A stretch of 64,000 bases of DNA, taken from contig CAVTBR010000001.1 of assembly GCA_963733055.1 (NCBI GenBank), forward strand, positions 32,001 to 96,000, read 5' to 3'. This DNA comes from Candidatus Bathyarchaeota archaeon (GTDB taxonomy: Archaea; Thermoproteota; Bathyarchaeia; 40CM-2-53-6). A program made the position numbers and the translations under genes. The notes under the pieces are model-generated. The model did no database searches and was not told where the DNA came from. It saw only the letters and a program-made list of their open reading frames with translations. How positions within the stretch are numbered: position 1 is the stretch's first letter; the number at the start of each line of letters is the position of its first letter. Shown here in pieces: positions 1-64,000 of this stretch.

Positions 1-123
1 CAAGGATTTCACCCAAACCTTATTCATCTTAGGTTAAGGATTTGCCCTTCAAATCCCGGGCACGTCCCGGTGCGCATTGATTAGAATGCGGATAGGTCGC
101 TGACGAATAGGATGGGCTGCCGC

Positions 124-375
124 CTAGGCGCCCTCTTTGACCTCAACGATCTCATCCGCAACGAGCCCGTGCGCCTCTCGATGAACCGCTATAGCGGCTT
201 CCTTACTTGGAGCATCGACCATGCAGAATGCTTTGCCCGACGACTCATCGAACCAATATTTGAGATACTTCACTCCGTATTTTCCCTGAACTGCAAGATC
301 CTTCGCATGCGCGGCCATAATCGCTTCAGCCGTAAGCCCACTAATCTTGTAGTGTATGTCCATGTAGAGTGGCAT
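124..375 (-). CDS. DUF4242/SCO4226-like small protein
   Basis: MPLYMDIH start, AHAKDL, 'YWFDESSGKAFC', 'AVHREAHGL' match the family pattern. Confidence 0.8.
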   Translation of the reverse strand: MPLYMDIHYKISGLTAEAIMAAHAKDLAVQGKYGVKYLKYWFDESSGKAFCMVDAPSKEAAIAVHREAHGLVADEIVEVKEGA

Positions 376-489
376 TTTTTAGTGTCCTCAGCCACATTGT
401 GGCGATGCCTGTAGATTTATGTTTTGGCACGCTCAAAGTTTCACTAGATTTTCTCCAAATTGATGAAGAAAGCAGAGGGTTTGAACTAA

Positions 490-1224
490 ATGCACGTTGC
501 TCTCATCCAAGAGTTGCTCAAGGAACCATTGCCCCCTGGGTCAACGCTCCTAGTCGAGTATGATCCAACATCAACCTGGTACCAAGCATCCCTCTGCATG
601 GCGGCGGAATGGTTGAGAACAGGCGGAGTTGTTAGCTACCATGTTTCCGCACAGCCGCCTCAGAACGTCCGTTCACAGCTCGCACAAATGGGCTTGGATG
701 TTGAGAAGCTCGAAGCGGAGGAAAAGCTGAGAGTGTTTGATTGGTACACAGCCACCCTGGGCCGTAAGTCAAATGAAAAATACGCCTTCTACTCTTTGAA
801 GGCAGCAGATCTGAGCGTACTCTTCTCAAAGTACCTGATGGCAAGCCCGGGGGGCGATTTTTCGGTGGACGCGATACCTCCTCAACCCTCACCTGACTGG
901 TTGAGGATCTTGGATGATATTTCATGTCTTGCGAGGTTCAATGAAGAGAAAAGCTGGGTCGAGTTCGTACGAACAAGAATAATTCCAATTGGATCTCTCT
1001 GGAAGTCTACTGGAATAGGAGGAATTATTCGAGGAATTCATAGCGAATGGGCCTACAAGAGCCTTGAAGCCGCTAGCGATGGTGTGATCGATTTCAAGCT
1101 AGACGAAACGGGCGATGAGGCCAAAAATCTTATTCGGATCAAAAGTATGCGACCTGTCGGTTTCGACTCAAAGTGGCATCCGCTAATGACAAGAGATAAC
1201 TTTGAGGTTGCATTTCAAAGCTAA
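490..1224 (+). CDS. RAD55/KaiC-like RecA-fold protein with degenerate Walker A
   Basis: 'PPGSTLLVEYDP' at the P-loop position; C-terminal 'SDGVIDFK...IRIKSMR' typical of archaeal RAD55 family. Confidence 0.7.
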   Translation: MHVALIQELLKEPLPPGSTLLVEYDPTSTWYQASLCMAAEWLRTGGVVSYHVSAQPPQNVRSQLAQMGLDVEKLEAEEKLRVFDWYTATLGRKSNEKYAFYSLKAADLSVLFSKYLMASPGGDFSVDAIPPQPSPDWLRILDDISCLARFNEEKSWVEFVRTRIIPIGSLWKSTGIGGIIRGIHSEWAYKSLEAASDGVIDFKLDETGDEAKNLIRIKSMRPVGFDSKWHPLMTRDNFEVAFQS

Positions 1225-1260
1225 GGAGCCATAAGGGGAACAGAAGGGAGGAATCAGTAA

Positions 1261-2637
1261 ATGGACGCAAAGGTAATCGCGGATCTGAGGACCCAAATCA
1301 GGGGTGACGTGATCCCGCCGGGCGATGAGAGGTATGATGGTGCACGCAAAGTCTACAATGCAATGATCGACAAACGACCAGCCATTATCATCCGCTGTGT
1401 CGATGTCGCTGATGTAATCGCCGCCGTAAAGATGGCCAAGACACAGGGCCTCGCTGTCGCAGTTCGCGGTGGAGGGCACAGTGTGCCGGGTTTCGGCACA
1501 GCAGACGATGCCCTTGTCGTGGACCTTAGTCGGATGAAGGGCATTCGCGTGGACCCCGCCTCGAAGACTGCGTGGGCACAGGGTGGATGTACATGGGGAG
1601 ATTTCAACCACGCAACTTACGCGTTTGGCTTGGCCACTACGGGCGGTATTATATCGACTACGGGAATCGCGGGGCTCACGCTTGGTGGAGGCATCGGCTA
1701 TCTGACCCGGGGCGCCGGTTTATCCTTGGATAATCTGGTTTCAGCAGACATTGTTCTGGCGGATGGTTCATTCGTGACTGCGAGTGAGAAATATCATCCG
1801 GACCTCTTTTGGGCGTTGCGGGGTGGTGGAGGGAACTTCGGTGTCGTGACAAGTTTCCAGTACAAATTGCAGCCGATCAAAGACATTGTGGGAGGAGCAA
1901 TGCTCTTCGAGGTCGCGGATGCCCCAAAGGTGATGAGAGCATACGATAAGTACATCACCACTGCTCCTCGGGAACTCGGAGCATTCTTCGCGTGGCAAAT
2001 CGCACCCCCACTTCCCTTCATTCCCGAGAACCGTCATGGTGACACCTTCTGCGCGATCGTGGGGTGCTGGACGGGTCCGCCCGATCAAGCAGCCAAAGCC
2101 TTTGCACCGTTCCGCGACGCAGCCCCCGTTGTAGCGGAGTTCGTTGGACCCATGCCTTACCCCGCTATGAACAGCCTATTTGACGGCCTAGTACCCCCCG
2201 GCCTCCAACACTACTGGAAAGCGGTCTACGTGCGAAACCTCACTGATGGAGCGATCGACGCACACATGAAATTCGGCCCCAAGGTCCCAGTAGTGAACTC
2301 GACCGTGCACATTTACCCCATCAACGGCGCCGTACACGACGTCGCACCTGACGCCACAGCGTTCGGACACCGCGACGCAAAGTATGCCACTGTCATTGCA
2401 GGCATGTGGCCCGACCCGAAAACGAACGATACAAACATCCGCTGGGTCAAAGACTTCTACGCGGCCCTGGCGCCCCACTCCGAACGGGGAGGATACATCA
2501 ACTTCGCAGCTGCCGATGAAGCCGATCGAGTAGGAGCCAACTTCGGAATGAACTTCGATCGACTCCGCGAACTAAAGAAGAAGTACGACCCAGGCAATGT
2601 CTTCCGGATCAACCAAAATGTCGTCCCATCGTCATAA
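1261..2637 (+). CDS. FAD-binding oxidoreductase (berberine bridge/6-HDNO family)
   Basis: RGGGHS covalent-FAD motif, ALRGGGGNFGVVT, KKKYDPGNVF BBE tail. Confidence 0.93.
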   Translation: MDAKVIADLRTQIRGDVIPPGDERYDGARKVYNAMIDKRPAIIIRCVDVADVIAAVKMAKTQGLAVAVRGGGHSVPGFGTADDALVVDLSRMKGIRVDPASKTAWAQGGCTWGDFNHATYAFGLATTGGIISTTGIAGLTLGGGIGYLTRGAGLSLDNLVSADIVLADGSFVTASEKYHPDLFWALRGGGGNFGVVTSFQYKLQPIKDIVGGAMLFEVADAPKVMRAYDKYITTAPRELGAFFAWQIAPPLPFIPENRHGDTFCAIVGCWTGPPDQAAKAFAPFRDAAPVVAEFVGPMPYPAMNSLFDGLVPPGLQHYWKAVYVRNLTDGAIDAHMKFGPKVPVVNSTVHIYPINGAVHDVAPDATAFGHRDAKYATVIAGMWPDPKTNDTNIRWVKDFYAALAPHSERGGYINFAAADEADRVGANFGMNFDRLRELKKKYDPGNVFRINQNVVPSS

Positions 2638-2917
2638 CTATCGCTTGGTATCAAGCATGTCTGTGACGCGTTCTGTAGTTTGCTGGCGCGCGATTGAATA
2701 AGTCTCTCAGGACAACCCTTGAAATCTGCCAACCGAAAGTTTGAATCAAGCATTCCGTAATTTGCTACCGATCGATGGCGCAGCATTCGCCAAATGGCGA
2801 TGTAAGGAAAATTAGGGTCAATCGGTACTACTTCCGAACCACACTAGGAGACAGCTCGAAATCCATTAAGTTCAGTATCGTAGATTCGTCAAACGCTTTC
2901 TGAGGCATGGTCTGACA

Positions 2918-4345
2918 ATGAAGTACCAGTGGGTCGTCCTTTCAGTGACCTCCGTCGGCATCTTCATGGCCGGCCTCGACACACGAATAGTCTTGATAGG
3001 ACTCCCCACGATCGCAGAGTCACTTCACTCCGACCTCGAGACGCTCCTGTGGATAACTCAGGGCTATCAAATTGCCATAACCATCGGCCTCTTGTTTCTC
3101 GGAAGATTTACCGACATTTTCGGGAGAGTCAAGGTCTACATCGTAGGATTCGCGATCTTCACGCTCGGTTCAGGCCTCTCGTTTATCTCCCAAACAGGTG
3201 AACAGCTAATACTGTTCAGGGTAATTCAAGGATTTGGCGCTGCGGTCCTCATACTTAACAGCGCAGCGCTCATCACGGATGCGACTCCCCCATCGGAACT
3301 TGGGTTCGCTCTAGGAGTTAACCAGATCGCGTTTACAGTCGGAGCGGTTTTGGGGTTAACAGTCGGAGGTATACTTATTGACACGACCGGGTGGAGGGTG
3401 ATATTCGTCTTGAATGTGCCCATAGGTATCTTCGCTACACTTTGGGCGCGGCACCGGCTTCATGAAACCTCGAAGAGAGAGCCGCATTCAGGGTTTGATT
3501 ATCGAGGACTCGGCCTGTTTACAGCTTCCCTCACCCTGCTCCTCCTAGTGATCAGCCTTGACACTATGGACGCAATCGACAGACTCACAGCGGGAGTACT
3601 CTATGTGCTTAGTCTCGTTATGTTCGTACTATTCTATCAGGTTGAGCGACGTACGCCTGAACCGCTTCTTGATTTGCGCCTTTTCAAGTCACGCCTTTTC
3701 TCTGCGGGCAATCTCAGCCAACTCTTGTACTCGTTAGGGTTTGGCGCTCTAAGCCTGATAATGATACTCTATTTCCAGTTGATCCGTGGGTATAATGCCC
3801 TTACTGCTGGAATCCTCTTCCTGCCACTCGACGTAGCCTTCGTCTCGATTGGGCCGATAAGTGGAAGGCTGTCCGATCGGTATGGGACACGTTTCTTTGC
3901 TACGCTTGGAATGGGGATCGGAGCGGTAGCCTATCTGGCTTCCGCATTCTTGTTAACCGCGACGACACCACTTTGGATTGCTGAACTTCTTCTCGTCGTA
4001 ATCGGGCTTGGAATAGGCTTGTTCTCCTCACCAAACATTAGCTCGGTTATGGGCTCTGTCCCTCCCCAACGACGCGGAGTAGCATCTGGGATCAGAGCGA
4101 CGGTTTTCAACACCGGCAACGTGGTGAGCATTGGACTAGTAGCGTACATTATCACAACCGCCATCCCATATCAAGTCGTTTCCGAAATAATCACAGGCGG
4201 CTACACTGCACTAACAGCCACGGAATCCGCAGGTTTCGTCACAGGTATGAGTAGGGCTTTCATCGTGGCCGCAATCATTACCTTCGCAGGCATGTTTGCT
4301 TCAAGTCTACGCGGATCTGAGGGGAAGAATAAAACCAGCCATTAA
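2918..4345 (+). CDS. MFS transporter, DHA2 (14-TM) drug:H+ antiporter type
   Basis: Hydrophobic helices, GRFTDIFGR and GRLSDRYG motif A, EPLLDLRLF. Confidence 0.9.
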   Translation: MKYQWVVLSVTSVGIFMAGLDTRIVLIGLPTIAESLHSDLETLLWITQGYQIAITIGLLFLGRFTDIFGRVKVYIVGFAIFTLGSGLSFISQTGEQLILFRVIQGFGAAVLILNSAALITDATPPSELGFALGVNQIAFTVGAVLGLTVGGILIDTTGWRVIFVLNVPIGIFATLWARHRLHETSKREPHSGFDYRGLGLFTASLTLLLLVISLDTMDAIDRLTAGVLYVLSLVMFVLFYQVERRTPEPLLDLRLFKSRLFSAGNLSQLLYSLGFGALSLIMILYFQLIRGYNALTAGILFLPLDVAFVSIGPISGRLSDRYGTRFFATLGMGIGAVAYLASAFLLTATTPLWIAELLLVVIGLGIGLFSSPNISSVMGSVPPQRRGVASGIRATVFNTGNVVSIGLVAYIITTAIPYQVVSEIITGGYTALTATESAGFVTGMSRAFIVAAIITFAGMFASSLRGSEGKNKTSH

Positions 4346-5604
4346 GGGCGCGTCGAACGCTTTCGAGTTACTGCCACAAAGAACGCCAAAGCGACCGCCC
4401 CCGCGGCAGACGTCACAACAGTATACTGAAACGCAATAGATGAACCCACAGCTGTCCAAAGAAATCCGAAAACCGAATTCGCGACGAAAGAACTCGCGCC
4501 CACCATCATGTAATAGAAGGCGTAAGCAGTTCCCTTTAATTCGTTCTTCGTGAAATCGGGAACTATCGCTCGCTGAACTGTATCCGATATTCCAAGATAG
4601 ATTCCGAATACGCCGGCGATTACGAAACCGTACGACCAATTTCCCACCAAGATAATCCCGACTACAGATGTTACAAGGAAGACGAGATAGCTCAGAAGGA
4701 GAACTGGAATCTTGCCAATCTTGTCCGCGAGGAGGCCTGAAGGGTAGGCGGCTACGACTGACACTGCGTTAATGGTCACATATACGAGTGGTATCTGGCC
4801 GTCCGGGATACCAAGCGATGAGGCCCGAAGAAGTATGAAGGAAAAACTGTAGGCCCCTACCGAGAATATGCCCAGCGCGGCCAGAAGGTAGATGAAACGT
4901 CGGTTCAATACTGCGGAGGCGTTTTCGAAGAAGTGCCTCTGTTTGGTTAAGCCAACGGTTTCTGTTACGAAAAACACGAGGATTACGAGTGAGATTATTG
5001 CTGGAACAAAAGACAGCCAGAATATGCCTCTGAAGCCGATTAGGGGGAACGCGAAGAAGGCAAGTAACGGGCCGAGCACGGCCCCAACTTGATCTAATGA
5101 ACCCTGAAGGCCAAAGGCTTTTCCAGCCTGCGACTTAGCAACCGAATCACTAATTAAAGCATCTCGAGGGGAACTTCGTGCTCCTTTTCCCGCCCGATCG
5201 ATCACTCTGACAATGAAAGCTTGCCCCCAGGAGGTCGTCAAGGCGAATAGCGGTTTCGCGAAAGTAGAGAGCGCATACCCTAACAGCACTAAAGGTTTGC
5301 GTCGTGCGATCCTATCCGTAATTACACCCGTCAGGATTCGGAATGAGTCGTTCACAGCTTCTGCGCTTCCTTCTATGAGGCCGACCAGGGCATACGATGC
5401 TCCAAGTTGGTCGTGAATGAATACGGGAAGAAGGCTCAGAATCATCTCAGTTGAAAGGTCGGTGAAGAGACTTACGTAGCCGAGTCTCACAACGTTCTGG
5501 AATCCCGCTAACTTCTCCTGCTTAGATCCGATACCACGCTTCCTTCCTGTGCCTGCCATATCCGATGACCCTCGCAGAAGATCTTTGTTAGCGTGACTAC
5601 CCAT
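4342..5604 (-). CDS. MFS transporter (12-TM)
   Basis: 'SLFTDLSTEM', 'DRAGKGARSSPRDALI', GLLADKIG; true start may be slightly downstream. Confidence 0.88.
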   Translation of the reverse strand: MGSHANKDLLRGSSDMAGTGRKRGIGSKQEKLAGFQNVVRLGYVSLFTDLSTEMILSLLPVFIHDQLGASYALVGLIEGSAEAVNDSFRILTGVITDRIARRKPLVLLGYALSTFAKPLFALTTSWGQAFIVRVIDRAGKGARSSPRDALISDSVAKSQAGKAFGLQGSLDQVGAVLGPLLAFFAFPLIGFRGIFWLSFVPAIISLVILVFFVTETVGLTKQRHFFENASAVLNRRFIYLLAALGIFSVGAYSFSFILLRASSLGIPDGQIPLVYVTINAVSVVAAYPSGLLADKIGKIPVLLLSYLVFLVTSVVGIILVGNWSYGFVIAGVFGIYLGISDTVQRAIVPDFTKNELKGTAYAFYYMMVGASSFVANSVFGFLWTAVGSSIAFQYTVVTSAAGAVALAFFVAVTRKRSTRP

Positions 5605-5736
5605 TGAATCTTCGACCCGAGACTTCTAGCTATTTACGGTTAGCGAACAGTCACTATTGACGTAGAAACAACCGTGAAGCCGCTTCGTGTAGTCAAACTC
5701 AAGTGAGCAAGGTTTAAAATAAATCATAACCACGCG

Positions 5737-6222
5737 TTGAACAGACCCAAGTTGTTCGTACATATCAAAGTAAAAGTGGCGCCAAGCTACAGAGTCGCTT
5801 ACTTAGTTCACACCGGTCCGTACACGGGTCAGAACATGTGGAGAGCGGAGTTTAGTCAACTTGTAAAATGGGCAAAGAAAAGAAAGCTTCGCACGGGCAA
5901 GTGGATCATGTATTTCATCGATGAATGGGGAAAACGCCCCGAACGGAAACGCCGTTCAGTAGCCTGCCTTGAGATCAAAGGAAAAGCAAAACCTGAGGGC
6001 AAAATCAAGCTCATGACTTTGCCACGACAGCGCGTGGCCAGCGTTACATTCGACCCAGACAAGTTCTCGGACGACCTTGTTTACCATGGCATTGAAGGCT
6101 GGCTCCAATACCACCCTTACAGACAGGCTGCTCGAAGTAGAGAGGTCTACGTTGACGGCCCGTGGACAAGCCGTCGTGCGTGGGCAAACACCGAAGTACA
6201 AGTTCCCCTAAAGAAGAAGTAG
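5737..6222 (+). CDS. GyrI-like small-molecule-binding domain protein
   Basis: 'VAYLVHTGPY', 'SREVY', 'TEVQVPL' typical of the GyrI-like fold. Confidence 0.7.
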   Translation: MNRPKLFVHIKVKVAPSYRVAYLVHTGPYTGQNMWRAEFSQLVKWAKKRKLRTGKWIMYFIDEWGKRPERKRRSVACLEIKGKAKPEGKIKLMTLPRQRVASVTFDPDKFSDDLVYHGIEGWLQYHPYRQAARSREVYVDGPWTSRRAWANTEVQVPLKKK

Positions 6223-6274
6223 GAATGACGCGGCCGAAATCCCGTGCCCCAACACTTCTGGGACAGCGGCAAGT

Positions 6275-6631
6275 TTGAAGAAACGCGCGAGGCTCGACAT
6301 CTACCGTGACATACTGGAAGTACTGAAACGTCAACCCGAAGGCGTCCTCATCACTAGACTATCATACGGTGCCGGTCTACCAATCGACCGAGTCAAACCA
6401 ATGCTCGATGGCTTGGCACACTGTGAGCTGGTTGTCGTTCGTGTTAGAGGTGACCCCTTGCAAGCCAGCCTCGTCCAACGTCGATTCTACTACATAACAA
6501 GGAAGGGCCTAGAATTCTTGGAGGCTTATCGCAAAATCCAGGATCTGCTGACCTATTTGGGAACCGAAACAGGGGCCGTCAGGAAAACTCGACCATCCGC
6601 ACCAATTGACTTTGTAGGCATTACAGAATAA
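6275..6631 (+). CDS. winged-helix transcriptional regulator
   Basis: 'RARLDIYRDIL...TRLSYGAGL...YYITRKGLEFL' archaeal wHTH pattern. Confidence 0.8.
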   Translation: MKKRARLDIYRDILEVLKRQPEGVLITRLSYGAGLPIDRVKPMLDGLAHCELVVVRVRGDPLQASLVQRRFYYITRKGLEFLEAYRKIQDLLTYLGTETGAVRKTRPSAPIDFVGITE

Positions 6632-6635
6632 ACAT

Positions 6636-7082
6636 GTGACTCCCTTTCGTCTGTCAGCTTATATCGAACTCAGACGACCTGATGGGATGATGAATGTGCG
6701 ATCAAAATTCATCTATACCGGAATTCACGTTTCTAACCTAGAAACGTCAATCACGTTCTACAGAAGAGCGTTGGGAATGAAACTGCTCTTTAAGACGTCG
6801 ATAAAGGAAACTGGTGGACGCGTCGCATGGTTAACCACTAAGGGAACCAAGCAAGTCTTAGAGCTAAACTGGTATCCAAAGAGATACCGGCATGGGGGAA
6901 GATCGGGACTGGACCATTTAGCCTTCGAAGTCAAAGACGCCCGATCCGCATACCGTACCTTAACCAAGAAACGGAAAGGGGCTATGAGCCCATTCGAAGA
7001 AGGCAAGTGGTGCTTGGCTTACATCAGGGACCCGGATGGAAACTGGGTAGAGTTAGGATCACGCCTCAGAAAGAAGAGGTGA
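6636..7082 (+). CDS. VOC family protein (lactoylglutathione lyase-like)
   Basis: 'LELNWY', 'DHLAFEV', 'DPDGNWVEL'; start probably the downstream ATG. Confidence 0.85.
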   Translation: MTPFRLSAYIELRRPDGMMNVRSKFIYTGIHVSNLETSITFYRRALGMKLLFKTSIKETGGRVAWLTTKGTKQVLELNWYPKRYRHGGRSGLDHLAFEVKDARSAYRTLTKKRKGAMSPFEEGKWCLAYIRDPDGNWVELGSRLRKKR

Positions 7083-7090
7083 ATGCTTGT

Positions 7091-7267
7091 CTAGGCGGTT
7101 GTTTGGGTCGCCAAGACATCGAACTCGTCAACTCGTTCGATCTCTGGCTCAGCAAACGGTTCTTCTGGTTCAATGCGTCTTTCGGGGGCAAGCTTTGGAG
7201 TGGACTTTCGGATCTTCCGTCTCGTCTTCTTAGTTTTCCTGACTTTTCCGGCTCTTTTCTTTGGCAA
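7091..7267 (-). CDS. small protein with basic N-terminus and acidic C-terminus (58 aa)
   Basis: Translated by hand: MPKKRAGKVRKTKKTRRKIRK...EPEEPFAEPEIERVDEFD...; TTG start; not in ORF track. Confidence 0.5.
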   Translation of the reverse strand: MPKKRAGKVRKTKKTRRKIRKSTPKLAPERRIEPEEPFAEPEIERVDEFDVLATQTTA

Positions 7268-7331
7268 CTACTCAGCCTCAGGGAATTTCCGGAGGCTGCG
7301 CAGTTAAGGGTGATTCCACTTAGTAGAATCT

Positions 7332-7724
7332 CTAGGACAGGTTCACGGTTATCCAGTAGTCCCCGCCATTGCTTTGGACGGGCATTGTGGACGTACCGGA
7401 TATGGGCCAGTATGCCGGACTGGTCACATAGTAGTAGGTTAGAGGTCCGCTCGCATACCCCGAGGCGCTTGCTGTCAACGCGATCGTGGGAGATTCCGTT
7501 CGAACGGGGATTATGAGCATGCTTCCGTCATAGCTCGTTCCTTGGCCAACGACGCGGCCCGATTGGTCGCTGACTGTGACATGGAGGTTGTAGAGAAAAT
7601 GAAATGGGTAGAAGAAGCTCACATAAACAGTGTACCCAGTGGTGACTCCCTGCCCAGCAACTCCACCCAAGCAAACGCCGATGAGGAGAAGGGATAAGGT
7701 GATCATATAGATGGAACTTCTCAT
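7332..7724 (-). CDS. secreted hypothetical protein (Ig/beta-rich)
   Basis: N-terminal hydrophobic signal peptide followed by beta-strand-like sequence. Confidence 0.6.
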   Translation of the reverse strand: MRSSIYMITLSLLLIGVCLGGVAGQGVTTGYTVYVSFFYPFHFLYNLHVTVSDQSGRVVGQGTSYDGSMLIIPVRTESPTIALTASASGYASGPLTYYYVTSPAYWPISGTSTMPVQSNGGDYWITVNLS

Positions 7725-7916
7725 TAGTCACATCTCCGAAATTTATCTACGCACTCGCGTAATATAGCCTCAATCCAACCAATTCCACATAGTCTCATGC
7801 CTAAAAGATATCGACCGTAAACGCCACACTTCCAGCCGGTAGATCTTGAGCGAAACATCACCGTATCGCGGAAAGAACATTGATATACCGGTAATCCTTC
7901 CACAGCCGCGGAAGCA

Positions 7917-8957
7917 ATGAAAGCAACTCTCACACAACAGCAACTCTTCGCAACGCTATTCGTAACAATCGCAATCCTCGCCCTGACTCCCGCACTGGCG
8001 CATGCAGACCTACAATCGCAACCCCAAACTATCGCCCTCAATACTAGTGGTCAGGCCACGGCAATCGGTAACGGCCTCTCAGGGGCAAGCACCCTCAAGC
8101 TGACTGCTTACGCCAACACGACAGCTAATCACTGGCTCATGATACAAAACGTCACGGGATCCCTCCAAATTGGCTCCACGACCATCCCCATAACCGGCGG
8201 TCAGGGAAGCGTGAAGAACGCGGGAGCGACCGCGATATTCGCTGACACAAACTCCGGCAAAGGTCAACTAATCCTCATTGGGACAATGACCAACAGCACT
8301 GTTACCTTCAACTCACCAGAAAGCCAACTCGCCTCGATGTCATATCTCTCACTTTCCGGTACGGTCAATAAGACCACCGGCAACCTAGGCGCGAATCCTG
8401 GGAATACCAATACGAACTCCACATCGCTGACAACGGGTCTACTAAATAGTACTCTACAAACCAATTCATCAACAACATCATCAGCGGCCCAGCTTCAAAA
8501 CACCACAAGCATACAGCCTGCAAACATGACATCTACAACGAACGCCGCTGTAACTTCGTCCATGACGCTGACTACAATTCCGGTAAACGCGACTCAAACG
8601 GCTAATTCCACATCTGTGTCATCAATCGTTCGGCTTCAGAACACGACAAACGTACAAACTGGAAACATGACATTGACGTCAACGACTGTTGCTAATGTAA
8701 CTTTATCCAACACTCTCAACAATTCTACCAACTTTACTGCCACGGGTTCTACCAATATTCCGCCCAGTGCCGTACGAGCCCCTTCGAACGTCACCATAAC
8801 CGTGACGCAGTACGTTAGCCAGACAGTGTCTGTGACTCAAACGGTTGCTAATGTAACGGTCAGCTATACTGTAACCTCTACGGTAGCCAACATTACTATA
8901 ACCCAAGGGAATGTCACGACGACAACTGGAAACGTAACAACGACGGCCACAACTTAG
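7917..8957 (+). CDS. secreted Thr/Asn/Ser-rich surface (glyco)protein
   Basis: Signal peptide ending ALAHA; many N-x-S/T sequons; long Thr-rich region. Confidence 0.75.
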   Translation: MKATLTQQQLFATLFVTIAILALTPALAHADLQSQPQTIALNTSGQATAIGNGLSGASTLKLTAYANTTANHWLMIQNVTGSLQIGSTTIPITGGQGSVKNAGATAIFADTNSGKGQLILIGTMTNSTVTFNSPESQLASMSYLSLSGTVNKTTGNLGANPGNTNTNSTSLTTGLLNSTLQTNSSTTSSAAQLQNTTSIQPANMTSTTNAAVTSSMTLTTIPVNATQTANSTSVSSIVRLQNTTNVQTGNMTLTSTTVANVTLSNTLNNSTNFTATGSTNIPPSAVRAPSNVTITVTQYVSQTVSVTQTVANVTVSYTVTSTVANITITQGNVTTTTGNVTTTATT

Positions 8958-9052
8958 ACAGGGCCTTATGGCCCTTCCACATCTTTTTCGGCAACAACGG
9001 CCTTACTCTGTGAGCCTAGGGCTCTCTGAGCGACGCGTATTCCATACTTTGT

Positions 9053-9520
9053 ATGGACATCGCTCCGGAAATTTGTGGGGCTTTCCATACTCGTAACCAC
9101 CTTTGCGATGACTACAAAATCAATAAATGGTACGGACCCTTCAAGGGCCTCATGGAAGCTGCGTTTCTAGTTCAACCGTGGATTCATACTCGCACGACGA
9201 TGGACTGTTGCAGGCTTTGCTACCAAGCAAGGGAAGGCTCAGGTTTTCTGGAGTGCAAACGTGCTCATTTGGGCGGCTTCAACTCCCTCTTGGCCATGCT
9301 CAGGATGGAGCCTAGACCTGAGTTCGGTGCAGCGATGAAGCATCTGGAGGACGCGAAAGAGACCTGCCTCGCATCTGCGAACCCGGATATGCGTTGCCAT
9401 GAGAAAATGCAGAACGCTCTACAGAGTACTCAGCTTCTTTTCGATCAGATGATTGACGATTACAAGCTCAAGTATTCAATGATGATTACGAACAAACCGT
9501 CGAAAGCGCCCCCGATGTAG
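9053..9520 (+). CDS. Cys/His-rich hypothetical protein
   Basis: 155-aa ORF filling the gap between genes; no family recognised. Confidence 0.55.
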   Translation: MDIAPEICGAFHTRNHLCDDYKINKWYGPFKGLMEAAFLVQPWIHTRTTMDCCRLCYQAREGSGFLECKRAHLGGFNSLLAMLRMEPRPEFGAAMKHLEDAKETCLASANPDMRCHEKMQNALQSTQLLFDQMIDDYKLKYSMMITNKPSKAPPM

Positions 9521-9670
9521 GCCGAGACTTCGGATTTTGTTAAGTCGGTAAATTTCTCTACTCGAGGACTTGTTGCCGGTAGCATTGTAGGTAACAGCTT
9601 ATCGAGCAAATGCCTCGACAACGAGGTTATTGCGCAATGCGTCCATGAAAATTGGGATGGAAGATTGGGG

Positions 9671-9835
9671 TTACTTTGCTCCGAGTTCGCGTTTCTTCGC
9701 ACGCAAGTTGTGGCCGTGGCACTTTCTGCACCTGTTCGACGCTTCTGGGTTACGCGCGCCACAGTCTCTGCAAACCTTGTAGTGTAACCTGACTTTCTGT
9801 GCGAGTTGCTTCTTTACGACATCAGTGATGGGCAT
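9671..9835 (-). CDS. rpl40e: 50S ribosomal protein L40e
   Basis: Translated by hand: MPITDVVKKQLAQKVRLHYKVCRDCGARNPEASNRCRKCHGHNLRAKKRELGAK; below ORF-track cutoff. Confidence 0.93.
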   Translation of the reverse strand: MPITDVVKKQLAQKVRLHYKVCRDCGARNPEASNRCRKCHGHNLRAKKRELGAK

Positions 9836-9952
9836 TGGTGAACCACTTAGATTAATTCGTCCTCTGAGACGGAAAAGTGCAATATATACCGTGTGTTGCC
9901 AAGGTCACGAGACAATACTTCGATTCCAGTCAGTCGAGAAGAGTTGAGGTGT

Positions 9953-10516
9953 ATGGAATCCCGAGATTCGATTGCTGAAGTGTCAAGCGAGGTAGTCGGT
10001 TGTACCAAATGCCGACTGTGTGAGACTCGACGAAAAGCAGTTCCGGGCGAAGGTCTGGAAAGATCAAGGGTCATATTCATAGGAGAAGCGCCGGGCGAAC
10101 AAGAGGATGCTCAAGGGCGACCGTTTGTCGGGGCCGCCGGAAAACTGTTGACCGAACTCCTAGTATCAGTTGGTTTGAGGCGGGAGGATGTTTACATTAC
10201 GAACATTGTCAAATGTAGGCCTCCGAACAATCGGCCTCCAAGAAAAGATGAATCATCCGCGTGTAGGCCTTACCTAGACCGGCAGATCAGTTTGATTGCT
10301 CCACGGATTATCTGCCCGATGGGGAACTCCGCAATCCACGCGTTAATGGATTCAGATAAGGGCGTGACGGATCTGCATGGGATGCCGCTTGAGATCGGGC
10401 AAGTTACCTTCTTTCCCATGTATCATCCAGCCGCTGCCCTCTACACCTTCCAGTTGAGGAAGGTGATGGAGGAGGATTTCAAACAGTTAAAGAGGTTATT
10501 GAATACTTACGGCTAA
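9953..10516 (+). CDS. udg: uracil-DNA glycosylase family 4; 3' end supplied by integrated element
   Basis: CTKCRLC Fe-S ligands, GEAPG, GRPFVG, KCRPPNNR, YHPAA. Confidence 0.93.
   Translation: MESRDSIAEVSSEVVGCTKCRLCETRRKAVPGEGLERSRVIFIGEAPGEQEDAQGRPFVGAAGKLLTELLVSVGLRREDVYITNIVKCRPPNNRPPRKDESSACRPYLDRQISLIAPRIICPMGNSAIHALMDSDKGVTDLHGMPLEIGQVTFFPMYHPAAALYTFQLRKVMEEDFKQLKRLLNTYG
10472..10481 (+). repeat. attL core GAGGATTTCA
   Basis: Identical to 16825-16834; in frame in udg (E-D-F). Confidence 0.85.
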
Positions 10517-10568
10517 GGCCGCTTTAGCGGGTATTAGGGATTCGCTGAACTACATGGAAGATTAACCC

Positions 10569-10596
10569 AAAAAAAAGAGGGTGGGCCGTTAAGCCC
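10569..10596 (-). terminator. hairpin plus U-tract terminator
   Basis: GGGC-TTAACG-GCCC then T8 on the minus strand, just after the stop of ORF 10605-10931. Confidence 0.55.
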
Positions 10597-10604
10597 GAAA
10601 CTCA

Positions 10605-10931
10605 TTACTTCTTAACGTATTTGGATGGGAACACGTACACGTCCGCACCTGACTTCCTAACCGCTACTGGGGGCTGTTTACCTTTAGGCGTAGTCTTACT
10701 TACCCTGCCTTTAATCGCTAGATACACGTTCGTTGCCCTATCAGCAGAGTTAAGACTAAGCTTAACCGTCTTAGTTTTGCCGTCGTTAATTAACGGGTCG
10801 TAGTCGCTTGAACGGTGGGCTTCAAGCACATTATCGGGCGGCGCAGGTAGAGTTTCAGTGTTAACTAAACCTTTAATCTGATACATCTGCGGCTTACCTT
10901 TATCGGAACCCGTATTCGCTGCCATAGCCAT
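10605..10931 (-). CDS. element hypothetical protein (basic, possibly DNA-binding)
   Basis: GGGGTGA ribosome-binding site upstream, terminator downstream, Lys-rich. Confidence 0.7.
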   Translation of the reverse strand: MAMAANTGSDKGKPQMYQIKGLVNTETLPAPPDNVLEAHRSSDYDPLINDGKTKTVKLSLNSADRATNVYLAIKGRVSKTTPKGKQPPVAVRKSGADVYVFPSKYVKK

Positions 10932-11058
10932 AAATCCAATTCACCCCCCGCACACTAAACATACCACCTCTACCCACACTAACATAATAAGCGTATTGAC
11001 TAAAGTCACTTTAAGTGAACCTTAACCTTGCCTCCTTAAACGTCTAGGCTTGCAGGCA

Positions 11059-11160
11059 TGTTAACGTGCTTACCCGTAAAACCGTGTATTTACCTCGTTA
11101 AACTCTGTATTCGTGTTTCATGCACCTTTGTTAACGGTACCGGTAAAACCCGTGTTTACC
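11059..11160. repeat. two imperfect direct repeats TGTTAACG..TACC.GTAAAACC(C)GTGT(A)TTTACC
   Basis: Copies at about 11059-11094 and 11129-11160. Confidence 0.55.
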
Positions 11161-11420
11161 CGCTTATTTCAGCTAACGGAGGCCACTTTGACCCCCGATT
11201 ACCTTCAGCAGGCAAAGAGTTGGCTGCATACTTGCTTGTGTATGGTAATACTATAGGGTTACTGGTTGCTAAAGCAACTTGAGTTGCTATACGGCATAGT
11301 AGGCTGCTGTTAGGTTACCTGCATTTACGGTTACCCTCCCCCATTACTCTAATGTACTATAGTGTACGTGGGAGGTTTATTGTTGTGTTGCTGCTGTCTG
11401 CCCCGTGCTGCCGCCTCCAT

Positions 11421-11528
11421 GTGCCTCTTAGTGCCCTATCATAAGGTGCCTACGGGTGCCCTCATAGAGAAACAAGGTGCCTTACTGCTATCAGATCGTA
11501 ATAGTCAAGTAACGTATAGTATGGTGCC
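11421..11528. repeat. cluster of six GTGCC motifs (iteron-like)
   Basis: GTGCC at 11421, 11431, 11446, 11456, 11477, 11524. Confidence 0.5.
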
Positions 11529-12013
11529 TGCTGCTGGATGGTTTACGTTGGTGTGGCCTGCCCTCCACCCCACCTTAATCGTAGTCTTAGCCCGCCCACC
11601 AGCCCCCAGCGCCACCCGTAACGGATAACCACCCATACTATTTCACTTCACCCTAAACCCCTACTATTACACCTACTACAAATAAGGCTTGAGTAATAGC
11701 ATAGTTATATAATAAGAATAAGTTCTACTCCTTGCTATCCGTGCCTGTAACGTGATGTATGCTAACCTAAGGTTTCCTTACGGAATTTATGGGTTCCGAA
11801 CTGGGTTTAAGGGAAGATTAGGGTTTATTGGCCCAAAAAATTTTTTGGTTCTATAGGACCTTCCCCTTTTTAGGTGAATTATGGTTGATTATGGTTATTT
11901 ATGTCTGTTTTAGCTTAACATCATGTTTGTTTAATCATACGTGACGCCATGTAACGACAAAGGACGTGTATTGACGGGAAAAGGCTGTATGTGGGAGGTT
12001 CTTCCTCCCTAGT

Positions 12014-12481
12014 GTGGGGCGGACAAATATGCCTCGTCCAACTCCACGCCTCACTCACGGTCTAATTATTTTAGGAGAAAGATTTTGTTTGAACCGTAAA
12101 AATAGTAAGCCGAATTGCTTTAGTAGGATTCGACCTTCAATCGCTCAGCAGCTCCAAGCCGTCGATCTTCTCGTGCAATTGTTTGGTAGAGTCATCAGTT
12201 GTCCTAAGTGTGGTAAGGCCGGTCGAATCAGCGTTAACCGAACTAACCATTACGCTGTGTATCGTTGCCGTGTCGGGTTAACGCCCACCCATCCGAAGCT
12301 CTGTAGCCTCGGCGTTTTTGACGGACGATTTCTACTTAACGACCCTGAAGGGTCAGAAGCCGTTCAAAGGCTGTGGCAACTGTTCCGGAACGTTGTTAGG
12401 CCGCTGGCTTTGTCGGTTGCTGAACGATCGCTGCTTGTTAAGATAAGAACGTACTCGAATAAGAAAGAAGGTGATAATTAA
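12014..12481 (+). CDS. zinc-finger protein of element
   Basis: CPKCG...HYAVYRC...HPKLCSLG; start uncertain. Confidence 0.6.
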   Translation: MGRTNMPRPTPRLTHGLIILGERFCLNRKNSKPNCFSRIRPSIAQQLQAVDLLVQLFGRVISCPKCGKAGRISVNRTNHYAVYRCRVGLTPTHPKLCSLGVFDGRFLLNDPEGSEAVQRLWQLFRNVVRPLALSVAERSLLVKIRTYSNKKEGDN

Positions 12482-13012
12482 ATGACAAATGAAATTAAGA
12501 AAGATGATGGAGCCTCCGAGCACCCCCCAGCAGGGAGTTGGGCTGAAGCAGCATGGGCTTACCAAAGACACCAAGAGGCCACGCAGCCTAAACCAGCTAC
12601 TCCACCTTACGGTTTCACAACGGAACAAGCTTCAAGGTTCAACCTTTTGGAAAACCTGAAGACCGCCCGTGAGAACCTACAGCAGAAATTGGAGGCTGAA
12701 GCCCCAGACATCAGTCGATTAGATGATACTACGCCGCTTACAGGCACGCCTTACACCTTGCTAACCTTTCCGGATACCGACACGATGGATCACTGGGTTT
12801 CAAACGCCGCCCCTAATATTCGGGTTTGGAAGACAGGAAAAAGTTCCTACAACATCTCTGTCTGGTGCATCGTATCTTACAACAACACTTCGGCCGGTAA
12901 GTTGCCGAGCGTGCCCGACCCAGAGAAGGACTTACGTAATAGTGGCCGTGACCAACCAGAGAATCCTTCTAACAGCCAGTCCGGCGGAGCAACCGACAAC
13001 GACTTTCCTTAA
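12482..13012 (+). CDS. element hypothetical protein
   Basis: GGTGA RBS and ATG abutting previous stop; short coiled-coil-like segment. Confidence 0.75.
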   Translation: MTNEIKKDDGASEHPPAGSWAEAAWAYQRHQEATQPKPATPPYGFTTEQASRFNLLENLKTARENLQQKLEAEAPDISRLDDTTPLTGTPYTLLTFPDTDTMDHWVSNAAPNIRVWKTGKSSYNISVWCIVSYNNTSAGKLPSVPDPEKDLRNSGRDQPENPSNSQSGGATDNDFP

Positions 13013-13076
13013 CCTCCCCTAATTCCTCCGTTCTTTTTTGGAGGCATATTTCCGTTAAAATGAATGTGAGTATGAA

Positions 13077-13370
13077 ATGAGTATTCTTGATTTAATTCGA
13101 CGTGGCCTTCCTCATATCTCGATTACTTATGGTAACGCCCCTACAGCCACTGCGCCTACTACTCCGCCGACACCTATAGTAACTAAACCGCCATTGCCAG
13201 TTAAGCCCCCGAAAATCACACACTTCAAGGATGGAAGCTGTCGTTTTGATTTTCCGGATTCGGAAAGTCAGCAGGCTTGGTTATTGGCCCACAGTGGCCG
13301 TCCACTAATTTTCCAAATTGCACCTGAACGGACGACTACCGCTTTTGTCCTCAGCGGGGTAGACAGGTAG
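13077..13370 (+). CDS. element hypothetical protein, Pro/Thr-rich linker
   Basis: ATG-start ORF collinear with neighbours. Confidence 0.65.
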   Translation: MSILDLIRRGLPHISITYGNAPTATAPTTPPTPIVTKPPLPVKPPKITHFKDGSCRFDFPDSESQQAWLLAHSGRPLIFQIAPERTTTAFVLSGVDR

Positions 13371-13380
13371 GTAGTCTAGC

Positions 13381-13530
13381 ATGGAATCGAAAACGTATCG
13401 CTGTTCCCGCTGTGGCAGAACCGTAAGTGCCCCGAAGAACATTTACAGTTTCACGGACCAAGCCAACGTGAGGCGTAGGCTGCATAGAGCCGACTGTGGG
13501 TTGCTTAAAGCCGTAAAAAGGGGTGAGTGA
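13381..13530 (+). CDS. small zinc-finger protein (49 aa, CxxC...HxxxC)
   Basis: Translated by hand: MESKTYRCSRCGRTVSAPKNIYSFTDQANVRRRLHRADCGLLKAVKRGE. Confidence 0.6.
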   Translation: MESKTYRCSRCGRTVSAPKNIYSFTDQANVRRRLHRADCGLLKAVKRGE

Positions 13531-13686
13531 AACTTAACAAATCATCTAACCGTATTTACCGACCTTCCATCTGCTCAAGCTATGGCTGGCGTTACCGGAA
13601 CCGTCGTGTCCGTGTGGAGTAACGCAACTATGAGTCAAATCCTCATTCTCTGGCACGATTAAGGCTGATTTCCGGGGTTCTTAACC

Positions 13687-14556
13687 TTGAGTGAACAAAT
13701 AGAGGAATACACTAAAGATTACGGCTACAATAGTAGCTTCCGCTCTGCTGAACCACCGAACAGGCTACCTGAACCCGTTAGGCAACTGATTCTACAAGGA
13801 GCATACGGACCCACTCCACCGGAACCTAACAACCAGAATGAAATTATTGGCCGTGAAGGCGTTCTTAGAACCCTACACAGCTTGAAGCATCAAGGCTTCA
13901 CCCGCCGCCTAGTTAATCAGGACCGAAACAACGATGAGAAAGCTCACCCCGACATCTTAGCTTACCATCCAGCATTAGGCTGGGTTCAAGCTGAAACCCA
14001 CTTCTACATTAAAACCCGCTACGTAGACGACCAGTTAAGCATCCGGAAGAATATTCGAAAAGCATGGTTCCAAAACTTACCTAAATTCGTAGTCATGATA
14101 TGGCAAACCCCCTACGCTTACTCAGCCCAACATAACCTACTCCTACACGGAATAGGCTTATGGAACGGCCTAAACGAACTAACCGGCCTAACCGACGAGG
14201 GGGTGTGTGTTGTACAAGGACAGTGTGAAGGTGTCTGTATTGATAGTAAACGGGGTCAGAGAGAGGGTTTGAGTGAAGGTAAACGTGCTGTGGAAGGTTA
14301 CTTACAGGGGGAAGGTCAGTGTAATGGGTACTGTAATAGCGGTTATAGTACTGATGTAAGTAACGACGACGTTTATGGTGGGGTTGGTGCCCCTCGCCGG
14401 AGGCTCCCTATTGCTGGTTTAGAATCATCTCATAAGCACTTCAACGGGGTAGGCCGTAACCGGTCGTACTGTGATGGCCTGCAGGGTTATTGTGAGCATG
14501 GTTACTGTAAAGGGTACTGCATGTGGGGGGCTTGTAACGTTAGGTGGGTTAACTGA
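13687..14556 (+). CDS. putative PD-(D/E)xK-like nuclease with Gly/Cys-rich tail
   Basis: 'GREGVLRTLHSLKHQGF...HPDILAYH...VQAETH' resembles the restriction-endonuclease core; Lys position atypical. Confidence 0.5.
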   Translation: MSEQIEEYTKDYGYNSSFRSAEPPNRLPEPVRQLILQGAYGPTPPEPNNQNEIIGREGVLRTLHSLKHQGFTRRLVNQDRNNDEKAHPDILAYHPALGWVQAETHFYIKTRYVDDQLSIRKNIRKAWFQNLPKFVVMIWQTPYAYSAQHNLLLHGIGLWNGLNELTGLTDEGVCVVQGQCEGVCIDSKRGQREGLSEGKRAVEGYLQGEGQCNGYCNSGYSTDVSNDDVYGGVGAPRRRLPIAGLESSHKHFNGVGRNRSYCDGLQGYCEHGYCKGYCMWGACNVRWVN

Positions 14557-14605
14557 TGTTGATGTTGTTCATGATTGGTCTGAACCGTTTATTTATTTCA
14601 TCATG

Positions 14606-14867
14606 GTCACGGCTTAGTGGTTGTTTCCAGAAATGGTTTTTTCCTTAAGCCTGACATGCCGGGTCGGTTGCTTCATCTCCTCCGATTCGGCGGCGGGTTG
14701 AGTTTCACTTCAGGGGCAACCCGTTCCTAGTTTCTTCCTTCCTTCCCAGTCACGGCTTGAGTAGTTGCTTCTTAAGCCGGACAAGTGCTGAGCCGGTTGG
14801 CTTTATCTCCTTTCGGCTCTGGCCGGGTTGTTTGCTTCCGACGTGTTCGTTGGAGCAACTTAACCCG
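14606..14867 (+). ncRNA. candidate structured RNA: two ~118-nt units of three hairpins each
   Basis: Units 14606-14723 and 14749-14867 conserve stems while sequence and loops differ; G-T wobble pairs favour the + strand. Confidence 0.45.
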
Positions 14868-14871
14868 CCTA

Positions 14872-16245
14872 CTATTTTATTGGTTTTAAGTGTTTGAGCG
14901 GTAGCGCTGAAGCTGAAGGAAGAGGCTTACTACTCCTCCGTTTCTTCTTGAGTGGTTTCGGTTTAGGTTGTGCTGCTGACGATTCCACGACTTCAGCGGC
15001 TACTCCTAATCTACTCAGGCGATTAATGAGTTTCTGCTGCTCCCAGCGCATGCGTTCGTTGTTAGGGTCGTCTGGTGTGGGGTCCTCGGCTATGGCTATT
15101 TGCACCATGTCTAATTGCTCCTTCAAATTCACAATAACTTCGTCTTTGAGAAGTTTGTTTTCTTCTTGGAAGCTGGTTAACTGCTGGGTCATAGCTTTGA
15201 CTTCGCCCTGTAGTGTGGGGTTCTCTGCGTCCACGTAAGCCCGCCACTTCATCCATTCTGCCTTAACCTGTTCTGGCTTGTGTAGTAGCTGTAGGTACAT
15301 GTTCTTGTCTACTACGTGACCGGTCATGAACTGTAGGTACACTTGGTTAATCTTAGCGTCTGTTAGTCCGTCCGTGACCATCAGGTCCCTGAAGAAATGT
15401 GGCCTAGTCGTTTCCTTTATGCCCGCTCGCTTACGGGCCATATGCCAAGGCTTAAGGTAGTGCCATCCCCGTATAGCTTCTTTACGGCCTTGCCCGCCAT
15501 GTACTCTAACCATCCATGGGGCAGGCTCATTAACGAATGGTGTTAACACTTTGGCCGGTATGAATGTGAAGTAGCCTTGTTCCTGACTCTTACGGAAGTT
15601 ATAGCTTAACATGATAGCTTCGTTAGGTTCTCTTGCCGCCTTTACCTGTTCTACTAGCTGAGGCCACATTTTGTTGATGAGTAGGGCTTCACGTCTGCCT
15701 AATCCACCGTACATCATAGCCGAGAATAGTTCACGGTATGGCGTCTTACAGGCCGATATAGTGGCTTTGGCTTGAGCTAGTGGCATGTAGGTAACTTTAG
15801 GTTCTATTGCTTGTTCGTCTGTGTGGTTCTCTACTATGTGGAATGTTTCAGGCGGCAGAGCCGCCCTATTATGTTTATAGAACGCCTTAATGGCGGCATA
15901 TAATAGCTCCTTACGCTTACGGCTTAACTCCGCTATGAGTGTGGTTTTATCATGTCTTTTACCGCTGGGATATAGCCTTGAGGTCTTAACTATCCCTGAT
16001 AAGATGAACTGCTGGGCTTGGTCTAGTGCCTTGTAACCGTCTGGGTCTACTTCCCTGTTCTGTCTCTCTGTAAGTAGTAGGTCAGGTGATTTACCTATGC
16101 CTGTACAATATTGGTATATGGCGTAGCTGTAAGAGTCTCGGCTAGACTCGGCCCCTAGCCTACTAAGGAACCTCTGCATACTAGCGTTAGCTTCAATGAA
16201 CGGTTTACCTATCTCGCCTTCGTGGAATAACCCTGAACGGCTCAA
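14872..16245 (-). CDS. tyrosine recombinase/integrase
   Basis: GGLGRRE box I (atypical), RK..YFTFI, RPHFFRD (HxxR), MTGH, downstream Tyr (NMY); N-terminal core-binding-like domain. Confidence 0.88.
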   Translation of the reverse strand: MSRSGLFHEGEIGKPFIEANASMQRFLSRLGAESSRDSYSYAIYQYCTGIGKSPDLLLTERQNREVDPDGYKALDQAQQFILSGIVKTSRLYPSGKRHDKTTLIAELSRKRKELLYAAIKAFYKHNRAALPPETFHIVENHTDEQAIEPKVTYMPLAQAKATISACKTPYRELFSAMMYGGLGRREALLINKMWPQLVEQVKAAREPNEAIMLSYNFRKSQEQGYFTFIPAKVLTPFVNEPAPWMVRVHGGQGRKEAIRGWHYLKPWHMARKRAGIKETTRPHFFRDLMVTDGLTDAKINQVYLQFMTGHVVDKNMYLQLLHKPEQVKAEWMKWRAYVDAENPTLQGEVKAMTQQLTSFQEENKLLKDEVIVNLKEQLDMVQIAIAEDPTPDDPNNERMRWEQQKLINRLSRLGVAAEVVESSAAQPKPKPLKKKRRSSKPLPSASALPLKHLKPIK

Positions 16246-16769
16246 AGCCCTAACCTCATTAGTGGGATGGGGGTTGGCCCCTTGTCGGCTGAAGCCGCTT
16301 TAGCGGGGCCGTGTCTATCCTGTATATTTCTCCTAAGCTGAAATATGCAGGGTAGGCACAGCCATTCATCTGTCTCGCTGTTATGGTAGAGGGTTCTGAA
16401 GAGGCCGCACTTCTCACATGATGTCGGCTTATGGCCTGTGCTTATGCTAGTCAGGGCCATGGGCGGCGTACTCTGATATGTCGTGGTACTCTGCCAGCAT
16501 CTTAGACCGGTGGGCCTTGCCCTTACAATGGCATGTCTGCGGGTTGAAGCTAACCAAAGGTTAGCTTTAGCTAACCCTTTACAGCGGACATTATGGGCGT
16601 GCTGACAGGGGCCGCTCTTACACTCTCGGCGGTTCATGTAGTCGGCTAGTTCTTGAGGTAGCTCATCGGTACTAGGCTCCGGGGACACAACAACCGGAGC
16701 CAAGAATATCGGGCCGCTTTGAAACCGTAAGGTTCCATAGCGGTCTATCGTCGGTAGTTCTCGGTTCAA
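16242..16769 (-). CDS. Cys/His-rich zinc-finger protein coupled to integrase
   Basis: CEKC...CLPC; 4-bp overlap with integrase start; start uncertain. Confidence 0.55.
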   Translation of the reverse strand: MNRELPTIDRYGTLRFQSGPIFLAPVVVSPEPSTDELPQELADYMNRRECKSGPCQHAHNVRCKGLAKANLWLASTRRHAIVRARPTGLRCWQSTTTYQSTPPMALTSISTGHKPTSCEKCGLFRTLYHNSETDEWLCLPCIFQLRRNIQDRHGPAKAASADKGPTPIPLMRLGL

Positions 16770-16824
16770 GGTTTTTGCCTCAAACCTACCCTACTTCATT
16801 CAGGAATAAAAAAGTATGGATAAA

Positions 16825-16872
16825 GAGGATTTCAGGAAACTTCGCGGGCTTCTAGATTCCATATCCAGTTGA
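16825..16872 (+). pseudogene. attR plus displaced original 3' end of udg
   Basis: Reads EDFRKLRGLLDSISS*, similar to current udg tail EDFKQLKRLLNTYG*. Confidence 0.8.
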
Positions 16873-16874
16873 GA

Positions 16875-17852
16875 TCAGTCTTCTTCGAAGGTTGGTTTGT
16901 TCCCGAGAACGCCATCGATTCTTTCCATAACTTCTTTGCTGAGGTTCTCAATTATTGCCTCGGCCTTCATGTTCTCAGTTACCTGTTCTGAACGTGTTGC
17001 GCCGGTGATGACGGTGCTTACGTTCGGGTTCTTGAGGCACCACGCCAAAGCTAGCTGAGCCAACGTGCAATTCAGAGATTTCGCTATCGGTTCCAATTTC
17101 TTGACTCTTTCAAGGTTCTGTGGCGTGAGGATGTATTCTTTGAGCCATTCGTAGCCTTGGAGTGAAGCTCGTGTGCCGTGCGGTATCCCACTGTTGTATT
17201 TGCCGGTAAGAAGCCCCGATGCTAGGGGGCTCCAGATTGTTGTTCCCAACCCAATTTCCCGGTATAGGGGTAAGTATTCTTTCTCGACCCTGTCTCGGTG
17301 GAGCATGTTGTATTGTGGTTGTTCCATTTGTGGTGGCGTAAGGTGATATTCACGTGCAATTGCGTGGGCGCGCATTATGTCGGCGGCATTCCATTCCGAT
17401 GTCCCCCAGTACAATACCAAACCCTGGTGAATTAGATCGTCCATGGCGCGGACCGTTTCTTCAATAGGGGTCGTGGGGTCGGGGCGATGGCAGAAGAAGA
17501 GGTCAAGATAGTCAAGCTGTAACCGTTTCAGGGAGCGTCGGCATGCTTCGTAAATGTGTTTGCGCGATAAACCTCGGTCGTTGGGCCCTTCGCCGCCCCA
17601 GAAAACTTTGCTCGACACCACAAAGCTCTCTCGTGGCCATCCGGTTTTCTTCAAAACATTGCCCATGACCGTTTCTGCGTTCCCATTCGCGTATGCTTCG
17701 GCGTTATCAAAGAAGTTTACCCCCGCCTCATAGGCCGCGGACATACACTTCAAAGCCACCTCTTCACCAACCTGGCCTCCATACGTAACCCACGCGCCGA
17801 GGGATAATTCACTGAGTTTCAATCCCGAGCTGCCGAGACGACGATAGTTCAT
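16875..17852 (-). CDS. aldo/keto reductase (Kv-beta-like)
   Basis: [48 protein letters not shown]. Confidence 0.93.
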
Positions 17853-17965
17853 TCTCGATTCACAAGGCGATGAATAAGGAGGGAATATTAAAGCAATGAC
17901 GCTGCACGAAGGCGGGGTTCTTTGGGAAACATCTTATTTCCATACAGACTCACAAACTACTCGCT

Positions 17966-19156
17966 TTGGTGTTCCTTGTGAGTCGAGATGAGAAGAAACT
18001 TGAACGCATCCGCAAAGCCATGCAACATGAAGGGCTTAGCGGTCTCGTACTTCGTATACCCGAGAATGTTTCGTACATTTCAGACGCATGGCCTGGAAGA
18101 GGCCTAAGCTACTTAATCGTACCAGTTGACCGCGACCCCATTCTAATCCACCCCGCGGGGGAGACAGTGCCTCGAACTTGGGTGGAGAATGTGAGGTTGT
18201 ACAAGTGGGAGACCTACGAGCACCTAGGGGACTCACTCGCAGTAGGAGTTGACGAAGTACAGAGAGCCTTAACGGATCTGGGAATCGGGTCTGGCACGAT
18301 TGGAATAGAACAGGGGTGGGAACATTTCCTCGGGACACCACTTCGGTACGAAATGATGGTTGCCGGAGAAAAGACAGCCACCGCACTCAGGAATCGACTT
18401 GCCGAATATGATGTGAAAAACGCTTCTCCGCTCCTAGTCCAAGCTAGATCCGTGAAGACTGAAGGTGAAGTTGTTGCGATGAAGAAGGCAAACCGAATAG
18501 CGCGCGTCGGACTGGAAACTTTTGAGAGAAATCTCAAGCCAGGACTCACCGAAGTCCAACTTTCATCGAAGATAGAACACGAGATCGTCACTCAAGGCGT
18601 GATGAAGTTCCGTGCCAATCACGTTGTTGCATGCGCTTTCGTAGCATCTGGACCCTCCACGGCGGAGGCTTACAAGTACGTGGTCGGGAATACGAAACGA
18701 AAGATGAGGCGTGGAGATCTGGTAATGTTGGAGCTTGACGTGGTGGCGGACGGTTATAGTTCTGATACGACTCGGACCTTCGTAGTCGGAAAACCCAACA
18801 GGAAACAACATGCTCTTCTCGAAGCAGTTCTAGATTCGGAAAGCTCGGCGATCGCTGCCATAAAACCAGGAGTGAGCGCGGCCGAGATAGCACGTACGGC
18901 GAACAAGGTCATTGAGAAACATGGTCTATCGGAGTACTTGGTGCATAGACTTGGGCATGGGATCGGAGTTGCAGTTCATGAGCCGATACCTGCTTTACAT
19001 GTTGAGTCGAAAGATCAGCTGAAACCTGGAATGGTTCACAGCGTTGAGCCGGGTATCTATAGCAAAAAGTTCGGTGGCATACGGATAGAAGATGACATTC
19101 TCGATACCGACCGCGGAACCGAGTATCTTTCAAACTTTCCGAGAACTCAAGAATGA
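17966..19156 (+). CDS. Xaa-Pro peptidase, M24 family
   Basis: GYSSDTTRT, HRLGHGIG, HE, EPGIY, GIRIEDD. Confidence 0.9.
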   Translation: MVFLVSRDEKKLERIRKAMQHEGLSGLVLRIPENVSYISDAWPGRGLSYLIVPVDRDPILIHPAGETVPRTWVENVRLYKWETYEHLGDSLAVGVDEVQRALTDLGIGSGTIGIEQGWEHFLGTPLRYEMMVAGEKTATALRNRLAEYDVKNASPLLVQARSVKTEGEVVAMKKANRIARVGLETFERNLKPGLTEVQLSSKIEHEIVTQGVMKFRANHVVACAFVASGPSTAEAYKYVVGNTKRKMRRGDLVMLELDVVADGYSSDTTRTFVVGKPNRKQHALLEAVLDSESSAIAAIKPGVSAAEIARTANKVIEKHGLSEYLVHRLGHGIGVAVHEPIPALHVESKDQLKPGMVHSVEPGIYSKKFGGIRIEDDILDTDRGTEYLSNFPRTQE

Positions 19157-19251
19157 GCCACCAAGTGGGATTATGACCATGATCCTGCGCGAACAGGTAC
19201 ATATCCTGCTACCAAGATGTGGGTAACTGATTCCGAGAAATCTGAGTCTGC

Positions 19252-19890
19252 TTACCAGTGTTCGTAATGTACAACTTGTGCGGGCGGCTTTCGGCCGCGT
19301 TTCAGCGAAGGTGATTTGACGTCCTCTGCGGGCAAGCCGATTGATATGACTCCAACGGGATGATAGTGCTCTGGAATCCCGAGTAGCTTCTTCATCTCTT
19401 GGACTCGAAATACGCCCGTGAAGGCTGAGGCGTAACCTTCGTCGACTGCTGCTAGGAAGATTAGCATGCATGCGGCGCCGATGTCAAAGTGCCAGTACGG
19501 TGTGGGCCATTCGATCTCGGTTCCGTCCTCTTGGAGTTTGTCTGCTTCTCGGTATCGATCGTGGTAGACCTTTTCGCTAGTACACGCCACTATTAACAAC
19601 GGAGCCTCTGACACGAACTTATGGAATCGATCAGCGTAGAAGTCAGCTTCCCCTTGGAGGTTCCCTACTTGTTTCCTCAACTTCTCGTCTTGCACCACAA
19701 CATATGCCCAGCCCTGGCTGAAACCGGCGCTCGGCGCATGCAAGGTGAGATTAAGAATTCTGTCGACAGTCTCCTTTGGTACAGGCTTTGACTGGAAGTT
19801 TCTGACCATTCTTCGCTTTAGGACTACCTTCTCGAATTCCATTTGCAACCCAATCGCCAACTGTGGGTCGGGAGATTTGAATAATTGCAA
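19252..19890 (-). CDS. nitroreductase family protein
   Basis: RRMVRNF, APSAGFSQGW; start probably at MEFEKVV. Confidence 0.88.
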   Translation of the reverse strand: MQLFKSPDPQLAIGLQMEFEKVVLKRRMVRNFQSKPVPKETVDRILNLTLHAPSAGFSQGWAYVVVQDEKLRKQVGNLQGEADFYADRFHKFVSEAPLLIVACTSEKVYHDRYREADKLQEDGTEIEWPTPYWHFDIGAACMLIFLAAVDEGYASAFTGVFRVQEMKKLLGIPEHYHPVGVISIGLPAEDVKSPSLKRGRKPPAQVVHYEHW

Positions 19891-19979
19891 TCGAAGCCAG
19901 CGCAGCGAGCCTGGGTTCAGGCATCATGTAAAACAGAAAGAGAAGAAAAGGAGACTTAAGGAATTACACCAGAAACGGA

Positions 19980-20123
19980 CTAGTATCGTCTGTGTTTCTG
20001 GTAGCAGGCTCTACAGTAGACTGGTCGGCCTTGCGTAGGCTTGAACGGTACTTCAGTTTCAGCACCGCAGTCAGAACATGTGACTTTGTACATAGTTCGG
20101 CCGCCATATCCTTCTTGACTCAT
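19980..20123 (-). CDS. CxxC-x17-CxxC zinc-ribbon protein (47 aa)
   Basis: Translated by hand: MSQEGYGGRTMYKVTCSDCGAETEVPFKPTQGRPVYCRACYQKHRRY. Confidence 0.88.
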   Translation of the reverse strand: MSQEGYGGRTMYKVTCSDCGAETEVPFKPTQGRPVYCRACYQKHRRY

Positions 20124-20480
20124 ACTAACACCACTCTATGCTTTAGTTACGCGTACCATAGTACCTAAGTACAATCGCAGCGTACCGACGGCTAGGAAGC
20201 CTCTGAACGTAATTAAAGCTATACTACAATCAACTATCAAACTAAGCTCGTACACTAACTCGACCCGCTATGTGGATACGCGCTCGAACCTGGTATTCGA
20301 GAGAGGAAACCGAGAAGGTTACATTCTTCCACCCGTATGATGGGGCGTACATGCGAAACGTGGGTTGCGGTGGAAGATCTGAAAGGCAGTTTTTCATGTT
20401 TGTGGGCCAATGGACTCTGTCGATGGCTGGTAAGATCCTTGGCGCCCTAACTATCCGCGAATGTTGGAGGAAAATGTAAG

Positions 20481-20732
20481 TTGAGAATTGAAGAAATACG
20501 GAACGGAATGAGGGGTATCCATCTAGAGGGAAAGATTTTCGATATGAACCAGTTCATGCTAGTGCTAGATGATGAAAGCGGCCGAACCTTCGTCAGATAC
20601 AATTACAGAAATCTTGCAAAACCAATTCAAAAGGGCGACTACGTTAAAGTAGACAATGGGCAAGCGGTTAACTACTCGGGGATTCTGCAAGTGAAATTAC
20701 CGCGAAACGGCTCCATAACACCGACCCAGTAG
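20481..20732 (+). CDS. single OB-fold (SSB/RPA-like) protein
   Basis: 'IEEIRNGMRGIHLEGKI...LDDESG...KGDYVKVDNG...YSGILQV'. Confidence 0.7.
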   Translation: MRIEEIRNGMRGIHLEGKIFDMNQFMLVLDDESGRTFVRYNYRNLAKPIQKGDYVKVDNGQAVNYSGILQVKLPRNGSITPTQ

Positions 20733-20783
20733 ACGTCCACTTTCCAACTGTGCTACGCCTTACTCGGAATTTCCTTAGCTCGG

Positions 20784-21929
20784 CTAAACGCGTTGAAACT
20801 GATCCTTTGTTACAGTTTCTTTCGAAATTGTCTTCGATTCAAGAAATTCTTCATCCACTTGAACTCCTATTCCAGGTTCACGCGGCACCTCAATCGTTCC
20901 AGCCCCCGTTAGTTCGAACTCTTGTTTGATTATGTCTTTCTCGAAATACAGTTTGCTTGCGGAAATGTCACCAGGAAAGGTGAAGCCTGGCAGGGAAGCC
21001 AATGCGACATTAAATGCTCTGCCAATTCCGGTTTCAAGCATTCCGCCGCACCATACTGGAATCTTCCGTGCCATGCAAAAATCGTGCAGCTCTCTCGAAC
21101 ACCCCAAGCCTCTAACCCGTCCTGGTTTGATGTTTATGACTCTGCACGCATCGATCTCTACCGCTTGACGCACGTCGTTCACACTTCGTATGCTCTCGTC
21201 AAGACAAACGGGTGTTGAAAGCTGCTTCTGCAATTTCGAATGATCAATGAGATCGTTAGGGGCTAGGGGCTGCTCAATCAGTAACAGTTTGAAGCCGTCA
21301 AGCTGTTTCAATATATGCGAATCCTCAAGAGTATAGGCCGAGTTCGCGTCCACTTGGAGTGGAATATCAGGGAAACGTTTCCTAATCGCCCTCACTGGTT
21401 CGAGATCGAACCCTGGTTTAATTTTGATTTTTATCCGCCTGTATCTCTCGGCAAGACGCGATGTGACCTTGTCGACGAGGCTCTGGATTGAAGGTTGAAT
21501 ACCTACACTTACTCCAGCTTCAACCTCCGTCTTACTTCCTTTGAGTAGCTTGGAAATTGGTTGGTGTGTTAACTTTCCCATGAGATCCCAGAGTGCCATT
21601 TCGACCGCGGCTACGGCCATATTGTTTCCTCTTAATCTTCGACTGGAATCAAGAAACTGGGCGGGAGTCGTGAATAGGTTTGCAAAAAGTGATGGCGCAA
21701 GGAATTTCTTGATGACGTAGCTGGCAGACATTATGGTCTCTTCGCTATACCAAGGCCCATTTCCAGCAACACATTCTCCGTAAGCAGTAAGCCCGTCCTT
21801 TTTGACGATCACAATCAGAGCCTCCTTAACGGATTCTACGCCAAGATTGCTCTCGAAATTGGAAACGAGCGGTAATCGGACAATGCGCAATTCCAGGGAA
21901 TCGATAGGCGTCAGTTCAGGAGAATCCAT
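20784..21929 (-). CDS. menC: o-succinylbenzoate synthase (OSBS/NAAAR, enolase superfamily)
   Basis: KIKIKPG, VDANSAY, IEQP, CLDES, NIKPGRV, WCGGMLE, PGDIS; divergent from men operon. Confidence 0.9.
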   Translation of the reverse strand: MDSPELTPIDSLELRIVRLPLVSNFESNLGVESVKEALIVIVKKDGLTAYGECVAGNGPWYSEETIMSASYVIKKFLAPSLFANLFTTPAQFLDSSRRLRGNNMAVAAVEMALWDLMGKLTHQPISKLLKGSKTEVEAGVSVGIQPSIQSLVDKVTSRLAERYRRIKIKIKPGFDLEPVRAIRKRFPDIPLQVDANSAYTLEDSHILKQLDGFKLLLIEQPLAPNDLIDHSKLQKQLSTPVCLDESIRSVNDVRQAVEIDACRVINIKPGRVRGLGCSRELHDFCMARKIPVWCGGMLETGIGRAFNVALASLPGFTFPGDISASKLYFEKDIIKQEFELTGAGTIEVPREPGIGVQVDEEFLESKTISKETVTKDQFQRV

Positions 21930-22161
21930 CTTCCCAGCTACCTCGCATCTGAATGAGATTCCTCGTGATTCTAATAGGCCCCGCGACGGTCTGGCTCAAT
22001 GCAACGCATATGTCCCATCTAATTGCAGTCCTCCTTTTATCAAGAATACCGTGCCCATCTCGCAATTAGCCGGAGGAGCTTAGAATTAGGATAGGTTCTT
22101 CTGTCTGAGAAATCATGAGCAACAACGCCGCCATCGGGAAGAGAGAAGCGGGAGAGGCAAG

Positions 22162-23613
22162 ATGCGAAGAAGATCTTTAGAAATTCAGTCCCAAAACAGT
22201 GAGATGGCGGGCTTACCTCAACCTTCCGATTCGATTTCATTCGGCAGAGTACTTGAGTTGATTTCGGATGGAAATCGATGCGCCGCTGAAATGAGCAGAC
22301 CGATACTTGTATCCCTCACCCAGCCTCTTAGACTCGAAAACGATCCTGAACAACTCTTCTCCGCGGCATCGCGAATTGACAGTACTAGGAACTACTGGGC
22401 CCTACCTGCGAAGAAATCTTGGAGTGTGGGCGCCGGTAAGGCGGCTGACATAGTCGCTGAGGGCTCTCAAAGATTCCAACGAGCCGCTACCTCACTTCTG
22501 GATACGATGAATTCGGCGATTGTTGAGGAAAACGGCGGTCCCGGACCAATTTTCATGGGGGGCTTCAGGTTCAACCCACTATCACCTGTTGAAGGGCTTT
22601 GGGAGGATTTTCACGATGGACTGCTGACACTGCCCCGGTGGGTGATTACATCTCAACCGAACGGGCGACGCTGGGTGACCATCAATGTGGTTGTGAATGG
22701 ACGCACGAAGATTGATTCGCTACAAAAGGATCTGAAGACTCAAGCCGCCGACCTCTTCGATTCGCCCAGTGACTTCCCGGAACCTGTGTCTGCTTCAATA
22801 AGATCTCAACCGGCTGTTGATCTTTGGCGACGAAGTGTGGAACAGGCTCTGGACGCAGTCAAAGACGGAAGACTGACCAAAGTCACTTTGGCGAGAATCC
22901 TAAAACTCCGCGCTAGGACACCCATAATTCCCGAGATTGTCCTTCGAAGCCTCGCAACCAATTACCCCGAATGTCAAGTATTCGCCTTCTGCCGGTCGGG
23001 TACATGTTTCGTAGGAGCTTCCCCCGAGGATTTAGTGAGCCTTCACGATGAGCAGGTGAGTTCGACCTGTTTGGCGGGTTCAGCCCCCCGCGGCGCTTCG
23101 GAGACCGAGGACTCGAAGCTTTCGGAGTGGCTGTTAGGAAATGTTAAGGAACGAAGAGAACACGAAGTCGTCGTCGACTGGATTTCTGAACGAATGGGAA
23201 AGCTCTGCTCTAAACTTCAGTGGGACGACGACCCCCATTTGATGCGGCTAGGGAACGTTCAGCATTTAGCGACCCGTTTTACGGGCAAGCCAAAGAAAGG
23301 CGTCAATGTCCTGGATTTTGTCAATGCGTTACACCCAACGCCCGCCGTTGGTGGCATACCTCTTGAGCCAGCCCTTGAAATGATTGAGAGGCTTGAGAAG
23401 TTTGATCGCGGTTGGTATACGGGACCGGTTGGATGGGTTGACAGGAATGGGGACGGGGAATTCGCCATCGCAATTCGATGTGCGCTCTTGCGTGGCAATG
23501 AGGCGTTCCTGTACGCAGGGGCCGGTATTGTTGCCGGATCGGACCCAGACCGCGAAGATCAGGAGACTATGATCAAATTCAAGCCACTCCTGACGGCCCT
23601 GGGAGTGCCTTGA
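22162..23613 (+). CDS. menF: isochorismate synthase
   Basis: KVTLAR, GASPE, CLAGS, KERREH, LHPTPAVGG, RGWYTG, AGAGIV. Confidence 0.92.
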   Translation: MRRRSLEIQSQNSEMAGLPQPSDSISFGRVLELISDGNRCAAEMSRPILVSLTQPLRLENDPEQLFSAASRIDSTRNYWALPAKKSWSVGAGKAADIVAEGSQRFQRAATSLLDTMNSAIVEENGGPGPIFMGGFRFNPLSPVEGLWEDFHDGLLTLPRWVITSQPNGRRWVTINVVVNGRTKIDSLQKDLKTQAADLFDSPSDFPEPVSASIRSQPAVDLWRRSVEQALDAVKDGRLTKVTLARILKLRARTPIIPEIVLRSLATNYPECQVFAFCRSGTCFVGASPEDLVSLHDEQVSSTCLAGSAPRGASETEDSKLSEWLLGNVKERREHEVVVDWISERMGKLCSKLQWDDDPHLMRLGNVQHLATRFTGKPKKGVNVLDFVNALHPTPAVGGIPLEPALEMIERLEKFDRGWYTGPVGWVDRNGDGEFAIAIRCALLRGNEAFLYAGAGIVAGSDPDREDQETMIKFKPLLTALGVP

Positions 23614-25403
23614 TGCCTCTCCCACCGAATCGCAACTACGCTTTCTCAGAAGCATTTGTTGATGAACTCTACCGTTCAGGCCTGCGACATGCCTGCATCT
23701 GTCCAGGTTCGCGATCAACACCCTTAGTGATTAGCCTAGCGAAGCAAGAGCGTATCAAGGTCTGGGTCCATTCGGACGAGCGTTCGGCTGCGTACTTCTC
23801 GCTTGGGATGAGCCGGGCCCTTAGCGCGCCAGTCGCGGTCGTTAGCACGTCGGGTACAGCTGCGGCTAATTTCTTTCCCGCCGTAATCGAGGCTTACTAT
23901 TCACATGTGCCAATCTTGATTTTGACCGCGGATCGTCCCCCAGAGTTGTGGGAATGGGGTGCGAACCAAACAATCGACCAGACTCGGATGTATGGAGGCC
24001 ACGCGAAGTGGTCGGTGAACATGGCTACTCCAGAGTTCACGCTTGACTTGCTGAGGTATGTTCGTGAAATTGCGTGCCGCGCATTGAGCACGGCGATTCA
24101 ATCGCCCGCTGGGCCCGTGCACATCAACTTCCCGTTCGGAGAGCCATTAGTACCCAAGGATGTTCCAGCGGAAATCCCAGAACACTCCTCGCTGGGAACC
24201 CAAAACGCTTGGGAAGGTCGGAAGCAAGCCAGAGCCTACACAGACGTCCGGAATGGGCGGCGATTTATCAACAGAGAGCAGGTCAAGGAGTTAGCGGGAG
24301 AGATACAGACCCTGAGCGAGGGGGTTATCGTTTGTGGGTCTCAGTATGATTTAGGCTTCCCCCAAGCGGTCTCGACTCTAGCCAACCGCTTGGGCTTCCC
24401 AATACTCGCAGACCCCCTATCCCAAGTTCGGTGCGGTACGCACGACCGAAGCCTCATCGTTGATTGCTACGACGCTTTCCTACGCTCTAGGAGAGTGGCG
24501 GAGGCATTGGAACCTGAAATTATCCTGCGGTTCGGCGCCACGCCCACGTCCAAGGCATTACAAGAATACATTGAGCAACACCACCGGGCCAGGCAAATAC
24601 TAGTCCGAGAGGGAGACTGGCAAGACCCAATGCATACGGCCACCGACATGTTTCAGACCGACCCCGGCCAATTCGCAAGAGAACTTGCAACTGAGACCAC
24701 CAGTACTCGCCAAAGAAAGTGGTCGGACACTTGGTTGGCTGTCGCTGAGAGAACACGTCAAGCTATTCATGGCGAGATGAGCAAAATCGAAGAGATGTTT
24801 GAAGGGAAGATTTTCGCGAACCTAGCGGCTTTCTTTCCACCCAAAGCAACATTGTTTGCGGGCAACAGTATGCCGGTGCGTGACCTTGACTCATTCTATC
24901 CGTCCACTTCTCAGGAGGTCCGATTTTTGGCGAATCGAGGAGCGAGCGGAATAGATGGAGTAATCTCCACAGCGCTAGGAGCCAGCGCGGTTACCAAGGA
25001 TCCAACGGTGCTCGTGGTCGGCGATCTTTCTTTCTACCAAGACATGAATGGTTTGCTGGCGGCGATGAAATACGGTCTCAATGCAACTATCGTGTTAGCA
25101 AATAATGATGGCGGCGGCATTTTCTCCTTTCTTCCTCAGCGAGAGTACAAGGACTACTTCGAAAAGTACTTCGCGACCCCACACGGCCTTACCTTCCGCG
25201 CCGCGGCCTCCCTATACGGTCTAACCTATTCCAAGGCTACGTCGTGGGAAGAATTCCATACCGCCGTTTCGCGGAACGTGGGATCCACGGGCACGGGCGT
25301 AGTGGAATTGCAAACTAATAGAGATCGAAACGTTGAGCTTCACCGTCGCATTTGGTCAGTTGCAACCGAGGCGGCGGAGGGCACGCTCATGGAGCGGACT
25401 TGA
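23610..25403 (+). CDS. menD: SEPHCHC synthase
   Basis: PGSRSTPL, DERSAA, TSGTAAAN, TADRP, NRGASGIDG, GDLSF, NNDGGGIF. Confidence 0.95.
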   Translation: MMPLPPNRNYAFSEAFVDELYRSGLRHACICPGSRSTPLVISLAKQERIKVWVHSDERSAAYFSLGMSRALSAPVAVVSTSGTAAANFFPAVIEAYYSHVPILILTADRPPELWEWGANQTIDQTRMYGGHAKWSVNMATPEFTLDLLRYVREIACRALSTAIQSPAGPVHINFPFGEPLVPKDVPAEIPEHSSLGTQNAWEGRKQARAYTDVRNGRRFINREQVKELAGEIQTLSEGVIVCGSQYDLGFPQAVSTLANRLGFPILADPLSQVRCGTHDRSLIVDCYDAFLRSRRVAEALEPEIILRFGATPTSKALQEYIEQHHRARQILVREGDWQDPMHTATDMFQTDPGQFARELATETTSTRQRKWSDTWLAVAERTRQAIHGEMSKIEEMFEGKIFANLAAFFPPKATLFAGNSMPVRDLDSFYPSTSQEVRFLANRGASGIDGVISTALGASAVTKDPTVLVVGDLSFYQDMNGLLAAMKYGLNATIVLANNDGGGIFSFLPQREYKDYFEKYFATPHGLTFRAAASLYGLTYSKATSWEEFHTAVSRNVGSTGTGVVELQTNRDRNVELHRRIWSVATEAAEGTLMERT

Positions 25404-25407
25404 AGGC

Positions 25408-26217
25408 GTGCTGGTCGACGAAGTCAATCTAAATGTCAAGGCTGTGGGTTCGGGTCCAGCAATCTTAGCACTTCACGGATTCTCAGGGTCTATGTCCACC
25501 TGGAGCGAGTTCGTGGAGGAGGCGCAGAAAGAATACAGGATTATTACAGTCGACTTGTTAGGGCATGGAGGTTCAGATGCTCCCAGCGATCCCAAGAGAT
25601 ATCGTGTGGAACAATCCATCGCCGACCTTGCTGCGGTTCTAGACAAGTCAGATGTCGCCAATGCTTGCTGGTTAGGGTATTCTATGGGGGGCCGGATCGC
25701 TCTCGGAGCCGCTGCGTTAATGCCTGAAAGGTGTGGGTGTTTAGTGCTTGAAGGAGCTTCCCCCGGGATTGACGAACCCAAACAAAGGGCAGAGAGGAAG
25801 AGACGCGATGACGCGCTGGCACGCCTGATTATGAAAGAAGGCATCGAGACGTTTTCGAAATACTGGGAGCAACAGCCAATATTTGCCAGCCAAAAACTTC
25901 TCCCCCTTGAAGTTCAAGAACAAATCAGAAACCAGCGGCTCAAAAACAACCCTACAGGGCTCGCGAACACTTTACGCGCCGCAAGCTCCGGCGTCCAGCC
26001 CCCCTTCCACAAATCACTTCCTAACATCAAAATCCCCGTCCTCTGCATTGCTGGCGAATACGACCACAAGTTCTCTGCCATCGCAGAAGACATGTGCAGC
26101 AAGCTACCAAACGGGCACCTTTCCATCATACCAGGTGCGGGACATGCTCCGCACATTGAGAAGCCTGAGGAATTCAACAGAATCGTACTGGGCTTCCTCC
26201 GTGAATCGAATTGGTAG
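25408..26217 (+). CDS. menH: SHCHC synthase (alpha/beta hydrolase)
   Basis: LHGFSG, GYSMGGRIAL, 'RKRRDDALA', GHAPH; GTG start just after menD stop. Confidence 0.9.
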   Translation: MLVDEVNLNVKAVGSGPAILALHGFSGSMSTWSEFVEEAQKEYRIITVDLLGHGGSDAPSDPKRYRVEQSIADLAAVLDKSDVANACWLGYSMGGRIALGAAALMPERCGCLVLEGASPGIDEPKQRAERKRRDDALARLIMKEGIETFSKYWEQQPIFASQKLLPLEVQEQIRNQRLKNNPTGLANTLRAASSGVQPPFHKSLPNIKIPVLCIAGEYDHKFSAIAEDMCSKLPNGHLSIIPGAGHAPHIEKPEEFNRIVLGFLRESNW

Positions 26218-26290
26218 TTATTACGTCATCCTTGGCTCAGTAACTGGTTCACCACAGAGTATAATTTCGCTGGCTTCAATCTCTTGCCTC

Positions 26291-27517
26291 ATGATTAGCC
26301 GAAAGTCTTCCAGGGACAATCCTAGACTGAATCCATTAGCCGGGATAACCGTCCTAGAAATAAGCCACATACTCTCTGGCCCGTTCTGCACCATGCTTCT
26401 TGCAGATCTTGGCGCGAAGGTTATCAAAGTTGAGCGGCCGAACTTGGGAGATGAAGCGCGACGATTAGGTCCCCAAGTGAGCGGAGATAGCGCGTATTTC
26501 ATGAGCGTAAATCGAGGAAAGAAGAGCATCACTATCGATCTTTCCCGCGAGGAGGGCCAGAAGTTGGCCCGGGAACTGTGCCAGCACGTTGACATTCTTG
26601 TCGAGAACTTTGTTCCTGGGACAATGCAGAGATTCGGTCTCGACTATGCGAAGGTAGGGGCGCTCAATCCTCGTCTGATCTACACATCGATCTCAGGCTT
26701 CGGCCAAAGCGGTCCCTATACCCACCATCCCGCCCTGGATATTATTGTTCAAGCGATGGGCGGCATTATGAGCGTGACGGGTGAACCCAATGGCCGTCCC
26801 TTGCGGCCCGGGGCATCGCTCGGAGATAGCGTCGCCGGCCTCTTCGCTGCGTTAGCAATACTCAGCGCTCTGTTGGAGAGAGAACGCACGGGCCGGGGGC
26901 GATATGTCGACGTCTCGATGCTAGACTGTCAAGTCACTATGATGGAGAACGCGTTTTCAAGGTACTTTGCCACGGGTGAGGTACCGGGACCGCTGGGATC
27001 ACGCCACCCTGCCGCAGTTCCCTTCCAGTCGTTTGCGACACAGGACGGATACATAGTGGTTGCACTAATCTCCGACAGCCCCGAACCCTGGAACCGCTTC
27101 TGTACCGCGATCGGGCACCCTGACCTTGCGAAAGACCCTCGTTTTGTTGACGCACCATCTAGAGTTCAGAACTACGGCGTGCTCGCGCCTATGATCGAAG
27201 AGGCGATGCGCAGGAAGTCTTCGCGAGAATGGCTTGAAGAATTCTCGCGCCTTGAAATTCCGTGCGGCCCGGTAAACAATGTGGGCGCAGTAGCTAAGGA
27301 CCCTCAGATACTCTCCCGCGGTATGATCGCAAAGATACCCCACAAAAAGTTGGGCGAATGGAAGGTCGCCAATACTCCCTTCAAGGCGGACGGTGCCTCC
27401 TCAGGCCCACAAGGTCCTTCGCCAGACTTAGGTGAGCATACCGACGAAGTGCTTCAAGAAATGCTCGGCCGTTCCCAGAATGAGATTGCCCGCTTGAGAT
27501 CGCTCGGCTTGGTTTGA
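26291..27517 (+). CDS. CoA-transferase family III (CaiB/BaiF/Frc-like), inside men operon
   Basis: LADLGAKVIKVE, NRGKKSI, VENF, catalytic Asp in GASLGDSVAG, PDLGEHT; ORF-track start at 25883 overlaps menH and is unlikely. Confidence 0.92.
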   Translation: MISRKSSRDNPRLNPLAGITVLEISHILSGPFCTMLLADLGAKVIKVERPNLGDEARRLGPQVSGDSAYFMSVNRGKKSITIDLSREEGQKLARELCQHVDILVENFVPGTMQRFGLDYAKVGALNPRLIYTSISGFGQSGPYTHHPALDIIVQAMGGIMSVTGEPNGRPLRPGASLGDSVAGLFAALAILSALLERERTGRGRYVDVSMLDCQVTMMENAFSRYFATGEVPGPLGSRHPAAVPFQSFATQDGYIVVALISDSPEPWNRFCTAIGHPDLAKDPRFVDAPSRVQNYGVLAPMIEEAMRRKSSREWLEEFSRLEIPCGPVNNVGAVAKDPQILSRGMIAKIPHKKLGEWKVANTPFKADGASSGPQGPSPDLGEHTDEVLQEMLGRSQNEIARLRSLGLV

Positions 27518-27573
27518 AAACGACCCTCTTAAGAAGCAAGCGCTGAGTAAAACTAGGAAAGTGGATATTCCAA

Positions 27574-28371
27574 ATGGAATTCAAAGACATATTTTACGAA
27601 AAGAAGGAAGGGGTAGCTTTCGTTCGAATTAACCGCCCGAAGGTTCTCAACGCCTTTCGACCGTTGACGATAGATGAGATGCGGCAGGCTTTCGTAGACG
27701 CTTGGTACGATCCGGAAGTTGGAGTTGTTGTTCTCACAGGGACAAACGGTAACTTTTGTTCAGGCGGTGATGTGAACGTTCGGGGAGAGGGTGGTTATGA
27801 GGACGATTCGGGCACGCTGAGGCTGCAAGTTACGCATCTGCACAGGTTGATACGAGAAATACCGAAGCCCGTCATCGCAATGGTGGATGGTTACGCGATC
27901 GGCGGGGGACATGTCCTTCATGTGTTATGTGACTTGACGGTTGCCTCCACGCGTGCAGTCTTCGGACAGATAGGGCCTAAGTACGGTAGCTTCGACGGAG
28001 GATTCGGGTCCATTTACCTCGCGCGCATTGTTGGGGAAAAGAAGGCACGAGAGATCTGGTACCTATGCCGTCGTTACTCTGCCCAAGAAGCACTAGACAT
28101 GGGACTCGTCAACTTTGTCTTCCCTCCGGATCAACTCGAGAACGAGGTGGTGTCTATGGCTCAGGAACTGCTCCAGCGCTCACCGACTGCTTTGCGATTT
28201 CTGAAGTTTGCCTTCAACTCAGACACGGACCACGTCTACGGGACACAGAATCTAGCACACGGCGCTACAGCCCTTTACTACGCGAGTGAGGAATGCAAGG
28301 AGGGCACGAGAGCCTTCCTTGAGAAACGCGCGCCAAACTACGCTCGCTTTCGAAAGCAACCTCCTTGGTAG
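27574..28371 (+). CDS. menB: 1,4-dihydroxy-2-naphthoyl-CoA synthase
   Basis: NAFRP, FCSGGD, AIGGGHVLH, GSFDGGFG, GEKKAREIW. Confidence 0.95.
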   Translation: MEFKDIFYEKKEGVAFVRINRPKVLNAFRPLTIDEMRQAFVDAWYDPEVGVVVLTGTNGNFCSGGDVNVRGEGGYEDDSGTLRLQVTHLHRLIREIPKPVIAMVDGYAIGGGHVLHVLCDLTVASTRAVFGQIGPKYGSFDGGFGSIYLARIVGEKKAREIWYLCRRYSAQEALDMGLVNFVFPPDQLENEVVSMAQELLQRSPTALRFLKFAFNSDTDHVYGTQNLAHGATALYYASEECKEGTRAFLEKRAPNYARFRKQPPW

Positions 28372-28427
28372 ATAATCACCCCACCAGCCCGACATCATGA
28401 ATTCAAAACGCAGTACGCGTTTCATAA

Positions 28428-29381
28428 TTGAGACGGGATCTGGCCGTGCAGCAGAGAAGCAACAGGCACTCATTAGCCGTCTGGTACGTTGCGCTTAGGC
28501 CATTTACCTATCCGGCGTCAATCGTCCCCGTGCTTGTGGGTTCTGCCGTGGCTTGGTATAGGGGACACACGGATTTGGTTCTCTTTCTGCTCACCCTGTT
28601 CGGGTCCGTAGCGGTGCAGGCGGGAACGAACTTAGCCAACGAATATTTTGACTATGTGCAGGGAGTTGATAGAGCGGACTCTTTGGGTCCCGCCGGCGTA
28701 ATTCTTGGAGGAAAACTCAGACCAAGGCAAGTGCTCTGTGCAGCAATAGTGGCTTTTGGTTGTGGTACGATCGCTGGTGTGTATATAGCCGCGCAAGTTG
28801 GATGGATCATCCTAGTTCTCGGAGTAACGAGCGTTCTGGCAGCCTGGTTCTACACTGCGAAACCTCTCTCGCTGGGTTACAGGGGCCTTGGGGAGCTGGA
28901 GGTTTTCGTATTTATGGGTCCCGTCACGGTTCTCGCGAGCTATTACGTTCAAGCCAGAAGCCTCGCCTGGAGCCCCCTGCTGCTCTCTCTCCCCGTAGCT
29001 CTTCTAGTAACCGCCATTCTTCACGCTAACAACCTGCGAGACATTGTGCAAGACAACGAGCGACATCGAATTACTTGGGCAGTGCTGGCGTGTAGATCTT
29101 GGGGTATGGAGCGAGGCAGGATTTTTTCCCGTTTCGTCTATTGCGCGATGCTGGCGGGAGCCTATATGATCTTAACTGGACTTGTTGCGACACATGCCGC
29201 CCCTCTACCGACGCTCTTGACGTTCCTTACGATCCCGCAAGCATATTGGCTCATTCGGTTTGTGGCTTCGGGAGTCGAAGGCAAGGCACTCAGCCGCGCT
29301 GTTCGAGGCACGGCACGCCTCCAGATGTCATTTGGCGTGACATTGACTGTTGGGTACTTACTTGCTATGTTGATGCGCTAA
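28428..29381 (+). CDS. menA: 1,4-dihydroxy-2-naphthoate prenyltransferase
   Basis: RPFT, NEYFDYVQGVD, LGYRGLGE, ANNLRD; multiple TM helices. Confidence 0.92.
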   Translation: MRRDLAVQQRSNRHSLAVWYVALRPFTYPASIVPVLVGSAVAWYRGHTDLVLFLLTLFGSVAVQAGTNLANEYFDYVQGVDRADSLGPAGVILGGKLRPRQVLCAAIVAFGCGTIAGVYIAAQVGWIILVLGVTSVLAAWFYTAKPLSLGYRGLGELEVFVFMGPVTVLASYYVQARSLAWSPLLLSLPVALLVTAILHANNLRDIVQDNERHRITWAVLACRSWGMERGRIFSRFVYCAMLAGAYMILTGLVATHAAPLPTLLTFLTIPQAYWLIRFVASGVEGKALSRAVRGTARLQMSFGVTLTVGYLLAMLMR

Positions 29382-29612
29382 CCAAACATTTAGAGTAGGC
29401 ATTGATTCGTTTGGTGAAAGTTTCTCTTCTAGTGAATCAATTCGACCGCTCAGAAAACGCATACGACTGACAAGAAATCAAAATTGGTCAACGATGAAGA
29501 GCGTAATTGTACACTCAATAGTATTGGAATCGCCAAATTCAAATTGTCATAGTCAGGAACCATCGGTAACCCGTTTATCACCAGCCCTAAGCTCAGACGT
29601 AAACGGGTTGAA

Positions 29613-32279
29613 ATGGCCAGTATCGAGAAGATGCTAAACCCCAAGACAGTCGCGGTGATCGGGGCTTCTGAGAGCGAAGGATCGATTGGACAATCTCTGA
29701 CCAAGAACCTGTTGCTGGGAAGAGACCACAGGAAAATCTACCCCGTGAACGTAAACCGGGAAATGGTCATGGGCCTGAAGTGTTACCCATCAGTATCCAA
29801 GATACCAGAGCATGTCGACTTGGCTGTTATTGCCACTCCTGCAAGAACTGTTCCATCTATAGTGAGCGAATGTGCGAAGGCTGGCGTGGATGGCGCCGTT
29901 ATTGTTTCAGCGGGTTTCCGTGAAGTCGGAACGGCTGGGGCAAAGTTGGAGGATGAGATCAAGCAAATTCAATCGGCGCATGACATTCGAATACTAGGAC
30001 CAAACTGTGTGGGCGTGGCGAGACCGCAGATCGCCCTCAATGTCACATTCCTCCGAGACAACCCTCAACCAGGCCAGATCGCATTCATATCTCAGAGCGG
30101 CGCGCTAGGCTCTGCGATAGTAAACTGGGCCGTAAGTACAGGAATAGGGTTCAGCATTTTCGCTTCCCTGGGTTCTACACTGGACATCGATTACGGGGAC
30201 ATGATCGATTATCTTGGGGAGGACCCTAACACTAAGAGCATCATCGTTTACATGGAGGGCGTCGGAAACGCCAAGAAGTTCATGAGTTCGGCAAGAGGCT
30301 TTGCACGTACAAAACCGATTATCGTAATCAAAGCCGGAAGAAACGCCGCTGGCGCAAAGGCGGCTTCGTCGCATACCGGCGCACTTGCGGGTGACTTCGC
30401 CGTTTACGAAGCCGCCTTCAAGAGAGCTGGAGTTGTGATGGTTGATGAGATTGGAGACCTCTTCAACTGCGCTACCGTCTTGGACTCAAGGTTTCTTCCC
30501 GCGGGCCCGAACTTAGCCATCGTCACAAACGCCGGAGGGCCAGCGGTGCTAGCTGCTGACTCAGTCGTCACTCATGGCGGACAGCTGGCTCAGTTGTCCG
30601 ATGAGTCCATGAAAATATTGAATGGAGCCCTCCCGCCATACTGGAGCCGAGGAAACCCCCTTGACATACTAGGGGACTCTGATGTTTCTAGGTATGAGCT
30701 CGCTGTGAAAACGTGCATTGCGGATCCGAATGTCGATGGACTCCTTGTAATCTACACCCCTCAGGGAACGACTCAACCCACCCAACTTGCCGAAGCGGTT
30801 ACAAAAATCGCTGCAGACAGACGTAAGCCAATGCTTACGGTCTGGATGGGCGAGAGCAGCGTCAGAGAAGCCCGCGAGATATTCCATCGAAACGACATAC
30901 CTACTTACTCAACGCCTGAGGAAGCGGTGAAGACCTACGCATACATGTACCAATACCGACGAAACCTAGACCAACTCTACCAAACTCCCCAGGAACTACG
31001 CGTGGACTTCTCACCGCCCAAGAGCCATCTCAAACTCATGATCCGAAAGGCGGCGAAGACCCGAAAAGCCCTAACTCAACCCGAAGTAGATCGGTTCCTC
31101 GATGCCTACGGGATTCCAAGGGCAAAGGGATCCATAAGCAAAAGCGCGGACCAGGCGGCAATGATCGCCTTAGACATCGGTTTTCCGGTAGCGCTAAAGA
31201 TTTCTTCCGAGGACATTCTTCACAAAACAGACATTGGCGGAGTCGTCACCGGCCTTAGCTCAGCCCAAGCGGTCAAGGACGCGTATAAGGCAATTATCGA
31301 GAGGGCGCACAAAGCGAAACCTGAAGCTAAAGTCGACGGCGTCTACGTGCAAGAAATGGCATCTGCGATAGACTATGAACTTATCCTCGGCTCGAAAAAA
31401 GACAGAGACTTTGGATCGGTTATTCTATTCGGAATGGGCGGGACCGCAGTCGAACTCATTAACGATGTGTCGATCGGACTTGCGCCCCTGAATCAAATTC
31501 TGGCCCATCGAGTCATGGAAGAGACAAAAATCTACAGAGCTCTTACCAAAGGCCTTCGGAACAAGAAAGCCATAGACCTACAGCCCCTCGAAGAGATTAT
31601 GGTGCGATTCTCGAATCTGATTGTGGATTTTCCTGAAATTGCTGAAATGGACATCAACCCACTCATAGCTAACAACGGCAAATTCATCGCTCTCGATGCA
31701 AGAATGATAATCGACCCTAGCGCGCTCAGCCGGGCCGAAGCCTACCCACACCTAGTAATCACTCCCTATCCCTCTAAGTATGTTGTCCCATGGAGATTGA
31801 AGGACGGCACCGAGGTAACTCTGCGGCCCATAAAACCCGAAGATGAACCCATCGAACTTGAGTTCATACGGGGCTTGTCGACGGAAACGAGCCGATTCAG
31901 GTTCTTCCAAATAATCAAGGATCTACCACACGACGCCCTCGTCCGTTTCTGCAACATCGACTACGACAGGGAGATGGCCATCATCGCCGAAGCCCGAGAA
32001 GGAAATCGAACAGTGGAGATTGGAGTAAGCCGCCTAATTCTGGAACCCAACAAGAAACGGGGAGAATTCGCCGTCGTGGTTGCTGACAAGCATCAAAGAA
32101 AGGGGCTTGGGATTAAGCTGGTCGATATGCTGATTGATTTCGCTAAGGAGAAGGGCATTGAGACTATTTATGGAACGGTGATGGCGGAGAACATAGGTAT
32201 GATACGGCTCTGCGAGAAACTTGGCTTCTCCACTCGAAGAGAGCAGGAGAACACGATTGCAGAGCTAAAGCTAACCTGA
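29613..32279 (+). CDS. ADP-forming acyl-CoA synthetase-like/GNAT fusion (Pat/PatZ-type)
   Basis: CoA-binding N-terminus, GPNC, SQSGA, SHTGALAG, ATP-grasp HKTDIGGV, C-terminal GNAT (QRKGLG). Confidence 0.9.
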   Translation: MASIEKMLNPKTVAVIGASESEGSIGQSLTKNLLLGRDHRKIYPVNVNREMVMGLKCYPSVSKIPEHVDLAVIATPARTVPSIVSECAKAGVDGAVIVSAGFREVGTAGAKLEDEIKQIQSAHDIRILGPNCVGVARPQIALNVTFLRDNPQPGQIAFISQSGALGSAIVNWAVSTGIGFSIFASLGSTLDIDYGDMIDYLGEDPNTKSIIVYMEGVGNAKKFMSSARGFARTKPIIVIKAGRNAAGAKAASSHTGALAGDFAVYEAAFKRAGVVMVDEIGDLFNCATVLDSRFLPAGPNLAIVTNAGGPAVLAADSVVTHGGQLAQLSDESMKILNGALPPYWSRGNPLDILGDSDVSRYELAVKTCIADPNVDGLLVIYTPQGTTQPTQLAEAVTKIAADRRKPMLTVWMGESSVREAREIFHRNDIPTYSTPEEAVKTYAYMYQYRRNLDQLYQTPQELRVDFSPPKSHLKLMIRKAAKTRKALTQPEVDRFLDAYGIPRAKGSISKSADQAAMIALDIGFPVALKISSEDILHKTDIGGVVTGLSSAQAVKDAYKAIIERAHKAKPEAKVDGVYVQEMASAIDYELILGSKKDRDFGSVILFGMGGTAVELINDVSIGLAPLNQILAHRVMEETKIYRALTKGLRNKKAIDLQPLEEIMVRFSNLIVDFPEIAEMDINPLIANNGKFIALDARMIIDPSALSRAEAYPHLVITPYPSKYVVPWRLKDGTEVTLRPIKPEDEPIELEFIRGLSTETSRFRFFQIIKDLPHDALVRFCNIDYDREMAIIAEAREGNRTVEIGVSRLILEPNKKRGEFAVVVADKHQRKGLGIKLVDMLIDFAKEKGIETIYGTVMAENIGMIRLCEKLGFSTRREQENTIAELKLT

Positions 32280-32304
32280 AACACAAGCAATCCAGAACGC
32301 GTGG

Positions 32305-32589
32305 TTACTTCTTCTTAACCTTCGACACGGCGAAAAGGATAACCCAGACTATAACCGTCCAGATTACGATATCGAGGATTAGCCGCAGGGGACGAACGAC
32401 CCAAGGGAAGTATTGAGGAGCAACCACCATCATCTCCAACCAGGCGAAAGGATATCCATAGTAAACGGCCCCCATCAACATCTCAGGCGTGTTGTTGAAC
32501 AGGGCGGTTACGAGTGTTACTATGACTCCACCGACTACTGCGAAAATTACCATCTTCATGCTAGACTTCAACGACTCTACCTCGGCCAA
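32305..32589 (-). CDS. small membrane protein
   Basis: Two hydrophobic helices around YYGYPFAW. Confidence 0.65.
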   Translation of the reverse strand: MAEVESLKSSMKMVIFAVVGGVIVTLVTALFNNTPEMLMGAVYYGYPFAWLEMMVVAPQYFPWVVRPLRLILDIVIWTVIVWVILFAVSKVKKK

Positions 32590-32672
32590 CCGTAGGTTTC
32601 CTGGAACCCATATTTAGACACTACCCGAAATATGCGATGGAATGGTAGCCTAAGAGGGCTGAATTGTTGGTA

Positions 32673-32765
32673 TGGTGGGCCCGCCCGGATTTGAACCGGG
32701 GATCTTCGCCGGTCTCACTCAGGAGATGTGAGGGCGACGTCTTGGCCAGGCTGGACCACGAGCCC
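32673..32765 (-). tRNA. tRNA-Val(CAC) with 15-nt intron at 37/38 (32712-32726), encoded CCA
   Basis: GGGCTCG/CGGGCCC acceptor stem, GGTTCAAATCC T-loop, TCGCC/GGCGA anticodon stem, bulge-helix-bulge. Confidence 0.95.
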
Positions 32766-32927
32766 GAGACAACGAGTTCGGCAACCTGTTCCTCTAACCC
32801 TTGAAGCTTGCGGAATCCTTGGACCGCTCGCTTCGATGCCGGTAATCGTTAATCTTCGAGTCTCTGAAATACGCCACTACATAAGACTCAGGTCTAGGGT
32901 CTTGAACATGTTTGGTAGGGCTGAACA

Positions 32928-33956
32928 GTGCAAGCCGTAATTATCCAAGGGAAAGGAACGGTTCAGATTCAGAACCTCCCTACCCCTGCGATAAGTTCCG
33001 ACGAGATTCTCGTGTCAATGCGAGCGTGCGGGATCTGTGGGACTGATATCGAGAAGGTTCATGGCGAGCATATTACACCGCCAATTCTCGGACACGAAGT
33101 GGCCGGGGTAGTCGAGAGGGTTGGAACAGAGGTCCAAGAATTCGCTGTTGGTGACCGGGTTGTAGTACATCATCACGTATCGTGCAGCCACTGCTATTTC
33201 TGTAAGAATGGTCTCGAAACGCTTTGCGAGGAATATCCGAAAAGCAACCTCGACCCTTGCGGGTTTGCTGAGTATTTCAGGGTTCCAAAGGCACTTATGA
33301 AAGGCGGAACCGTGCACAAGTTGTCCGATTCCATGAGTTTTGAGGAAGGGTCACAGGCGGAACCCACTGCATGTTGCATCAGGGCGCTCCGTAAGTCAGG
33401 GGTATCGGCTGGGAATAGTGTCGCGATTTATGGTGTGGGCCCGGTTGGTCTGACCCATGTACAACTTCTGAAGTGTTTCGGGGGTGGACCTGTGTATGCA
33501 ATCGATGTGATCAAGAAGCGTAGGGAGTTCGCCACTAAGTTGGGCGCGGATTCGGCATTTGATCCTATGACAGACGATGTCCTTAATGCAATTTCCCATT
33601 TGACTGGAGGCCTTGGGGTCGATTACGCGATTGTTGCAACCGCCAACTTGAAAGCATTAGAATCAGCGTTTACCACAGTTCGTAAGGGTGGGACGGTTCT
33701 TCTGTTCGGTGCTCCTACACGGGGCGCATTGATGTCATTAGACATGAGTAAGATGTTTCTCCGAGAGGTGCGCTTTCAATCGAGTTACTCAACGTCCGAA
33801 ACTGAAATGCGAATGGCATTGCAACTAATCGAGAACAAACGTGTGAAACCATCCGTGACTATTACAGATAGGTTCCCTCTCTCTCGAGCAATAGAAGCGC
33901 TTGGGCTCGCGGACAAAGCCAGTGAGGCTGTCAAGATAGTAGTTGAGAATGAATGA
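32928..33956 (+). CDS. Zn-dependent polyol (MDR) dehydrogenase
   Basis: CGTD, GHE, CxxCxxC..C structural Zn, GVGPVG. Confidence 0.92.
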   Translation: MQAVIIQGKGTVQIQNLPTPAISSDEILVSMRACGICGTDIEKVHGEHITPPILGHEVAGVVERVGTEVQEFAVGDRVVVHHHVSCSHCYFCKNGLETLCEEYPKSNLDPCGFAEYFRVPKALMKGGTVHKLSDSMSFEEGSQAEPTACCIRALRKSGVSAGNSVAIYGVGPVGLTHVQLLKCFGGGPVYAIDVIKKRREFATKLGADSAFDPMTDDVLNAISHLTGGLGVDYAIVATANLKALESAFTTVRKGGTVLLFGAPTRGALMSLDMSKMFLREVRFQSSYSTSETEMRMALQLIENKRVKPSVTITDRFPLSRAIEALGLADKASEAVKIVVENE

Positions 33957-34017
33957 AGAATTGCGAAGCTCACATTAGTGCAGGGGCTTAATATCGCCTA
34001 ACCGGCAGGGTTTACGT

Positions 34018-35080
34018 ATGGCAAATAGTATGCTCGCAGTTAGGTTCTACGAACCCGGCGTCCTCAAAGTGGAACAGGTACCCGTTCCTGAACCAGAGCC
34101 GGGAGAGTTGATTGTGAAAAGCGCGGTTGCGTTGACCTGCGGAACAGACGTTAAGATGTACAAACGCGGGCATCTGCTCGCCAAACCACCCCAAATCATG
34201 GGACATGAATTCGCCGGAACAGTGTCCGCGGTAGGAAAGGATGTCGCAAACTTTAGCGTTGGAATGAGAGTGGTCGCAGCAAACTCAGCGCCTTGCAATC
34301 AATGCTTCTACTGCCTCTTGCACCAACCCAACCTATGCGAGCATTTGAATGAAAGCTTAATTGGGTTCACCTGGCCGGGAACATACGCTGAGTACGTGAG
34401 GATTCCGGCGAGAATAGTTCGGCAAAACACGTTTCAAGTGCCGGATAGTGTGCCACTTGAGAGCGTAGCGAGTCTAGAACCTCTGGCGTGCGTAGTTCAT
34501 GGCTGGGATCTAGCCAAAGGGTTCCCTGCTGGAGGAACGGCAGTAATCATCGGTGGTGGACCAATCGGCCTCCTTCATGCCCAACTCGCGCGCCTCAACG
34601 GTGCACGTCATGTGGCATTGTGTGACGTCGTGTCAGATAGGTTGAAGGAGGCGGAGGGAGTAGGAGTGGACGTGACGATAAACTCGTCAACTGAGGATCT
34701 TGTAGCGAGGGTCCGTGAACTTACGGAGGGCAAGGGGGCTGACACGGTCGTAGAAGCGGTTGGTCGACGCAGAAACTTGGGACGCGGCTCCTGGTCTAGC
34801 CAGAAAGGGCGGGACCGTCTTGCTATTCGGAGGTTGCGCATCTGGAACCACCGCTTCGTTCGAAGCCGAGAAGATTCACTATGGGGAACTGCACATCCAA
34901 GGCTCATTCCACCACACACCTTCCTCGGTTGAACACGCCTTTCGGCTAATAGTGTCGGGGCGTGTATCGATCAAGCCACTGATTTCCCACGAGATGCCAC
35001 TAGAACGAGCTGAAGAAGCTCTACAACTTATGGGAAGCGGAAAGGCATTGAAAATTGCACTGCGCCCACCGGCAAAATAA
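34018..35080 (+). CDS. second Zn-dependent polyol dehydrogenase, +1 frameshift near 34768
   Basis: CGTD, GHE, GGGPIG in first ORF; C-terminus (RKGGTVLLFG...LKIAL) continues in another frame. Confidence 0.85.
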
Positions 35081-35118
35081 CCTCCAACACTTCCAATCTG
35101 TCACTCAGGTGGATTGCG

Positions 35119-36285
35119 TTAGAGTAATCCTTCTGGCTCCTCTAGGTTACGTTTCACGTCCCTGAGGAACTTCGTGGCTGGGACGCCGTCGATAATCCGA
35201 TGATCGAAAACTAATGTCAATAGTGTCGATGGTCTCGCGGATACTTGACTTCCATTAGCGAATGGTTTGTAAGCTATCCGGCCGAGCCCGAGAATTGCAC
35301 ATTGGGGCGGGTTTATGACTGGTGCGAATGATTCGATGTCGAACCCACCGAGGTTGGTTACGGTGAATGTGCCGCCGGTCAGGTTCTCGATTGTTAGCCG
35401 ATTCTCACTGGCTTTCTTAGCGAGCTCCTCAATAGTCGAGCTAACCTCCCTTAGAGATAGTTTGTCAGCATTTCTGACGACCGGCGCCACTAAGCCCTGT
35501 TCGGTGTGTATCGCTACCGCGACGTTGACATCTGAGTAAGTTGTAACTTCGTCGCCTTCTATTGTTGAGTTGACATCATGGTGATCACCCAAAGCTTTTG
35601 CAACCGCCTTTACTCCGAAGGCCGTAAACCCAACGTGGCTCTGCTTTTCTTTCATCGCCATTAACTTCGTGGCGTCCGCTTCGACGGTGATTGTAACCGG
35701 GACGACGGTTCTCGCACTAAACGAGAGCCTTTCAGCGACAACCTTTCGGACGCCGGCAAGTTTCGTCTTCTTCATTATGGCCGGTTGGGGAATTCTTGAG
35801 ATCGTTTGGGGGGCCTGCGAGGAAGGGTCACCCTGTTTTGCGGCGAGGATGTCCTCCCGAGTTATTCGGCCCCCGGGGCCAGTTCCCTTTAGGGAGGTCA
35901 AGTCGAGACCGTATTCCTGGGCCAACCGGCGTGCGGCGGGGGATGCTACTACTCGGTCTGAGAGGGGTCCATGACTTGGCGTGGTTGAAGATGGTTCTGG
36001 TCTCGCTTGCTCGGTTCTAGCGGGCGACACTTGCCGAGTTGTTGTTGATCCAGGTTCTCCGATGATTGCGATTGGCTCGGCAACTTGGATGTCGGTCCCG
36101 ACGGTTGCTAGGATCTTGGTCAAGGGTCCGGTGTCGGGGGCTTCAACTTCGAAGGTGGTTTTCTCTCCTTCGACAACGAGTATGGGTTCCCCTTTCCTAA
36201 CCAACTCGCCTTCTTTCTTCAGCCATTCAACGATCTTGCCGGATTGCATTCCGGGATCGAGGCGCGGCATTACAACTTCGGTCAA
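35119..36285 (-). CDS. dihydrolipoamide acyltransferase E2
   Basis: Lipoyl domain (VEGEKTTFEVEAP), ASPAARRLA binding domain, DHRIIDG. Confidence 0.93.
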   Translation of the reverse strand: MTEVVMPRLDPGMQSGKIVEWLKKEGELVRKGEPILVVEGEKTTFEVEAPDTGPLTKILATVGTDIQVAEPIAIIGEPGSTTTRQVSPARTEQARPEPSSTTPSHGPLSDRVVASPAARRLAQEYGLDLTSLKGTGPGGRITREDILAAKQGDPSSQAPQTISRIPQPAIMKKTKLAGVRKVVAERLSFSARTVVPVTITVEADATKLMAMKEKQSHVGFTAFGVKAVAKALGDHHDVNSTIEGDEVTTYSDVNVAVAIHTEQGLVAPVVRNADKLSLREVSSTIEELAKKASENRLTIENLTGGTFTVTNLGGFDIESFAPVINPPQCAILGLGRIAYKPFANGSQVSARPSTLLTLVFDHRIIDGVPATKFLRDVKRNLEEPEGLL

Positions 36286-36291
36286 GATGGA

Positions 36292-37278
36292 TCACTTGCC
36301 CAGTAGGGTTTGGACGGCATGGATGACGCTTTCAGCGTTTGGCATGTATTGTTGCTCGAGGGGTGGGGAGAATGGGATTGGCATGTCTGGGCACGCGACT
36401 CGCGTAATTGGTGCGTCTAAATAGTCGAACGCGGTCTCGGTGATTGAAGCCGATATCTCCGCACCCACGCCACCTCTCTTTACATCGTCGGACGCGATAA
36501 CCAGTCTGGAAGTTCGCTTGACTGACTCAACGATCGTTTCAAGGTCGAGCGGCTGGATGGTTCTCACGTCTATGACTTCGGCTGAGATGCCCTTATCATC
36601 TAGTTTCTTCGCTGCTGCTAGGGATTCACCTACCATTCTCGAAACGCCTACGATCGTGACGTCGTCTCCTTTCTTTTTCACGGCTGCTTTTCCTAGAGGA
36701 GTTAGGTACTCCTCCTCGGGGACCGGTCCCTTTGTTCGGTAGAGTAGCCCACTCTCCACGAAGAGGACTGGGTTGGGATCTCGGATTGCTGACTTTAGCA
36801 GACCTTTAGCGTCGCTTGGGTCTGCGGGCAACGCCACTTTCAACCCCGGAGCCTGCAGAAACCAAGCGGGGGTGAATTGTGAGTGTTGCGATCCGTGTTG
36901 TCGGCCGAGGCTGTATTGGGTTCGCAAGACCATCGGAACCTGAAGCTGGCCTCCGCTCATGAAACGCATTTTTGCGGCTTGCGTAGACAATTGATCCATG
37001 CAAATCGGGAGGAAATCCATGTACATGATCTCCGCTACAGGCCTCATACCCGCCAGCGCCAAACCTACTGCCGCTCCAGTGATGGCGGCCTCGGAGATTG
37101 GGGTGTCTCTAACACGTTCGGGCCCGAATTCGTCGAGCAAACCCCTAGTAACCTTGTAGACACCGTTGAATACGCCGATTTCTTCCCCTAAGAGTATGAC
37201 GTTCGGATCTCGGATCATCTCTTCGCGGAGCGCTTCACGGAGGGCGTCGGCATATGTGAGTTCCTTCATCCGTATCAC
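36292..37278 (-). CDS. 2-oxoacid/acetoin dehydrogenase E1 beta
   Basis: DTPISE, RPVAEIM, QHSQ, DAKGLLKSAIRDPNPV. Confidence 0.93.
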   Translation of the reverse strand: MIRMKELTYADALREALREEMIRDPNVILLGEEIGVFNGVYKVTRGLLDEFGPERVRDTPISEAAITGAAVGLALAGMRPVAEIMYMDFLPICMDQLSTQAAKMRFMSGGQLQVPMVLRTQYSLGRQHGSQHSQFTPAWFLQAPGLKVALPADPSDAKGLLKSAIRDPNPVLFVESGLLYRTKGPVPEEEYLTPLGKAAVKKKGDDVTIVGVSRMVGESLAAAKKLDDKGISAEVIDVRTIQPLDLETIVESVKRTSRLVIASDDVKRGGVGAEISASITETAFDYLDAPITRVACPDMPIPFSPPLEQQYMPNAESVIHAVQTLLGK

Positions 37279-38294
37279 TTTGAGTAGACGTAGTTTCCGA
37301 TCTCGCTGAATGGTAACGGTGAACCTTGCATGGCGAACTTAACCGAGTCTTCGATTTCCTGTTGCGTTGCCCTGTCGACTTCTGCAACTTCCGCAGTTGT
37401 TATTATCTTCTGGTCTTGGAGACGCTTCTTGAATGTAAGAATGGGATCGCGTTCGAGCCATTTCGCGACTTCTTCTTTGGGGCGGTACTCTCCTTTGTCA
37501 TAAACGCCGTGGCCTTTCATCTTGTAAGTTAGGCATTCAAGGAACGTTGGGGTAGAGTCTCTGCGAGCTTTTTCGGCTGCTGACTTGGTCGCGGCGTATA
37601 CCGTCACAACATCATTTCCGTTGACAACTGTCGTTTCTATTCCGTAGGAGCGGGCTCGCTCGGCGATGCTTGGGCTTGATACGCTCTTCTTTACGTTGGT
37701 AGACATTCCGTACTGATTGTTCTCGCAGAACAGTAGAACAGGTAGCTTCCAAAGGGCGATGAGGTTTACGCCCTCGTGGAACTCGCCCGTGTTGCAGGCG
37801 CCGTCGCCGAAGAATGTGGCCGCAATCTGTTTCGTCTTCCTTTGCTTGAGGCCGAGTCCAATCCCCGCAGCAATTGGTATTCCGCTACCGACTATAGCTG
37901 TGGCGTAAATGGAGCCAGTTTTAGGGTAGATTGCAACGTGCATCGAGCCGCCTAACCCTTTGCAGTTACCAGTTGATTTTCCAAAGAGTTCTGCCATGCA
38001 GAGGTTGGATGGTACGTCCTTGGCCAAAGCGTGGCCGTGGCCACGGTAGGTGGTTACGGTTAGATCATTGGGCTGAAGAGCCATCATCGCGCCTGTCGCA
38101 ATCGCTTCCTGGCCTAGGTACAGGTGAGATGGTCCTATCAATAATCCTTTGACGATGAATAGTTCTTCGACTTTCTCCTCGAACTTTCTAATAATGAGCA
38201 TCTTCCTGAGCATTTCACGCAACAGGTCTTTCGTTAGACCGTACTTTGCGTAGTCGTTTTGCGGTACTTCTTGTACTTCGGTTATGGTCGCCAT
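37275..38294 (-). CDS. 2-oxoacid/acetoin dehydrogenase E1 alpha (TPP)
   Basis: HLYLGQEA, YRGHGH, GGSMH, GDGA...ENN TPP motif. Confidence 0.93.
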   Translation of the reverse strand: MATITEVQEVPQNDYAKYGLTKDLLREMLRKMLIIRKFEEKVEELFIVKGLLIGPSHLYLGQEAIATGAMMALQPNDLTVTTYRGHGHALAKDVPSNLCMAELFGKSTGNCKGLGGSMHVAIYPKTGSIYATAIVGSGIPIAAGIGLGLKQRKTKQIAATFFGDGACNTGEFHEGVNLIALWKLPVLLFCENNQYGMSTNVKKSVSSPSIAERARSYGIETTVVNGNDVVTVYAATKSAAEKARRDSTPTFLECLTYKMKGHGVYDKGEYRPKEEVAKWLERDPILTFKKRLQDQKIITTAEVAEVDRATQQEIEDSVKFAMQGSPLPFSEIGNYVYSK

Positions 38295-38407
38295 TTCTAT
38301 CTCAGCTGGTCAATATTTGCGGGCTGGTTCTTTAGCCATTCTCCGTTTCGGTTCGTTCAATCAATTTCAAGTTCGTGGATGGAACTCATTCTTGGCAGAT
38401 GTTCGTC

Positions 38408-39970
38408 CTATGCCCCGGCGGCTCGGAACATCGGCTGCACGAGACCTTCTTCCACCATCTCTAGCGAGTGCTTGTACACTTTGGACCACTGGGCGTACAA
38501 TTTCAGATATTTACCATGGGTGGTCTGGTTGGGTTCGAATGTTCGCTCCCATTTGACCATGCCCTTCGCGGTTTCTTTCAGGTTCGGAAATATTCCGACG
38601 CCCACTCCCGCGCATATTGCAGCGCCGAGAGCTGTGGATTCTTTGATGGTTGGAACCTTGACCGTGATTCCGAACACGTCTGATAGTATTTGGGGCCACA
38701 GGAAGCCTTTCGACGCTCCCCCGCAGAATACTACTTGTTTCATTTTTCGATGAGTGAGCGCTTGCAATATTTGCAGGTGACCCAACGCTACGTACGCCGC
38801 GCTCTCTTCAATCGCCCTGACGCATTCCTTCTTGCCAGATGCCTGAGGTTGGTTGATGTCGAATTGTAGGAAGGATGGGGAGGCATGAATCCATCTTCTA
38901 GCGTTCATTATGTCCGAGAAAATTGGAATGACGCCGTTTGACCCAGGTTCAACGTGTTCGGCCTGCCTTTCAAGCAAATAGTACGCATCAACCCCTTCCC
39001 GAGTCGCTATCTCCTTCTCTTGCTCGCAGAATGCGTCCCTGAACCATCGCATTGTCAACCCACATAGGAAACCTATCCCTTCGGTCATCCACATACCTTG
39101 AACTGCATGGCAAAGGGTGCGTAAGCGAATCTTTGGGTCTATGATCGGTTTCTCCGTGACTACTGTTTGTTGCCAGAACGTCCCGCCTATCGTCGCTGAA
39201 TCATACGGTTGAACCGCTGCTATGCCGATTAGGCCAAGCTGTGTGTCTGCCCCGCCTACCACTACGGGAGTTCTCGATTTGAAACCAGTCTCGGCGGCGG
39301 CCTCAGCGGTGACCTCCCCCAGCACCGTTCCTGGTTCCTTTACTTCCGGGAAAATACCTCTAGGCAAGGAACACCAATCGATGATCTCGTCCGACCAAGT
39401 TCTTTTCGAGAGTTGAAACAGATTTGAGCTTGAGCCAATCGAGGGATCGGTAGCGAATTTCCCTGACAGTTTCTGAAGAATCCAATCGCTTATCATAGTC
39501 ACGTGGGCAGTTTTCTTGAAGATCTCCGGCTCGTGCTTCTTTATCCAAAGGAATCTTGGCGGCGACGTAATCGCCTGCCAATCCCCAGCCCTAGAGTAGA
39601 TCTTCTTTGCTAGTCCTTTCTTGACCATATGAGTAACTTCGTTTCTCGCCCGCGAGTCGACGTTTGGGCATGCCCAGATCTCTTTGCCAGTTTCATCGTA
39701 GAGAACCATGCCCTCGCGCATGCTGGTCGCGCTAATGCCGCGAATTTCATCGGGTCGAATCTTAGCTTTGTCGATCGCCTCGTGTATTGATTCGCAGATA
39801 AGTGCCCAATTTCGTGCGGTCTCAAAGACAAAGGCGCCCGGATATTGCGGTATAGTAGGATGGACCCACTCTCTTGATGCGATGGCGACTTGATGCCCTT
39901 CGGAGTCAAAGATTACACATCTGCCGCTGCCAGTTCCCGCGTCTATTGCGGCTAGATAGTCGCCATTCAT
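38408..39970 (-). CDS. lsrK: autoinducer-2 kinase-like FGGY kinase
   Basis: DAGTGS.R.VIFD, SMREG.VLYD, IWACPNVDSRA, GGTFWQQ, WFRDAFC closely match enterobacterial LsrK as recalled. Confidence 0.8.
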   Translation of the reverse strand: MNGDYLAAIDAGTGSGRCVIFDSEGHQVAIASREWVHPTIPQYPGAFVFETARNWALICESIHEAIDKAKIRPDEIRGISATSMREGMVLYDETGKEIWACPNVDSRARNEVTHMVKKGLAKKIYSRAGDWQAITSPPRFLWIKKHEPEIFKKTAHVTMISDWILQKLSGKFATDPSIGSSSNLFQLSKRTWSDEIIDWCSLPRGIFPEVKEPGTVLGEVTAEAAAETGFKSRTPVVVGGADTQLGLIGIAAVQPYDSATIGGTFWQQTVVTEKPIIDPKIRLRTLCHAVQGMWMTEGIGFLCGLTMRWFRDAFCEQEKEIATREGVDAYYLLERQAEHVEPGSNGVIPIFSDIMNARRWIHASPSFLQFDINQPQASGKKECVRAIEESAAYVALGHLQILQALTHRKMKQVVFCGGASKGFLWPQILSDVFGITVKVPTIKESTALGAAICAGVGVGIFPNLKETAKGMVKWERTFEPNQTTHGKYLKLYAQWSKVYKHSLEMVEEGLVQPMFRAAGA

Positions 39971-39995
39971 GCTATCTCATGCCCGCGAGGAGGGG

Positions 39996-40634
39996 TCATT
40001 TTGCGGAGGGGTGCTGACCATATCTTGTCCGTTTGAAGACCTTCAGATATGCAAGTTCTTTTCTTGTGAACTCCCTAGGTTTCGCAAGAACCATTGAATG
40101 GACCGCCATGTTGGCAACATCTTCCAGCACTATTGCGGTCTCCAATCCTTCTTCAGGTGTCCTCCCTACAACAACCACCCCATGCTTTCTCAGGAGGGCG
40201 GCATCACATTTCTCTAACGCCTTCAGGATTGCAGCTAACTCGACAGGCTCCGTCGTGCCCGGAAGCGAGTACTTCCGTACTAGAGGTACGCTACCCCCAA
40301 GATAGAACGCCTGTTCCGCCGAAACACATGGAATCTCCATGTTGGCGGCGGCAAAAGCGCAAGCCATCGGCGAGTGCGTATGAATTACCGTACTAATTTC
40401 CGGTCGGTTCCGGTGAATGTAGGTATGCATCGCGGTTTCCACGGACGGCCTGAACTTTCCTTGGACAAGCTTGGCGTCGAGGTCCACAATGATGAGATGC
40501 TGAGTGTTGAGCGTGAGTTTGCTGAAACCACTGGGAGTGATTAGAGCGTAGTCTGTGTTAGGGATTCGGTTACTCACGACACCAAATGTTGACGTTACTA
40601 GATGGTTCTCAAAGAGCCCACGAGCTACTTCCAC
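39996..40634 (-). CDS. class II aldolase/epimerase (FucA/AraD family)
   Basis: ITPSG, PSVETAMH, HTHS, LRKHG; frame open upstream to a possible ACG start at 40697. Confidence 0.88.
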   Translation of the reverse strand: MEVARGLFENHLVTSTFGVVSNRIPNTDYALITPSGFSKLTLNTQHLIIVDLDAKLVQGKFRPSVETAMHTYIHRNRPEISTVIHTHSPMACAFAAANMEIPCVSAEQAFYLGGSVPLVRKYSLPGTTEPVELAAILKALEKCDAALLRKHGVVVVGRTPEEGLETAIVLEDVANMAVHSMVLAKPREFTRKELAYLKVFKRTRYGQHPSAK

Positions 40635-40756
40635 GGTTTTACTTGCGAGACTATCAATGATCTCTTGTTGAACGCCAGGTATGCTGAAGTCGGACGTCTG
40701 AAGTCACCTGGGTTTTGTGTTGTGCTCTTCCTGTTTGTATTGTCGACGGATGAATG

Positions 40757-41254
40757 TTAAGGGTAGGTGTAGATAGGATTCATAGAGATCGCGTGGCCGC
40801 TGACTGTTTCTGCAACCATCTTCAACACGGGTTCAGTATTCATGTAATAGAATCTGATGTTTTCACCAAGCCTTCCACTCATCATAACATCAACATCATT
40901 CTTCTTGAAGTCTGCGAGTGCCTTTTCAACATCCTCCGCGGGGCTCACTACGGAAACATGGTGCAGCCCTTCTCCCTTCTCTTCTAAGAACTCCTTGTAG
41001 ATACTTGGGCCCTCCAATGGTTGCAAAATTTCGAAGTCGATCGGGTCACAGTGGACTTCCGCCCCAAGCATAGAGTAATTGGCAGGTTTTCCGTGGAGTT
41101 CCTGATGGTGTAGGATTGGGGGTTTGTGTTCGTAAACACTCCAGGGCCCCCACCCGAGAATCTTGTGGTATGCTTCCATCGTTTTTCGCAAATCTTTCAC
41201 AACCACGGCAACTTGAGTAATCTTCATTCCAGACGGAACTGATGTGCCCATCAA
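40757..41254 (-). CDS. VOC family protein (methylmalonyl-CoA epimerase-like)
   Basis: QVAVVV, EILQPLEGPSIYKEFLEEKGEGLHH. Confidence 0.85.
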   Translation of the reverse strand: MMGTSVPSGMKITQVAVVVKDLRKTMEAYHKILGWGPWSVYEHKPPILHHQELHGKPANYSMLGAEVHCDPIDFEILQPLEGPSIYKEFLEEKGEGLHHVSVVSPAEDVEKALADFKKNDVDVMMSGRLGENIRFYYMNTEPVLKMVAETVSGHAISMNPIYTYP

Positions 41255-41309
41255 CTGTCATCTCGCAGAAGAAAGGGCAAGTCGCTTTGTATATTAGCCT
41301 TGGTCTACA

Positions 41310-42179
41310 TTGACGCCGTTCAGCGAGGACCAGTACTTGAAACGCGGAATCGCAGTCACAGGACGAGCAAACCCTAAGCTCATCGAAAGACTCGCCGTAG
41401 AGGCCGAAAGGGCCGAATACGATTATTTCTTGGTAACCGACCATTTCATGCTTCCAAACTCGAACAATCACATCGACGTTTGGTCCTTCCTCCCCTACCT
41501 TGCGGCGAAAACGGCCAAGATTAGACTGGGAACGGCAGTCACACCCCTCCCATTACGCCCGCCCGGCATGCTCGCAAAGATGGCCGCAACGACAGATTAT
41601 CTCTCCGGCGGCCGTTTGATAGTCGGGGTGGGGTTTGGGTGGTACCGGCCCGAATTTGAAGGGTATTCGAAATGGCATGAGAATAAGGAAAGGATAGCGT
41701 TCAGCATTGAAGCGCTGCGATTAATGAAACGCCTATGGACTGAACCGGGACTCGTGGATTTTCATGGCAAATATGTCCGCGCAAATAACGCAGCTCTAGA
41801 GCCTAAACCAATCCAGAAACCTTATCCACCAATATGGTGGGGCGGACACTTGGCAGTCTCGCTTCATACAGCGGGAAAGTATGCTGATGGATGGATGCCA
41901 ATAGGCCCTAGATGGTTTGACGAAAGCTACCCCAAACCTAACGAATACTCGCAAATGCGAAAGGTAATTCTCGACGAGTTGACCAAGCGCAAATATCCCG
42001 AAGAGAAATTTGCATTCACGAACCTCATCAACCGGACAGACATACAAACGCTCCGAAAGGATGTTGAACAGTACGTGGATGCGGGCATGAACCATTTCAC
42101 ATTGGGCGAGAAAGCGGAGGATGAAAAATGCTTGAAAGAGATAGCCCTCGTCGCGAAAGAAATAGGAGGCTCCTTCTAG
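41310..42179 (+). CDS. LLM-class flavin/F420-dependent oxidoreductase
   Basis: TDHF, LGTAVT, SGGRLIVGVGFGW, PKPIQKPYPPIW. Confidence 0.88.
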   Translation: MTPFSEDQYLKRGIAVTGRANPKLIERLAVEAERAEYDYFLVTDHFMLPNSNNHIDVWSFLPYLAAKTAKIRLGTAVTPLPLRPPGMLAKMAATTDYLSGGRLIVGVGFGWYRPEFEGYSKWHENKERIAFSIEALRLMKRLWTEPGLVDFHGKYVRANNAALEPKPIQKPYPPIWWGGHLAVSLHTAGKYADGWMPIGPRWFDESYPKPNEYSQMRKVILDELTKRKYPEEKFAFTNLINRTDIQTLRKDVEQYVDAGMNHFTLGEKAEDEKCLKEIALVAKEIGGSF

Positions 42180-42183
42180 GAAA

Positions 42184-43071
42184 TTGGCAAAACGCTCAGG
42201 CTGGAAGCTATCATTCATTCCTTACTACATGACGTCCCCAGCCGTTTGGACCTCACCCTCAACAGATGAAGCGATCCGTGTAATCTCGAAAGCAGGGTAT
42301 CAAGGCGTCGAATGGATGCTTGGTCAGCATTTCCGGAATACCAAGCAACTAAGGAACTTGGTCAACAAGACGAGGCGGCGCGGTCTTGCGGTCTCGAACA
42401 TCATGTGCTGGCAAGACCTCGTAACAAAGAGCCGGAAAGTCAGGAATAGACGAGTGAAGCTCCTGAATTGCATGCTGAGTGAGGCCAGCGGATTGTCCGT
42501 CCCTTTGATGAATGTCTTCACAGGGCCGATGACCTGGAATCCTGGCTACAATAGGATTGGTCGAGAAATCTCTGAAGGTCAAGCTTGGAAGGTTGTTATC
42601 GACTCATTTGCGGATCTTGTTGACTCGGCTGAGAAGAATCATGTCGTCGTCACAGTTGAGCCTGTATTCGGAATGCTCGTCCACGACTATTACACTGTAA
42701 AGGAGTTCCTCAGCTACTTCGATTCCAAATACTTGGGCGTGAACCTCGACCCATCCCACTTCGTCGTGTACGGAAACGACCCCGTATGGGCGGCGAAAAT
42801 GCTCGGCGAGAAAGTCCGACACGTTCATGTGAAGGATGCATTTGGGAAACCGGGCGGGCTTGGGGAAACTTTCGTCTTTCCGTTTCTTGGCGAGGGCGTT
42901 GTCGATTGGAAGGAGTTCTTTCTCGCTCTTCGCAAATCGCGATACCGTGGCTATCTCTCTCTCGAATTCGAGAATGATAGTTACCTGAACAATGTTTGCG
43001 ATGGGAAATGGTCAAAAGCAGCAGTAGAACTCAGGAATCGAGTTGAGAAGTTCCTGCCAAAACGGGCATAA
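42184..43071 (+). CDS. sugar phosphate isomerase/epimerase (xylose isomerase-like TIM barrel)
   Basis: VEP, NLDPSH, HVHVKD, GEGVVDW, SLEFE. Confidence 0.88.
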   Translation: MAKRSGWKLSFIPYYMTSPAVWTSPSTDEAIRVISKAGYQGVEWMLGQHFRNTKQLRNLVNKTRRRGLAVSNIMCWQDLVTKSRKVRNRRVKLLNCMLSEASGLSVPLMNVFTGPMTWNPGYNRIGREISEGQAWKVVIDSFADLVDSAEKNHVVVTVEPVFGMLVHDYYTVKEFLSYFDSKYLGVNLDPSHFVVYGNDPVWAAKMLGEKVRHVHVKDAFGKPGGLGETFVFPFLGEGVVDWKEFFLALRKSRYRGYLSLEFENDSYLNNVCDGKWSKAAVELRNRVEKFLPKRA

Positions 43072-43110
43072 GGAACCTTTGGGAACCATACCGCTGTGGA
43101 TCTGGCGAAG

Positions 43111-43401
43111 TTACAATCGCAGGATTAGTCGGATTAGGGCCACGACGGCTATGGCGCCCCAAACCACATTTAGAACACCATTCTGATACGCCCTCTTAAC
43201 GAATGCCACTAGGCCAAGCCCCACGGCGCCACTCAGGTTCAAGAACTGGTAGACGTAACTGTTTGGGGAAATGAAGCTCAAGCTCACGGTTCCGTAGGCG
43301 ACAACGACGGCTATCAAGCCATACCATCCCAAAATATCCACCAGTACCTGCCGTTTATGACCTACCTTAGCTGAATCCGCGGGAAGCATCTTTGATACCA
43401 C
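43111..43401 (-). CDS. small membrane protein (CBU_0592-like)
   Basis: DILGWYG, YQFLNL, 'LNVVWGAIA'. Confidence 0.7.
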   Translation of the reverse strand: MVSKMLPADSAKVGHKRQVLVDILGWYGLIAVVVAYGTVSLSFISPNSYVYQFLNLSGAVGLGLVAFVKRAYQNGVLNVVWGAIAVVALIRLILRL

Positions 43402-43590
43402 GACTGGCCTTAGAGCGATGTTCCGCCATAAAAGCGACCTGTCACACCGCGTAATTTAATCAGCTTGCGTTCTGTGCAATTCTGAAATGGGCGACCAAGA
43501 AATTCTTGGAGAGCGTCCGTTCGAGTTGGTATGCCAACCCGAAGCGGCCAATGAGTAGGCCGTTGGGGATTCTGGTGTCGTTTAGCTTGC

Positions 43591-43667
43591 TTATTCTGGG
43601 GATATCTCCATTTGTCCTCTGATTAAGTCGAGTCCTTTGCCTTTCAAGTTGAAGTAGCGTGCTAGAT
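43591..43667 (-). pseudogene. relic 3' end of an APC permease paralog
   Basis: LARYFNLKGKGLDLIRGQMEISPE* versus LARYFYFKGKGLDLIKGQMEIPPE* at 45419. Confidence 0.75.
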
Positions 43668-43834
43668 CAGGAAGCTGGAGCCTAATAGTCCTACAATGAA
43701 ACTGAAATCCGCAGTGGGTAAAGAGCTTGTTAGGGGATGCTTTCCCTAAAGAGCAGACACCTACCTGTGTGCGCAAACCTTCGATGACTTACCCTATGTT
43801 GAAAAACATCATATCTCGGTTTTGGTTCATATGA

Positions 43835-44725
43835 ATGCGTGAAGCGGAGTTGTCTGACCGCGTCATAGAGATGCCACCTGAGTGGGGAGGAGTCGTTCCC
43901 ACACGAGTTTTCTTAGATGAGGGTAAACGAATCGTGGACGAAGCCACGAGAGTAGGCATACCGTTAAGGTTGCTGGGTGGCGTTGCGATCCGGTATCATT
44001 GTATGGATTACCTAGACTTCGCGAAGAAACTTGGGCGTCAGGTTGGCGAGGGAGAGCAGGAGTACACCGATCTTGATTATATTTCCTACATGAAATACCG
44101 TGACAATGCAAAGAAACTCTTCGAAGCCTTAGGTTACTCAAGAAGGAAGACGACGTTATCAAGCTCCGCTACTCAACGGCAGATCTTCTTCCATCCTAAG
44201 GGATGGTTCCATGTGGACGTATTCTTCGACAAATTACTAGCCGCAAACCACCCCATAGATTTCAGAAAACGCCTTGAACTCGACTCACCCACCGCCACTC
44301 CCACCGATCTTCTCCTTGAGAAGGCGCAAATTGTTTTCCCGGGCGAGAAGGATGTCAAAGACATGATGCTACTTCTGCGCACTCACGAAATTTCCGCGCG
44401 CGAGGAAGAGAATAAGATAAGCGGGAAATTCATCGCACAGCTTCTATCTTCCGACTGGGGATTCTGGTACACACTTACAAATAATCTCCGCCAATTGAAA
44501 GAATACTCAACCACAATCGAACCACTGTCTACTGACGACAAGGCGGACCTAGCTTCGAAAGCAGACATTCTTTTGAAAATGATTGAGGATGAACCGAAGA
44601 GTACAGGTTGGAAGATGCGATCAGCCATCGGAACCAAAAAGAAGTGGTATAATCCCGTAGAGACCACACAAACGGTCGGAGAATTTGGCCTCTGGAAACT
44701 GAAAGAAAAAACCCAAGACTCTTAA
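43835..44725 (+). CDS. putative nucleotidyltransferase-fold protein
   Basis: LLGGVAI...YTDLDY (GG..DxD), HVDVFFD, KDVKD. Confidence 0.65.
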   Translation: MREAELSDRVIEMPPEWGGVVPTRVFLDEGKRIVDEATRVGIPLRLLGGVAIRYHCMDYLDFAKKLGRQVGEGEQEYTDLDYISYMKYRDNAKKLFEALGYSRRKTTLSSSATQRQIFFHPKGWFHVDVFFDKLLAANHPIDFRKRLELDSPTATPTDLLLEKAQIVFPGEKDVKDMMLLLRTHEISAREEENKISGKFIAQLLSSDWGFWYTLTNNLRQLKEYSTTIEPLSTDDKADLASKADILLKMIEDEPKSTGWKMRSAIGTKKKWYNPVETTQTVGEFGLWKLKEKTQDS

Positions 44726-44759
44726 GCGCAAAACGTGACTTGACCTCGAAACATCTTTA

Positions 44760-45143
44760 GTGATTAACGCCTTCAGGAAGGAAGCCCATGTCTTTCTTGA
44801 GAGTTTACGTCACCGTAAGTGGGCGCTGAGCTATTTAGTCGTCTTAACTTGTGTTAGCACCGTCATCTTCTCGTTTGTAGAGAATCATACCCCATTTGAT
44901 TCGTTTTACTGGACAATTACCGTATTTACAACCGTAGGCTTCGGAGACATAACACCCCACACAATAATTGGGAAGGTACTGTTTCTCTTCGATGCGATCT
45001 CAGGCATAACCACCTACATCTACCTAATCACCAGTTGGCAAACCTCAGTAATCGAAGCGAGACTTGAACGGAAACTATGGCAAATCGCCGACGCCGACTT
45101 CAAAGAACAGACACGAAAATCTAAGTCAAAATTCCAGAATTAG
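44760..45143 (+). CDS. two-TM potassium channel protein
   Basis: TTVGFGD selectivity filter. Confidence 0.88.
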   Translation: MINAFRKEAHVFLESLRHRKWALSYLVVLTCVSTVIFSFVENHTPFDSFYWTITVFTTVGFGDITPHTIIGKVLFLFDAISGITTYIYLITSWQTSVIEARLERKLWQIADADFKEQTRKSKSKFQN

Positions 45144-45418
45144 CCATTCACAAGAGTTTAGAGATGATCTTTAACCGCCAAAAGTAGAGGTCCCGACCTG
45201 TAACACCCAAAGTTAAGCCCCTAGAACGTAACAGTACCATTTCGATGCAAATACATCTCCCGCACCTTTACAGAAAGGAACCGCTACCGAATATTTGACA
45301 GACCCCGAAATGAACCGATTTTATCCACCCTCAGCCGTCGACCGAAGTATCCGTTACCGACTGTAGAGTGTTTGGAGCTTGGCGTTTGTTCAGGGACTTA
45401 TTGTCTCGATCTCTTGTC

Positions 45419-46996
45419 TTATTCTGGCGGTATCTCCATTTGTCCTTTGATTAAGTCTAGGCCTTTGCCCTTGAAGTAGAAGTAGCGCGCGAGATAGATG
45501 AGTACAGCGGACCCGAATATCACGACTAGCAGAACGCTTGATCCTAAAGTCGAGGGCCCAATGGCAGGATTTGTTACAGACCAGTAGAATGTGGTTCCCA
45601 TGCCTATGATTGTTAGAACGCCAAAGATTGGTAATAACCATCGACCGCCGATGAGACCCTTGGCGAATTCTTTCTTCCAGAATGGAAGGACAATGGCCGA
45701 TATTCCTACCAAAATCCAGACGACGGCCCAAATCGTGACCACATTGAGCAGTTGTCCGATGTATGTCGTGTATATGGCGATGTATGTTAGGATGACGGAT
45801 ATTACGAAGGTCAACCCGATCGCTTTCAACGGGACGTGGAGTCTATCGTTCACATCCGCGAAAACGGTTGGAAGTACGCGGTCGAAGGAGAATGCGAACA
45901 CGTACCTCGAGATGCAAATGGCGAGGCCTGCGGCCCACCAGAAGTTGAACAATAGGAAGCCGATCTCGACGAAACTCGAAAGGTATGGGTTGCTTAGGAC
46001 TGCTGGGATGAAAACGGGCGACCATGGAGAAACTCCTAAGGAGAGTTTACCGGCGCCGAATAACCCAAACACTGCTTGCATGAATGGGTAGCTTTCCGCG
46101 TTCGTTATGAAGTAGAGGCCTGTTACATCGAGAACTCCGCAGATCAAGAGTGCAACCATCACACCCCATAGCATTCCATTCTTCACATTCCTCACTTCGC
46201 CTGAGATGTATACGGAATAATTGAATCCGTTGAATAGCAAGACGCCGAATGGAATGGCTAGGAACGTGGCGGTTTGATTCACAGGAACGAATGCCATACC
46301 CGCCGAAGCGGCTTGAGATACTACCCCATTAACCGTCATACTTCCACCCGTTAAATTACTCAACCCTGTCGCAAATGATGAACTTGTTGCGGTCGCGAAG
46401 GCGCCGATGAAGATGAAAGAGGCGATGAAGATTATAGCAGCCAAAACAAGCATAATACGACTGTAAACTCTTGGCGTGCAACTGGCAATAACAATTCCAA
46501 CAATTATCGTGAGCAGTGTCCCAGCGAATAGATTTGTGGTGCTACTCGCGAAGTTCTGTCCCCATGAAATTAGTCCCGGATTATTCCAGATGTATCCCAA
46601 GGCCACGCCTACGTCTGGCATAACGACCGCGGGTTCCGTTACAGATGCACTTGCTAGAAGCGCAATGAATGAAATGAACATAGCCCAACCCCCAACAAAT
46701 CCCAAAATTGGATTCAGCGTCCGCCCAAGCCACACATAGTCCCCTCCTGATCTTGGCATCTGAACCGAAAAGATGTAGTATACTACGGCGAGGGGGATCA
46801 TGAACAGGAACCCAATAATCGCGGAAACTGTAAAGTCCGCTCCAGGACCGTTAGGGGCTACGTAGCCGATTTGAGAGGACATCCCGAATAGGGTCGGCCC
46901 GGTTACGGCCAGACTCAATATAGTCGCATCATACCACGTGAAGGATCTGACTAATCCGGTTGCTTCCCGTAGGAATACCTTCTGCTTAGTAGACAA
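45419..46996 (-). CDS. APC family amino-acid permease
   Basis: FLREATGLVR, MPRSGGDY, SRYVFAFSFDRVLP. Confidence 0.9.
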   Translation of the reverse strand: MSTKQKVFLREATGLVRSFTWYDATILSLAVTGPTLFGMSSQIGYVAPNGPGADFTVSAIIGFLFMIPLAVVYYIFSVQMPRSGGDYVWLGRTLNPILGFVGGWAMFISFIALLASASVTEPAVVMPDVGVALGYIWNNPGLISWGQNFASSTTNLFAGTLLTIIVGIVIASCTPRVYSRIMLVLAAIIFIASFIFIGAFATATSSSFATGLSNLTGGSMTVNGVVSQAASAGMAFVPVNQTATFLAIPFGVLLFNGFNYSVYISGEVRNVKNGMLWGVMVALLICGVLDVTGLYFITNAESYPFMQAVFGLFGAGKLSLGVSPWSPVFIPAVLSNPYLSSFVEIGFLLFNFWWAAGLAICISRYVFAFSFDRVLPTVFADVNDRLHVPLKAIGLTFVISVILTYIAIYTTYIGQLLNVVTIWAVVWILVGISAIVLPFWKKEFAKGLIGGRWLLPIFGVLTIIGMGTTFYWSVTNPAIGPSTLGSSVLLVVIFGSAVLIYLARYFYFKGKGLDLIKGQMEIPPE

Positions 46997-47208
46997 GGGA
47001 ATCTGAAAAGGTGGGTCTTCGAACGATATTTAACACTTGGCATGAAAGCGTCGGATTTCAAGGATCAAATTGAACGTTCGAGGGCTCGTAACTTGATTAA
47101 TATTCGATTTCTCATGGAGGGTTGAGGCAAAACCAATCTGCTAGTCAGAAAGGTCATGGTATGCGATCCTCGAAGAAGATTTTAGAATGAAGACCCGATG
47201 TCTCCCTT

Positions 47209-47970
47209 GTGATTTCCCACATGAAGCTGAAAGATAGGATAACAATCGTTACCGGGGCTTCGCGCGGAATCGGCAGCGCCATTGCCCGAAGATTCGCGGT
47301 TGAAGGTTCCAAGGTTGTCATCAACTACCACAATTCGGAGAAGGAGGCTTCTCGGTTAGTGGACGAGATAAGAAGGAACGACGGAGAGGCTATTGCGGTA
47401 AGAGCCGACGTATCTAAGCCAGATGAAGTGAGACATCTTGTAAAGGAAACGGTCGACGCCTACGGGAGAGTGGATATCCTAGTGAACAACGCGGGAGTGA
47501 TGTTTCAGAATACGTTCCTTGACGCTACCGAGGAAATCTGGGACAAAACTATCGACATCAATCTGAAAGGGGCTTACCTTTGCTCGAAAGAGGTAGCCCC
47601 AATCATGTTGAAACAGAAGAAGGGGAAGATAATCAACATCTCATCCAACTCTGGGACTTATCATCCCTCCGCTCTCCGGTTCGTGGAATACGTAGTCTCA
47701 AAAGCGGGAATGAATGGATTAACTCGAGCGCTCGCGCTGAAACTCGGCCCTTATGTTAACGTCAACGCAATCTGCCCAGGTTGGATCAAGACCGAAATGG
47801 TCGGAGACATAGACCCAGAAATCCAACGGATGATCCTTGAGGAAACGGCGTTGAAGAGGTACGGGACTCCGGACGAGGTAGCGAATGCTGCACTCTATCT
47901 GGCTTCTGACGAGTCCAACTTCGTTACTGGAGAGCTCCACATGATCACTGGCGGTCGTGGAATGCACTAA
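47209..47970 (+). CDS. short-chain dehydrogenase/reductase
   Basis: TGASRGIG, NNAG, YVVSK. Confidence 0.92.
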   Translation: MISHMKLKDRITIVTGASRGIGSAIARRFAVEGSKVVINYHNSEKEASRLVDEIRRNDGEAIAVRADVSKPDEVRHLVKETVDAYGRVDILVNNAGVMFQNTFLDATEEIWDKTIDINLKGAYLCSKEVAPIMLKQKKGKIINISSNSGTYHPSALRFVEYVVSKAGMNGLTRALALKLGPYVNVNAICPGWIKTEMVGDIDPEIQRMILEETALKRYGTPDEVANAALYLASDESNFVTGELHMITGGRGMH

Positions 47971-48049
47971 ATCTCAAGAACCAACCTAGACTGTTCACGC
48001 ATTGTTCTTATTACCGTAGGCTTTCCGTTGGACTTGAGGGCTTAGTGAG

Positions 48050-49222
48050 TTGTCGCAACTAAGCACGAATTCTTACCAAGAATTCAACGAGATCCATGAG
48101 CGAGTACGTAGTGCCTACCGCTCTGCGATCGGCAAGCGGCGCCGCGAGCTCATAACTCCAGCACTGATTTTGGATCTGGACCTCGCTCGCAGTAATATCG
48201 ATTTCATGGCGAAGCGTTTGAAGTCACTGCATGCCAAACTCAGGCCGCATATCAAGGTACAGAAAAGCCTTGAACTGGCGAAGTTGCAGGTCGCCGCCGG
48301 AGCCATCGGCGTATGTACCGCTACAGTTTGGGAGGCGCTTGCCATGAGCAGGGGGGGAATCAAGGATGTTTTGATAGCGAATGAGGTGGTTGGTAAAGAG
48401 AAGATCGCTGCCCTGGCCGACTTGGCTAAAGATCGGTACATCACAGTCACCTTAGATGACGCACATAATGCGGATGACCTCTCCAAAGCCGTCACGAGGG
48501 TTGGGAGCAAACTTGATGTCATTATTGAGATCGACGTCGGAATGGGGCGCGGCGGCATTCGCTCTCCGGAAGAAGCGGTTAGCTTGGCCCAGCATCTCGG
48601 TACGCTTTCTGGGCTCAGGTTTCGAGGGGTACAGGGCTATGAAGGCCACTGCATGTTGGAACCGGACCGCGAGTTGAGAGTAAAGAAGGCGCGGGCGGCT
48701 ATGGATCACGTAGGTACGGTCGTCGATACCCTGGCCCAGTCTGGATTCAAATGTGAGATCGTTTCGGCTGGGGGAACTGGTACTTATGATATTACGGGCG
48801 CCGATCTTCGCGTTACCGAGATTCAAGCTGGGTCTTACGTTTTCATGGATAATTTCCACGGAAACTTAGTCCCGGGCTTCTCGAAATCGCTCACTGTTCT
48901 AGGGACGATTGTGATACAGCATGGCGATACTATCGTATTTGATTGTGGTCGAAAGTCAGTCGGCGTCGACTTTCAGCAACCCACGATGTTGGATTACCCA
49001 TTCTACGCGGCGCGCTACTTCGCCGAGGAACACGCCCTCTTCGATATCGACAAACGATGCAAACTCAAACTTGGAGACACCATGGAGTTCATCCCAGGCT
49101 ATGGGCCAACTACGGTAAACCTCTACGACGCGTACCACGTTGTCGAAGACGGAGTAGTTGTCGACATTTGGCCGATCATTCCCCGAGGGCCAGGACATGG
49201 AGGCTTGCTCACAGCAAGGTAG
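48050..49222 (+). CDS. PLP-dependent D-threonine aldolase/DSD1-like enzyme
   Basis: TPALILD, RPHIK, GYEGH, GGTGT, EIQAGSYVFMD, EEH. Confidence 0.85.
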   Translation: MSQLSTNSYQEFNEIHERVRSAYRSAIGKRRRELITPALILDLDLARSNIDFMAKRLKSLHAKLRPHIKVQKSLELAKLQVAAGAIGVCTATVWEALAMSRGGIKDVLIANEVVGKEKIAALADLAKDRYITVTLDDAHNADDLSKAVTRVGSKLDVIIEIDVGMGRGGIRSPEEAVSLAQHLGTLSGLRFRGVQGYEGHCMLEPDRELRVKKARAAMDHVGTVVDTLAQSGFKCEIVSAGGTGTYDITGADLRVTEIQAGSYVFMDNFHGNLVPGFSKSLTVLGTIVIQHGDTIVFDCGRKSVGVDFQQPTMLDYPFYAARYFAEEHALFDIDKRCKLKLGDTMEFIPGYGPTTVNLYDAYHVVEDGVVVDIWPIIPRGPGHGGLLTAR

Positions 49223-49263
49223 GTCCCTGACACTTAGAGCGGCCGAACCAAAACAATGCCCCG

Positions 49264-49743
49264 CTACCAATACGTGCTGCGTTTCCAAGTGTTTCTTTCT
49301 AGGACCTCAATTGTCGTACCGGAGGTCTTGCTCTCGGGCAGGTATGCGTACTTGTTGTCATCACCTGGAATCGAACACCATTTCTTGCTCTCCGGCAAAG
49401 GCCGGCCCATTGGGTCACAGAGAGTGATGCCTCTCGCTTTCATTTCATCGTAGAATTGGTCGATACTGTCAACTTCGACACACAATTCGAACATTGTTCC
49501 AGCCCCCTTCTTCTCTAGCAGTTGCTTGCTCGGGCCCCGGACTGGGGCAAGAAGTTCCACATAATTGTCTCCCCTAGGCAGCGGGAGGTATACGTAGTTC
49601 ATTTCCTCGTCTTCGTTGCTGACGCGGAAGTACTTGGGTTTCTCGCAGCCAAGCACTTGGCGGTAGAAATCGATTAGTGAATCATCAAGTTTCTCGACTA
49701 ATATGCCGACATGATCGAGTTTCGCTTTCAACCCTGAATCCAT
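49264..49743 (-). CDS. VOC family protein
   Basis: DHVGILV, VELLAP, LCVEVDSID, IEVLE. Confidence 0.8.
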   Translation of the reverse strand: MDSGLKAKLDHVGILVEKLDDSLIDFYRQVLGCEKPKYFRVSNEDEEMNYVYLPLPRGDNYVELLAPVRGPSKQLLEKKGAGTMFELCVEVDSIDQFYDEMKARGITLCDPMGRPLPESKKWCSIPGDDNKYAYLPESKTSGTTIEVLERNTWKRSTYW

Positions 49744-49855
49744 CCAGGAGAAGTAAAATCAATTCTAGTACTTTAGGGCCACGAAATGCCGCTGCTTAAA
49801 TTGCCGGGGTAAAATCATTCTCCAAACGGTAACTCTGAGGAGTCATGCGTAAGAG

Positions 49856-50635
49856 ATGGGGGAATCGAGGGTTCTTTACGCTATTGCTGAGAGTTGCCCG
49901 TTCGATGCGGTTCTTGTGCGAGATATGAGAAATGCGGTCAATTCTTTGCTGCAACTTAACCTTAAGCGATTTAGGGTTCCCCAGAAGAACCTCGCCAAGT
50001 ATTCTGCATTAGACATTGTAAAACAGGCATTGGAACTTCTCTTCGAATTTTCGCCCTCTGAGAAGAATTACCGCGAAGCCACGCGCACGCTCCAAGTCTA
50101 CTCTGAAGGCGACACAGAAATGCTAAAGGTACTGCAATCGAGTTTTCGTTTGATCGCCAACGCAGTGTATAACGCCTACAGCGGGCAGAGACAAGCGGAA
50201 TCGTTAGCCCCACAAATCTTGTTTCTTCAAGGAGTGCCGTTCCAGCCAAGCGAACTCGAACAATCGTTCAGGTTCGTCGGCGTCAGACCACCCGAGGTCA
50301 GCCCACCCAGCGTTAAGAAGACGATCTTTCTCGACGAAGGATTCGGCTTGTACACATTATTGTTGGAGGGGAAGATTACTGGAAAGGAAGCTGAGAAGGG
50401 TAGGGAGGAACACTGGGCGAAACTAATTCGCGAAAACATGGCCGAGGAGAACGGAACATCCCTCATTCGGGCTGGAACTGAGCACGTTGCTCAACGAAGT
50501 GCAGGGACGAGTAGCGTCCTAGGTAAGCTTCGAATCTCTAGGAGCGGCAAGTTGCACGCACTTCTAGGGGAGAGTGGGATAGACATCCAAGTTATCCACA
50601 AGATCGCAGACGTGAATCAGGTTTTCGGAAAATAG
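49856..50635 (+). CDS. hypothetical protein
   Basis: 259-aa ORF filling the gap; no family recognised with confidence. Confidence 0.6.
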   Translation: MGESRVLYAIAESCPFDAVLVRDMRNAVNSLLQLNLKRFRVPQKNLAKYSALDIVKQALELLFEFSPSEKNYREATRTLQVYSEGDTEMLKVLQSSFRLIANAVYNAYSGQRQAESLAPQILFLQGVPFQPSELEQSFRFVGVRPPEVSPPSVKKTIFLDEGFGLYTLLLEGKITGKEAEKGREEHWAKLIRENMAEENGTSLIRAGTEHVAQRSAGTSSVLGKLRISRSGKLHALLGESGIDIQVIHKIADVNQVFGK

Positions 50636-50642
50636 ATTCGCT

Positions 50643-51353
50643 CTATTTTCTTTTCTTCTGTGGTGTGAGGAGGTGTTCGTAGGTGAACCCTGCGAGAAGG
50701 GCACCTGCGATTGGACCTACCCAGTAGACCCAGAAGCTGTCAAAGTCCAGTGAGGCAACGGCGGGGCCAAGCCATCTCGCGGGGTTAGCCGCGCCACCAG
50801 TTAGAGGGCCGGCGATGAGTACATCCACAGCCAAGGTCATCCCAATCAGCAACCCGGAGGCGGCGGGATGCACCTTGCCCGAGTAAAGAACTGCGTAAAC
50901 CGAGAACATTAGGAAGAAGGTGATGATGAGTTCCACGAGAACCGCGACAAGTTCGCTCGAACCGATTATAGGTGACGGCGCAGGTAGTCCGAACTTTATG
51001 AGCGATCCATTCCCAGGCTGAATTATCCCATCAACCGCACCCGCCAGAATGGCTCCTAAGACTTGCGCTACTAAGTACGCAACGCCATCCCCAGCCTCCA
51101 TCTTCTTCAATGCGACGGCGGTGATCGTTATTGCGGGGTTGATGTGACAGCCGGAAATCCATCCAATCGCGTAAACCATGATCATCAATATCAGCCCGTG
51201 TGTGAGGGCGATGGCGATGAACGATGATTGGGGCGAACCAAAGCCGAGGGCCGGAAAGTACACGATAAGCGACATTGAGCCGAAGAAGACAAGCGCGAAA
51301 GTCCCGATGAATTCAGCCACGTAAGCTTGTCGTCCCATCTTCAAACCGAACAC
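50643..51353 (-). CDS. aquaporin (MIP family)
   Basis: SGCHINPA and ANPAR motifs. Confidence 0.93.
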   Translation of the reverse strand: MFGLKMGRQAYVAEFIGTFALVFFGSMSLIVYFPALGFGSPQSSFIAIALTHGLILMIMVYAIGWISGCHINPAITITAVALKKMEAGDGVAYLVAQVLGAILAGAVDGIIQPGNGSLIKFGLPAPSPIIGSSELVAVLVELIITFFLMFSVYAVLYSGKVHPAASGLLIGMTLAVDVLIAGPLTGGAANPARWLGPAVASLDFDSFWVYWVGPIAGALLAGFTYEHLLTPQKKRK

Positions 51354-51394
51354 AACACGGCGCTTACCGAAGGCCCTTGCTATAAAACACTTCT

Positions 51395-52291
51395 TCAGCT
51401 CTCGGCCACCGCGAAGATCGACATGAGTACTAGAATCGCGCCTAGAAGTGTTGCAGCAGTATAACCCTCACTAAGTAGTACGGTGGAAAGTACCATGGCC
51501 GCCACGATCTCCAACAATCCTACAACAGACGTAAGCGTTGCCGTAACTGCCTTCAACGCAAAGATCCATAACACGTACGGTATTACAGTGCAAGCAATCG
51601 CAGTAAACGCCACCCACCCCCAGCCCACTACCGAAATATTTCCCATCCTTAGGCCCCCCAACAATAGAGCTGCGGGAAAGAGGACGATTGATGTTGCAAG
51701 CATGACCACGGACGACATCTCGATCACGTTTCTATCGCGCTGCATTTGCAGCCGTTTATGAATGACAATGAACAGTGCGAAGATGAGCCCCGAAACGAAA
51801 GCAAACAAATCACCCTCGAGTTGGCCCTGCGTAAGACCGGATAAATCTCCGTTCGTAGTAATCAGCGCCGCTCCGACGACGCCCAGCACTACACCCAGCT
51901 GCTTCCGTAACCCGAATGATTCGCCAAAAATTCTCCAACTGAGTATGGCCACCACGATTACGTTCAAGTCGATTAGTAAGGCGGTCTTTGCGGCCGTTGT
52001 GTATTCAAGCCCGAGGAACTGGAATAGATAACCCATTCCGCTGATCAAGCCAAGTCCCCAGACCGCAGGCTCTCTAAGGGCACTCGACCTGAAACTCCCG
52101 CACCACGCGAGAACAACTAAGAGTATACTTGCGGTTACGATTGACCTTAGGAAAGCGAAGTCGTATGGGTCGACGAATGTTAGTCCTATTTTTATGGAAA
52201 CAAAAGAGGCGCCCCAGAGAACGCTGGTAACGACGAGGAGCGCTATCGCTGAGTTATTGCCCTGTTCCATTCGAGAAGTTAGGCGCCGCAT
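51395..52291 (-). CDS. DMT/EamA family transporter
   Basis: LWGASF, GLEYTT, two EamA-like repeats. Confidence 0.88.
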   Translation of the reverse strand: MRRLTSRMEQGNNSAIALLVVTSVLWGASFVSIKIGLTFVDPYDFAFLRSIVTASILLVVLAWCGSFRSSALREPAVWGLGLISGMGYLFQFLGLEYTTAAKTALLIDLNVIVVAILSWRIFGESFGLRKQLGVVLGVVGAALITTNGDLSGLTQGQLEGDLFAFVSGLIFALFIVIHKRLQMQRDRNVIEMSSVVMLATSIVLFPAALLLGGLRMGNISVVGWGWVAFTAIACTVIPYVLWIFALKAVTATLTSVVGLLEIVAAMVLSTVLLSEGYTAATLLGAILVLMSIFAVAES

Positions 52292-52310
52292 TTACGGGAG
52301 CAGGCTAGGG

Positions 52311-52775
52311 TTAGACCTGTTGCCCGATTCGGTACGTGTAGATAGTGTGTCCCAGAAGCTCGTCGTAAACCGCGCTGGGTTTCCAACCGGGAACTTTGAA
52401 ATCATGCGATACGACGCGGGCTCCTTGTTTCAATTCCGATTCAAGCTTCGGTCTAAGTCGGTCGTTTGCGCTTGAGGTGAGGTAAAGCGTGACTACGTCT
52501 GCGTCTGAGATATTGACATCGAAGAAGTTCCCCTGAATCACTTTCACTTTGTCTTCGACGTTCAGACGCTTGATCTCTGTTCTCGCCCGCTCAACTAGAT
52601 CCTCCCTTAACTCGACTCCGGTAGCCTTGGCGCCAGCGTCTTTGCCAGCAAGTATGATCAGCCGACCGTCTCCACACCCTAGATCGTAGAGGCTTTCTCC
52701 CGGTTTGACTTGAGAGAGTTCAAGCATCTTCTTCGCTACTTCTAGCGGTGTCTGAACAAAAGGCGCAATGCTCAT
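52311..52775 (-). CDS. SAM-dependent (protein-lysine) methyltransferase, aKMT/FAM173-like
   Basis: APFVQTP, YDLGCGDGR, VVTLYL, RVVSHDF; start taken at MSIAPF. Confidence 0.85.
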   Translation of the reverse strand: MSIAPFVQTPLEVAKKMLELSQVKPGESLYDLGCGDGRLIILAGKDAGAKATGVELREDLVERARTEIKRLNVEDKVKVIQGNFFDVNISDADVVTLYLTSSANDRLRPKLESELKQGARVVSHDFKVPGWKPSAVYDELLGHTIYTYRIGQQV

Positions 52776-52815
52776 CGGTTGAGGCTTCCAAAACTGCGGT
52801 CCGAGGCTGTGTGAT

Positions 52816-53181
52816 TTATGCGTATCGTCTCTCAGCTTCGGCGCGTTCACCCTTGGCCGTCTTCGACCCAACTGGCAGACTCTTCTCCTTTTTCCCGGTC
52901 CATCTGACGTCTTCCTCTAGAAATTGAACGCAGACATCCTTGAATTGCTTGAAGATCTCTTTCAACTCCTCATGAGTGAAGGTGTCGATGAAAGATGGAT
53001 TCCTGAGCCAGCTGTCCCAACCGCGGACGCTCTCGAAGAGCGCAGAATTCATGCGAATCAAAGACGCATACAGAGCGAGCCGATCCGCCGGTTCAAGCTT
53101 CTTAATCTCGTCCAATGCCTTGTTTCGTTCATCAGTCCAAGACAAATTTTCAGGAGCACCTTTCCCGCCCACAGTGGCCAC
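52816..53181 (-). CDS. DUF2153-like archaeal protein
   Basis: DRL...SVRGWDSWL...FTHEEL...FLEED pattern. Confidence 0.7.
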   Translation of the reverse strand: MATVGGKGAPENLSWTDERNKALDEIKKLEPADRLALYASLIRMNSALFESVRGWDSWLRNPSFIDTFTHEELKEIFKQFKDVCVQFLEEDVRWTGKKEKSLPVGSKTAKGERAEAERRYA

Positions 53182-53242
53182 CGTAATTTAGCCTTATTCC
53201 TGAAATCAGAAAAACCAACCATCCACTGATCCCATAATCGCC

Positions 53243-54109
53243 GTGTTCGCAAACCAAAAGCAGCAACCACGACACTACCAACGCTTAGATAGGCTATTGC
53301 AGACAGCATTTGGGGCAGCAAAGTTGGTTAAGATAGAACCCGTTGTGATCAAACTAGCCGAGACTAAGCTTGACCCAGCAGGCGTTCAGAAATTTATGGA
53401 AGTTTACAAGGCGAGTGATTGGCTCCAGAGAGTTAGACCAACCCAAGCGAATGACACCGAATTTCTTATCGAACTCTCCGGCCGCGCTTGCTACAAATCT
53501 TACGGCGTAGGTCTCAACCCCAATGTAACTAAGATCCGGGAAGACTCTCGTGCCTACCTGACTAACGTCCTTGAGAAAGGGGACGGAAGCATACTTGAAC
53601 ATGCGACCGTGACCTTCGCATTCCTCAATGTTAGTCGCGTTATGACGCATGAGTTAGTCCGCCACAGAGCCGGGACCGCAATAAGTCAAGAAAGTCTACG
53701 ATACGTTCGTCCCCGCGAAATTTCTCTGTGGCTGCCCCCAGACCTGGAATCAGTCTCGAAAGAGTTCCAAAATGTCGTTCAGGAAATCGAAAAACAGTAT
53801 CACGAGCTAGAGTCGAAATTTGACTGGGATAGGATGCCTTTCGACCAAAAGAAACGGGTCACTTCGGCCTTGCGCAGGATTCTTCCCGACGGGATAGCGA
53901 CCAATGTTATTTGGACCGCTAACCATCGAACGTTACGGTGGGTTATCGAGATGCGCACCGACCCAAGCGCGGAGGTTGAGATTCGCAAGGTCTTTGGCCA
54001 GGTCGCTGAAATTTGCATGCGAGACTATCCGATCCTCTATTCGGACTTTACAAAGAAACAGCTTCCGGATGGGACCTGTCAGTACACACCAAAGTTTTCC
54101 AAAGTGTAA
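53243..54109 (+). CDS. thyX: FAD-dependent thymidylate synthase
   Basis: RACY.S, SILEH, HELVRHR..SQESLRY, AEVEIR; start likely downstream of 53243. Confidence 0.92.
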   Translation: MFANQKQQPRHYQRLDRLLQTAFGAAKLVKIEPVVIKLAETKLDPAGVQKFMEVYKASDWLQRVRPTQANDTEFLIELSGRACYKSYGVGLNPNVTKIREDSRAYLTNVLEKGDGSILEHATVTFAFLNVSRVMTHELVRHRAGTAISQESLRYVRPREISLWLPPDLESVSKEFQNVVQEIEKQYHELESKFDWDRMPFDQKKRVTSALRRILPDGIATNVIWTANHRTLRWVIEMRTDPSAEVEIRKVFGQVAEICMRDYPILYSDFTKKQLPDGTCQYTPKFSKV

Positions 54110-54114
54110 GCTAG

Positions 54115-54333
54115 TCAGCCAAGCAACAACAGCAACGACCCGACCAAATAATAGAACAGCAGCACCGAACCGAAACCCAATCTAACGATACTGTGCGTAG
54201 CAGGAAGATTTCGCCCAAAGAAATCGAAAGTACCTTGACCTTTCGTTATGGCGTACCGGTATACGTTAGTGTCATAGACACCGAAGATTAGTAAACAGAC
54301 ACCAACGAATTTCAAGAATAGCCCAGGTAACAT
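54115..54333 (-). CDS. small membrane protein
   Basis: Two hydrophobic segments. Confidence 0.5.
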   Translation of the reverse strand: MLPGLFLKFVGVCLLIFGVYDTNVYRYAITKGQGTFDFFGRNLPATHSIVRLGFGSVLLFYYLVGSLLLLLG

Positions 54334-54450
54334 GCCACCCTACCTGAAGTAGTTTAGAACAAAAGAGGCTATAACGTCAATGATCCATGCTTCTGAACGG
54401 GATTGAGCGGCGCAAATTCATGGCGCTAGCTCGATTAGAGGGAAAAAATA

Positions 54451-55236
54451 TTGTCTGAACCATTCTGGAAAACGGCTATTTCGAAAGTTGAACCGAACAA
54501 GATTGTAGTTCGAGGTTACAACCTAATGGACTTAGTCGGCAAATACAGTTACGCGGGCTTGACCTACTTGCTTTGGCGCGGGGAGCTTCCCACGGAGGAG
54601 CAATCCCGCATGATGGACGCGCTCTTGGGTGTCTGCCTTGAACATAGCCTCAACTCGCCGTCTGTTGATGCTACACGTTTTGTGGCCTCGTGTGGGGTTC
54701 CATTGCAGTCAGCAGTTTCCGCTGGGGTTTCAGCCATTGGAGACTGGCACGGAGGAGCAATCGAGCAGGCAGCAAAACTCCTTCAGGATGGAGTCTCAAA
54801 AGCGAGAGATAGCAAAGGTTCGCAGCGGGATACAGCTGAAGCCATTCTCCAGAGATACAGTGAGCGTAAAGAGAAAGTGCCTGGATACGGCCACCCCACC
54901 CACACTCATGATCCACGGACAAAGAAACTTCTTGAAATTGCAGACCAGACTCGACTGCGTGGATCACACGTCGAACTTGCCGAGAACATCGAATCGTTAA
55001 CCGAGAGGTTCTTTCACAACCATCTGATCTTGAACGTGGATGGTTGCATAGCGGCAATAATTTCTGACATGGGGTTTGACTGGAGATTGGGCAAGGGGTT
55101 CTTCATCGTGAGTCGCACTCCAGGATTGGTAGCTCACGCCTACGAGCAGATGTACTTCGATAAACCCTACAAATCGGCAAGTTGGAATGAGATTGTGTAC
55201 ACCGGCCCCGCTGAGAGACGGGCGCCGGGACAGTAA
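54451..55236 (+). CDS. citryl-CoA lyase-like (short citrate synthase family)
   Basis: WKTAIS..VRGY, HGGAIE, PGYGHP, DPR, NVDG, GLVAH; about 260 aa. Confidence 0.8.
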   Translation: MSEPFWKTAISKVEPNKIVVRGYNLMDLVGKYSYAGLTYLLWRGELPTEEQSRMMDALLGVCLEHSLNSPSVDATRFVASCGVPLQSAVSAGVSAIGDWHGGAIEQAAKLLQDGVSKARDSKGSQRDTAEAILQRYSERKEKVPGYGHPTHTHDPRTKKLLEIADQTRLRGSHVELAENIESLTERFFHNHLILNVDGCIAAIISDMGFDWRLGKGFFIVSRTPGLVAHAYEQMYFDKPYKSASWNEIVYTGPAERRAPGQ

Positions 55237-55257
55237 GAGTTCGGTGGACTTGTCGAT

Positions 55258-55866
55258 TTAGATGTCCGAATTGCTTAGCTTGCGTGCGGTCCTAAAGTTG
55301 CCTGACCGTTCATAGTATTTTGCGGCCCATTCGTTTGCCTCTCTAGCTAGTTTGGGCATTTTCTCTTTCTTGAACTGTTCCGCGGTATCTGCGAAGAACT
55401 GTGCGGCTCTATTGAAATCCCGAATCCTTGTGCAGAGGTGCGCCGCGAAGAGCATCTCGTGGCTATAGCCCTCCTTGCCGGCCCCTAGGCAGATGCTAAG
55501 CGCGTTTAGGTAGCCCCTGGCCGCATTACGCATCGCCAGGCGAGGCGCGTAGTCTTGTATGGCGGAACGAAATTCAACCATACCGTAATAGGCCCTCTCC
55601 GATGCTCCCATGATTTTGTTTGGGAGCTTCATGTAGCCCTGTCCAGCTTTCTCATGCCAATGTGCGGCTTGGTTCATTGAACCGAGTTTCTCGTAGCACC
55701 TAGCTATGGCCTGATAGATTCCCACACGGTCTAGACTAGAACCTCGTGTCGCAAGTTTTCTGTAGCACACGATGGCCCCACGATAATCCGCTTTGAGCTC
55801 AGCTTCAATTGCTGAGTTCAGAAGATCCATATGTCGGAGCTTCCAAACTAAGAATTTAGCATTCAC
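55258..55866 (-). CDS. TPR/alpha-solenoid repeat protein
   Basis: Repeated A..Y/F..A helices (ARCYEKLG, AAQFF, AAKYYE). Confidence 0.6.
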   Translation of the reverse strand: MNAKFLVWKLRHMDLLNSAIEAELKADYRGAIVCYRKLATRGSSLDRVGIYQAIARCYEKLGSMNQAAHWHEKAGQGYMKLPNKIMGASERAYYGMVEFRSAIQDYAPRLAMRNAARGYLNALSICLGAGKEGYSHEMLFAAHLCTRIRDFNRAAQFFADTAEQFKKEKMPKLAREANEWAAKYYERSGNFRTARKLSNSDI

Positions 55867-56512
55867 TTTCGAGAATCTTGACTTCGCATTTTACTAGCTT
55901 CTGAAGAGCTTCGGCGTCCTTTCGCTCGCCAACAATTGCCCCGTAGTGCATGGGAATTACTACCTTCGGGTTTATCGCCTTCGTAGCCTCAGCCGCCTCC
56001 TGAACGGTCATTACGTAAGTGCCAGACACCGGAAGAAGAGCAACCTCGGCCCGCGTTGTTTTCATCTCTGGTATGTGATCAGTGTCACCCGCATGGTATA
56101 TGCGGACGCCGTTCAGGGTTAGCACGAAACCCAACTTCCCGTCTTCCTTTGGATGGAATACCTTACCCGGTTCTCTGAATTTGTTTACATTGTACGCCGG
56201 AACAGCTTCGACTTCAAGCCCGCCGACTTTGATCTTGTCTCCCGGTTTCATTATCTTGATTTCTTTCGGTTTCAGTTTTGAGAGTTCATCTTTCGATTGA
56301 TGATGGGCAATGATGGTCGTGTTGGGTCCCATGATCTGCTTCAGATCGTCCGCGCTAAGGTGGTCGAAGTGTTCATGGCTTATGAGAACAACGTCAGCCT
56401 TCCGGTCACTGCCCTTGATCTTAAACGGGTCAATGTAGATCGTTTGGCCGTTTTGAATTCGAAAACCGTCATGCCCTAACCAAGTTATCTTAACGCCTTT
56501 GTAGTCGTACAT
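55856..56512 (-). CDS. MBL-fold metallo-hydrolase
   Basis: WLGH, SHEHFDH, HAGDT, IPMHY. Confidence 0.9.
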   Translation of the reverse strand: MYDYKGVKITWLGHDGFRIQNGQTIYIDPFKIKGSDRKADVVLISHEHFDHLSADDLKQIMGPNTTIIAHHQSKDELSKLKPKEIKIMKPGDKIKVGGLEVEAVPAYNVNKFREPGKVFHPKEDGKLGFVLTLNGVRIYHAGDTDHIPEMKTTRAEVALLPVSGTYVMTVQEAAEATKAINPKVVIPMHYGAIVGERKDAEALQKLVKCEVKILESEC

Positions 56513-56661
56513 ACTCGAATCTAGTGAATACTAGAATCGATTTTAGTTTAAAAACGATACCTCCCATTATAACCCACGCTTTGTGACCCGCCAACATCTC
56601 CAATCCTTTTGAATGCCCTACCTCCATCTTAACATGCAGGGCATGATCGCGAGGCATTAGG

Positions 56662-59519
56662 ATGTCTCAACAGGTCTTCCAGAACCTTTCAGAGCCGATT
56701 CGACTCGCGCTCGCCGAGTCCGGAATCCGAACGCCAACTCCGCCTCAGACAATTGCCATTCCGAAGATAATGGCGGGGGGCAACATCTTGCTCATAGCTC
56801 CGACAGGATCTGGCAAGACGGAGGCAGTTCTCCTGCCGATTCTGGACCAACTTACGAAATTGGAAAGGCGCCAAGGGATTTCGATCATCTACATTACCCC
56901 CTTGCGGGCGTTGAATCGCGACTTACTCAAGAGACTGGATTATTGGCATTCTAAACTTGGGTTTACAGTTGAAATTCGCCACGGGGATACTCCTCAGAAG
57001 GATAGACGAAGACAATCGCTCAAGCCACCCGACTTCCTGGTAACGACGCCAGAAACGCTACAAGCAATCTTGCCTGGGAAACGGATGCGGTCACACTTGA
57101 GCAATGTTCGTTGGGTGATTATTGATGAAGTTCATGAATTGGCCGGGGAGAGGCGTGGCGCACAGTTAACGGTGGGACTGGAGAGGCTAAGGAAGGTTAC
57201 GGGCAAAGATTTCCAAAGAATTGGGCTTTCAGCTACGATTGGGAACCCCGAACAGGTTGCCGGATTTGTCTCCGGCGAACGACCAGTTGAGGTGGTTCAG
57301 GTTCTGCCGCCGAAAGAAGCGAAGTATTTCGTTGAATTTCCTCACCCCACCGATGAGGACAACGTAGTGGCACAGAGCCTGTACACGGCGCCCGAAGCTG
57401 CTGCACGTTTGAACAGGATCTGGGAACTTGCTGAGAATCACGACTCAACTTTGATTTTTGTAAATAGTCGTACTAACGCTGAAACCCTTGGTTCTAAGTT
57501 TCATCAGTTAAAGCGCAACGTAGGCGTGCATCATGGCTCGCTTCCGAAGGAGGAACGAGTACGAGTGGAGAATGAGTTCAAGAGCGGAAAAATCAAAGCC
57601 TTAGTGTGTACCTCCACCCTTGAACTCGGCATCGACATTGGAAACGTGGATTTGACGATCCAGTACATGTCTCCCAGGCAAGTCTCTGCACTTATCCAAC
57701 GAGTGGGCAGGTCAGGCCACAGCCTCGACCGTGTCTCCGAAGGACAAATCATGGCCGTATCAACTGAAGATATTCTCGAATCAGTTCGCGGCCATTCAGA
57801 AAGCTTTGGAGAAGTCTGTTGAGCCGATCACGATTCATGAAAAATCGTTAGATGTACTTGCGCATCAAATCGCAGGAATCATCCTGGAATCAGACGGAGA
57901 GATTGGAGCGGACGAAACGCTTGAGCTGATTCGCCGTGCCTACCCATACCGAGAGCTCACTATGGTGGAATTCGATAGGGTAGTTGCGTTCATGGAGAAG
58001 ATGCGCTACCTCTACCATGATTCCGGCGTCCTCCGACGAGGGAGTAGGCTTCGCCAGTATTATTTCGAGAACCTCTCCATGATTCCCGACGAACGCAGGT
58101 ATCAGGTCATTGATGTTTCGACCCAACAGTCAGTAGGAATTCTCGGAGAGGAATTCATGATGACCAAGGCAAGGCTCGGCTTACATTTCATCATAAAAGG
58201 AAAAGTTTGGCAAATCGAACAGATCTCCGACGACGCAAAGGTCTACGTCACTCCAGTGGAGGACCCAACAGCAGCCGTCCCAGGATGGGACGGCGAAATG
58301 CTACCACTCCCATTCGAGCTAGCACAGAGAGTCGGCCGGCTCAGATCAGAGACCTCCGACTCCCTAGAGAAGAATGGAGTTAGCGGCGCAGTGGAACACA
58401 TCGCAAAGGCCTGGCCCACTGAACGGTTCGCAGTACGCAAAGTCGTCGAAGAACTCCACGACCACCGAGAAACCGGCGCCCCTGTCCCAACAGATGAGTT
58501 GATGTTGCTCGAAGGTTTCGATCGTTTCTTGATAATCCACGCCGCTTTCGGAGAGACGGTGAACAACACCCTCGGTGAGCTCTATGAAGAGCTGCTTTCA
58601 AGGGAAGGGTTGGTTAGGCAATGGTGGGCGGACGGATACAGGATACTTCTAGAACTAACCACAACTACCCAAGACCTATCCCTTGAAGACATGCGTAGAA
58701 AGCTATTCGAAGTAGAGCCCGGCGCTCTTGAAGGCATATTCAAAGGAGTTCTGCACAGGCACTTTCCGTTCGGATACTACATGAAATTTATCGCGGAACG
58801 TTTCGGCGCTCTTCGCCGTCGGCCTAATGTTCTCAGGAGACAACCTGAGAGAACTAGGAGTAAGGTTCAGAATGACACCAATATACGACGAAACGATTCG
58901 CGAAGCCCTAATGCTTCATGTTGATTTCCCGAGAGTGCGAGAAATCTACGGGCGCATAAAGGAGGGGGATATGGAGGTTGCAATTTTCAAGTCCCAGGAC
59001 AAACCGACCCCACTCGCATTCCACCTTCTCAACAAACACATCGACGTCCCAGAATTGATAGCGCCTGAGACCGTTGAGAGAGATACTATCGAAAGGTTGC
59101 GATTCAGTCTTGACAATATGACCGTGGACCTACTATGCTTTGAATGCGGAGAAATCAACCAGGCAGAAACCGTTAAGAAACTTTCAACGAAACCCAAGTG
59201 CAATTCATGCGGCTCGTCGCTCCTCGCCGTTTCAACTTGGTCTTCAGATTACCTCTCAAGAATCCTAGAGAAGAAACGCAAAGCCGACCCCCTCGAGGAC
59301 GATGAGCGTGAATCGCTCTCGCGGGCACGACGCTCAGCCGACCTCGTACTATCCTACGGTCGGCGAGCCATTGTCGCACAATGCGTCTATGGAATCGGCC
59401 CCCAAACGGCCAGCAGAATCTTAGCCAGAATGCATGATGACGAGAAATCATTCTACAAAGACCTCCTCCAAGCCAAGCTGAAGTTCATTACCACTCGGCA
59501 GTTCTGGGACAAACCTTAG
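56662..59519 (+). CDS. lhr: Lhr-like SF2 helicase, two +1 frameshifts (near 57787 and 58820)
   Basis: APTGSGKT, DEVH, SAT, QRVGRSGH, DVLAHQ, SMIPDE; C-terminal Zn ribbon; three overlapping ORFs form one gene. Confidence 0.87.
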
Positions 59520-59873
59520 GTAGAAAAGTAGAACTATTTCCCTTCGCTACCAAAGGTCCAAGTATTCCAAGCCAACTTAATTACCAAACAGGCAGAAGCT
59601 TCAGGGTGGTCTGACATGCACCGTTTCCACGAGCATGAATTTCATCACGCAATGCCCATGGGGACACTGCGTTGCGTGTACTGCGGTACTCCGAAGGAAA
59701 TACTTCGGTGGTACGCTGGGAATTCGAACCTCAAGACCAGACTAAGCATCTCCGCAGGCAAAGAATCGTTCCGGATGAGCAAAATTAGGCATCCGACGTT
59801 AAACTGAAAGCAAAAGTCTGGCGGAGCGCTCCGTTTTTAAAGCTAGCCCGCTCAGCCTCGACAAAATCGAGGC

Positions 59874-60596
59874 GTGACGCGAGTGGTTGGTGACCTTCAA
59901 CGCAGGCTGGTCGAACTAAGGTTCTTTGACGGCATCGAAAAGGTCGAACATGTACTCTACTCCACAGGAGACCAGTTTTGGGTGAGATTCAACCACAAAC
60001 TGGATTTCGGAAAATTCGAGGACATCTCGAAAAAACACGGGTACGTTATGGTAAACTTCGCAAGCCTACCTTCAAAGTTACCGCGGCCAATTGCAGAGAT
60101 CATGTGGAACGGCGTCAGCCACATCATAACCAAGAATTTGAACGGCTGGTCGAAGTTCACCGCATCCTTTGGATTTGAACCGGACGGAATCGCAAAAATC
60201 GCAACCGACCTACACGGCCCCTACGAACTTTTCATTACGACACAGGAGGAGGGAGTGCAGATACTCTACGAGTATCTCGGCCTCAAATATACCGCACCCA
60301 CACCACTGACGAAAGCGGTCGCCCCTCCCAAAGCTCCGACCCCAGCACCCTTGTCGAAGCCTGCCTCCCCTGCGCCTAGGCCAGTTGCTCCTCCAGTTGC
60401 TTCAGTACCAGCACCTGCCGCTACAAAACCGGTTCAAGTGGCTCCTCCACCTGCCCAACCCTCCCCCGCTACTCCACAAACGATTCCTAAAGGGCAATAC
60501 AGACCGCACGCGTGGGGCCAATTACTCACGAGTGAGCCAAAACCTGCCCAAGAGAAAGCGACTGACCAAAAAACATCGGATAACCAAAGTAGCTAG
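59874..60596 (+). CDS. hypothetical protein with Pro/Ala-rich C-terminal region
   Basis: Globular N-terminus and low-complexity PAPA/PPV tail. Confidence 0.65.
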   Translation: MTRVVGDLQRRLVELRFFDGIEKVEHVLYSTGDQFWVRFNHKLDFGKFEDISKKHGYVMVNFASLPSKLPRPIAEIMWNGVSHIITKNLNGWSKFTASFGFEPDGIAKIATDLHGPYELFITTQEEGVQILYEYLGLKYTAPTPLTKAVAPPKAPTPAPLSKPASPAPRPVAPPVASVPAPAATKPVQVAPPPAQPSPATPQTIPKGQYRPHAWGQLLTSEPKPAQEKATDQKTSDNQSS

Positions 60597-60626
60597 GCTT
60601 AAGGGTCTTCTACCATGATTTGGCCC

Positions 60627-61745
60627 TCAACTCGGCTCTGGCGGAAGGACGTCTACTTTCTTTGGTGAGACCGTAAACAATACACCCTCTTCAGTGTCGA
60701 GGGAATGTGAATACAGTACCTCACCTAGGACTCTGGAGCCGGGTTCGACGTGAATGTCAACTCCATGAATCATTGTTGCCCTGCTCCGCTCCTCCAAAAT
60801 GATGGTTTTGCCATAGATTGCTTCAACATCGGCTCTCTCGCCTACCCTTATGGTGTCGGCGTAGAGTGGTCCCCTCACTCTTCCTCGATCTCCGATGACG
60901 ATGGACTCCGCCTTGACGCCGTTCTTTGTCGAGATGGCGCCGCCAATTTCAATGTCTTTGACGCTCACAGTATCTGCATCGAGGGACCCACCGATCTCTA
61001 CTCTTCCTGCGCTCAGGACTTTCTCAACTTTACACCTACCTCCCACCTCTAAACCGTCGCTCAGGGTTAGGTTGCCGCTTACCTGCAGGACCCCACCAAC
61101 ATCAATCTCCTCGCCCTCGGCATCGCCTTCGATCTCCACCTTCCCACCTACGTCTATCTCTTCGAACTTCAGGTTGCCTGAGACATTGAAGATGCCGCCA
61201 ATGTCTATTCTTTTCCCCGTGCAATTGCCTTTCAGTCGCACGGACCCACCCACATCTATTTCGTTGAATTCAAGTGGCCCTGTGGATTCGAAGCTTCCCC
61301 CTACGTCGATATCATCAGTAACTTTACCCCCTCCCACTACAACGGAGCCACCAACATCTATCGATTCGGCGTTTACTTGCTTTGTAATTCGCACAGAACC
61401 TCCGACGTCTATTTCTTCCACGTCCGCGCCCTCCGCCGCTTCTAAAGAGCCCCCTACCTCGACCGATTCCGCCTTCAGTTGGCCGTGAATTGCAATTCGG
61501 CTCCCGGTCTGTAGCCGTGCTGCGGTTAGGGCGCCCAGTACCTCGAGGTGGCGGTCGACGTCAACATCGGCCGCTGAGAGTGATCCTGATACGTGCAGGC
61601 TGCCATCCGAGATTTTGATATCATCTGAAATCTCCAGATTCCCGCGTATGTCTAGGTCGCCGTCGCGGCCGTGCAGCTCTGAAGCTTTGAGTCCGCCTTC
61701 GAAGACTACAGGGCCTTCAGTTTCCACACGCCCATCTACGGTCAC
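60627..61745 (-). CDS. bactofilin-like polymer-forming beta-helix protein
   Basis: Many I(D/E)(V/I)GG repeats at about 17-aa period; frame extends upstream to about 61874. Confidence 0.72.
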   Translation of the reverse strand: MTVDGRVETEGPVVFEGGLKASELHGRDGDLDIRGNLEISDDIKISDGSLHVSGSLSAADVDVDRHLEVLGALTAARLQTGSRIAIHGQLKAESVEVGGSLEAAEGADVEEIDVGGSVRITKQVNAESIDVGGSVVVGGGKVTDDIDVGGSFESTGPLEFNEIDVGGSVRLKGNCTGKRIDIGGIFNVSGNLKFEEIDVGGKVEIEGDAEGEEIDVGGVLQVSGNLTLSDGLEVGGRCKVEKVLSAGRVEIGGSLDADTVSVKDIEIGGAISTKNGVKAESIVIGDRGRVRGPLYADTIRVGERADVEAIYGKTIILEERSRATMIHGVDIHVEPGSRVLGEVLYSHSLDTEEGVLFTVSPKKVDVLPPEPS

Positions 61746-62178
61746 AAGCTTGTCTTCCGCGTAGACTATGGCGTCTCTCTCGACTTCAAGGTCACCGTCA
61801 ACGTGACCGAGAGTTGCCTTTGATCGGCGTGCGACTGCTACGTCAGGCGTGGTTGTTTTCTCCTTCTTGTCTAGTGTATGGCTTGCTGCATTCTTGGCGT
61901 GTATGCAATAGCCATTTCGCGCCTAAATTCAATTCGGCTTAGGGCTTCTCGGTCTTTGCGTTCGAGTAGGTGCAGAGGTTTCGCCTTGTGGTGGTATACG
62001 TTATGTGCCTTGACCTGATTCCACGCGCTCGAGACAAGGCATAGAGTTCTTGTCCAATCAAATATCTTAGTTCGGAACATTTCAATCACAGAATGTTCCT
62101 ATGATTTTCGTCCATTAAAGGGCAGGGCACGTTGCGTAATGACAGAGGGTGGTCACAAAATGTGACTACGCAATGTGA

Positions 62179-62469
62179 TCATTGCTGGTCGCTTCCCAAG
62201 TACGTCATGAACCCCTGGACTTTCCGGTAGGCATCGAGAAATTCTAACCCTCTCCGGGTTATGTGGTAGAATCGACTTTCACCCGAAACGCGAACTGAAA
62301 GCAAACCGAAGTTTGCTAAGGATTCGAGCATGGGTTTGACTCGATCGAGCGGAAGCCCCGCACCATAGGAGATTCTTGTCACTAGAGCCCCCTCAGGGCG
62401 ATGCTTGAGCACCTCCATGATATCCGCGTAGATATCGACACGGGCCCGCTTCTTCAAGAAATACACCAC
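62179..62469 (-). CDS. winged-helix transcriptional regulator (paralog of 6275-6631)
   Basis: KKRARVDIYADIMEVLK...ITRRGLEFL. Confidence 0.8.
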   Translation of the reverse strand: MVYFLKKRARVDIYADIMEVLKHRPEGALVTRISYGAGLPLDRVKPMLESLANFGLLSVRVSGESRFYHITRRGLEFLDAYRKVQGFMTYLGSDQQ

Positions 62470-62493
62470 GTACGTTTGCTCATCCTTCTCAAC

Positions 62494-64000
62494 TCACACA
62501 CGCCCACTCTTTCTGCGGGCCTTGAGATTCATGACAAGTAGAAAAATGAAAGCTAGAGCAGAGAGAATTAACCATGGATTCTGCCATGGGTTTGTGACTT
62601 CTTGTGGGTTAGTTGTGCTATTCCACACGGCGTTAACGGTTGCTGGTGAGGCTACTTGGATTATGGTTCTCACTTGTGATTGATTCAGTCCAGTTGTCCA
62701 ATCCGAGAAGAGAACCGGTGGCTCGTTGAGCATTGGTGGTTGGACGAGGATTGTGGCTAGTGATTTTGCGTCGTACCATCCTGAGCCTGAAGTCTGCCCG
62801 TATGGCGAGTTGACCTGTAGGAGGTACTGTTGCGTGTAAATGGGGTCGAGGGCAGTGTCTCCGTCGAGGTTCAATTGCCTCGTGGTGGCGTTAGTCGAGT
62901 CTTCCCAAGCTATGAAGCGGTATCTTGAGGCGTTGCTCAAGTAAATGAACAGTTGGATCTGCATCGTGTGCTGGCCTGGAGGAGTATGAATTTCGGCCAA
63001 GCCACTGGAATTCGTGACGAATCTGGTGCCATCGAATGAGAATACTATGCCTGGGACGGAGGAGTTGACGGTCACGGTTACGAGATTACTAACTGCTACA
63101 TTTGCGGAGTATGTGTTGGAGGCTTGTGACCAGTTGCCGTTGGAGTTCTGAAGAACGAAGAAGGAAATGGATGATTCGGAGCTGTTCAGGATTGAGGGAA
63201 TCACTATGGGGACCATTCTGCTATCATTCGCTAACCCGGTTTCGCTTAGCATCAATCTTTGACCGGCGTCATAGGCAGCAAGAATCCTTTGGCCGCCTTG
63301 AGCGCTTAAAGTTAGATTGCAGTTGATTACGAAGGCTTCGCCTTCGGTTACCTTCTTTGGGGTCAGCACTGATGTTATCTGAGCCGTCGAAACTTCTGTA
63401 GAATTGCCTACAGATGAAGGCGCCAAACCGGTTGGGAGTTGAAGCACTTTCGATCTTTCAATGAACCCGACAATCAAGTTGAGGGCACGAGTGTCGTACT
63501 GCGCCAGTGGCGCGGATTGTCCAGACCTCGTGTCCAACATCTTCGATCACGTGGAATTCTTTGTGGGTGTACTGCGTTCCGACGGACCCTTTGCGCGAGG
63601 TGCTATTGAAGTACTGGCTGCCAGTGGCCTCGTAATCGGGCAAATTTCCTCCATAGATTATGAATAGATTAGTCCGTAATTCGTTTGCGTTCTTGAGCAC
63701 GTCTTGGCCAAAGGGGACTGTGATCAGGATGAGTCCGTCTTGAGTTGACCACTCTTGGGGATGAGTGAGGGTAAGTTCGGCGGTGGCGGCTTGACCCCCC
63801 ACCGAGTAACCTACTACGAAAGTATGCTGATAACCCTGCCCGATGATCCATTCGTGCACTTCTTCTATTACGCGTGTCTGCGGGGTGAAGAGTTCTTGGT
63901 AGATGGTTCGGTTCGCCGCAGGATTGAAGCCCACGGTTGACCCCTGTTGTAAAGCTAGGACACAATAGAAACTCGCTAAGTCCTGGATAAAGCGGATCGT
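62494..64000 (-). CDS. membrane-anchored extracellular alpha/beta hydrolase (5' end outside window; +1 frameshift near 63502)
   Basis: GYSVGG nucleophile elbow, GHE His; Ig-like repeats with SGSGWYD; C-terminal TM helix plus basic tail; frame open to window edge. Confidence 0.7.

Follow-up and report, generated by a model that had tools for sequence, protein, structure and literature searches.

Positions 10482-16834 of the 64,000-nucleotide stretch of Bathyarchaeia DNA analysed here (the window) represent, with a probability that we put at about 0.88, an integrated element of the 'cryptic integrated element' kind, inserted site-specifically in the gene for family-4 uracil-DNA glycosylase (udg), which it provides with a substitute tail. 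The 6,353 bp are bracketed by two copies of a 10-bp core, GAGGATTTCA, and split udg from its own last 12 codons. The first-pass annotation had proposed an integrative element in the udg 3' end, with a short att core, a substitute C-terminus and an orphan tail; this proposal is borne out by empty sites at 18 of 19 related loci, by an intact integrase gene with a predicted tyrosine-recombinase fold and by two further elements at the same site.

The insertion site and its empty counterparts

Within the window, the core occurs only at 10472-10481 (attL) and 16825-16834 (attR), both times on the + strand, with all ten positions identical and with codons E-D-F in the udg frame. Chance predicts 0.23 copies against the two observed, and none of 100 shuffles contained at least two. 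The hybrid udg ORF (9893-10516, +; PF03167, E 1.8e-36) consists of host sequence to 10481, followed by 11 last codons and a stop from the element. At the right-hand copy, the frame reads RKLRGLLDSISS*, the displaced original tail (R)KLRGLLDSISS and its stop (16835-16872, +). This stop, at 16870-16872, lies 2 bp from that of a convergent aldo-keto reductase (AKR) ORF in the host flank outside the element (16875-17852, -; PF00248, E 1.1e-75). The arrangement had been described beforehand from the letters alone, as a repeat in the E-D-F frame with an element-encoded KQLKRLLNTYG* after the left copy and a displaced tail 2 bp from the next host gene, and each part reads as claimed.

Our search for the uninterrupted site covered 22 genomes of the same genus and yielded 19 loci; the other three genomes gave a match with in-frame stops (G007) or a weak paralogue match only (G004 and G017). 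In 18 of the 19 loci, L40e, udg and the reductase gene are contiguous, and udg ends in a native tail of the type EEDF[RK]KLR[GAV]LLDS. Because udg there runs straight into an RKLRGLLDS-type tail and abuts its conserved neighbour, the aldo-keto reductase gene, the site is empty in these genomes. The displaced tail in the window matches the native tails of these relatives (for example ...EEDFKKLRGLLDSISGSN at locus L003), and comparison with the 18 empty sites places the break exactly at the repeat. This comparison had been set beforehand, with the expectation that relatives without the insert join udg to a tail of the type found at 16835-16872, and they do.

The nineteenth locus, G011, is occupied. 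Its udg carries an element-type tail, KQLKRLLNTLP, and a 13.5-kb insert separates udg from the reductase gene. An integrase 51% identical over 389 aa to that of the window adjoins the orphan tail, and tblastn at E<=1e-3 detects no further gene in common between the two elements; the G011 cargo comprises a wHTH regulator, zinc ribbons and membrane proteins. On a metagenome contig, L027, the reductase gene is likewise accompanied by an orphan tail (...KEDFRKLRGILDSLVE*) and by an integrase with 49% identity. The first-pass annotation had suggested a check for integrase homologues beside udg; two are found at the same udg site (49-51% identity). The exact repeat in G011 spans just 7 bp (AAGAAGA), so the two elements can share a crossover region of no more than ~5 bp, which is short for the overlap region of a tyrosine recombinase. 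Counting the window's own, 2 of 20 udg loci in the genus are occupied, and this patchy occupancy with differing cargo points to recent, repeated gain or loss. The window element itself is present once in its source genome and was found in no other genome or phage record searched, with no DNA match among 50,697 phage records.

The substitute C-terminus of the glycosylase

The hybrid protein belongs to family 4, with its C-terminal segment included: TIGR00758 scores 204.1 bits (cutoff 125.3) over residues 37-204 of 207. Against the archaeal equivalog NF040953 it reaches 224 bits, short of the 250 cutoff. By inspection, the junction lies downstream of all the Cys residues (CTKCRLC, VKCRPP, ACRPYL) and of the motifs GEAPG and HPAAAL. 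The best solved relative, 4zbx, aligns through residue 203. Because both the family-4 profile and the sequence of the S. tokodaii structure align through the patch, the replacement tail falls within the conserved UDG domain.

The element-encoded ending (KQLKRLLNTYG plus stop, 10481-10516, +), which would form the P' arm of attP, resembles the displaced tail as protein and not as DNA, just as had been noted at first sight. Three of 11 residues are identical and five more pairs are conservative by eye, whereas only 10 of 33 DNA positions match, which is near random. Like native tails, the patch has the L-x-x-L-L spacing, and it can be aligned with the C-terminal segment of the S. tokodaii enzyme. 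The element-borne tails of the window and G011 have KQLKRLLNT in common. Their first nine codons differ by four changes, all synonymous, an outcome that four random single changes reach with P = 0.0008 in simulation; in the last two codons all six bases differ, and the position of the stop is unchanged. This restriction to synonymous change suggests that the replacement peptide is under selection, on the basis of two elements and nine codons, and by the same token that the hybrid udg is probably functional. Part of the conservation of the patch could reflect constraint on the DNA itself, for example through core-binding sites of the integrase within the P' arm. A search of 105 genomes from the order for the pattern E-D-F-x-x-L-K-x-L-L-N finds it in two, exactly the two carriers of an element.

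The integrase, the cargo and a proposed route of integration

The integrase gene (14872-16245, -) is full length and intact, lies 580 bp inside the element from attR and encodes 457 aa with a coiled-coil, basic C-terminal extension. By its predicted fold, the product is a divergent tyrosine recombinase, which would catalyse recombination between attP and attB; the direct repeats at the junctions, set against the empty sites, are the expected outcome of such a reaction. The AlphaFold2 model has a mean pLDDT of 78, and its five Foldseek matches in the PDB at E<=0.001 are all tyrosine recombinases (XerA 5hxy, IntI4 2a3v); lower matches include XerH, lambda Int, Tn1549 Int, SSV1 Int and HP1 Int. 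The catalytic domain of SSV1 integrase (3vcf/3uxu) superposes with TM 0.64-0.68, normalised to the target. In an alignment of 15 sequences, candidate catalytic residues R184, K219, H283, R286, H310 and Y317 follow the conserved R-K-H-R-H/W-Y order, their roles being assigned by motif inspection rather than structural superposition. K219 never varies, and conservation reaches at least 90% at H283, R286, H310 and Y317; the 12 closest sequences have R184 (GLGRRE), which is replaced in the other three (P0012-P0014, GMGQGE). Segment 313-320, around the proposed catalytic Tyr, has pLDDT below 50.

Sequence models do not recognise this protein, yet fold and motifs place it in the tyrosine recombinase superfamily. 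No Pfam recombinase family is returned even at E<=10, where only coiled-coil noise appears, and neither curated model, PF00589 (Phage_integrase) or PF16795, matches significantly. Searches of NCBIfam, PHROGs and PADLOC gave no match, and a profile search of PDB sequences gave no significant one (IntI4, E 0.36). Among its relatives, the G011 homologue reaches E 8.5e-4 against PF00589 (19.6 bits, below the 27.1 cutoff) and P0012 reaches E 0.041 against PF16795. A search of 5.8 billion proteins gave 13 relatives, all lacking a precomputed Pfam domain, and the patterns used found no relative in 2.9 million IMG/VR contigs. Like the SSV-type integrases of fuselloviruses and related elements, this is an archaeal tyrosine recombinase. 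Systems of the SSV type carry attP within int, so that integration, usually at a tRNA gene, splits it. The window element is not a self-splitting system of this type, as its integrase gene is intact, attP lies outside that gene and the att core falls in udg-like codons; a split SSV1-like integrase is mentioned for NitEve-E3 (PMC6563490).

All ORFs of the element are open, and most resist assignment. From the left, these are an ORF of 108 aa with no family match (10605-10931, -); a stretch with few ORFs, lower GC (0.43-0.47), short tandem repeats and no Rfam match at E<=1, which may be a regulatory or origin region (10932-12013); an ORF of 155 aa with a CxxC...C zinc-ribbon-like motif (12014-12481, +), for which an Atlas search returned nothing above 0.82; an orphan of 176 aa that finds only itself in a near-length search of 5.8 billion proteins (12482-13012, +); an ORF of 97 aa with no family match (13077-13370, +); and a small zinc ribbon of 49 aa whose weak NCBIfam matches fall well below cutoff (13381-13530, +). 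The 289-aa ORF (13687-14556, +) has a PD-(D/E)xK nuclease-like N-terminal domain (about residues 25-165), modelled with pLDDT above 85 for about residues 30-160. Its best Foldseek matches are AF1548 (1y88), NucS/EndoMS, MspJI, Can2 and Hjc (best E 1.3e-3). Across 12 homologues of this domain, P88-D89 and E103 do not vary, and residues 103-105 read E-x-K or E-x-H. The C-terminal half of the protein, rich in Cys and Gly and repetitive, is modelled with low confidence. Finally, a 175-aa ORF with a zinc-finger motif (16242-16769, -) overlaps the integrase start by 4 bp, matches zf-piccolo weakly (E 2.5e-4, below cutoff) and has no equivalent in the G011 element; its product may assist recombination as an accessory factor. 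A 22-nt direct repeat (10510-10531, +, and 16286-16307) matches at 20 of 22 positions, and its 14-mer core is seen only in loci of the source genome. Searches of Pfam, PHROGs, NCBIfam and PADLOC, which could have missed distant homologues, returned no capsid, terminase, Rep/primase, Cas1, VirB4/VirD4 or transposase, in line with the initial impression that no Rep, capsid or conjugation gene is recognisable.

We propose that the element entered the chromosome by site-specific recombination catalysed by its own tyrosine recombinase. Its circular form would carry an attP made up of a 17-nt block, a 12-nt spacer, the core and a run of eleven codons mimicking the C-terminal helix of family-4 UDG. 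The core would pair with the host udg codons E-D-F, 12 codons ahead of the stop, and strand exchange would lead the udg body into the element tail, leaving the original tail orphaned at the far junction beside the reductase gene. Most likely, the patch keeps UDG folded and active, and the cost to the host of carrying the element would therefore be low; excision would restore the native gene. The 17-nt block, TCATTCAGGAATAAAAA, in the P arm (16796-16812, +) is conserved at the same position in all three udg-site elements; it may act as an arm site for the integrase, as a TATA-like promoter for the integrase operon, or in both ways. That a circular intermediate exists, that the element can still move, that the hybrid UDG is active and what this block and the 175-aa ORF do are inferences from the sequence.

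Known parallels and alternative readings

Elements that supply a look-alike gene ending are already known at other genes, in archaea as well as in bacteria. The locus described here adds one more case and leaves the picture drawn from Thaumarchaeota and from e14/icd unchanged. The first-pass annotation, which noted that most characterised archaeal integrases target tRNA genes, had implied a more unusual case. As described in PMC6563490, 14 of 68 thaumarchaeal integrated elements lie in 3' ends of protein genes, and because such archaeal integration is documented, the udg case is less unusual than implied. NitEve-E2 (Krupovic et al. 2019, PMC6563490) is a close parallel: according to that account, it too is archaeal, mesophilic and equipped with a tyrosine-recombinase integrase, targets a protein-gene 3' end checked against empty sites in relatives, reconstitutes the ORF with its own ending and stop and has no hallmark genes of viruses, plasmids or conjugative elements. 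Both settings show very short att sites (down to 8 bp in the elements of PMC6563490, 10 bp here), and the udg element falls within the 2.6-98 kb range given there for cryptic integrated elements. By contrast, as far as NitEve-E2 is described there, it swaps 8 nt including the stop, whereas the udg element swaps 11-12 codons of a conserved helix for a mimic that is itself conserved between elements; the host class, Bathyarchaeia, and the small integrase family without a Pfam match also differ. The gene udg is not among the targets in PMC6563490, whose main text uses 'glycosylase' 0 times. The window element has the hallmarks of a cryptic integrated element: an integrase gene, flanking direct repeats, empty sites in relatives and no recognised hallmark gene of a virus, casposon, conjugative element or IS.

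In E. coli, the isocitrate dehydrogenase gene icd is entered by phage 21, among others. The element e14 also uses icd (Hill et al. 1989, as described in PMC6379469). According to that description, e14, like the udg element, integrates inside the 3' part of a housekeeping gene, supplies a substitute 3' end that keeps the gene open (functional in icd), leaves the original 3' fragment as a pseudo-copy at the other junction and restores the gene on excision. The features of this 3'-end-replacing type are all present in the window, with a core in the coding region, an in-frame substitute end and an orphan original end. The e14 host is bacterial, and the duplicated icd segment is 163 bp and clearly homologous as DNA (PMC6379469), whereas the udg patch, of 33 nt, shows no such DNA resemblance to the host tail.

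Several other readings deserve consideration. It is possible, though unlikely, that the element is a fixed fossil, integrated site-specifically and now unable to excise or spread, with the hybrid udg simply the host's gene. Its presence once in one genome and the lack of a recognised replication or transfer gene agree with this, and attP or attB junction reads were not seen; the sole public run with the stretch gives small, low-depth contigs spanning neither junction, a cover too thin to count either way. The full-length integrase ORF with its conserved residues, the identical core copies, the open ORFs and the patchy occupancy with different cargo nevertheless argue against this reading. It is improbable that the tail is not selected for UDG function, either because any short in-frame ending suffices or because UDG is dispensable, the resemblance then stemming from DNA needs of the att site or from descent from an old udg tail copy. 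Identity of just 3 of 11 residues, the variable last two codons and a second, distant UDG-superfamily gene in the genome (G000:C1:1097319-1097525, E 1.5e-5) would fit such a view, but the purely synonymous divergence bears the signature of coding constraint, and the conserved stop position, L-x-x-L-L spacing and alignment with the S. tokodaii C-terminus also speak against it.

The first-pass annotation had raised a satellite or a new small-element family as possibilities. We consider it quite improbable that the element is a small provirus or virus satellite, rather than plasmid-like or cryptic, whose capsid or packaging functions are too divergent to recognise or are supplied by a helper. Eight ORFs without a family, a size of 6.35 kb and a weak, sub-threshold match of the 155-aa ORF to PF22415, the PSV ORF131-like domain of a Pyrobaculum spherical virus protein (E 0.0053), lean that way; against this, none of 9 ORFs has a PHROG match at E<=0.01, searches of IMG/VR and of phage records found neither integrase relatives nor related DNA, and G011 combines the same integration module with entirely different cargo. 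That no mobile element is involved, and that a chance repeat flanks a lineage-specific gene island acquired by another route, is almost certainly wrong: a 10-bp repeat alone is weak evidence, but the empty sites, the tyrosine-recombinase gene at one end and the insertions of the same integrase family at the same udg codon position in two other lineages, G011 and L027, contradict this reading.

The integrated-element reading gives the locus several uses. It supplies a clean set of attL, attR and empty sites, a small integrase family missed by current family models and a protein-gene target that is used repeatedly and receives from the element a coding patch apparently under selection. For annotation, udg genes of the genus can be expected to end in either of two tail types, with the K...N tail as a cheap marker for such insertions, and the integrase and its 10-bp core are a candidate site-specific tool for an uncultivated archaeal class. 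To our knowledge, few mobile elements of Bathyarchaeia have been described. A survey of the class reports 56 viral genomes (PMC10848311), and the part of it available to us mentions no small integrase-only element.

A bolder and very unlikely reading is that a clade of Bathyarchaeia tyrosine recombinases that current sequence models miss specialises in the ends of host DNA-repair genes, with the patch altering uracil repair to the element's advantage. Three elements at the udg 3' end would be cases of this, and an Lhr-like helicase gene entered at its 5' end (L029) a possible further one. If so, every element would bring along a coding patch for its target gene, perhaps together with a promoter, and the K...N signature consistently seen in element tails, set against R...D in native ones, would retune UDG through its C-terminal helix, for instance in partner binding or level. 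Diverse K...N tails are found in 12 of the 120 closest UDG proteins, and would, on the same supposition, mark a large unseen population of elements.

Insertion in the uracil-DNA glycosylase gene

The family-4 uracil-DNA glycosylase gene (udg, 9893-10516) matches PF03167 (E 1.8e-36) and TIGR00758 (204 bits, cutoff 125, aligned to residue 204 of 207), and it carries one of two copies of the 10-mer GAGGATTTCA, which we call the core. The copies, which start at 10472 and 16825, are the only two in the window of 64 kb and lie on the + strand; shuffling predicts 0.23 copies by chance, and two or more were seen in 0 of 100 shuffles. Beyond the left copy, the udg reading frame ends as KQLKRLLNTYG* (the patch), whereas the same frame beyond the right copy reads RKLRGLLDSISS* (the orphan tail), and only 2 bp separate its stop from that of the convergent aldo-keto reductase gene (AKR, 16875-17852). 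As proteins, the tails agree at 3 of 11 residues, and most of the remaining substitutions are conservative; as DNA, only 10 of the 33 positions compared match. The first-pass annotation had described the paired cores, the two udg endings and a likeness of the tails that holds for protein but not for DNA, and all of these were recovered here.

Related genomes provide the empty sites. A search with the udg protein, covering 40 related genomes and the window's own (G000), found an orthologue in 20 of the 22 congeners and returned loci for 19; G007, whose match contains stops, gave no locus and is outside these 19, and two incomplete genomes, G004 (75% complete) and G017 (73%), showed only a distant paralogue. 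In 18 of these loci, no other gene separates udg from the ribosomal protein L40e gene on one side or from AKR on the other, and udg ends as ...EEDF[RK]KLR[GAV][LV]LDS..., for example ...EEDFKKLRGLLDSISGSN in locus L003 and ...EDDFRKLRGLLDSLFG in locus L002. AKR lies 2 bp from udg in the latter, the spacing seen between the orphan tail and AKR in the window. The 6,353 bp between the cores are therefore an insertion. The same 18 loci bear on a prediction of the first-pass annotation, which would have failed if element-free relatives did not join udg to a host-type tail; all 18 do. Its central reading, an integrative element in udg that supplies a substitute C-terminus, is thus supported by the empty sites, by the recombinase and by recurrence in other genomes. 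In L003 (G013:C16), the AKR gene beside udg (521-1473) aligns as three pieces in different frames, which suggests frameshifts or assembly errors.

The only tRNA gene found by a tRNA scan of the window is at 32673, which rules out a tRNA-targeted insertion. The element is single-copy in its genome. One public sequencing run, in which a quarter of the sampled words occur, yielded 11 short, unjoined contigs at depth 2-4, too thin a cover to bear on excision. We infer that the element is mobile and that the hybrid UDG functions.

A divergent integrase and its relatives

The 457-aa ORF at 14872-16245 (-) matches no family in Pfam, PHROG, NCBIfam or PADLOC; a search of 5.8 billion proteins found only 13 relatives, which all lack a precomputed Pfam domain, and the search patterns used found no relative in viral contigs. 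In an alignment of 15 sequences, K219 is invariant and H283-x-x-R286, H310 and Y317 are nearly so. R184 is kept as Arg except in the three most distant members (P0012-P0014), where GLGRRE (residues 181-186) reads GMGQGE, so that these proteins lack the putative first catalytic Arg. A model built from this alignment (mean pLDDT 78) has as its best structural neighbours XerA, IntI4, XerH, lambda Int, Tn1549 Int and the SSV1 integrase catalytic domain, and all five structure-search matches at E<=0.001 are tyrosine recombinases. A sequence-profile search of the PDB was not significant, and the loop at the putative catalytic Tyr is poorly modelled. From the alignment and the predicted fold, we conclude that the ORF encodes a divergent tyrosine recombinase.

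The same site is occupied elsewhere. In G011, the sole congener among the 19 loci without AKR beside udg, the gene ends as KQLKRLLNTLP and is followed by a 13.5-kb insert. The insert closes with an integrase gene (51% protein identity to that of the window over 389 aa), and beyond a 26-bp gap come an orphan tail (RKLRALLDS...) and then AKR. Besides the integrase, the G000 and G011 elements have nothing in common by tblastn (E<=1e-3). Eighteen loci came from a metagenome scan that used the integrase alignment as query. Two of these, L025 and L026, have match figures equal to those of the G011 locus; a third, L027, is a 4.4-kb contig on which AKR and an orphan tail (...KEDFRKLRGILDSLVE*) accompany an integrase of 49% identity. 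The first-pass annotation had proposed looking for integrase homologues beside udg; G011 and L027 have them at the udg site.

Other relatives lie in different settings. L028 and L029 represent a single element, whose integrase (9992-11356 in L029; 50% identity) adjoins an Lhr-like helicase gene at its 5' end and not udg. In L029 (9590-10001), the integrase is back to back with the start of the 980-aa helicase ORF, and directly upstream of the likely helicase start (MLTNAF...) we counted a 19/25 match to the 17-nt block, described below, and its surroundings at the udg-site right junctions. By this match, the element may supply a new promoter and new initial codons to another DNA-repair gene in place of its own. 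In the remaining 13 loci (L030-L042), the integrases are 35-39% identical and have other surroundings. A maximum-likelihood tree was built for 14 integrases, omitting the truncated P0011; in it, the udg-site integrases are divided between two subclades within an 11-member clade, and the L029 integrase is a long branch inside one of them. This arrangement hints at, and is compatible with, udg being the older target, with a later switch.

In twelve of the more distant contigs (L031-L042), the integrases (~36% identity) start ~6-530 nt from a contig end, and comparison of the first 200 bases of each shows that several end at identical bases; the pattern resembles what assembly breaks at a further att site, close to the 3' end of a gene, would leave. 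One of them, L034, runs at 1-540 into the last ~dozen codons of an unidentified ORF (...LEELYPHER*), followed by a GAPDH gene. Further family members, again in other contexts, are encoded at L066 (G011:C1:94861-96126; profile E 6.5e-68), at L045 (G308:C188; 6e-90), back to back with a nucleotidyltransferase gene, and at L046 (G016:C25; 4e-34), 160 bp downstream of a C1-peptidase-like gene.

The attachment region and the substitute tail

The three right junctions align as a 17-nt block, TCATTCAG[G/T]AATA[A/T]AAA, 12 variable bases, the core and host sequence. On the opposite strand, the block is T/A-rich and TATA-like and lies ~35-45 nt upstream of the start of a leftward operon of a 175-aa ORF and the integrase gene; it may be the integrase promoter, an arm site or both. 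The two left junctions (G000 and G011) are alike from udg through patch codon 9 and unrelated beyond. The exact repeat in G011 is only AAGAAGA, which overlaps the G000 core by ~5 bases, so strand exchange should occur around GA[G/A]GA. A 22-nt direct repeat in the window's element (10510-10531 and 16286-16307, 20 of 22 positions matching) has one copy just past the hybrid udg stop and the other within the 175-aa ORF, and contains a small hairpin-forming core. We rejected it as a conserved arm site because its 14-nt core is missing from the G011 and L027 elements, and it is therefore not a common feature.

Several observations bear on why the patch is kept. Across patch codons 1-9, G000 and G011 differ at four positions, all synonymous, an outcome with a simulated chance of 0.0008; in the last two codons, all 6 bases differ, with the stop position kept. 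Of the 105 genomes of the order, two contain E-D-F-x-x-L-K-x-L-L-N as a DNA pattern, and these are the element carriers; the count for the family is 2 of 59. We also sorted the 120 closest UDG proteins of the protein collection by tail residues 4 and 8: 85 (78 by script and 7 by eye) have R and D, and 12 have K and N, as in both element tails. These 12 are far more varied than native tails (for example, KTLKGLLNALK, EKLKILLNGLK and KRLKQLLNDLK), and we predict that such K...N tails would flag additional elements; for at least one of them, KKLKALLNSLPA, the tail may instead be a variant of the native type. S. tokodaii UDG, the nearest enzyme of solved structure, still aligns across the patch (...EEDFKKIRELA, residue 189 of 194), and the replaced segment is therefore part of the conserved domain. 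Together, the synonymous changes, the tail pattern and the structure alignment favour retention of the patch for a working UDG. Speculatively, the UDG tail might be a PCNA-binding motif; the literature covered states only that Sso-UDG1 binds PCNA3 (PMC1636371).

Known systems and cargo

The element is a well-documented further case of a known type of integration. According to Krupovic et al. 2019 (PMC6563490), thaumarchaeal integrated elements have att sites down to 8 bp, and most are 'cryptic integrated elements' of 2.6-98 kb with the integrase as sole signature gene; in one of the integrated elements, NitEve-E2, element sequence takes the place of the target's stop region and restores its ORF. 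E. coli e14 performs the same 3'-end replacement with 163 bp of icd (PMC6379469). The window's element fits both descriptions. New are its host class, its target and an integrase family that family models miss; also new is the evidence that the integrase and a conserved coding patch stay together as the cargo is swapped. The gene udg is missing from the target list of PMC6563490, and a weak full-text search for prophage or integrase papers naming uracil-DNA glycosylase as an attachment target surfaced none among the matches listed; we do not claim that this target is unreported.

Besides the integrase, the element encodes seven or eight ORFs and has an ORF-poor 1.1-kb stretch (10932-12013) of lower GC with short tandem repeats. 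As the first-pass annotation had noted for Rep, capsid and conjugation genes, searches of Pfam, PHROG, NCBIfam and PADLOC gave no match to a family for Rep, primase, capsid, terminase, conjugation or defence. The element DNA matched none of 50,697 phage records, and Rfam gave no match in 9000-18000 (E<=1). The cargo is not read as a defence island: for the 19 proteins of the G000 and G011 elements, PADLOC gave only a weak Csa3-like match, to a wHTH regulator of G011. The rest of the G011 cargo comprises several zinc-ribbon and membrane proteins and unknowns. One G011 membrane protein (311 aa; L022, 9000-9935, -) has a GIY-YIG-like segment by eye, followed by a C-terminal zinc ribbon; Pfam gave the zinc ribbon only.

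In the window's element, a 176-aa ORF is an orphan, and a 289-aa ORF is a putative nuclease. The N-terminal domain of the latter has 12 homologues, which without exception keep P-D and a Glu with x-K or x-H after it. It was modelled with confidence, and its best structural neighbours are all PD-(D/E)xK nucleases (AF1548, NucS/EndoMS, MspJI, Can2 and Hjc), at modest E-values (best 1.3e-3); an Atlas lead points in the same direction. The C-terminal half (14290-14556) is Cys/Gly/Tyr-rich and repetitive, with pLDDT near 35, and matched 55 stretches of a repetitive 5,048-aa protein, P0136 (E 9.8e-73). Elsewhere in the window, a 346-aa ORF (7917-8957, +), which has no Pfam match, begins much like a signal peptide and continues as a long Thr/Ser/Asn-rich body with many N-x-S/T sequons, and it may encode a secreted or surface glycoprotein.

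Follow-up and report, generated by a model that had tools for sequence, protein, structure and literature searches.

In the textbook OSB (o-succinylbenzoate) route to menaquinone, the OSB-CoA ligase MenE is regarded as an obligatory step and as a drug target. The only CoA-dependent steps of this classical route are those of MenE, MenB and MenI, and menE adjoins menB in many bacterial men operons. Several family III CoA-transferases hand CoA from the product of a pathway back to its substrate, as do CaiB and FldA and, with succinyl-CoA, BbsEF, an enzyme of anaerobic toluene catabolism made of two different subunits. Enzymes of family III form interlocked homodimers, with an active site that sits between the two chains and an aspartate that forms the acyl-aspartyl anhydride. 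In the SUGCT paper, on another member of the family, the active site is described as large, open and situated at the dimer interface; Asp212 is named as the catalytic residue, and aromatic carboxylic acids bind near this Asp.

The men cluster of the window and its CoA-transferase

The DNA analysed here, called the window, is a stretch of 64,000 nucleotides from an archaeal genome labelled G000 (G000:C1:32001-96000). Pfam and NCBIfam profile searches identified, at positions 20784-29381, a divergent menC followed by menF-menD-menH, a family III CoA-transferase gene, menB and menA. The o-succinylbenzoate synthase gene menC (20784-21929, reverse strand) matched TIGR01928 with 347.7 bits for a cut-off of 200.65, and its product carries MR_MLE_N and MR_MLE_C domains. 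On the forward strand come the isochorismate synthase gene menF (22162-23613; TIGR00543, 332.2 bits, cut-off 224.75; Chorismate_bind, 256.9 bits), menD, encoding the ThDP enzyme SEPHCHC synthase (23610-25403; TIGR00173, 492.5 bits, cut-off 244.2), and menH, encoding SHCHC synthase, an alpha/beta hydrolase (25333-26217; TIGR03695, 263.3 bits, cut-off 208.55, the family match beginning at residue 41, which makes the start of menH uncertain). The transferase gene (26291-27517; PF02515, 430.4 bits) starts 73 nt further on and is followed, after 56 nt, by menB, encoding the DHNA-CoA synthase that consumes OSB-CoA (27574-28371; TIGR01929, 365.6 bits, cut-off 342.7; NF005637, 392.1 bits, cut-off 380) and, after another 56 nt, by menA, encoding the DHNA polyprenyltransferase (28428-29381; TIGR00751, 159.2 bits, cut-off 102.15; UbiA domain). 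The genes of the cluster are intact, and all six of MenF, MenD, MenH, MenC, MenB and MenA scored above their family cut-offs. A first-pass annotation made from the letters alone had already proposed these positions, this order, the divergent menC and the short gaps between co-oriented genes, and the profile matches agree with it throughout. MenG/UbiE (TIGR01934) was found above cut-off in 8 of 12 genomes, the best match in G000 reaching 157.6 bits for a cut-off of 158.35.

The transferase consists of a full-length CoA_transf_3 domain, residues 16-384 covering positions 1-366 of the 366 in the PF02515 profile; this was its only Pfam domain, and no PF00501 AMP-binding domain was detected by the Pfam search. 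Its ATG start at 26291 is supported by 408-aa homologs of 86-91% identity that cover 100% of the query. No NCBIfam equivalog cut-off was reached, the best score being that for the succinate-glutarate family NF052585 (342.7 bits, cut-off 750), followed by the CoA:oxalate (NF008511, 308.8 bits, cut-off 522), succinyl-CoA:mesaconate (NF041294, 301.8 bits, cut-off 700) and formyl-CoA (TIGR03253, 288.3 bits, cut-off 504.2) transferases. The catalytic Asp noticed by the first-pass annotation in the motif GASLGDSVAG is indeed present as D179. In the alignment with human SUGCT it pairs with the Asp in GVAMTDLATG; given a numbering offset of 33, chain residue 179 would correspond to SUGCT Asp212. An Asp occupies this position in 118 of 118 clade sequences and in 72 of 72 outgroup sequences. 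Besides, the transferase carries seven clade-specific residues (S180, T216, A242, I349, W357, F364 and P373), among which S180 adjoins D179; at the sites of S180 and A242, 78% and 64% of the paralogs, respectively, carry Ile.

Conserved linkage and absence of MenE

In the linkage survey proposed by the first-pass annotation, 14 of the 15 clade loci other than that of the window lie in men clusters, whereas none of 146 more distant transferase homologs is men-linked. Its recurrence in 14 other loci places the arrangement far beyond chance. As relatives of one another, the 16 clade loci stand for few independent events. On genome contigs, 8 of 10 homologs with at least 57% identity were inside men clusters, compared with 0 of 70 at 55% or less; on metagenome contigs, all 4 with at least 59% identity were linked, and none of the 76 with no more than 51%. 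The transferases of G287 and G661 are likewise men-linked. Wherever the downstream side was visible (12 of 12 loci), the transferase gene ended less than 80 nt upstream of menB on the same strand. In the tree, nine men-linked sequences and that of locus L030 formed one clade (SH-aLRT 100, stem 0.53). L030 is the member without men linkage; it is located among aromatic-catabolism genes, in a genome where menB-menA is present elsewhere. Within the genus of the window, a clade transferase was found in 4 of 23 genomes, and menB adjoins it in those same four. The host of the window is an archaeon and the other carriers are Dehalococcoidia; hence the module menF-menD-menH-(menC)-transferase-menB-menA, common to Dehalococcoidia and one archaeal genus, has crossed between domains. 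The direction of this crossing, like the substrate and the CoA donor discussed below, is something that we infer from these data.

No AMP-forming ligase gene is present in the window, where none of the four PF00501 matches of G000 falls, in agreement with the first-pass annotation. The search for MenE was extended to whole genomes, as that annotation had suggested, and TIGR01923 was above cut-off in none of the 10 genomes with a men-linked transferase, nor in either of two other genomes that have MenB together with a clade or near-clade transferase not linked to men genes. This cut-off is insensitive, being reached in only 4 control genomes versus 7 for MenB, and a score below it is weak evidence alone where FadD-like ligases occur (G000, G293, G287, G302, G305 and G307). 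In G000 the best TIGR01923 match was such a FadD-like ligase (232.7 bits, cut-off 330.15), and the PF00501 set comprised only this ligase, Acs and a split acetoacetate-CoA ligase. Orthologs of this FadD-like ligase occur in 16 of 22 other genomes of the same genus, including 7 of the 10 that lack MenB. The complete PF00501 inventory was restricted to Acs in G303 and G306; in G304 and G308, both single-chromosome assemblies, it also included an Aas-like fusion protein of about 835 aa. The fusion of G304 combines AMP-binding, PP-binding and acyltransferase domains. A genuine menE elsewhere in the genome together with a lack of conserved linkage, which the first-pass annotation had named as evidence against its own proposal, was therefore found on neither count.

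These inventories also bear on the idea that the transferase takes no part in making menaquinone, being either a passenger that serves, for instance, succinate or dicarboxylate metabolism while a generic ligase makes OSB-CoA, or part of an inactive relic cluster. Family III paralogs are abundant in the carrier lineages (up to six matches per genome), L030 provides a clade member in an aromatic-catabolism context, some carriers have FadD-like ligases, and the cluster copy of G661 shows apparent frameshifts in menB, menH and menD. However, a passenger would not have stayed immediately 5' of menB in all 12 visible loci, in two domains and between differing flanks, and in G303, G304, G306 and G308 a generic ligase is lacking, apart from Acs and the Aas-like fusion. 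A relic is also at odds with the intact state and above-cut-off scores of the other genes in the cluster of the window. We consider both versions highly improbable.

Proposed activation of OSB and fate of DHNA-CoA

As the classical route involves CoA only at MenE, MenB and MenI, the substrate of a transferase fixed in men clusters must be OSB or DHNA-CoA, if not both. The reading that we favour, with a probability of roughly 0.7, is that the enzyme makes OSB-CoA in place of MenE, this figure including the case in which DHNA-CoA is the donor. The product of 26291-27517 would move CoA from an existing thioester to the aliphatic carboxylate of OSB through the aspartyl-anhydride mechanism of family III at D179, and the resulting OSB-CoA would serve as substrate for the adjacent MenB. 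It would thereby replace a ligase that converts ATP to AMP, the thioester energy coming from the donor acyl-CoA without ATP. The donor is probably succinyl-CoA, a suggestion drawn from family resemblance: the side chain of OSB is a succinyl group, and the closest characterised relatives, namely the succinate-glutarate, succinyl-CoA:mesaconate and SUGCT enzymes that are the best NCBIfam and PDB matches, pair succinyl-CoA with dicarboxylates. DHNA-CoA would then be released by a hot-dog thioesterase of the 4HBT type, men-adjacent in several sister genomes and encoded elsewhere in G000. A literature search found no description of a CoA-transferase replacing MenE, consistent with the first-pass annotation, which knew of none.

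The first-pass annotation had noted a missing menI, and this stands for the window, which contains none of the four PF03061 matches of G000; it does not stand for the genome, where hot-dog thioesterases are encoded elsewhere. One of these (G000:C1:1347671-1348111) is a 146-aa 4HBT_2 protein that shares 33% identity with the thioesterase encoded after menA in L018 and scores 34 bits against MenI_Staph (cut-off 225). A thioesterase of the 4HBT/YbgC type lies directly 3' of menA in four sister clusters (L017, L018, L020 and L023), and in G310 one is found about 0.9 kb 5' of menB, which makes five genomes in all with a men-adjacent enzyme of this type, weakly similar to MenI_Staph. Homologs with 33-35% identity were found elsewhere in each of the three genomes searched in the genus of the window (G000, G293 and G287). 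No thioesterase follows menA in the window, L015, L019 or L021, and 4 of 12 genomes (G302, G305, G307 and G309) gave no match to the men-adjacent enzyme used as query, with the threshold at E 1e-8.

These gaps count in favour of a closed cycle run by the transferase, where DHNA-CoA would give its CoA to the next OSB, CoA would act catalytically, succinyl-CoA or another external thioester would only prime or top up the cycle, and MenE and MenI would both be replaced without ATP. The naphthoate ring would then be formed without ATP or net input of CoA thioester, a thioesterase, where encoded, would be an overflow valve only, and an energy-saving module would have spread between Dehalococcoidia and Bathyarchaeia-type archaea, both energy-limited. 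The synteny and the absence of MenE fit this cycle equally well, and CaiB, FldA and BbsEF (with succinyl-CoA) offer precedents within the family. Against it, the men-adjacent thioesterases of L017, L018, L020, L023 and G310 would be redundant, each of G000, G293 and G287 encodes a homolog, the donors of the closest characterised relatives are aliphatic dicarboxyl-CoA thioesters, and the aryl thioester DHNA-CoA differs in its chemistry from the succinyl-type end at which OSB would accept CoA. We hold this special case, whose weight is contained in the 0.7 given above, to be possible but doubtful. Because of the men-adjacent thioesterases and their homologs in the genus of the window, hydrolysis of DHNA-CoA is a simpler reading than CoA recycling. 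Hence, of the one-enzyme proposal made in the first-pass annotation, the replacement of MenE is supported by the lack of MenE and by the linkage, while the replacement of MenI is weakened by the men-adjacent 4HBT enzymes of five genomes.

A transferase that replaces MenI only would pass CoA from DHNA-CoA to succinate or acetate, conserving the thioester, and would leave OSB to an ADP-forming acyl-CoA synthetase (ACD) or a promiscuous ligase. A gene for such a synthetase, fused to a Pat-like GNAT domain, flanks the cluster of the window (29613-32279, forward strand, 888 aa). Its product has CoA_binding_2, Succ_CoA_lig, Ligase_CoA_2, ATP-grasp_5 and GNAT domains (Pfam), scores 533.9 bits against TIGR02717 (cut-off 567.15) and retains the SHTGALAG histidine motif. 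This gene adjoins the cluster in the window, in G661 and in L015, and ACD homologs are present in 11 of 12 genomes, so an ACD could activate OSB. On the other hand, it is men-adjacent in one genus only and on opposite sides in the window and L015, which suggests a conserved neighbour more than a part of the operon. It is missing from the 8-kb flanks of the Dehalococcoidia men clusters, and G309 has no ACD match at E 1e-30 or better. A MenI substitute would also be superfluous in the five genomes with a men-adjacent thioesterase, precisely those in which the linkage of the transferase is tightest. We consider this reading improbable; the ACD-GNAT protein probably stands outside the pathway, and could be a rival activator in the genus of the window only.

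If replacement of MenE by the transferase is correct, it would add a new activity to family III, an OSB CoA-transferase, for which we know of no EC entry, and would represent a conserved non-orthologous replacement of MenE. The ATP cost of the activation step would be halved or removed, which is relevant to energy-starved subsurface organisms. Predictions that these Dehalococcoidia and archaea make no menaquinone for want of menE would have to be corrected, and a whole quinone-biosynthesis module would be documented on both sides of the boundary between bacteria and archaea.

Comparison with known systems

The proposed product, OSB-CoA for MenB, is the same as that of MenE (AMP-forming OSB-CoA ligase, EC 6.2.1.26), and the transferase gene occupies the menB-adjacent position that menE has in many bacterial men operons. 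Yet the two proteins are unrelated in fold and chemistry, MenE using ATP and the transferase a donor acyl-CoA. Its best PDB match is SUGCT (9br7, E 8e-86, residues 9-408), with the catalytic Asp aligned. It nevertheless falls far under the equivalog cut-off of the succinate-glutarate CoA-transferases (342.7 versus 750) and in a separate clade, and is set apart from the SUGCT group by its own residue signature, including S180, T216, A242 and W357, and by its men-operon context. It is also distant from L-carnitine CoA-transferase, NF002914 giving only 124.6 bits for a cut-off of 413, although CaiB and FldA, which pass CoA from a product thioester to an incoming acid, provide the logic of a DHNA-CoA:OSB cycle. 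The closest chemical analogy to OSB is found in BbsEF, the succinyl-CoA:(R)-benzylsuccinate CoA-transferase, which acts on an aryl-substituted succinate with succinyl-CoA and whose two subunits match the transferase at E 1e-47 and 6e-41, whereas here a single transferase gene is embedded in a biosynthetic operon.

Organization of the men cluster and its linkage to the transferase

ORF listing and HMM scans of the window bore out the first-pass annotation of the menaquinone cluster gene by gene. The genes found were menC on the reverse strand (20784-21929; TIGR01928, 347.7 bits, cut-off 200.65), menF (22162-23613; TIGR00543, 332.2 bits, cut-off 224.75), menD (23610-25403; TIGR00173, 492.5 bits, cut-off 244.2), menH (25333-26217; TIGR03695, 263.3 bits, cut-off 208.55), a full-length CoA_transf_3 protein (26291-27517; PF02515, 430.4 bits), menB (27574-28371; TIGR01929, 365.6 bits, cut-off 342.7) and menA (28428-29381; TIGR00751, 159.2 bits, cut-off 102.15). 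The transferase contained the GASLGDSVAG motif and fell below every NCBIfam equivalog cut-off, its best match being succinate-glutarate CoA-transferase with 342.7 bits against 750. As previously noticed, the window was devoid of AMP-binding and 4HBT genes, none of the matches found in its genome lying inside it. Promoter-like sites, predicted with a sigma-70 model unsuited to an archaeon, numbered 7 against 8.3 ± 3.2 in shuffled sequences, and terminator-like sites gave no signal (12 against 13.4 ± 4.7). Among sequencing runs, no RNA run was listed as a match, and a single DNA run contained 0.30 of the sampled words.

The genomic surroundings of transferase relatives were then surveyed, using one genome per species and a local tblastn with the Men proteins of the window. 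Among the 80 loci retrieved, eight of the ten with at least 57% identity lay inside men clusters (L015-L021, L023), the other two being L022 and L030, while none of the 70 loci with 55% identity or less had true men neighbors in this search; the weak neighbor matches consisted of generic crotonases (31-33%; L025, L032), an ADP-forming acyl-CoA synthetase (ACD; 32%, L047) and a menC homolog (L087). A metagenome scan with the alignment of the close relatives (the clade) as query provided 80 further loci, of which all four with at least 59% identity were men-linked (L128, L129, L130, L156) and none of the 76 with 51% or less carried a true menB. Two other genomes of the window's genus added to this picture. 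In G287, a 4.2-kb contig ends within a 62%-identical transferase that immediately precedes menB-menA, menC being located farther along, and G661 harbors a whole men cluster with the gene order of the window. In total, 14 of the 15 other clade loci were men-linked, so that the association of this clade with men clusters, which the first-pass annotation had singled out for a survey, is a conserved one. Furthermore, menB was located within 80 nt downstream of the transferase and on the same strand in 12 of the 12 loci with that side visible, the usual bacterial order being menF-menD-menH, menC on the opposite strand, then transferase-menB-menA. In a quick IQ-TREE analysis of 82 sequences, nine linked sequences and L030 formed one clade (SH-aLRT 100, stem 0.53). 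In a large protein database, 120 clusters were listed at 59% identity or more, and those named among them bear generic names only (CaiB/BaiF family, CoA:oxalate CoA-transferase, CoA transferase).

The sole clade member outside a men cluster belongs to a Dehalococcoidia MAG (L030:3420-13017), where its neighbors encode an HsaD/BphD-like meta-cleavage hydrolase, the alpha subunit of a ring-hydroxylating dioxygenase, an MFS transporter, a taurine-dioxygenase-like protein and an aldo-keto reductase. This aromatic neighborhood is a hint that the activation of aromatic-acid breakdown products may be the original, or a further, role of the clade. The same genome possesses menB-menA elsewhere and no MenE over the cut-off. 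Among the distant loci, an Acidaminobacter MAG (L087:2616-9176) encodes a MenC/NSAR-family enzyme (TIGR01928, 361 bits) directly upstream of a 47%-identical transferase, with genes for an M20 deacylase and a YfcC-type transporter adjacent. It was rejected as a men cluster since no other men genes are present there; it rather resembles a module for N-succinyl-amino-acid racemization, where succinyl-CoA may be regenerated by the transferase. Likewise, G661 was discarded as a carrier of the transferase devoid of MenB, because its menB does exist, in two tblastn pieces that point to a probable frameshift. In this locus (L216, G661:C16:99000-118900, about 8827-13600), menB, menH and menD each occur in two or three frame-shifted pieces, and the transferase, menA, menF, menC and the neighboring ACD-GNAT gene are intact; either a long-read assembly error or an early decay of the cluster would account for these frameshifts. 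Finally, the MenB of genome G310 (L121, G310:C20:1-14000; L022) shares 83% identity with its archaeal counterpart, above the 72-77% of the linked Dehalococcoidia clusters, and its top transferase (57% identity) is unlinked and falls just outside the clade. The histories of MenB and of the transferase may not be fully congruent.

Candidate ligases for the activation of o-succinylbenzoate

A genome-wide HMM search for MenE, the ligase producing OSB-CoA from o-succinylbenzoate (OSB), had been called for by the first-pass annotation. In the whole genome of the window (2.88 Mb in 3 contigs, 96% complete), no MenE was found over the cut-off, the top TIGR01923 match reaching 232.7 bits against 330.15. 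The same held for all ten genomes with a men-linked transferase included in this test (G000, i.e., the genome of the window, G293 (= G301), G287 and G302-G308; G661 was outside it). This cut-off is insensitive, as it was exceeded in 4 of 14 control genomes vs 7 for MenB, and taken alone it would overcall the absence of MenE. Hence, complete ligase inventories were used as main evidence. In five carriers (G302, G303, G304, G306, G308), PF00501 inventories were decisive for the absence of MenE. In G303 and G306, an Acs (NF003313, about 883-886 bits, cut-off 729) is the only AMP-binding protein; two assemblies made of a single chromosome, G304 (2.55 Mb) and G308 (2.19 Mb), encode an Acs and one protein of ~835 aa, which in G304 is an Aas-like lipid enzyme with AMP-binding, PP-binding and acyltransferase domains; G302 encodes a single FadD-like ligase. 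The MenB-negative genomes G311 and G313 also encode similar FadD-like ligases (230-277 bits with the MenE model), which are therefore not pathway-specific.

The AMP-binding inventory of the window's genome was complete at three loci, namely a FadD-like ligase of 549 aa, a true Acs (TIGR02188, 889.9 bits, cut-off 724.95) and an acetoacetate-CoA ligase in two ORFs on the reverse strand (G000:C1:278212-280214, i.e., L003:179-2181). The two ORFs lie side by side, with lengths of 279 and 387 aa, and correspond to profile positions 4-253 and 271-652 of NF002937 (657 positions); the split reflects either a frameshift, a pseudogene or a faulty assembly. The FadD-like ligase was considered as a divergent MenE and rejected because its orthologs are common in genomes of the same genus without MenB: they occur, with 56-82% identity, in 16 of the 22 other genomes of the genus, and in 7 of the 10 without a MenB match.

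Activation of OSB could instead be carried out by an ACD, homologs of which were found in 11 of 12 genomes. In the genus of the window, an 888-aa ACD-GNAT (Pat-like) protein adjoins the cluster (window 29613-32279), and its ACD domain may be catalytically active since the histidine motif SHTGALAG is intact. No such gene occurs within 8 kb on either side of the bacterial clusters, and we read it as a neighbor rather than a member of the pathway. It follows menA in the window and in G661; in the same-genus locus L015, it stands beside menF on the opposite strand (L015:994-3654), and the nitroreductase/BluB-like flank (window 19252-19890; L015:12079-12672) is on the swapped side too. Between these genomes, the flanking genes are therefore conserved and the menF-menA block has an inverted orientation. 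The 17-kb L015 locus yielded no menC. From synteny, phylogeny and phyletic pattern, we consider it probable, at roughly 70%, that the family III CoA-transferase stands in for MenE.

Archaeal host and origin of the men module

No Sigma70_r2 match was obtained in the window's genome, a search that was positive in 10/10 bacterial and 0/4 archaeal control genomes, and two TBP genes were found, one of them on the contig of the window (C1:1496076-1496591). The host genome is therefore archaeal, in agreement with L015, which is also from Bathyarchaeia, and so are the class and phylum samples. Three of the 301 class genomes, all from the genus of the window, had a MenB over the cut-off, as did a single one among the 401 phylum genomes, namely that of the window; a complete classical (OSB-route) men cluster is very rare in this lineage. 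Within the genus, the clade transferase was present in 4 of 23 genomes, and menB adjoins it in exactly those four. The other carriers are Dehalococcoidia or Chloroflexota (L018, for instance, encodes bacterial PriA, TrmD and TetR), the nearest relatives of the window cluster are from Dehalococcoidia bacteria, and the 82-sequence tree places the archaeal pair within the Chloroflexota sequences. Such a distribution implies that a quinone-biosynthesis module was transferred between domains, and fits the passage of the whole men module from Dehalococcoidia into one archaeal genus, a direction that we infer, the tree being unrooted.

Thioesterase step, CoA donor and comparison with known systems

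The first-pass annotation had proposed that the transferase could replace both MenE and the DHNA-CoA thioesterase MenI; its first half is well supported by synteny, phylogeny and phyletic pattern, and its second half is weakened by a thioesterase encoded next to men genes. Indeed, a hot-dog protein of ~139 aa directly follows menA in L017, L018, L020 and L023 (4HBT_2, 40.2 bits, and 4HBT, 38.2 bits, in L018), and its G310 homolog lies ~0.9 kb upstream of menB-menA. This men-adjacent protein belongs to the YbgC/FadM-4HBT branch, matches solved 4-hydroxybenzoyl-CoA thioesterases and scores weakly on MenI_Staph (27-45 bits, cut-off 225). Eight of the 12 genomes searched carry a homolog, the copies of G000, G293 and G287 being 33-35% identical and unlinked (that of G000 adjoins an MFS transporter gene), and the remaining four gave no thioesterase match. 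A closed CoA cycle with DHNA-CoA as donor, also replacing MenI, appears unlikely, although DHNA-CoA may still serve as donor in view of these four genomes and because family III enzymes are known to pass CoA from the product of a pathway back to its substrate.

The nearest characterized relatives of the transferase, which combine succinyl-CoA with dicarboxylates, are SUGCT (E 8e-86) and benzylsuccinate CoA-transferase (E 1e-47), and the nearest NCBIfam models are succinate-glutarate and succinyl-CoA:mesaconate. All 118 clade and 72 outgroup sequences have an Asp at the position of D179, which lines up with the SUGCT Asp; in the description of SUGCT, this residue is the catalytic Asp212 and lies in an open pocket where the two subunits of the dimer meet, a pocket in which aromatic carboxylic acids bind as well. 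Seven positions (S180, T216, A242, I349, W357, F364, P373) are clade-specific, with a conservation of at least 90% within the clade and a share of at most 10% in the outgroup. Both S180, directly after the catalytic Asp, and A242 are bulky-to-small changes relative to the outgroup, which has Ile there at 78% and 64%, respectively, and are suggestive of a pocket that may be reshaped for a larger acid. Succinyl-CoA would be the most economical guess for the donor, because OSB is an aryl-keto-substituted succinate.

In the main texts of openly accessible articles, neither an OSB CoA-transferase nor a men operon with a family III transferase was found. In PMC6189191, the activation of OSB by low-specificity peroxisomal CoA transferases in early algae is speculation only. 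What would be new here is a variant of a known pathway, through a new specificity in a known enzyme family.

Follow-up and report, generated by a model that had tools for sequence, protein, structure and literature searches.

An accessory island with an LsrK-family kinase docked beside an older E1/E2 operon in Bathyarchaeia: a candidate route for the breakdown of small keto-sugars

The window described here is a stretch of 64,000 nucleotides from Candidatus Bathyarchaeota archaeon (GCA_963733055.1, CAVTBR010000001.1:32001-96000), in which positions are counted from the first letter. The organism is a soil archaeon, and the window carries a tRNA-Gly of 93 nt with an apparent intron. The first-pass annotation described a run of six genes on the minus strand, and all six open reading frames hold up at their coordinates, each with a strong family match. 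The run consists of the E2 dihydrolipoamide acyltransferase (35119..36285; PF00198, 1.8e-67; PF02817, 3.8e-18; lipoyl domain, 3e-15), the E1 beta subunit (36292..37278; PF02779, 1e-43; PF02780, 6.2e-43), the E1 alpha subunit (37275..38294; PF00676, 2.6e-78), an FGGY kinase (38408..39970; NF008187), a class II aldolase/epimerase-family protein, AldII (39996..40634; PF00596, 9.2e-42), and a VOC protein of the glyoxalase fold (40757..41254; PF13669, 1.7e-12). E1alpha and E1beta overlap by 4 nt, and the spacers measure 6 nt between E1beta and E2, 25 nt between AldII and the kinase, 113 nt between the kinase and E1alpha, and 122 nt between VOC and AldII. Beyond E2, two Zn-dependent alcohol dehydrogenases lie on the plus strand: the medium-chain ADH1 (32928..33956) and ADH2 (34018..35080), the latter frameshifted near 34772-34818 in the window's assembly. 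On the other side of E1alpha, the kinase, AldII and VOC genes belong to an accessory island of ~11.5 kb (38295..49837). It also contains a luciferase-like (LLM; F420/FMN-type) oxidoreductase divergent from the VOC gene (41310..42179, plus strand; TIGR03619, 162.2 bits, cut-off 166.9), a xylose-isomerase-like TIM-barrel protein of the sugar isomerase/epimerase type (42184..43071, plus strand) and an APC-family permease (45419..46996, minus strand), both assigned by family match, a short-chain dehydrogenase (SDR; 47209..47970, plus strand), a PLP enzyme of the D-serine dehydratase / D-threonine aldolase type (48050..49222, plus strand) and, at the island edge, a second VOC-family gene (49264..49743, minus strand).

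The E1/E2 complex is predicted to be acetoin- or pyruvate-dehydrogenase-like. E1alpha carries the thiamine diphosphate motif GDG...NN and scores 348.4 bits with TIGR03182 (cut-off 393.85); its nearest solved structure type is the mitochondrial-type PDH E1alpha (198 bits to 1ni4). With the PDH E1beta models NF006667/NF008854, E1beta reaches 384.1 bits for the subfamily (cut-off 321) and 386.8 bits for the equivalog (cut-off 454). E2 has lipoyl, E3-binding and catalytic domains and the DHRIIDG motif, and its best NCBIfam equivalog score is 282.3 bits against a cut-off of 449, so that it lies under every cut-off. No acetoin-specific model occurs among the NCBIfam matches of the window proteins. 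The E3 gene, which the first-pass annotation had left to be located, lies elsewhere in the genome, at C1:814832-816196, ~745 kb away; it is the sole E3 above the cut-off in the genome, and none was found in the kinase-E1/E2 cluster. The complex would have to obtain its E3 from the second 2-oxoacid dehydrogenase cluster of the genome. A lipoate-ligase-like gene is also present in the genome.

The genes E1alpha-E1beta-E2 and the two convergent alcohol dehydrogenases are an older, vertically inherited block of this Bathyarchaeia genus and its order. E1beta orthologues of 78-97% identity occur in 21 of the 22 genus genomes. All nine examined genomes of the genus that lack the kinase, AldII and VOC have an E1beta orthologue (78-89%) with the same ADH neighbours. 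ADH genes adjoin E1/E2 in most genus loci without the kinase and, of the nine evaluable loci with it, in eight; three further families of the order (L126-L128) have the block intact as well. The presence of the block, with its alcohol dehydrogenases, in kinase-less genomes of the genus means that the proposed single operon consists of an older operon to which an accessory island has been joined; the genes are indeed contiguous on the minus strand, but the unity of the run does not stand. The island, absent from genus genomes without the kinase, is a dispensable segment that was inserted immediately upstream of E1alpha, with the same orientation. Its boundary is marked by the window from 49838 onward, which aligns with a gene ~150 bp from E1alpha in locus L118. 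The kinase adjoins E1alpha in all ten kinase-holding loci of the genus, and one ancestral insertion can explain this conservation; in two of the ten, VOC is shifted beyond the far side of E2, still within the cluster. Kinase presence switches at least four times on the E1 tree, with no matching change in E1 branch length. Within the 113-nt spacer, an A/T-rich box lies ~20 nt before the E1alpha ATG, so E1alpha may retain a candidate promoter of its own, apart from the kinase. In a locus of the sister genus (L141), the kinase lies alongside VOC, a cyclase-family gene and DhaK; no E1/E2 was found in the 6 kb downstream of the kinase, and the E1beta orthologue (74%) is on a different contig.

The kinase had been described as LsrK-like, and its family membership is well founded. 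It scores 668.7 bits with the NCBIfam equivalog NF008187 'autoinducer-2 kinase' (cut-off 528), residues 3-519 covering model positions 3-520, and the runner-up model, XylB, reaches 220.5 bits. Among solved structures, E. coli LsrK (5ya0) gives 514 bits and the next, a glycerol kinase, 134 bits; identity to E. coli LsrK is 45.6% across 518 residues. The protein is thus of the LsrK family and not a xylulo- or ribulokinase, but it falls outside the clade of canonical lsr operons. In a tree of 43 rows, chosen as a subset of about 100 sequences, the ten kinases from canonical lsr contexts (E. coli, three from the family of G041 and six Anaerolineae) form one clade (99/96), and the window kinase belongs to a sister clade of 30 rows (100/99). 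This sister clade is linked to a VOC gene rather than to lsrACDB. Phosphorylation of DPD at C5 by the window kinase is a putative activity only. The E1-linked kinases group near the base of the sister clade, and their linkages are thus not fully independent events.

The absence of lsrF, lsrG, lsrR and lsrACDB, noted earlier for the window, extends to the whole 2.88 Mb assembly, as judged by tblastn with E. coli Lsr queries. LsrR, LsrB, LsrC, LsrD and LsrG gave no match there, LsrA retrieved only generic ABC ATPases (25% identity) and LsrF only class-I-aldolase-like proteins (31-33%). The E. coli LsrG query is blank in the 11 canonical loci too, so its failure to match in the assembly means little. 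The LsrF model NF006081 (cut-off 297) reaches at best 179 bits in the window's genome (G000). LuxS is likewise absent from the genome, so any DPD would be external. Consumption of the quorum signal AI-2 by an archaeon, as suggested earlier, is not supported: the genome has no gene for AI-2 import, regulation or synthesis, and AI-2 uptake or quenching finds no basis in it. An excerpt of PMC6166536, quoting Pereira 2009, gives six binding residues for the LsrB-type AI-2 receptor (K35, D116, D166, Q167, P220, A222) and reports D166 as required. No LsrB-type binding protein is found in the window. In the environmental clade, a sugar-binding protein adjoins the kinase at L058 alone; by the residues listed in that excerpt, this protein keeps two of the six (K35, A222) and lacks D166 in an alignment of 23% identity, and E. 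coli LsrB, taken as a control with the same numbering, shows six of six.

In place of the lsr genes, VOC is a near-constant partner of the environmental kinase clade. Of 91 environmental-clade loci, 72 give VOC matches, compared with none of the 11 canonical lsr loci; of the 78 loci outside the genus, 59 have VOC no more than 8 kb from the kinase. Across an alignment of 64 VOC sequences, the His, Glu and Gln residues characteristic of metal-binding VOC proteins show a conservation of 95% or more. AldII is harder to place, as it stands above no curated cut-off. Its three Zn-binding histidines are kept, and its ancestral ATG, ~21 codons upstream (near 40697), is ACG in the window's assembly, so that the start codon is lost. 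Assignment as AraD was rejected: NF005123 gives 161.1 bits, below the cut-off of 251, and the positions of Asn28, Lys42, Asp76, Thr116 and Asp120 are Val, Thr, Glu, Ala and Phe. Assignment as FucA was also rejected, with Tyr113 replaced by Ala, Asn29 by Val and Ser72 by Val, and with the FucA models below their cut-offs; the FucA Zn histidines and Glu73 are present. In FucA, Asn29 and Ser72 bind phosphate. Bacterial AldII copies adjacent to the kinase (L058, L077, L074) retain the AraD Asn, Lys, Asp and Thr. The archaeal AldII differs from these AraD-like proteins, and one role may not suit both.

Outside the genus, kinases of this type are again linked to E1alpha/beta(/E2) genes in four further loci, from Bacillota, Anaerolineae, an unclassified bacterium and another Bathyarchaeia genus. 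The Anaerolineaceae locus L077 is a tight run of kinase-AldII-E1alpha-E1beta-E2 whose last gene is phosphoglycerate-mutase-like. The Pseudogracilibacillus locus L058 reads VOC-VOC-kinase-ABC transporter-AldII-E1alpha-E1beta-E2-E3, with a gap of 334 nt between AldII and E1alpha. The kinase of L090 lies beside a convergent E1alpha-E1beta-VOC, and in L027, from the other Bathyarchaeia genus, the kinase module is on the E2 side and convergent, a junction different from that of the window genus. As the archaeal E1 genes are vertical, the window genus and L027 look like separate dockings. Counted together, E1alpha/beta within about 5 kb of this type of kinase are found in five lineages, three phyla and three junction geometries.

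Such linkage is complementary to the presence of LsrF. Most members of the environmental kinase clade have the LsrF route: LsrF thiolase and a PGDH-like dehydrogenase lie beside the kinase in 51 of 78 related loci. Proteins linked to relatives of the kinase pass the LsrF model, with 467 bits against the cut-off of 297. Counted separately, the PGDH-like dehydrogenase occurs in 61 and an Rpe-like epimerase in 35 of the 78 loci. LsrF is absent nearby in 4 of 5 loci with both E1alpha and E1beta, compared with 23 of 73 loci without E1. At the level of whole genomes, no LsrF above the model cut-off occurs in any of the four genomes of L058, L077, L090 and L027, nor in four more kinase-holding Bathyarchaeia genomes (G002, G008, G227, G268); the genome of L072 (Nitrososphaerota), the positive control, gives 383 bits. 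The uncharacterised environmental kinase cluster of soil Chloroflexota, Actinomycetota and Nitrososphaerota, defined in the present analysis, shares with the window the kinase clade, VOC, the APC permease, the PLP enzyme and the SDR, but its PGDH-like dehydrogenase, LsrF and Rpe-like epimerase are all missing from the window, which has AldII and the adjacent E1/E2 instead. The Nitrososphaerota clusters additionally share the LLM and TIM-barrel genes and, like the window genus, have the APC permease beside the kinase cluster. Identity to the window's island is 78-81% for VOC, 65% for the TIM-barrel protein and 60% for LLM (both compared with L072) and 56-74% for the APC permease; a PGDH-like dehydrogenase and LsrF stand in place of AldII and E1/E2.

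From the gene identities, the clade of the kinase, the structure of the island, the recurring linkage and the absence of LsrF, we infer a substrate, an order of steps and a use for the E1/E2 complex. The starting compound would be a small C5 sugar of the methyl-ketone or diketone type, for which a 1-deoxypentulose and a DPD-like compound are candidates. It would be imported or made, isomerised or epimerised by the VOC and aldolase-family enzymes, and phosphorylated by the kinase on its terminal hydroxyl. Cleavage of the CH3-CO-C(OH) head group would then yield acetyl-CoA together with a triose phosphate or phosphoglycerate. This step would fall to the PGDH-like dehydrogenase and LsrF thiolase in most of the clade's bacteria; without LsrF, as in the window's genome, the adjacent E1/E2 would cleave oxidatively in an acetoin-dehydrogenase-type reaction. 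The two solutions would be equivalent, since dehydrogenase plus thiolase and E1/E2/E3 would each yield acyl-CoA and NADH. The substitution of E1/E2 for LsrF at acetyl-CoA release, with a DPD-like or 1-deoxypentulose-like phosphate as substrate, is proposed tentatively, with confidence a little short of even. Gene content suggests that a deoxypentulose fits better than AI-2.

Compared with the canonical Lsr pathway of E. coli and Salmonella (LsrK, LsrG, LsrF, LsrACDB, LsrR), the window shares a kinase homologous to LsrK over its full length and the expected end products, acetyl-CoA and triose phosphate, but E1/E2 occupies the place of LsrF, the transporter is of the APC type and the partner is VOC. 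The acetoin dehydrogenase system (AcoA/AcoB/AcoC/AcoL) converts CH3-CO-CH(OH)-R to acetyl-CoA, the reaction proposed for the window complex. It is likened to the latter by context only, through the heterotetramer-type E1alpha/E1beta, the E2 domains and the nearby alcohol dehydrogenases; its E3 is in the operon, whereas the window cluster has none, and its substrate is acetoin, not the proposed phosphorylated C5 compound. We know of no 2-oxoacid dehydrogenase-type complex that acts on a sugar phosphate. The kinase island beside the dehydrogenase operon may indicate an undescribed breakdown route for small keto-sugars. A broader version is unlikely: E1/E2(/E3) would have been recruited several times to cleave the phosphorylated C5 methyl-ketone sugar in place of LsrF, either from 1-deoxypentulose-5-phosphate to acetyl-CoA and glyceraldehyde-3-phosphate, which would resemble a reverse DXS step, or from hydrated phospho-DPD to acetyl-CoA and 3-phosphoglycerate, and the kinase-VOC pair would mark a widespread undescribed soil pathway with VOC as the LsrG analogue. 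If true, archaea with this pathway could consume bacterial DPD-type molecules.

The adjacency of the kinase and E1/E2 could also be historical or only indirect, which is the main alternative and somewhat less likely than the proposed substitution for LsrF. An FGGY kinase with a class II aldolase/epimerase and a TIM-barrel epimerase makes a textbook pentulose or deoxyhexulose module, and the kinase, AldII, TIM-barrel isomerase and VOC could form a self-contained sugar pathway to DHAP or xylulose-5-phosphate, as in FucK/FucA or LyxK/SgbU/SgbE. E1/E2-ADH would then be an ordinary pyruvate or acetoin/butanediol dehydrogenase, acting at most further downstream, for example on pyruvate from triose phosphate. 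The loss or gain of the island at least four times while E1/E2 persisted, and the intact E1/E2+ADH block in the nine island-less genomes and L126-L128, agree with this, as does the L141 kinase, which is not beside E1/E2. The PDH-type affinities of E1alpha and of E1beta, which passes its subfamily cut-off, point the same way, and the phosphoglycerate-mutase-like gene ending the L077 operon fits general lower glycolysis; E1alpha, however, is under the PDH cut-off and E2 under all. The window shares with the FucK/FucA, AraB/AraD and LyxK/SgbE modules the kinase placed 25 nt from AldII and the TIM-barrel gene, but its kinase is LsrK-like rather than FucK-, AraB- or LyxK-like, and AldII, with the FucA-type Glu, matches neither residue pattern. 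Mere history also fits poorly with the recurrence of E1alpha/beta near the kinase in five lineages and three geometries, and with the lack of LsrF in all E1-linked genomes when 51 of the 78 related loci have it beside the kinase.

True AI-2 scavenging or quenching, in which bacterial DPD would be taken up and trapped as phospho-DPD, VOC would replace LsrG and E1/E2 would split the product, is improbable. It draws on the curated AI-2 kinase score, the identity to E. coli LsrK, the linkage of the kinase's relatives to proteins of the LsrF model and the lack of LuxS. Replacement of LsrG is chemically plausible, since dicarbonyls undergo enediol-type isomerisation by VOC enzymes, glyoxalase I among them. 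Yet the kinase lies outside the clade of lsrR/lsrACDB/lsrF contexts, the genome lacks LsrB, LsrC, LsrD and LsrR, the island's transporter is an APC permease, and the L058 binding protein falls short of the excerpted receptor residues, D166 included. The known phospho-DPD route makes no use of the PGDH-like dehydrogenase or the Rpe-like epimerase, and their occurrence in the related loci suggests that the substrate is more reduced. An imported amino compound is suggested instead by three co-conserved proteins: the PLP enzyme, homologues of which lie close to the kinase in 45 of the 78 loci, the cyclase-family hydrolase and the APC permease.

The six genes that the first-pass annotation placed in one minus-strand run are all present as open reading frames, each with a strong family match: E2 (35119-36285; catalytic domain at 1.8e-67, E3-binding and lipoyl domains, DHRIIDG present), E1beta (36292-37278), E1alpha (37275-38294; E1_dh at 2.6e-78, with the GDG...NN thiamine diphosphate motif), an FGGY kinase (38408-39970), a class-II-aldolase-family protein (AldII; 39996-40634) and a VOC protein (40757-41254). 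Their interpretation as an operon for the catabolism of AI-2 or a deoxypentulose is partly supported. The host (G000; 2.88 Mb in 3 contigs, the window being C1:32001-96000) is a soil member of Bathyarchaeia, and the closest named relatives of its kinase are titled Bathyarchaeota or Bathyarchaeia.

The kinase scores 668.7 bits on the NCBI autoinducer-2 kinase model (cut-off 528), with XylB next at 220.5. Among solved structures, E. coli LsrK (5ya0) matches it over the full length at 514 bits, a glycerol kinase coming second at 134 bits, and its identity to E. coli LsrK is 45.6%. These scores rule out a xylulo- or ribulokinase and uphold the claimed membership of the LsrK family. A mis-called xylulo-, ribulo- or glycerol kinase was considered and rejected, since those models reach 78-220 bits against the LsrK value. 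Canonical kinases, those found in lsrR/lsrACDB/lsrF contexts, were gathered from E. coli K-12, from 4 of 81 genomes in the family of comparison genome G041 and from 7 of 251 genomes in the class of G042. A careful tree was built from 43 rows chosen out of about 100 sequences. It groups the 10 canonical-context kinases together (ultrafast bootstrap 99, SH-aLRT 96), with 30 others, the window's included, as the sister clade (100/99), referred to here as the environmental clade; quick trees of 91 and 56 rows concur. By this placement the window kinase is LsrK-like by model yet outside the clade tied to AI-2 import, so that the LsrK assignment holds for the family and not for the canonical lsr-operon clade. 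The accessible part of PMC8028047 names no defined set of DPD-binding residues for LsrK.

The gene neighbourhood of the environmental clade was surveyed up to 8 kb from the kinase by tblastn, the queries being window genes and cluster representatives, in the best 80 of 590 confirmed kinase relatives, from which L023 and L024 were dropped as redundant with loci of the window's genus. Among the remaining 78 loci, the most frequent neighbours are a PGDH-like D-2-hydroxyacid dehydrogenase (61), VOC (59) and an LsrF-model protein (51; representative 467 bits, cut-off 297), followed by a D-serine-dehydratase-like PLP enzyme (45), an Rpe-like epimerase (35), an APC permease and a SorC/LsrR-type regulator (31 each) and a cyclase-family hydrolase (29). 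E1alpha plus E1beta occur in five loci and an LsrB-like binding protein in one. Restricting the count to the 54 loci whose sequence extends 5 kb or more to either side of the kinase gives VOC 45, dehydrogenase 44, LsrF 37 and E1 4, and VOC matches are found in 72/91 environmental-clade loci versus 0/11 canonical loci. Therefore, the core of the environmental clade is the kinase with VOC, and its usual exit is the dehydrogenase with LsrF. The nearest solved structure for VOC is 3gm5 (54.6 bits), an uncharacterised structural-genomics entry, and a protein atlas places it in generic VOC clusters only. The E. coli LsrG query has no match in the environmental loci and none in the 11 canonical loci either; its absence is therefore not counted as support for VOC replacing LsrG. 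Two record titles are at odds with their content: L024 is titled Acidiferrales bacterium yet has the gene order of the archaeal genus at 72-87% identity, and L071 is titled Nitrosopolaris yet its kinase groups with Chloroflexota kinases. Both titles are probably binning or labelling errors.

Comparison within the Bathyarchaeia genus of the host indicates a composite locus. Of 22 other genus genomes, 10 have an orthologue of the kinase (70-93% identity), which is interrupted in two; the same search found none in 18 sampled genomes of other genera, and a wider Bathyarchaeia sample has one in 8/301 genomes, from 3/108 genera. E1alpha and AldII adjoin the kinase in all 10 genus loci, and VOC is present in nine (the contig of the tenth begins inside AldII), having moved to the far side of E2 in two. 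E1beta orthologues (78-97%) are found in 21 of the 22 genomes. The nine kinase-lacking genus loci examined contain no kinase, AldII or VOC; all have E1alpha-E1beta, eight have a detected E2, and most retain two Zn-alcohol dehydrogenases (ADHs) and the upstream Pat-like gene. In the related locus L118, a homologue of window 49856-50635 stands about 150 bp from E1alpha, and MIP, methyltransferase and Thy1 genes come next, as they do in the window. Judged from this gene order, window 38295-49837 is an accessory island of about 11.5 kb. The single operon first proposed thus stands as far as the genes adjoin, and gives way to a dispensable island with kinase, AldII and VOC beside an older E1/E2 block. 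In a tree of E1alpha and E1beta (28 rows; L022 and L125 excluded for their short length), the archaeal genes fall into a single clade (SH-aLRT 100), which includes kinase-lacking genomes of other families, and kinase presence changes at least four times within the genus. No boundary repeats were found at the island ends. The only long repeat in that search is a 103-nt direct repeat (79% identity; 43565-43667 and 45393-45495) flanking a hypothetical gene (43835-44725) and a small K+ channel gene (44760-45143), both missing between the TIM-barrel gene and the permease in close relatives; the two genes seem to have arrived in a secondary insertion that also duplicated the permease 3′ end. Contigs C2, C3 and C16 of genome G013 carry several kinase copies with TGA/TAG stops and duplicated E1beta pieces, either decaying copies or a mixed assembly.

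A second 2-oxoacid dehydrogenase set of the host lies at C1:809231-812462, and the sole E3 over cut-off, which the first-pass annotation had left to be located, was found outside the window at C1:814832-816196 (571.7 bits). The window E1/E2 is not a recent duplicate of that other complex, the identities being only 33% (E1alpha), 48% (E1beta) and 32% (E2). Against solved structures, the E1 subunits rank PDH above BCKDH, in a comparison that does not separate acetoin- from pyruvate-specific enzymes. Scans for sigma-70 promoters and terminators, models inapplicable to archaea, gave nothing exceeding shuffled controls.

Linkage elsewhere bears on whether the kinase and the dehydrogenase complex work together. 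Within the genus, a single insertion could account for every adjacency. Outside it, the linkage recurs, with an environmental-type kinase beside E1 genes in four more lineages. L077 (Anaerolineaceae) has kinase-AldII-E1alpha-E1beta-E2-phosphoglycerate-mutase-like, its genes 13 to 91 nt apart. L058, a cultured Pseudogracilibacillus, has a fused double VOC, the kinase, a sugar ABC transporter, AldII, E1alpha, E1beta, E2 and E3, with a 334-nt gap before E1alpha. In L090 the kinase is convergent with E1alpha-E1beta-VOC. In L027, from another Bathyarchaeia genus, PLP enzyme-AldII-kinase is convergent with E1alpha-E1beta-E2, and the junction is on the opposite side from that of the window's genus, though the E1 genes are vertical. 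LsrF over cut-off is absent from all four of these genomes, from the host and from four more kinase-bearing Bathyarchaeia genomes (G002, G008, G227, G268); a Nitrososphaerota control genome has it at 383 bits. The Nitrososphaerota island resembles that of the window in its VOC, LLM (luciferase-like oxidoreductase), TIM-barrel and permease genes (56-81% identity), but carries the dehydrogenase and LsrF where the window has AldII and E1/E2.

The preferred reading, tentative and a little short of an even prospect, is that E1/E2 takes the place of LsrF in a pathway of the DPD or deoxypentulose type, carried on a dispensable island. The main rival, in which the island and E1/E2 are independent or only indirect neighbours, is somewhat less likely, and several observations favour it. 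The E1-linked kinases branch close to the base of the environmental clade and so are not fully independent of each other; a sister genus has the kinase with VOC, cyclase and DhaK, not adjoining E1/E2, and its E1beta orthologue (74%) on another contig; and the 113-nt kinase-E1alpha spacer holds an A/T-rich box that could be a promoter of E1alpha's own.

In the proposed mechanism, a dehydrogenase with a thiolase and an E1/E2/E3 complex would give the same net result, acyl-CoA and NADH, and a 1-deoxypentulose-5-phosphate would fit both exits. The substrate of LsrF in LsrG/LsrF chemistry is 3-hydroxy-2,4-pentanedione-5-phosphate, which PGDH-like oxidation beside the CH2OP group would yield. The E1 of acetoin dehydrogenase cleaves CH3-CO-CH(OH)-R, and an enzyme of that type would directly split the sugar phosphate, releasing an acetyl unit and glyceraldehyde-3-phosphate; were the substrate hydrated phospho-DPD instead, acetyl-CoA and 3-phosphoglycerate would result. 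VOC, being needed in both variants, should act before they branch; the His/Glu/Gln residues conserved in it are consistent with an isomerase or epimerase that depends on a metal. In the bacterial versions, the Rpe-like enzymes and AldII, which there is AraD-like, may be epimerases funnelling stereoisomers. The archaeal AldII is atypical: it has the FucA-like Glu, carries Val, Val and Ala at the FucA Asn29, Ser72 and Tyr113 positions, and keeps no AraD-specific residue. Co-conservation of the APC permease, PLP enzyme and cyclase-family hydrolase hints that what is imported may be an amino conjugate. In the portions of the literature searched, no paper connects acetoin or 2-oxoacid dehydrogenase genes with kinases of the LsrK type, and none describes the kinase cluster or deoxyxylulose catabolism by an E1/E2-type complex.

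Consumption of the quorum signal itself, one of the initial suggestions, is not borne out, with the kinase outside the canonical clade and no LuxS, LsrB, LsrC, LsrD, LsrR or LsrG found in the host genome. The binding protein of L058, the sole one adjoining an environmental-clade kinase among the best 80 of 590 relatives, keeps 2/6 of the AI-2-receptor residues, compared with 6/6 in E. coli LsrB (six-residue criteria as given in the available part of PMC6166536). Given these absences of synthase, import and regulator genes and the 2/6 match, AI-2 quenching by the archaeon is possible but unsupported. Archaeal environmental-clade genes are already named 'autoinducer-2 kinase' in database records, and surveys tally genes so named as capacity for quorum sensing; behind the name stands a distinct clade that has conserved partners of its own and lacks AI-2 import genes. 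One metagenomic survey counting lsr genes in archaea (PMC12781772) does not address the AI-2 question in its accessible text. If the coupling is true, sugar phosphates would be a new substrate class for thiamine/lipoate dehydrogenase complexes, and LsrK-type pathways would have a second, oxidative exit; the cultured Pseudogracilibacillus strain offers a testable carrier of the full kinase-AldII-E1-E2-E3 operon.

Several further features were observed. The ancestral start of AldII (40634-40706) is lost, with ACG (Thr) where orthologues carry ATG (Met); the first ATG/GTG/TTG is a GTG at 40634, and a start there would remove most of the first helix. The second ADH (34018-35080) is split by a frameshift near 34772-34818, its L118 orthologue aligning in frame 1 to 34818 and in frame 2 across 34772-35071; this reflects either decay to a pseudogene or a fault in the assembly. 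The 888-aa fusion at 29613-32279 joins an NDP-forming acyl-CoA synthetase-like region to a C-terminal GNAT domain, the architecture of Pat-type protein lysine acetyltransferases, and many genus genomes keep it next to the ADH/E1/E2 block. The tRNA-Gly(CCC) at 32673-32765 is 93 nt long against a 71-position model and probably contains an intron. The genes at 22162-29381 (chorismate-binding enzyme, MenD-like thiamine diphosphate enzyme, family III CoA-transferase, MenB-like enoyl-CoA hydratase-family protein, UbiA prenyltransferase) resemble a cluster for the biosynthesis of a menaquinone-type quinone, here in a Bathyarchaeia genome. In L090, two glycyl-radical enzymes and an activase (4544-9090 and 15227-16741) flank the kinase and E1alpha-E1beta-VOC. 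Outside the window, C1:181007-203626 of the host holds a second sugar-type cluster with a DhaK homologue, an AldII paralogue (36%), an FGGY paralogue and an orthologue (65%) of the cyclase-family gene that lies inside the kinase island in close relatives.
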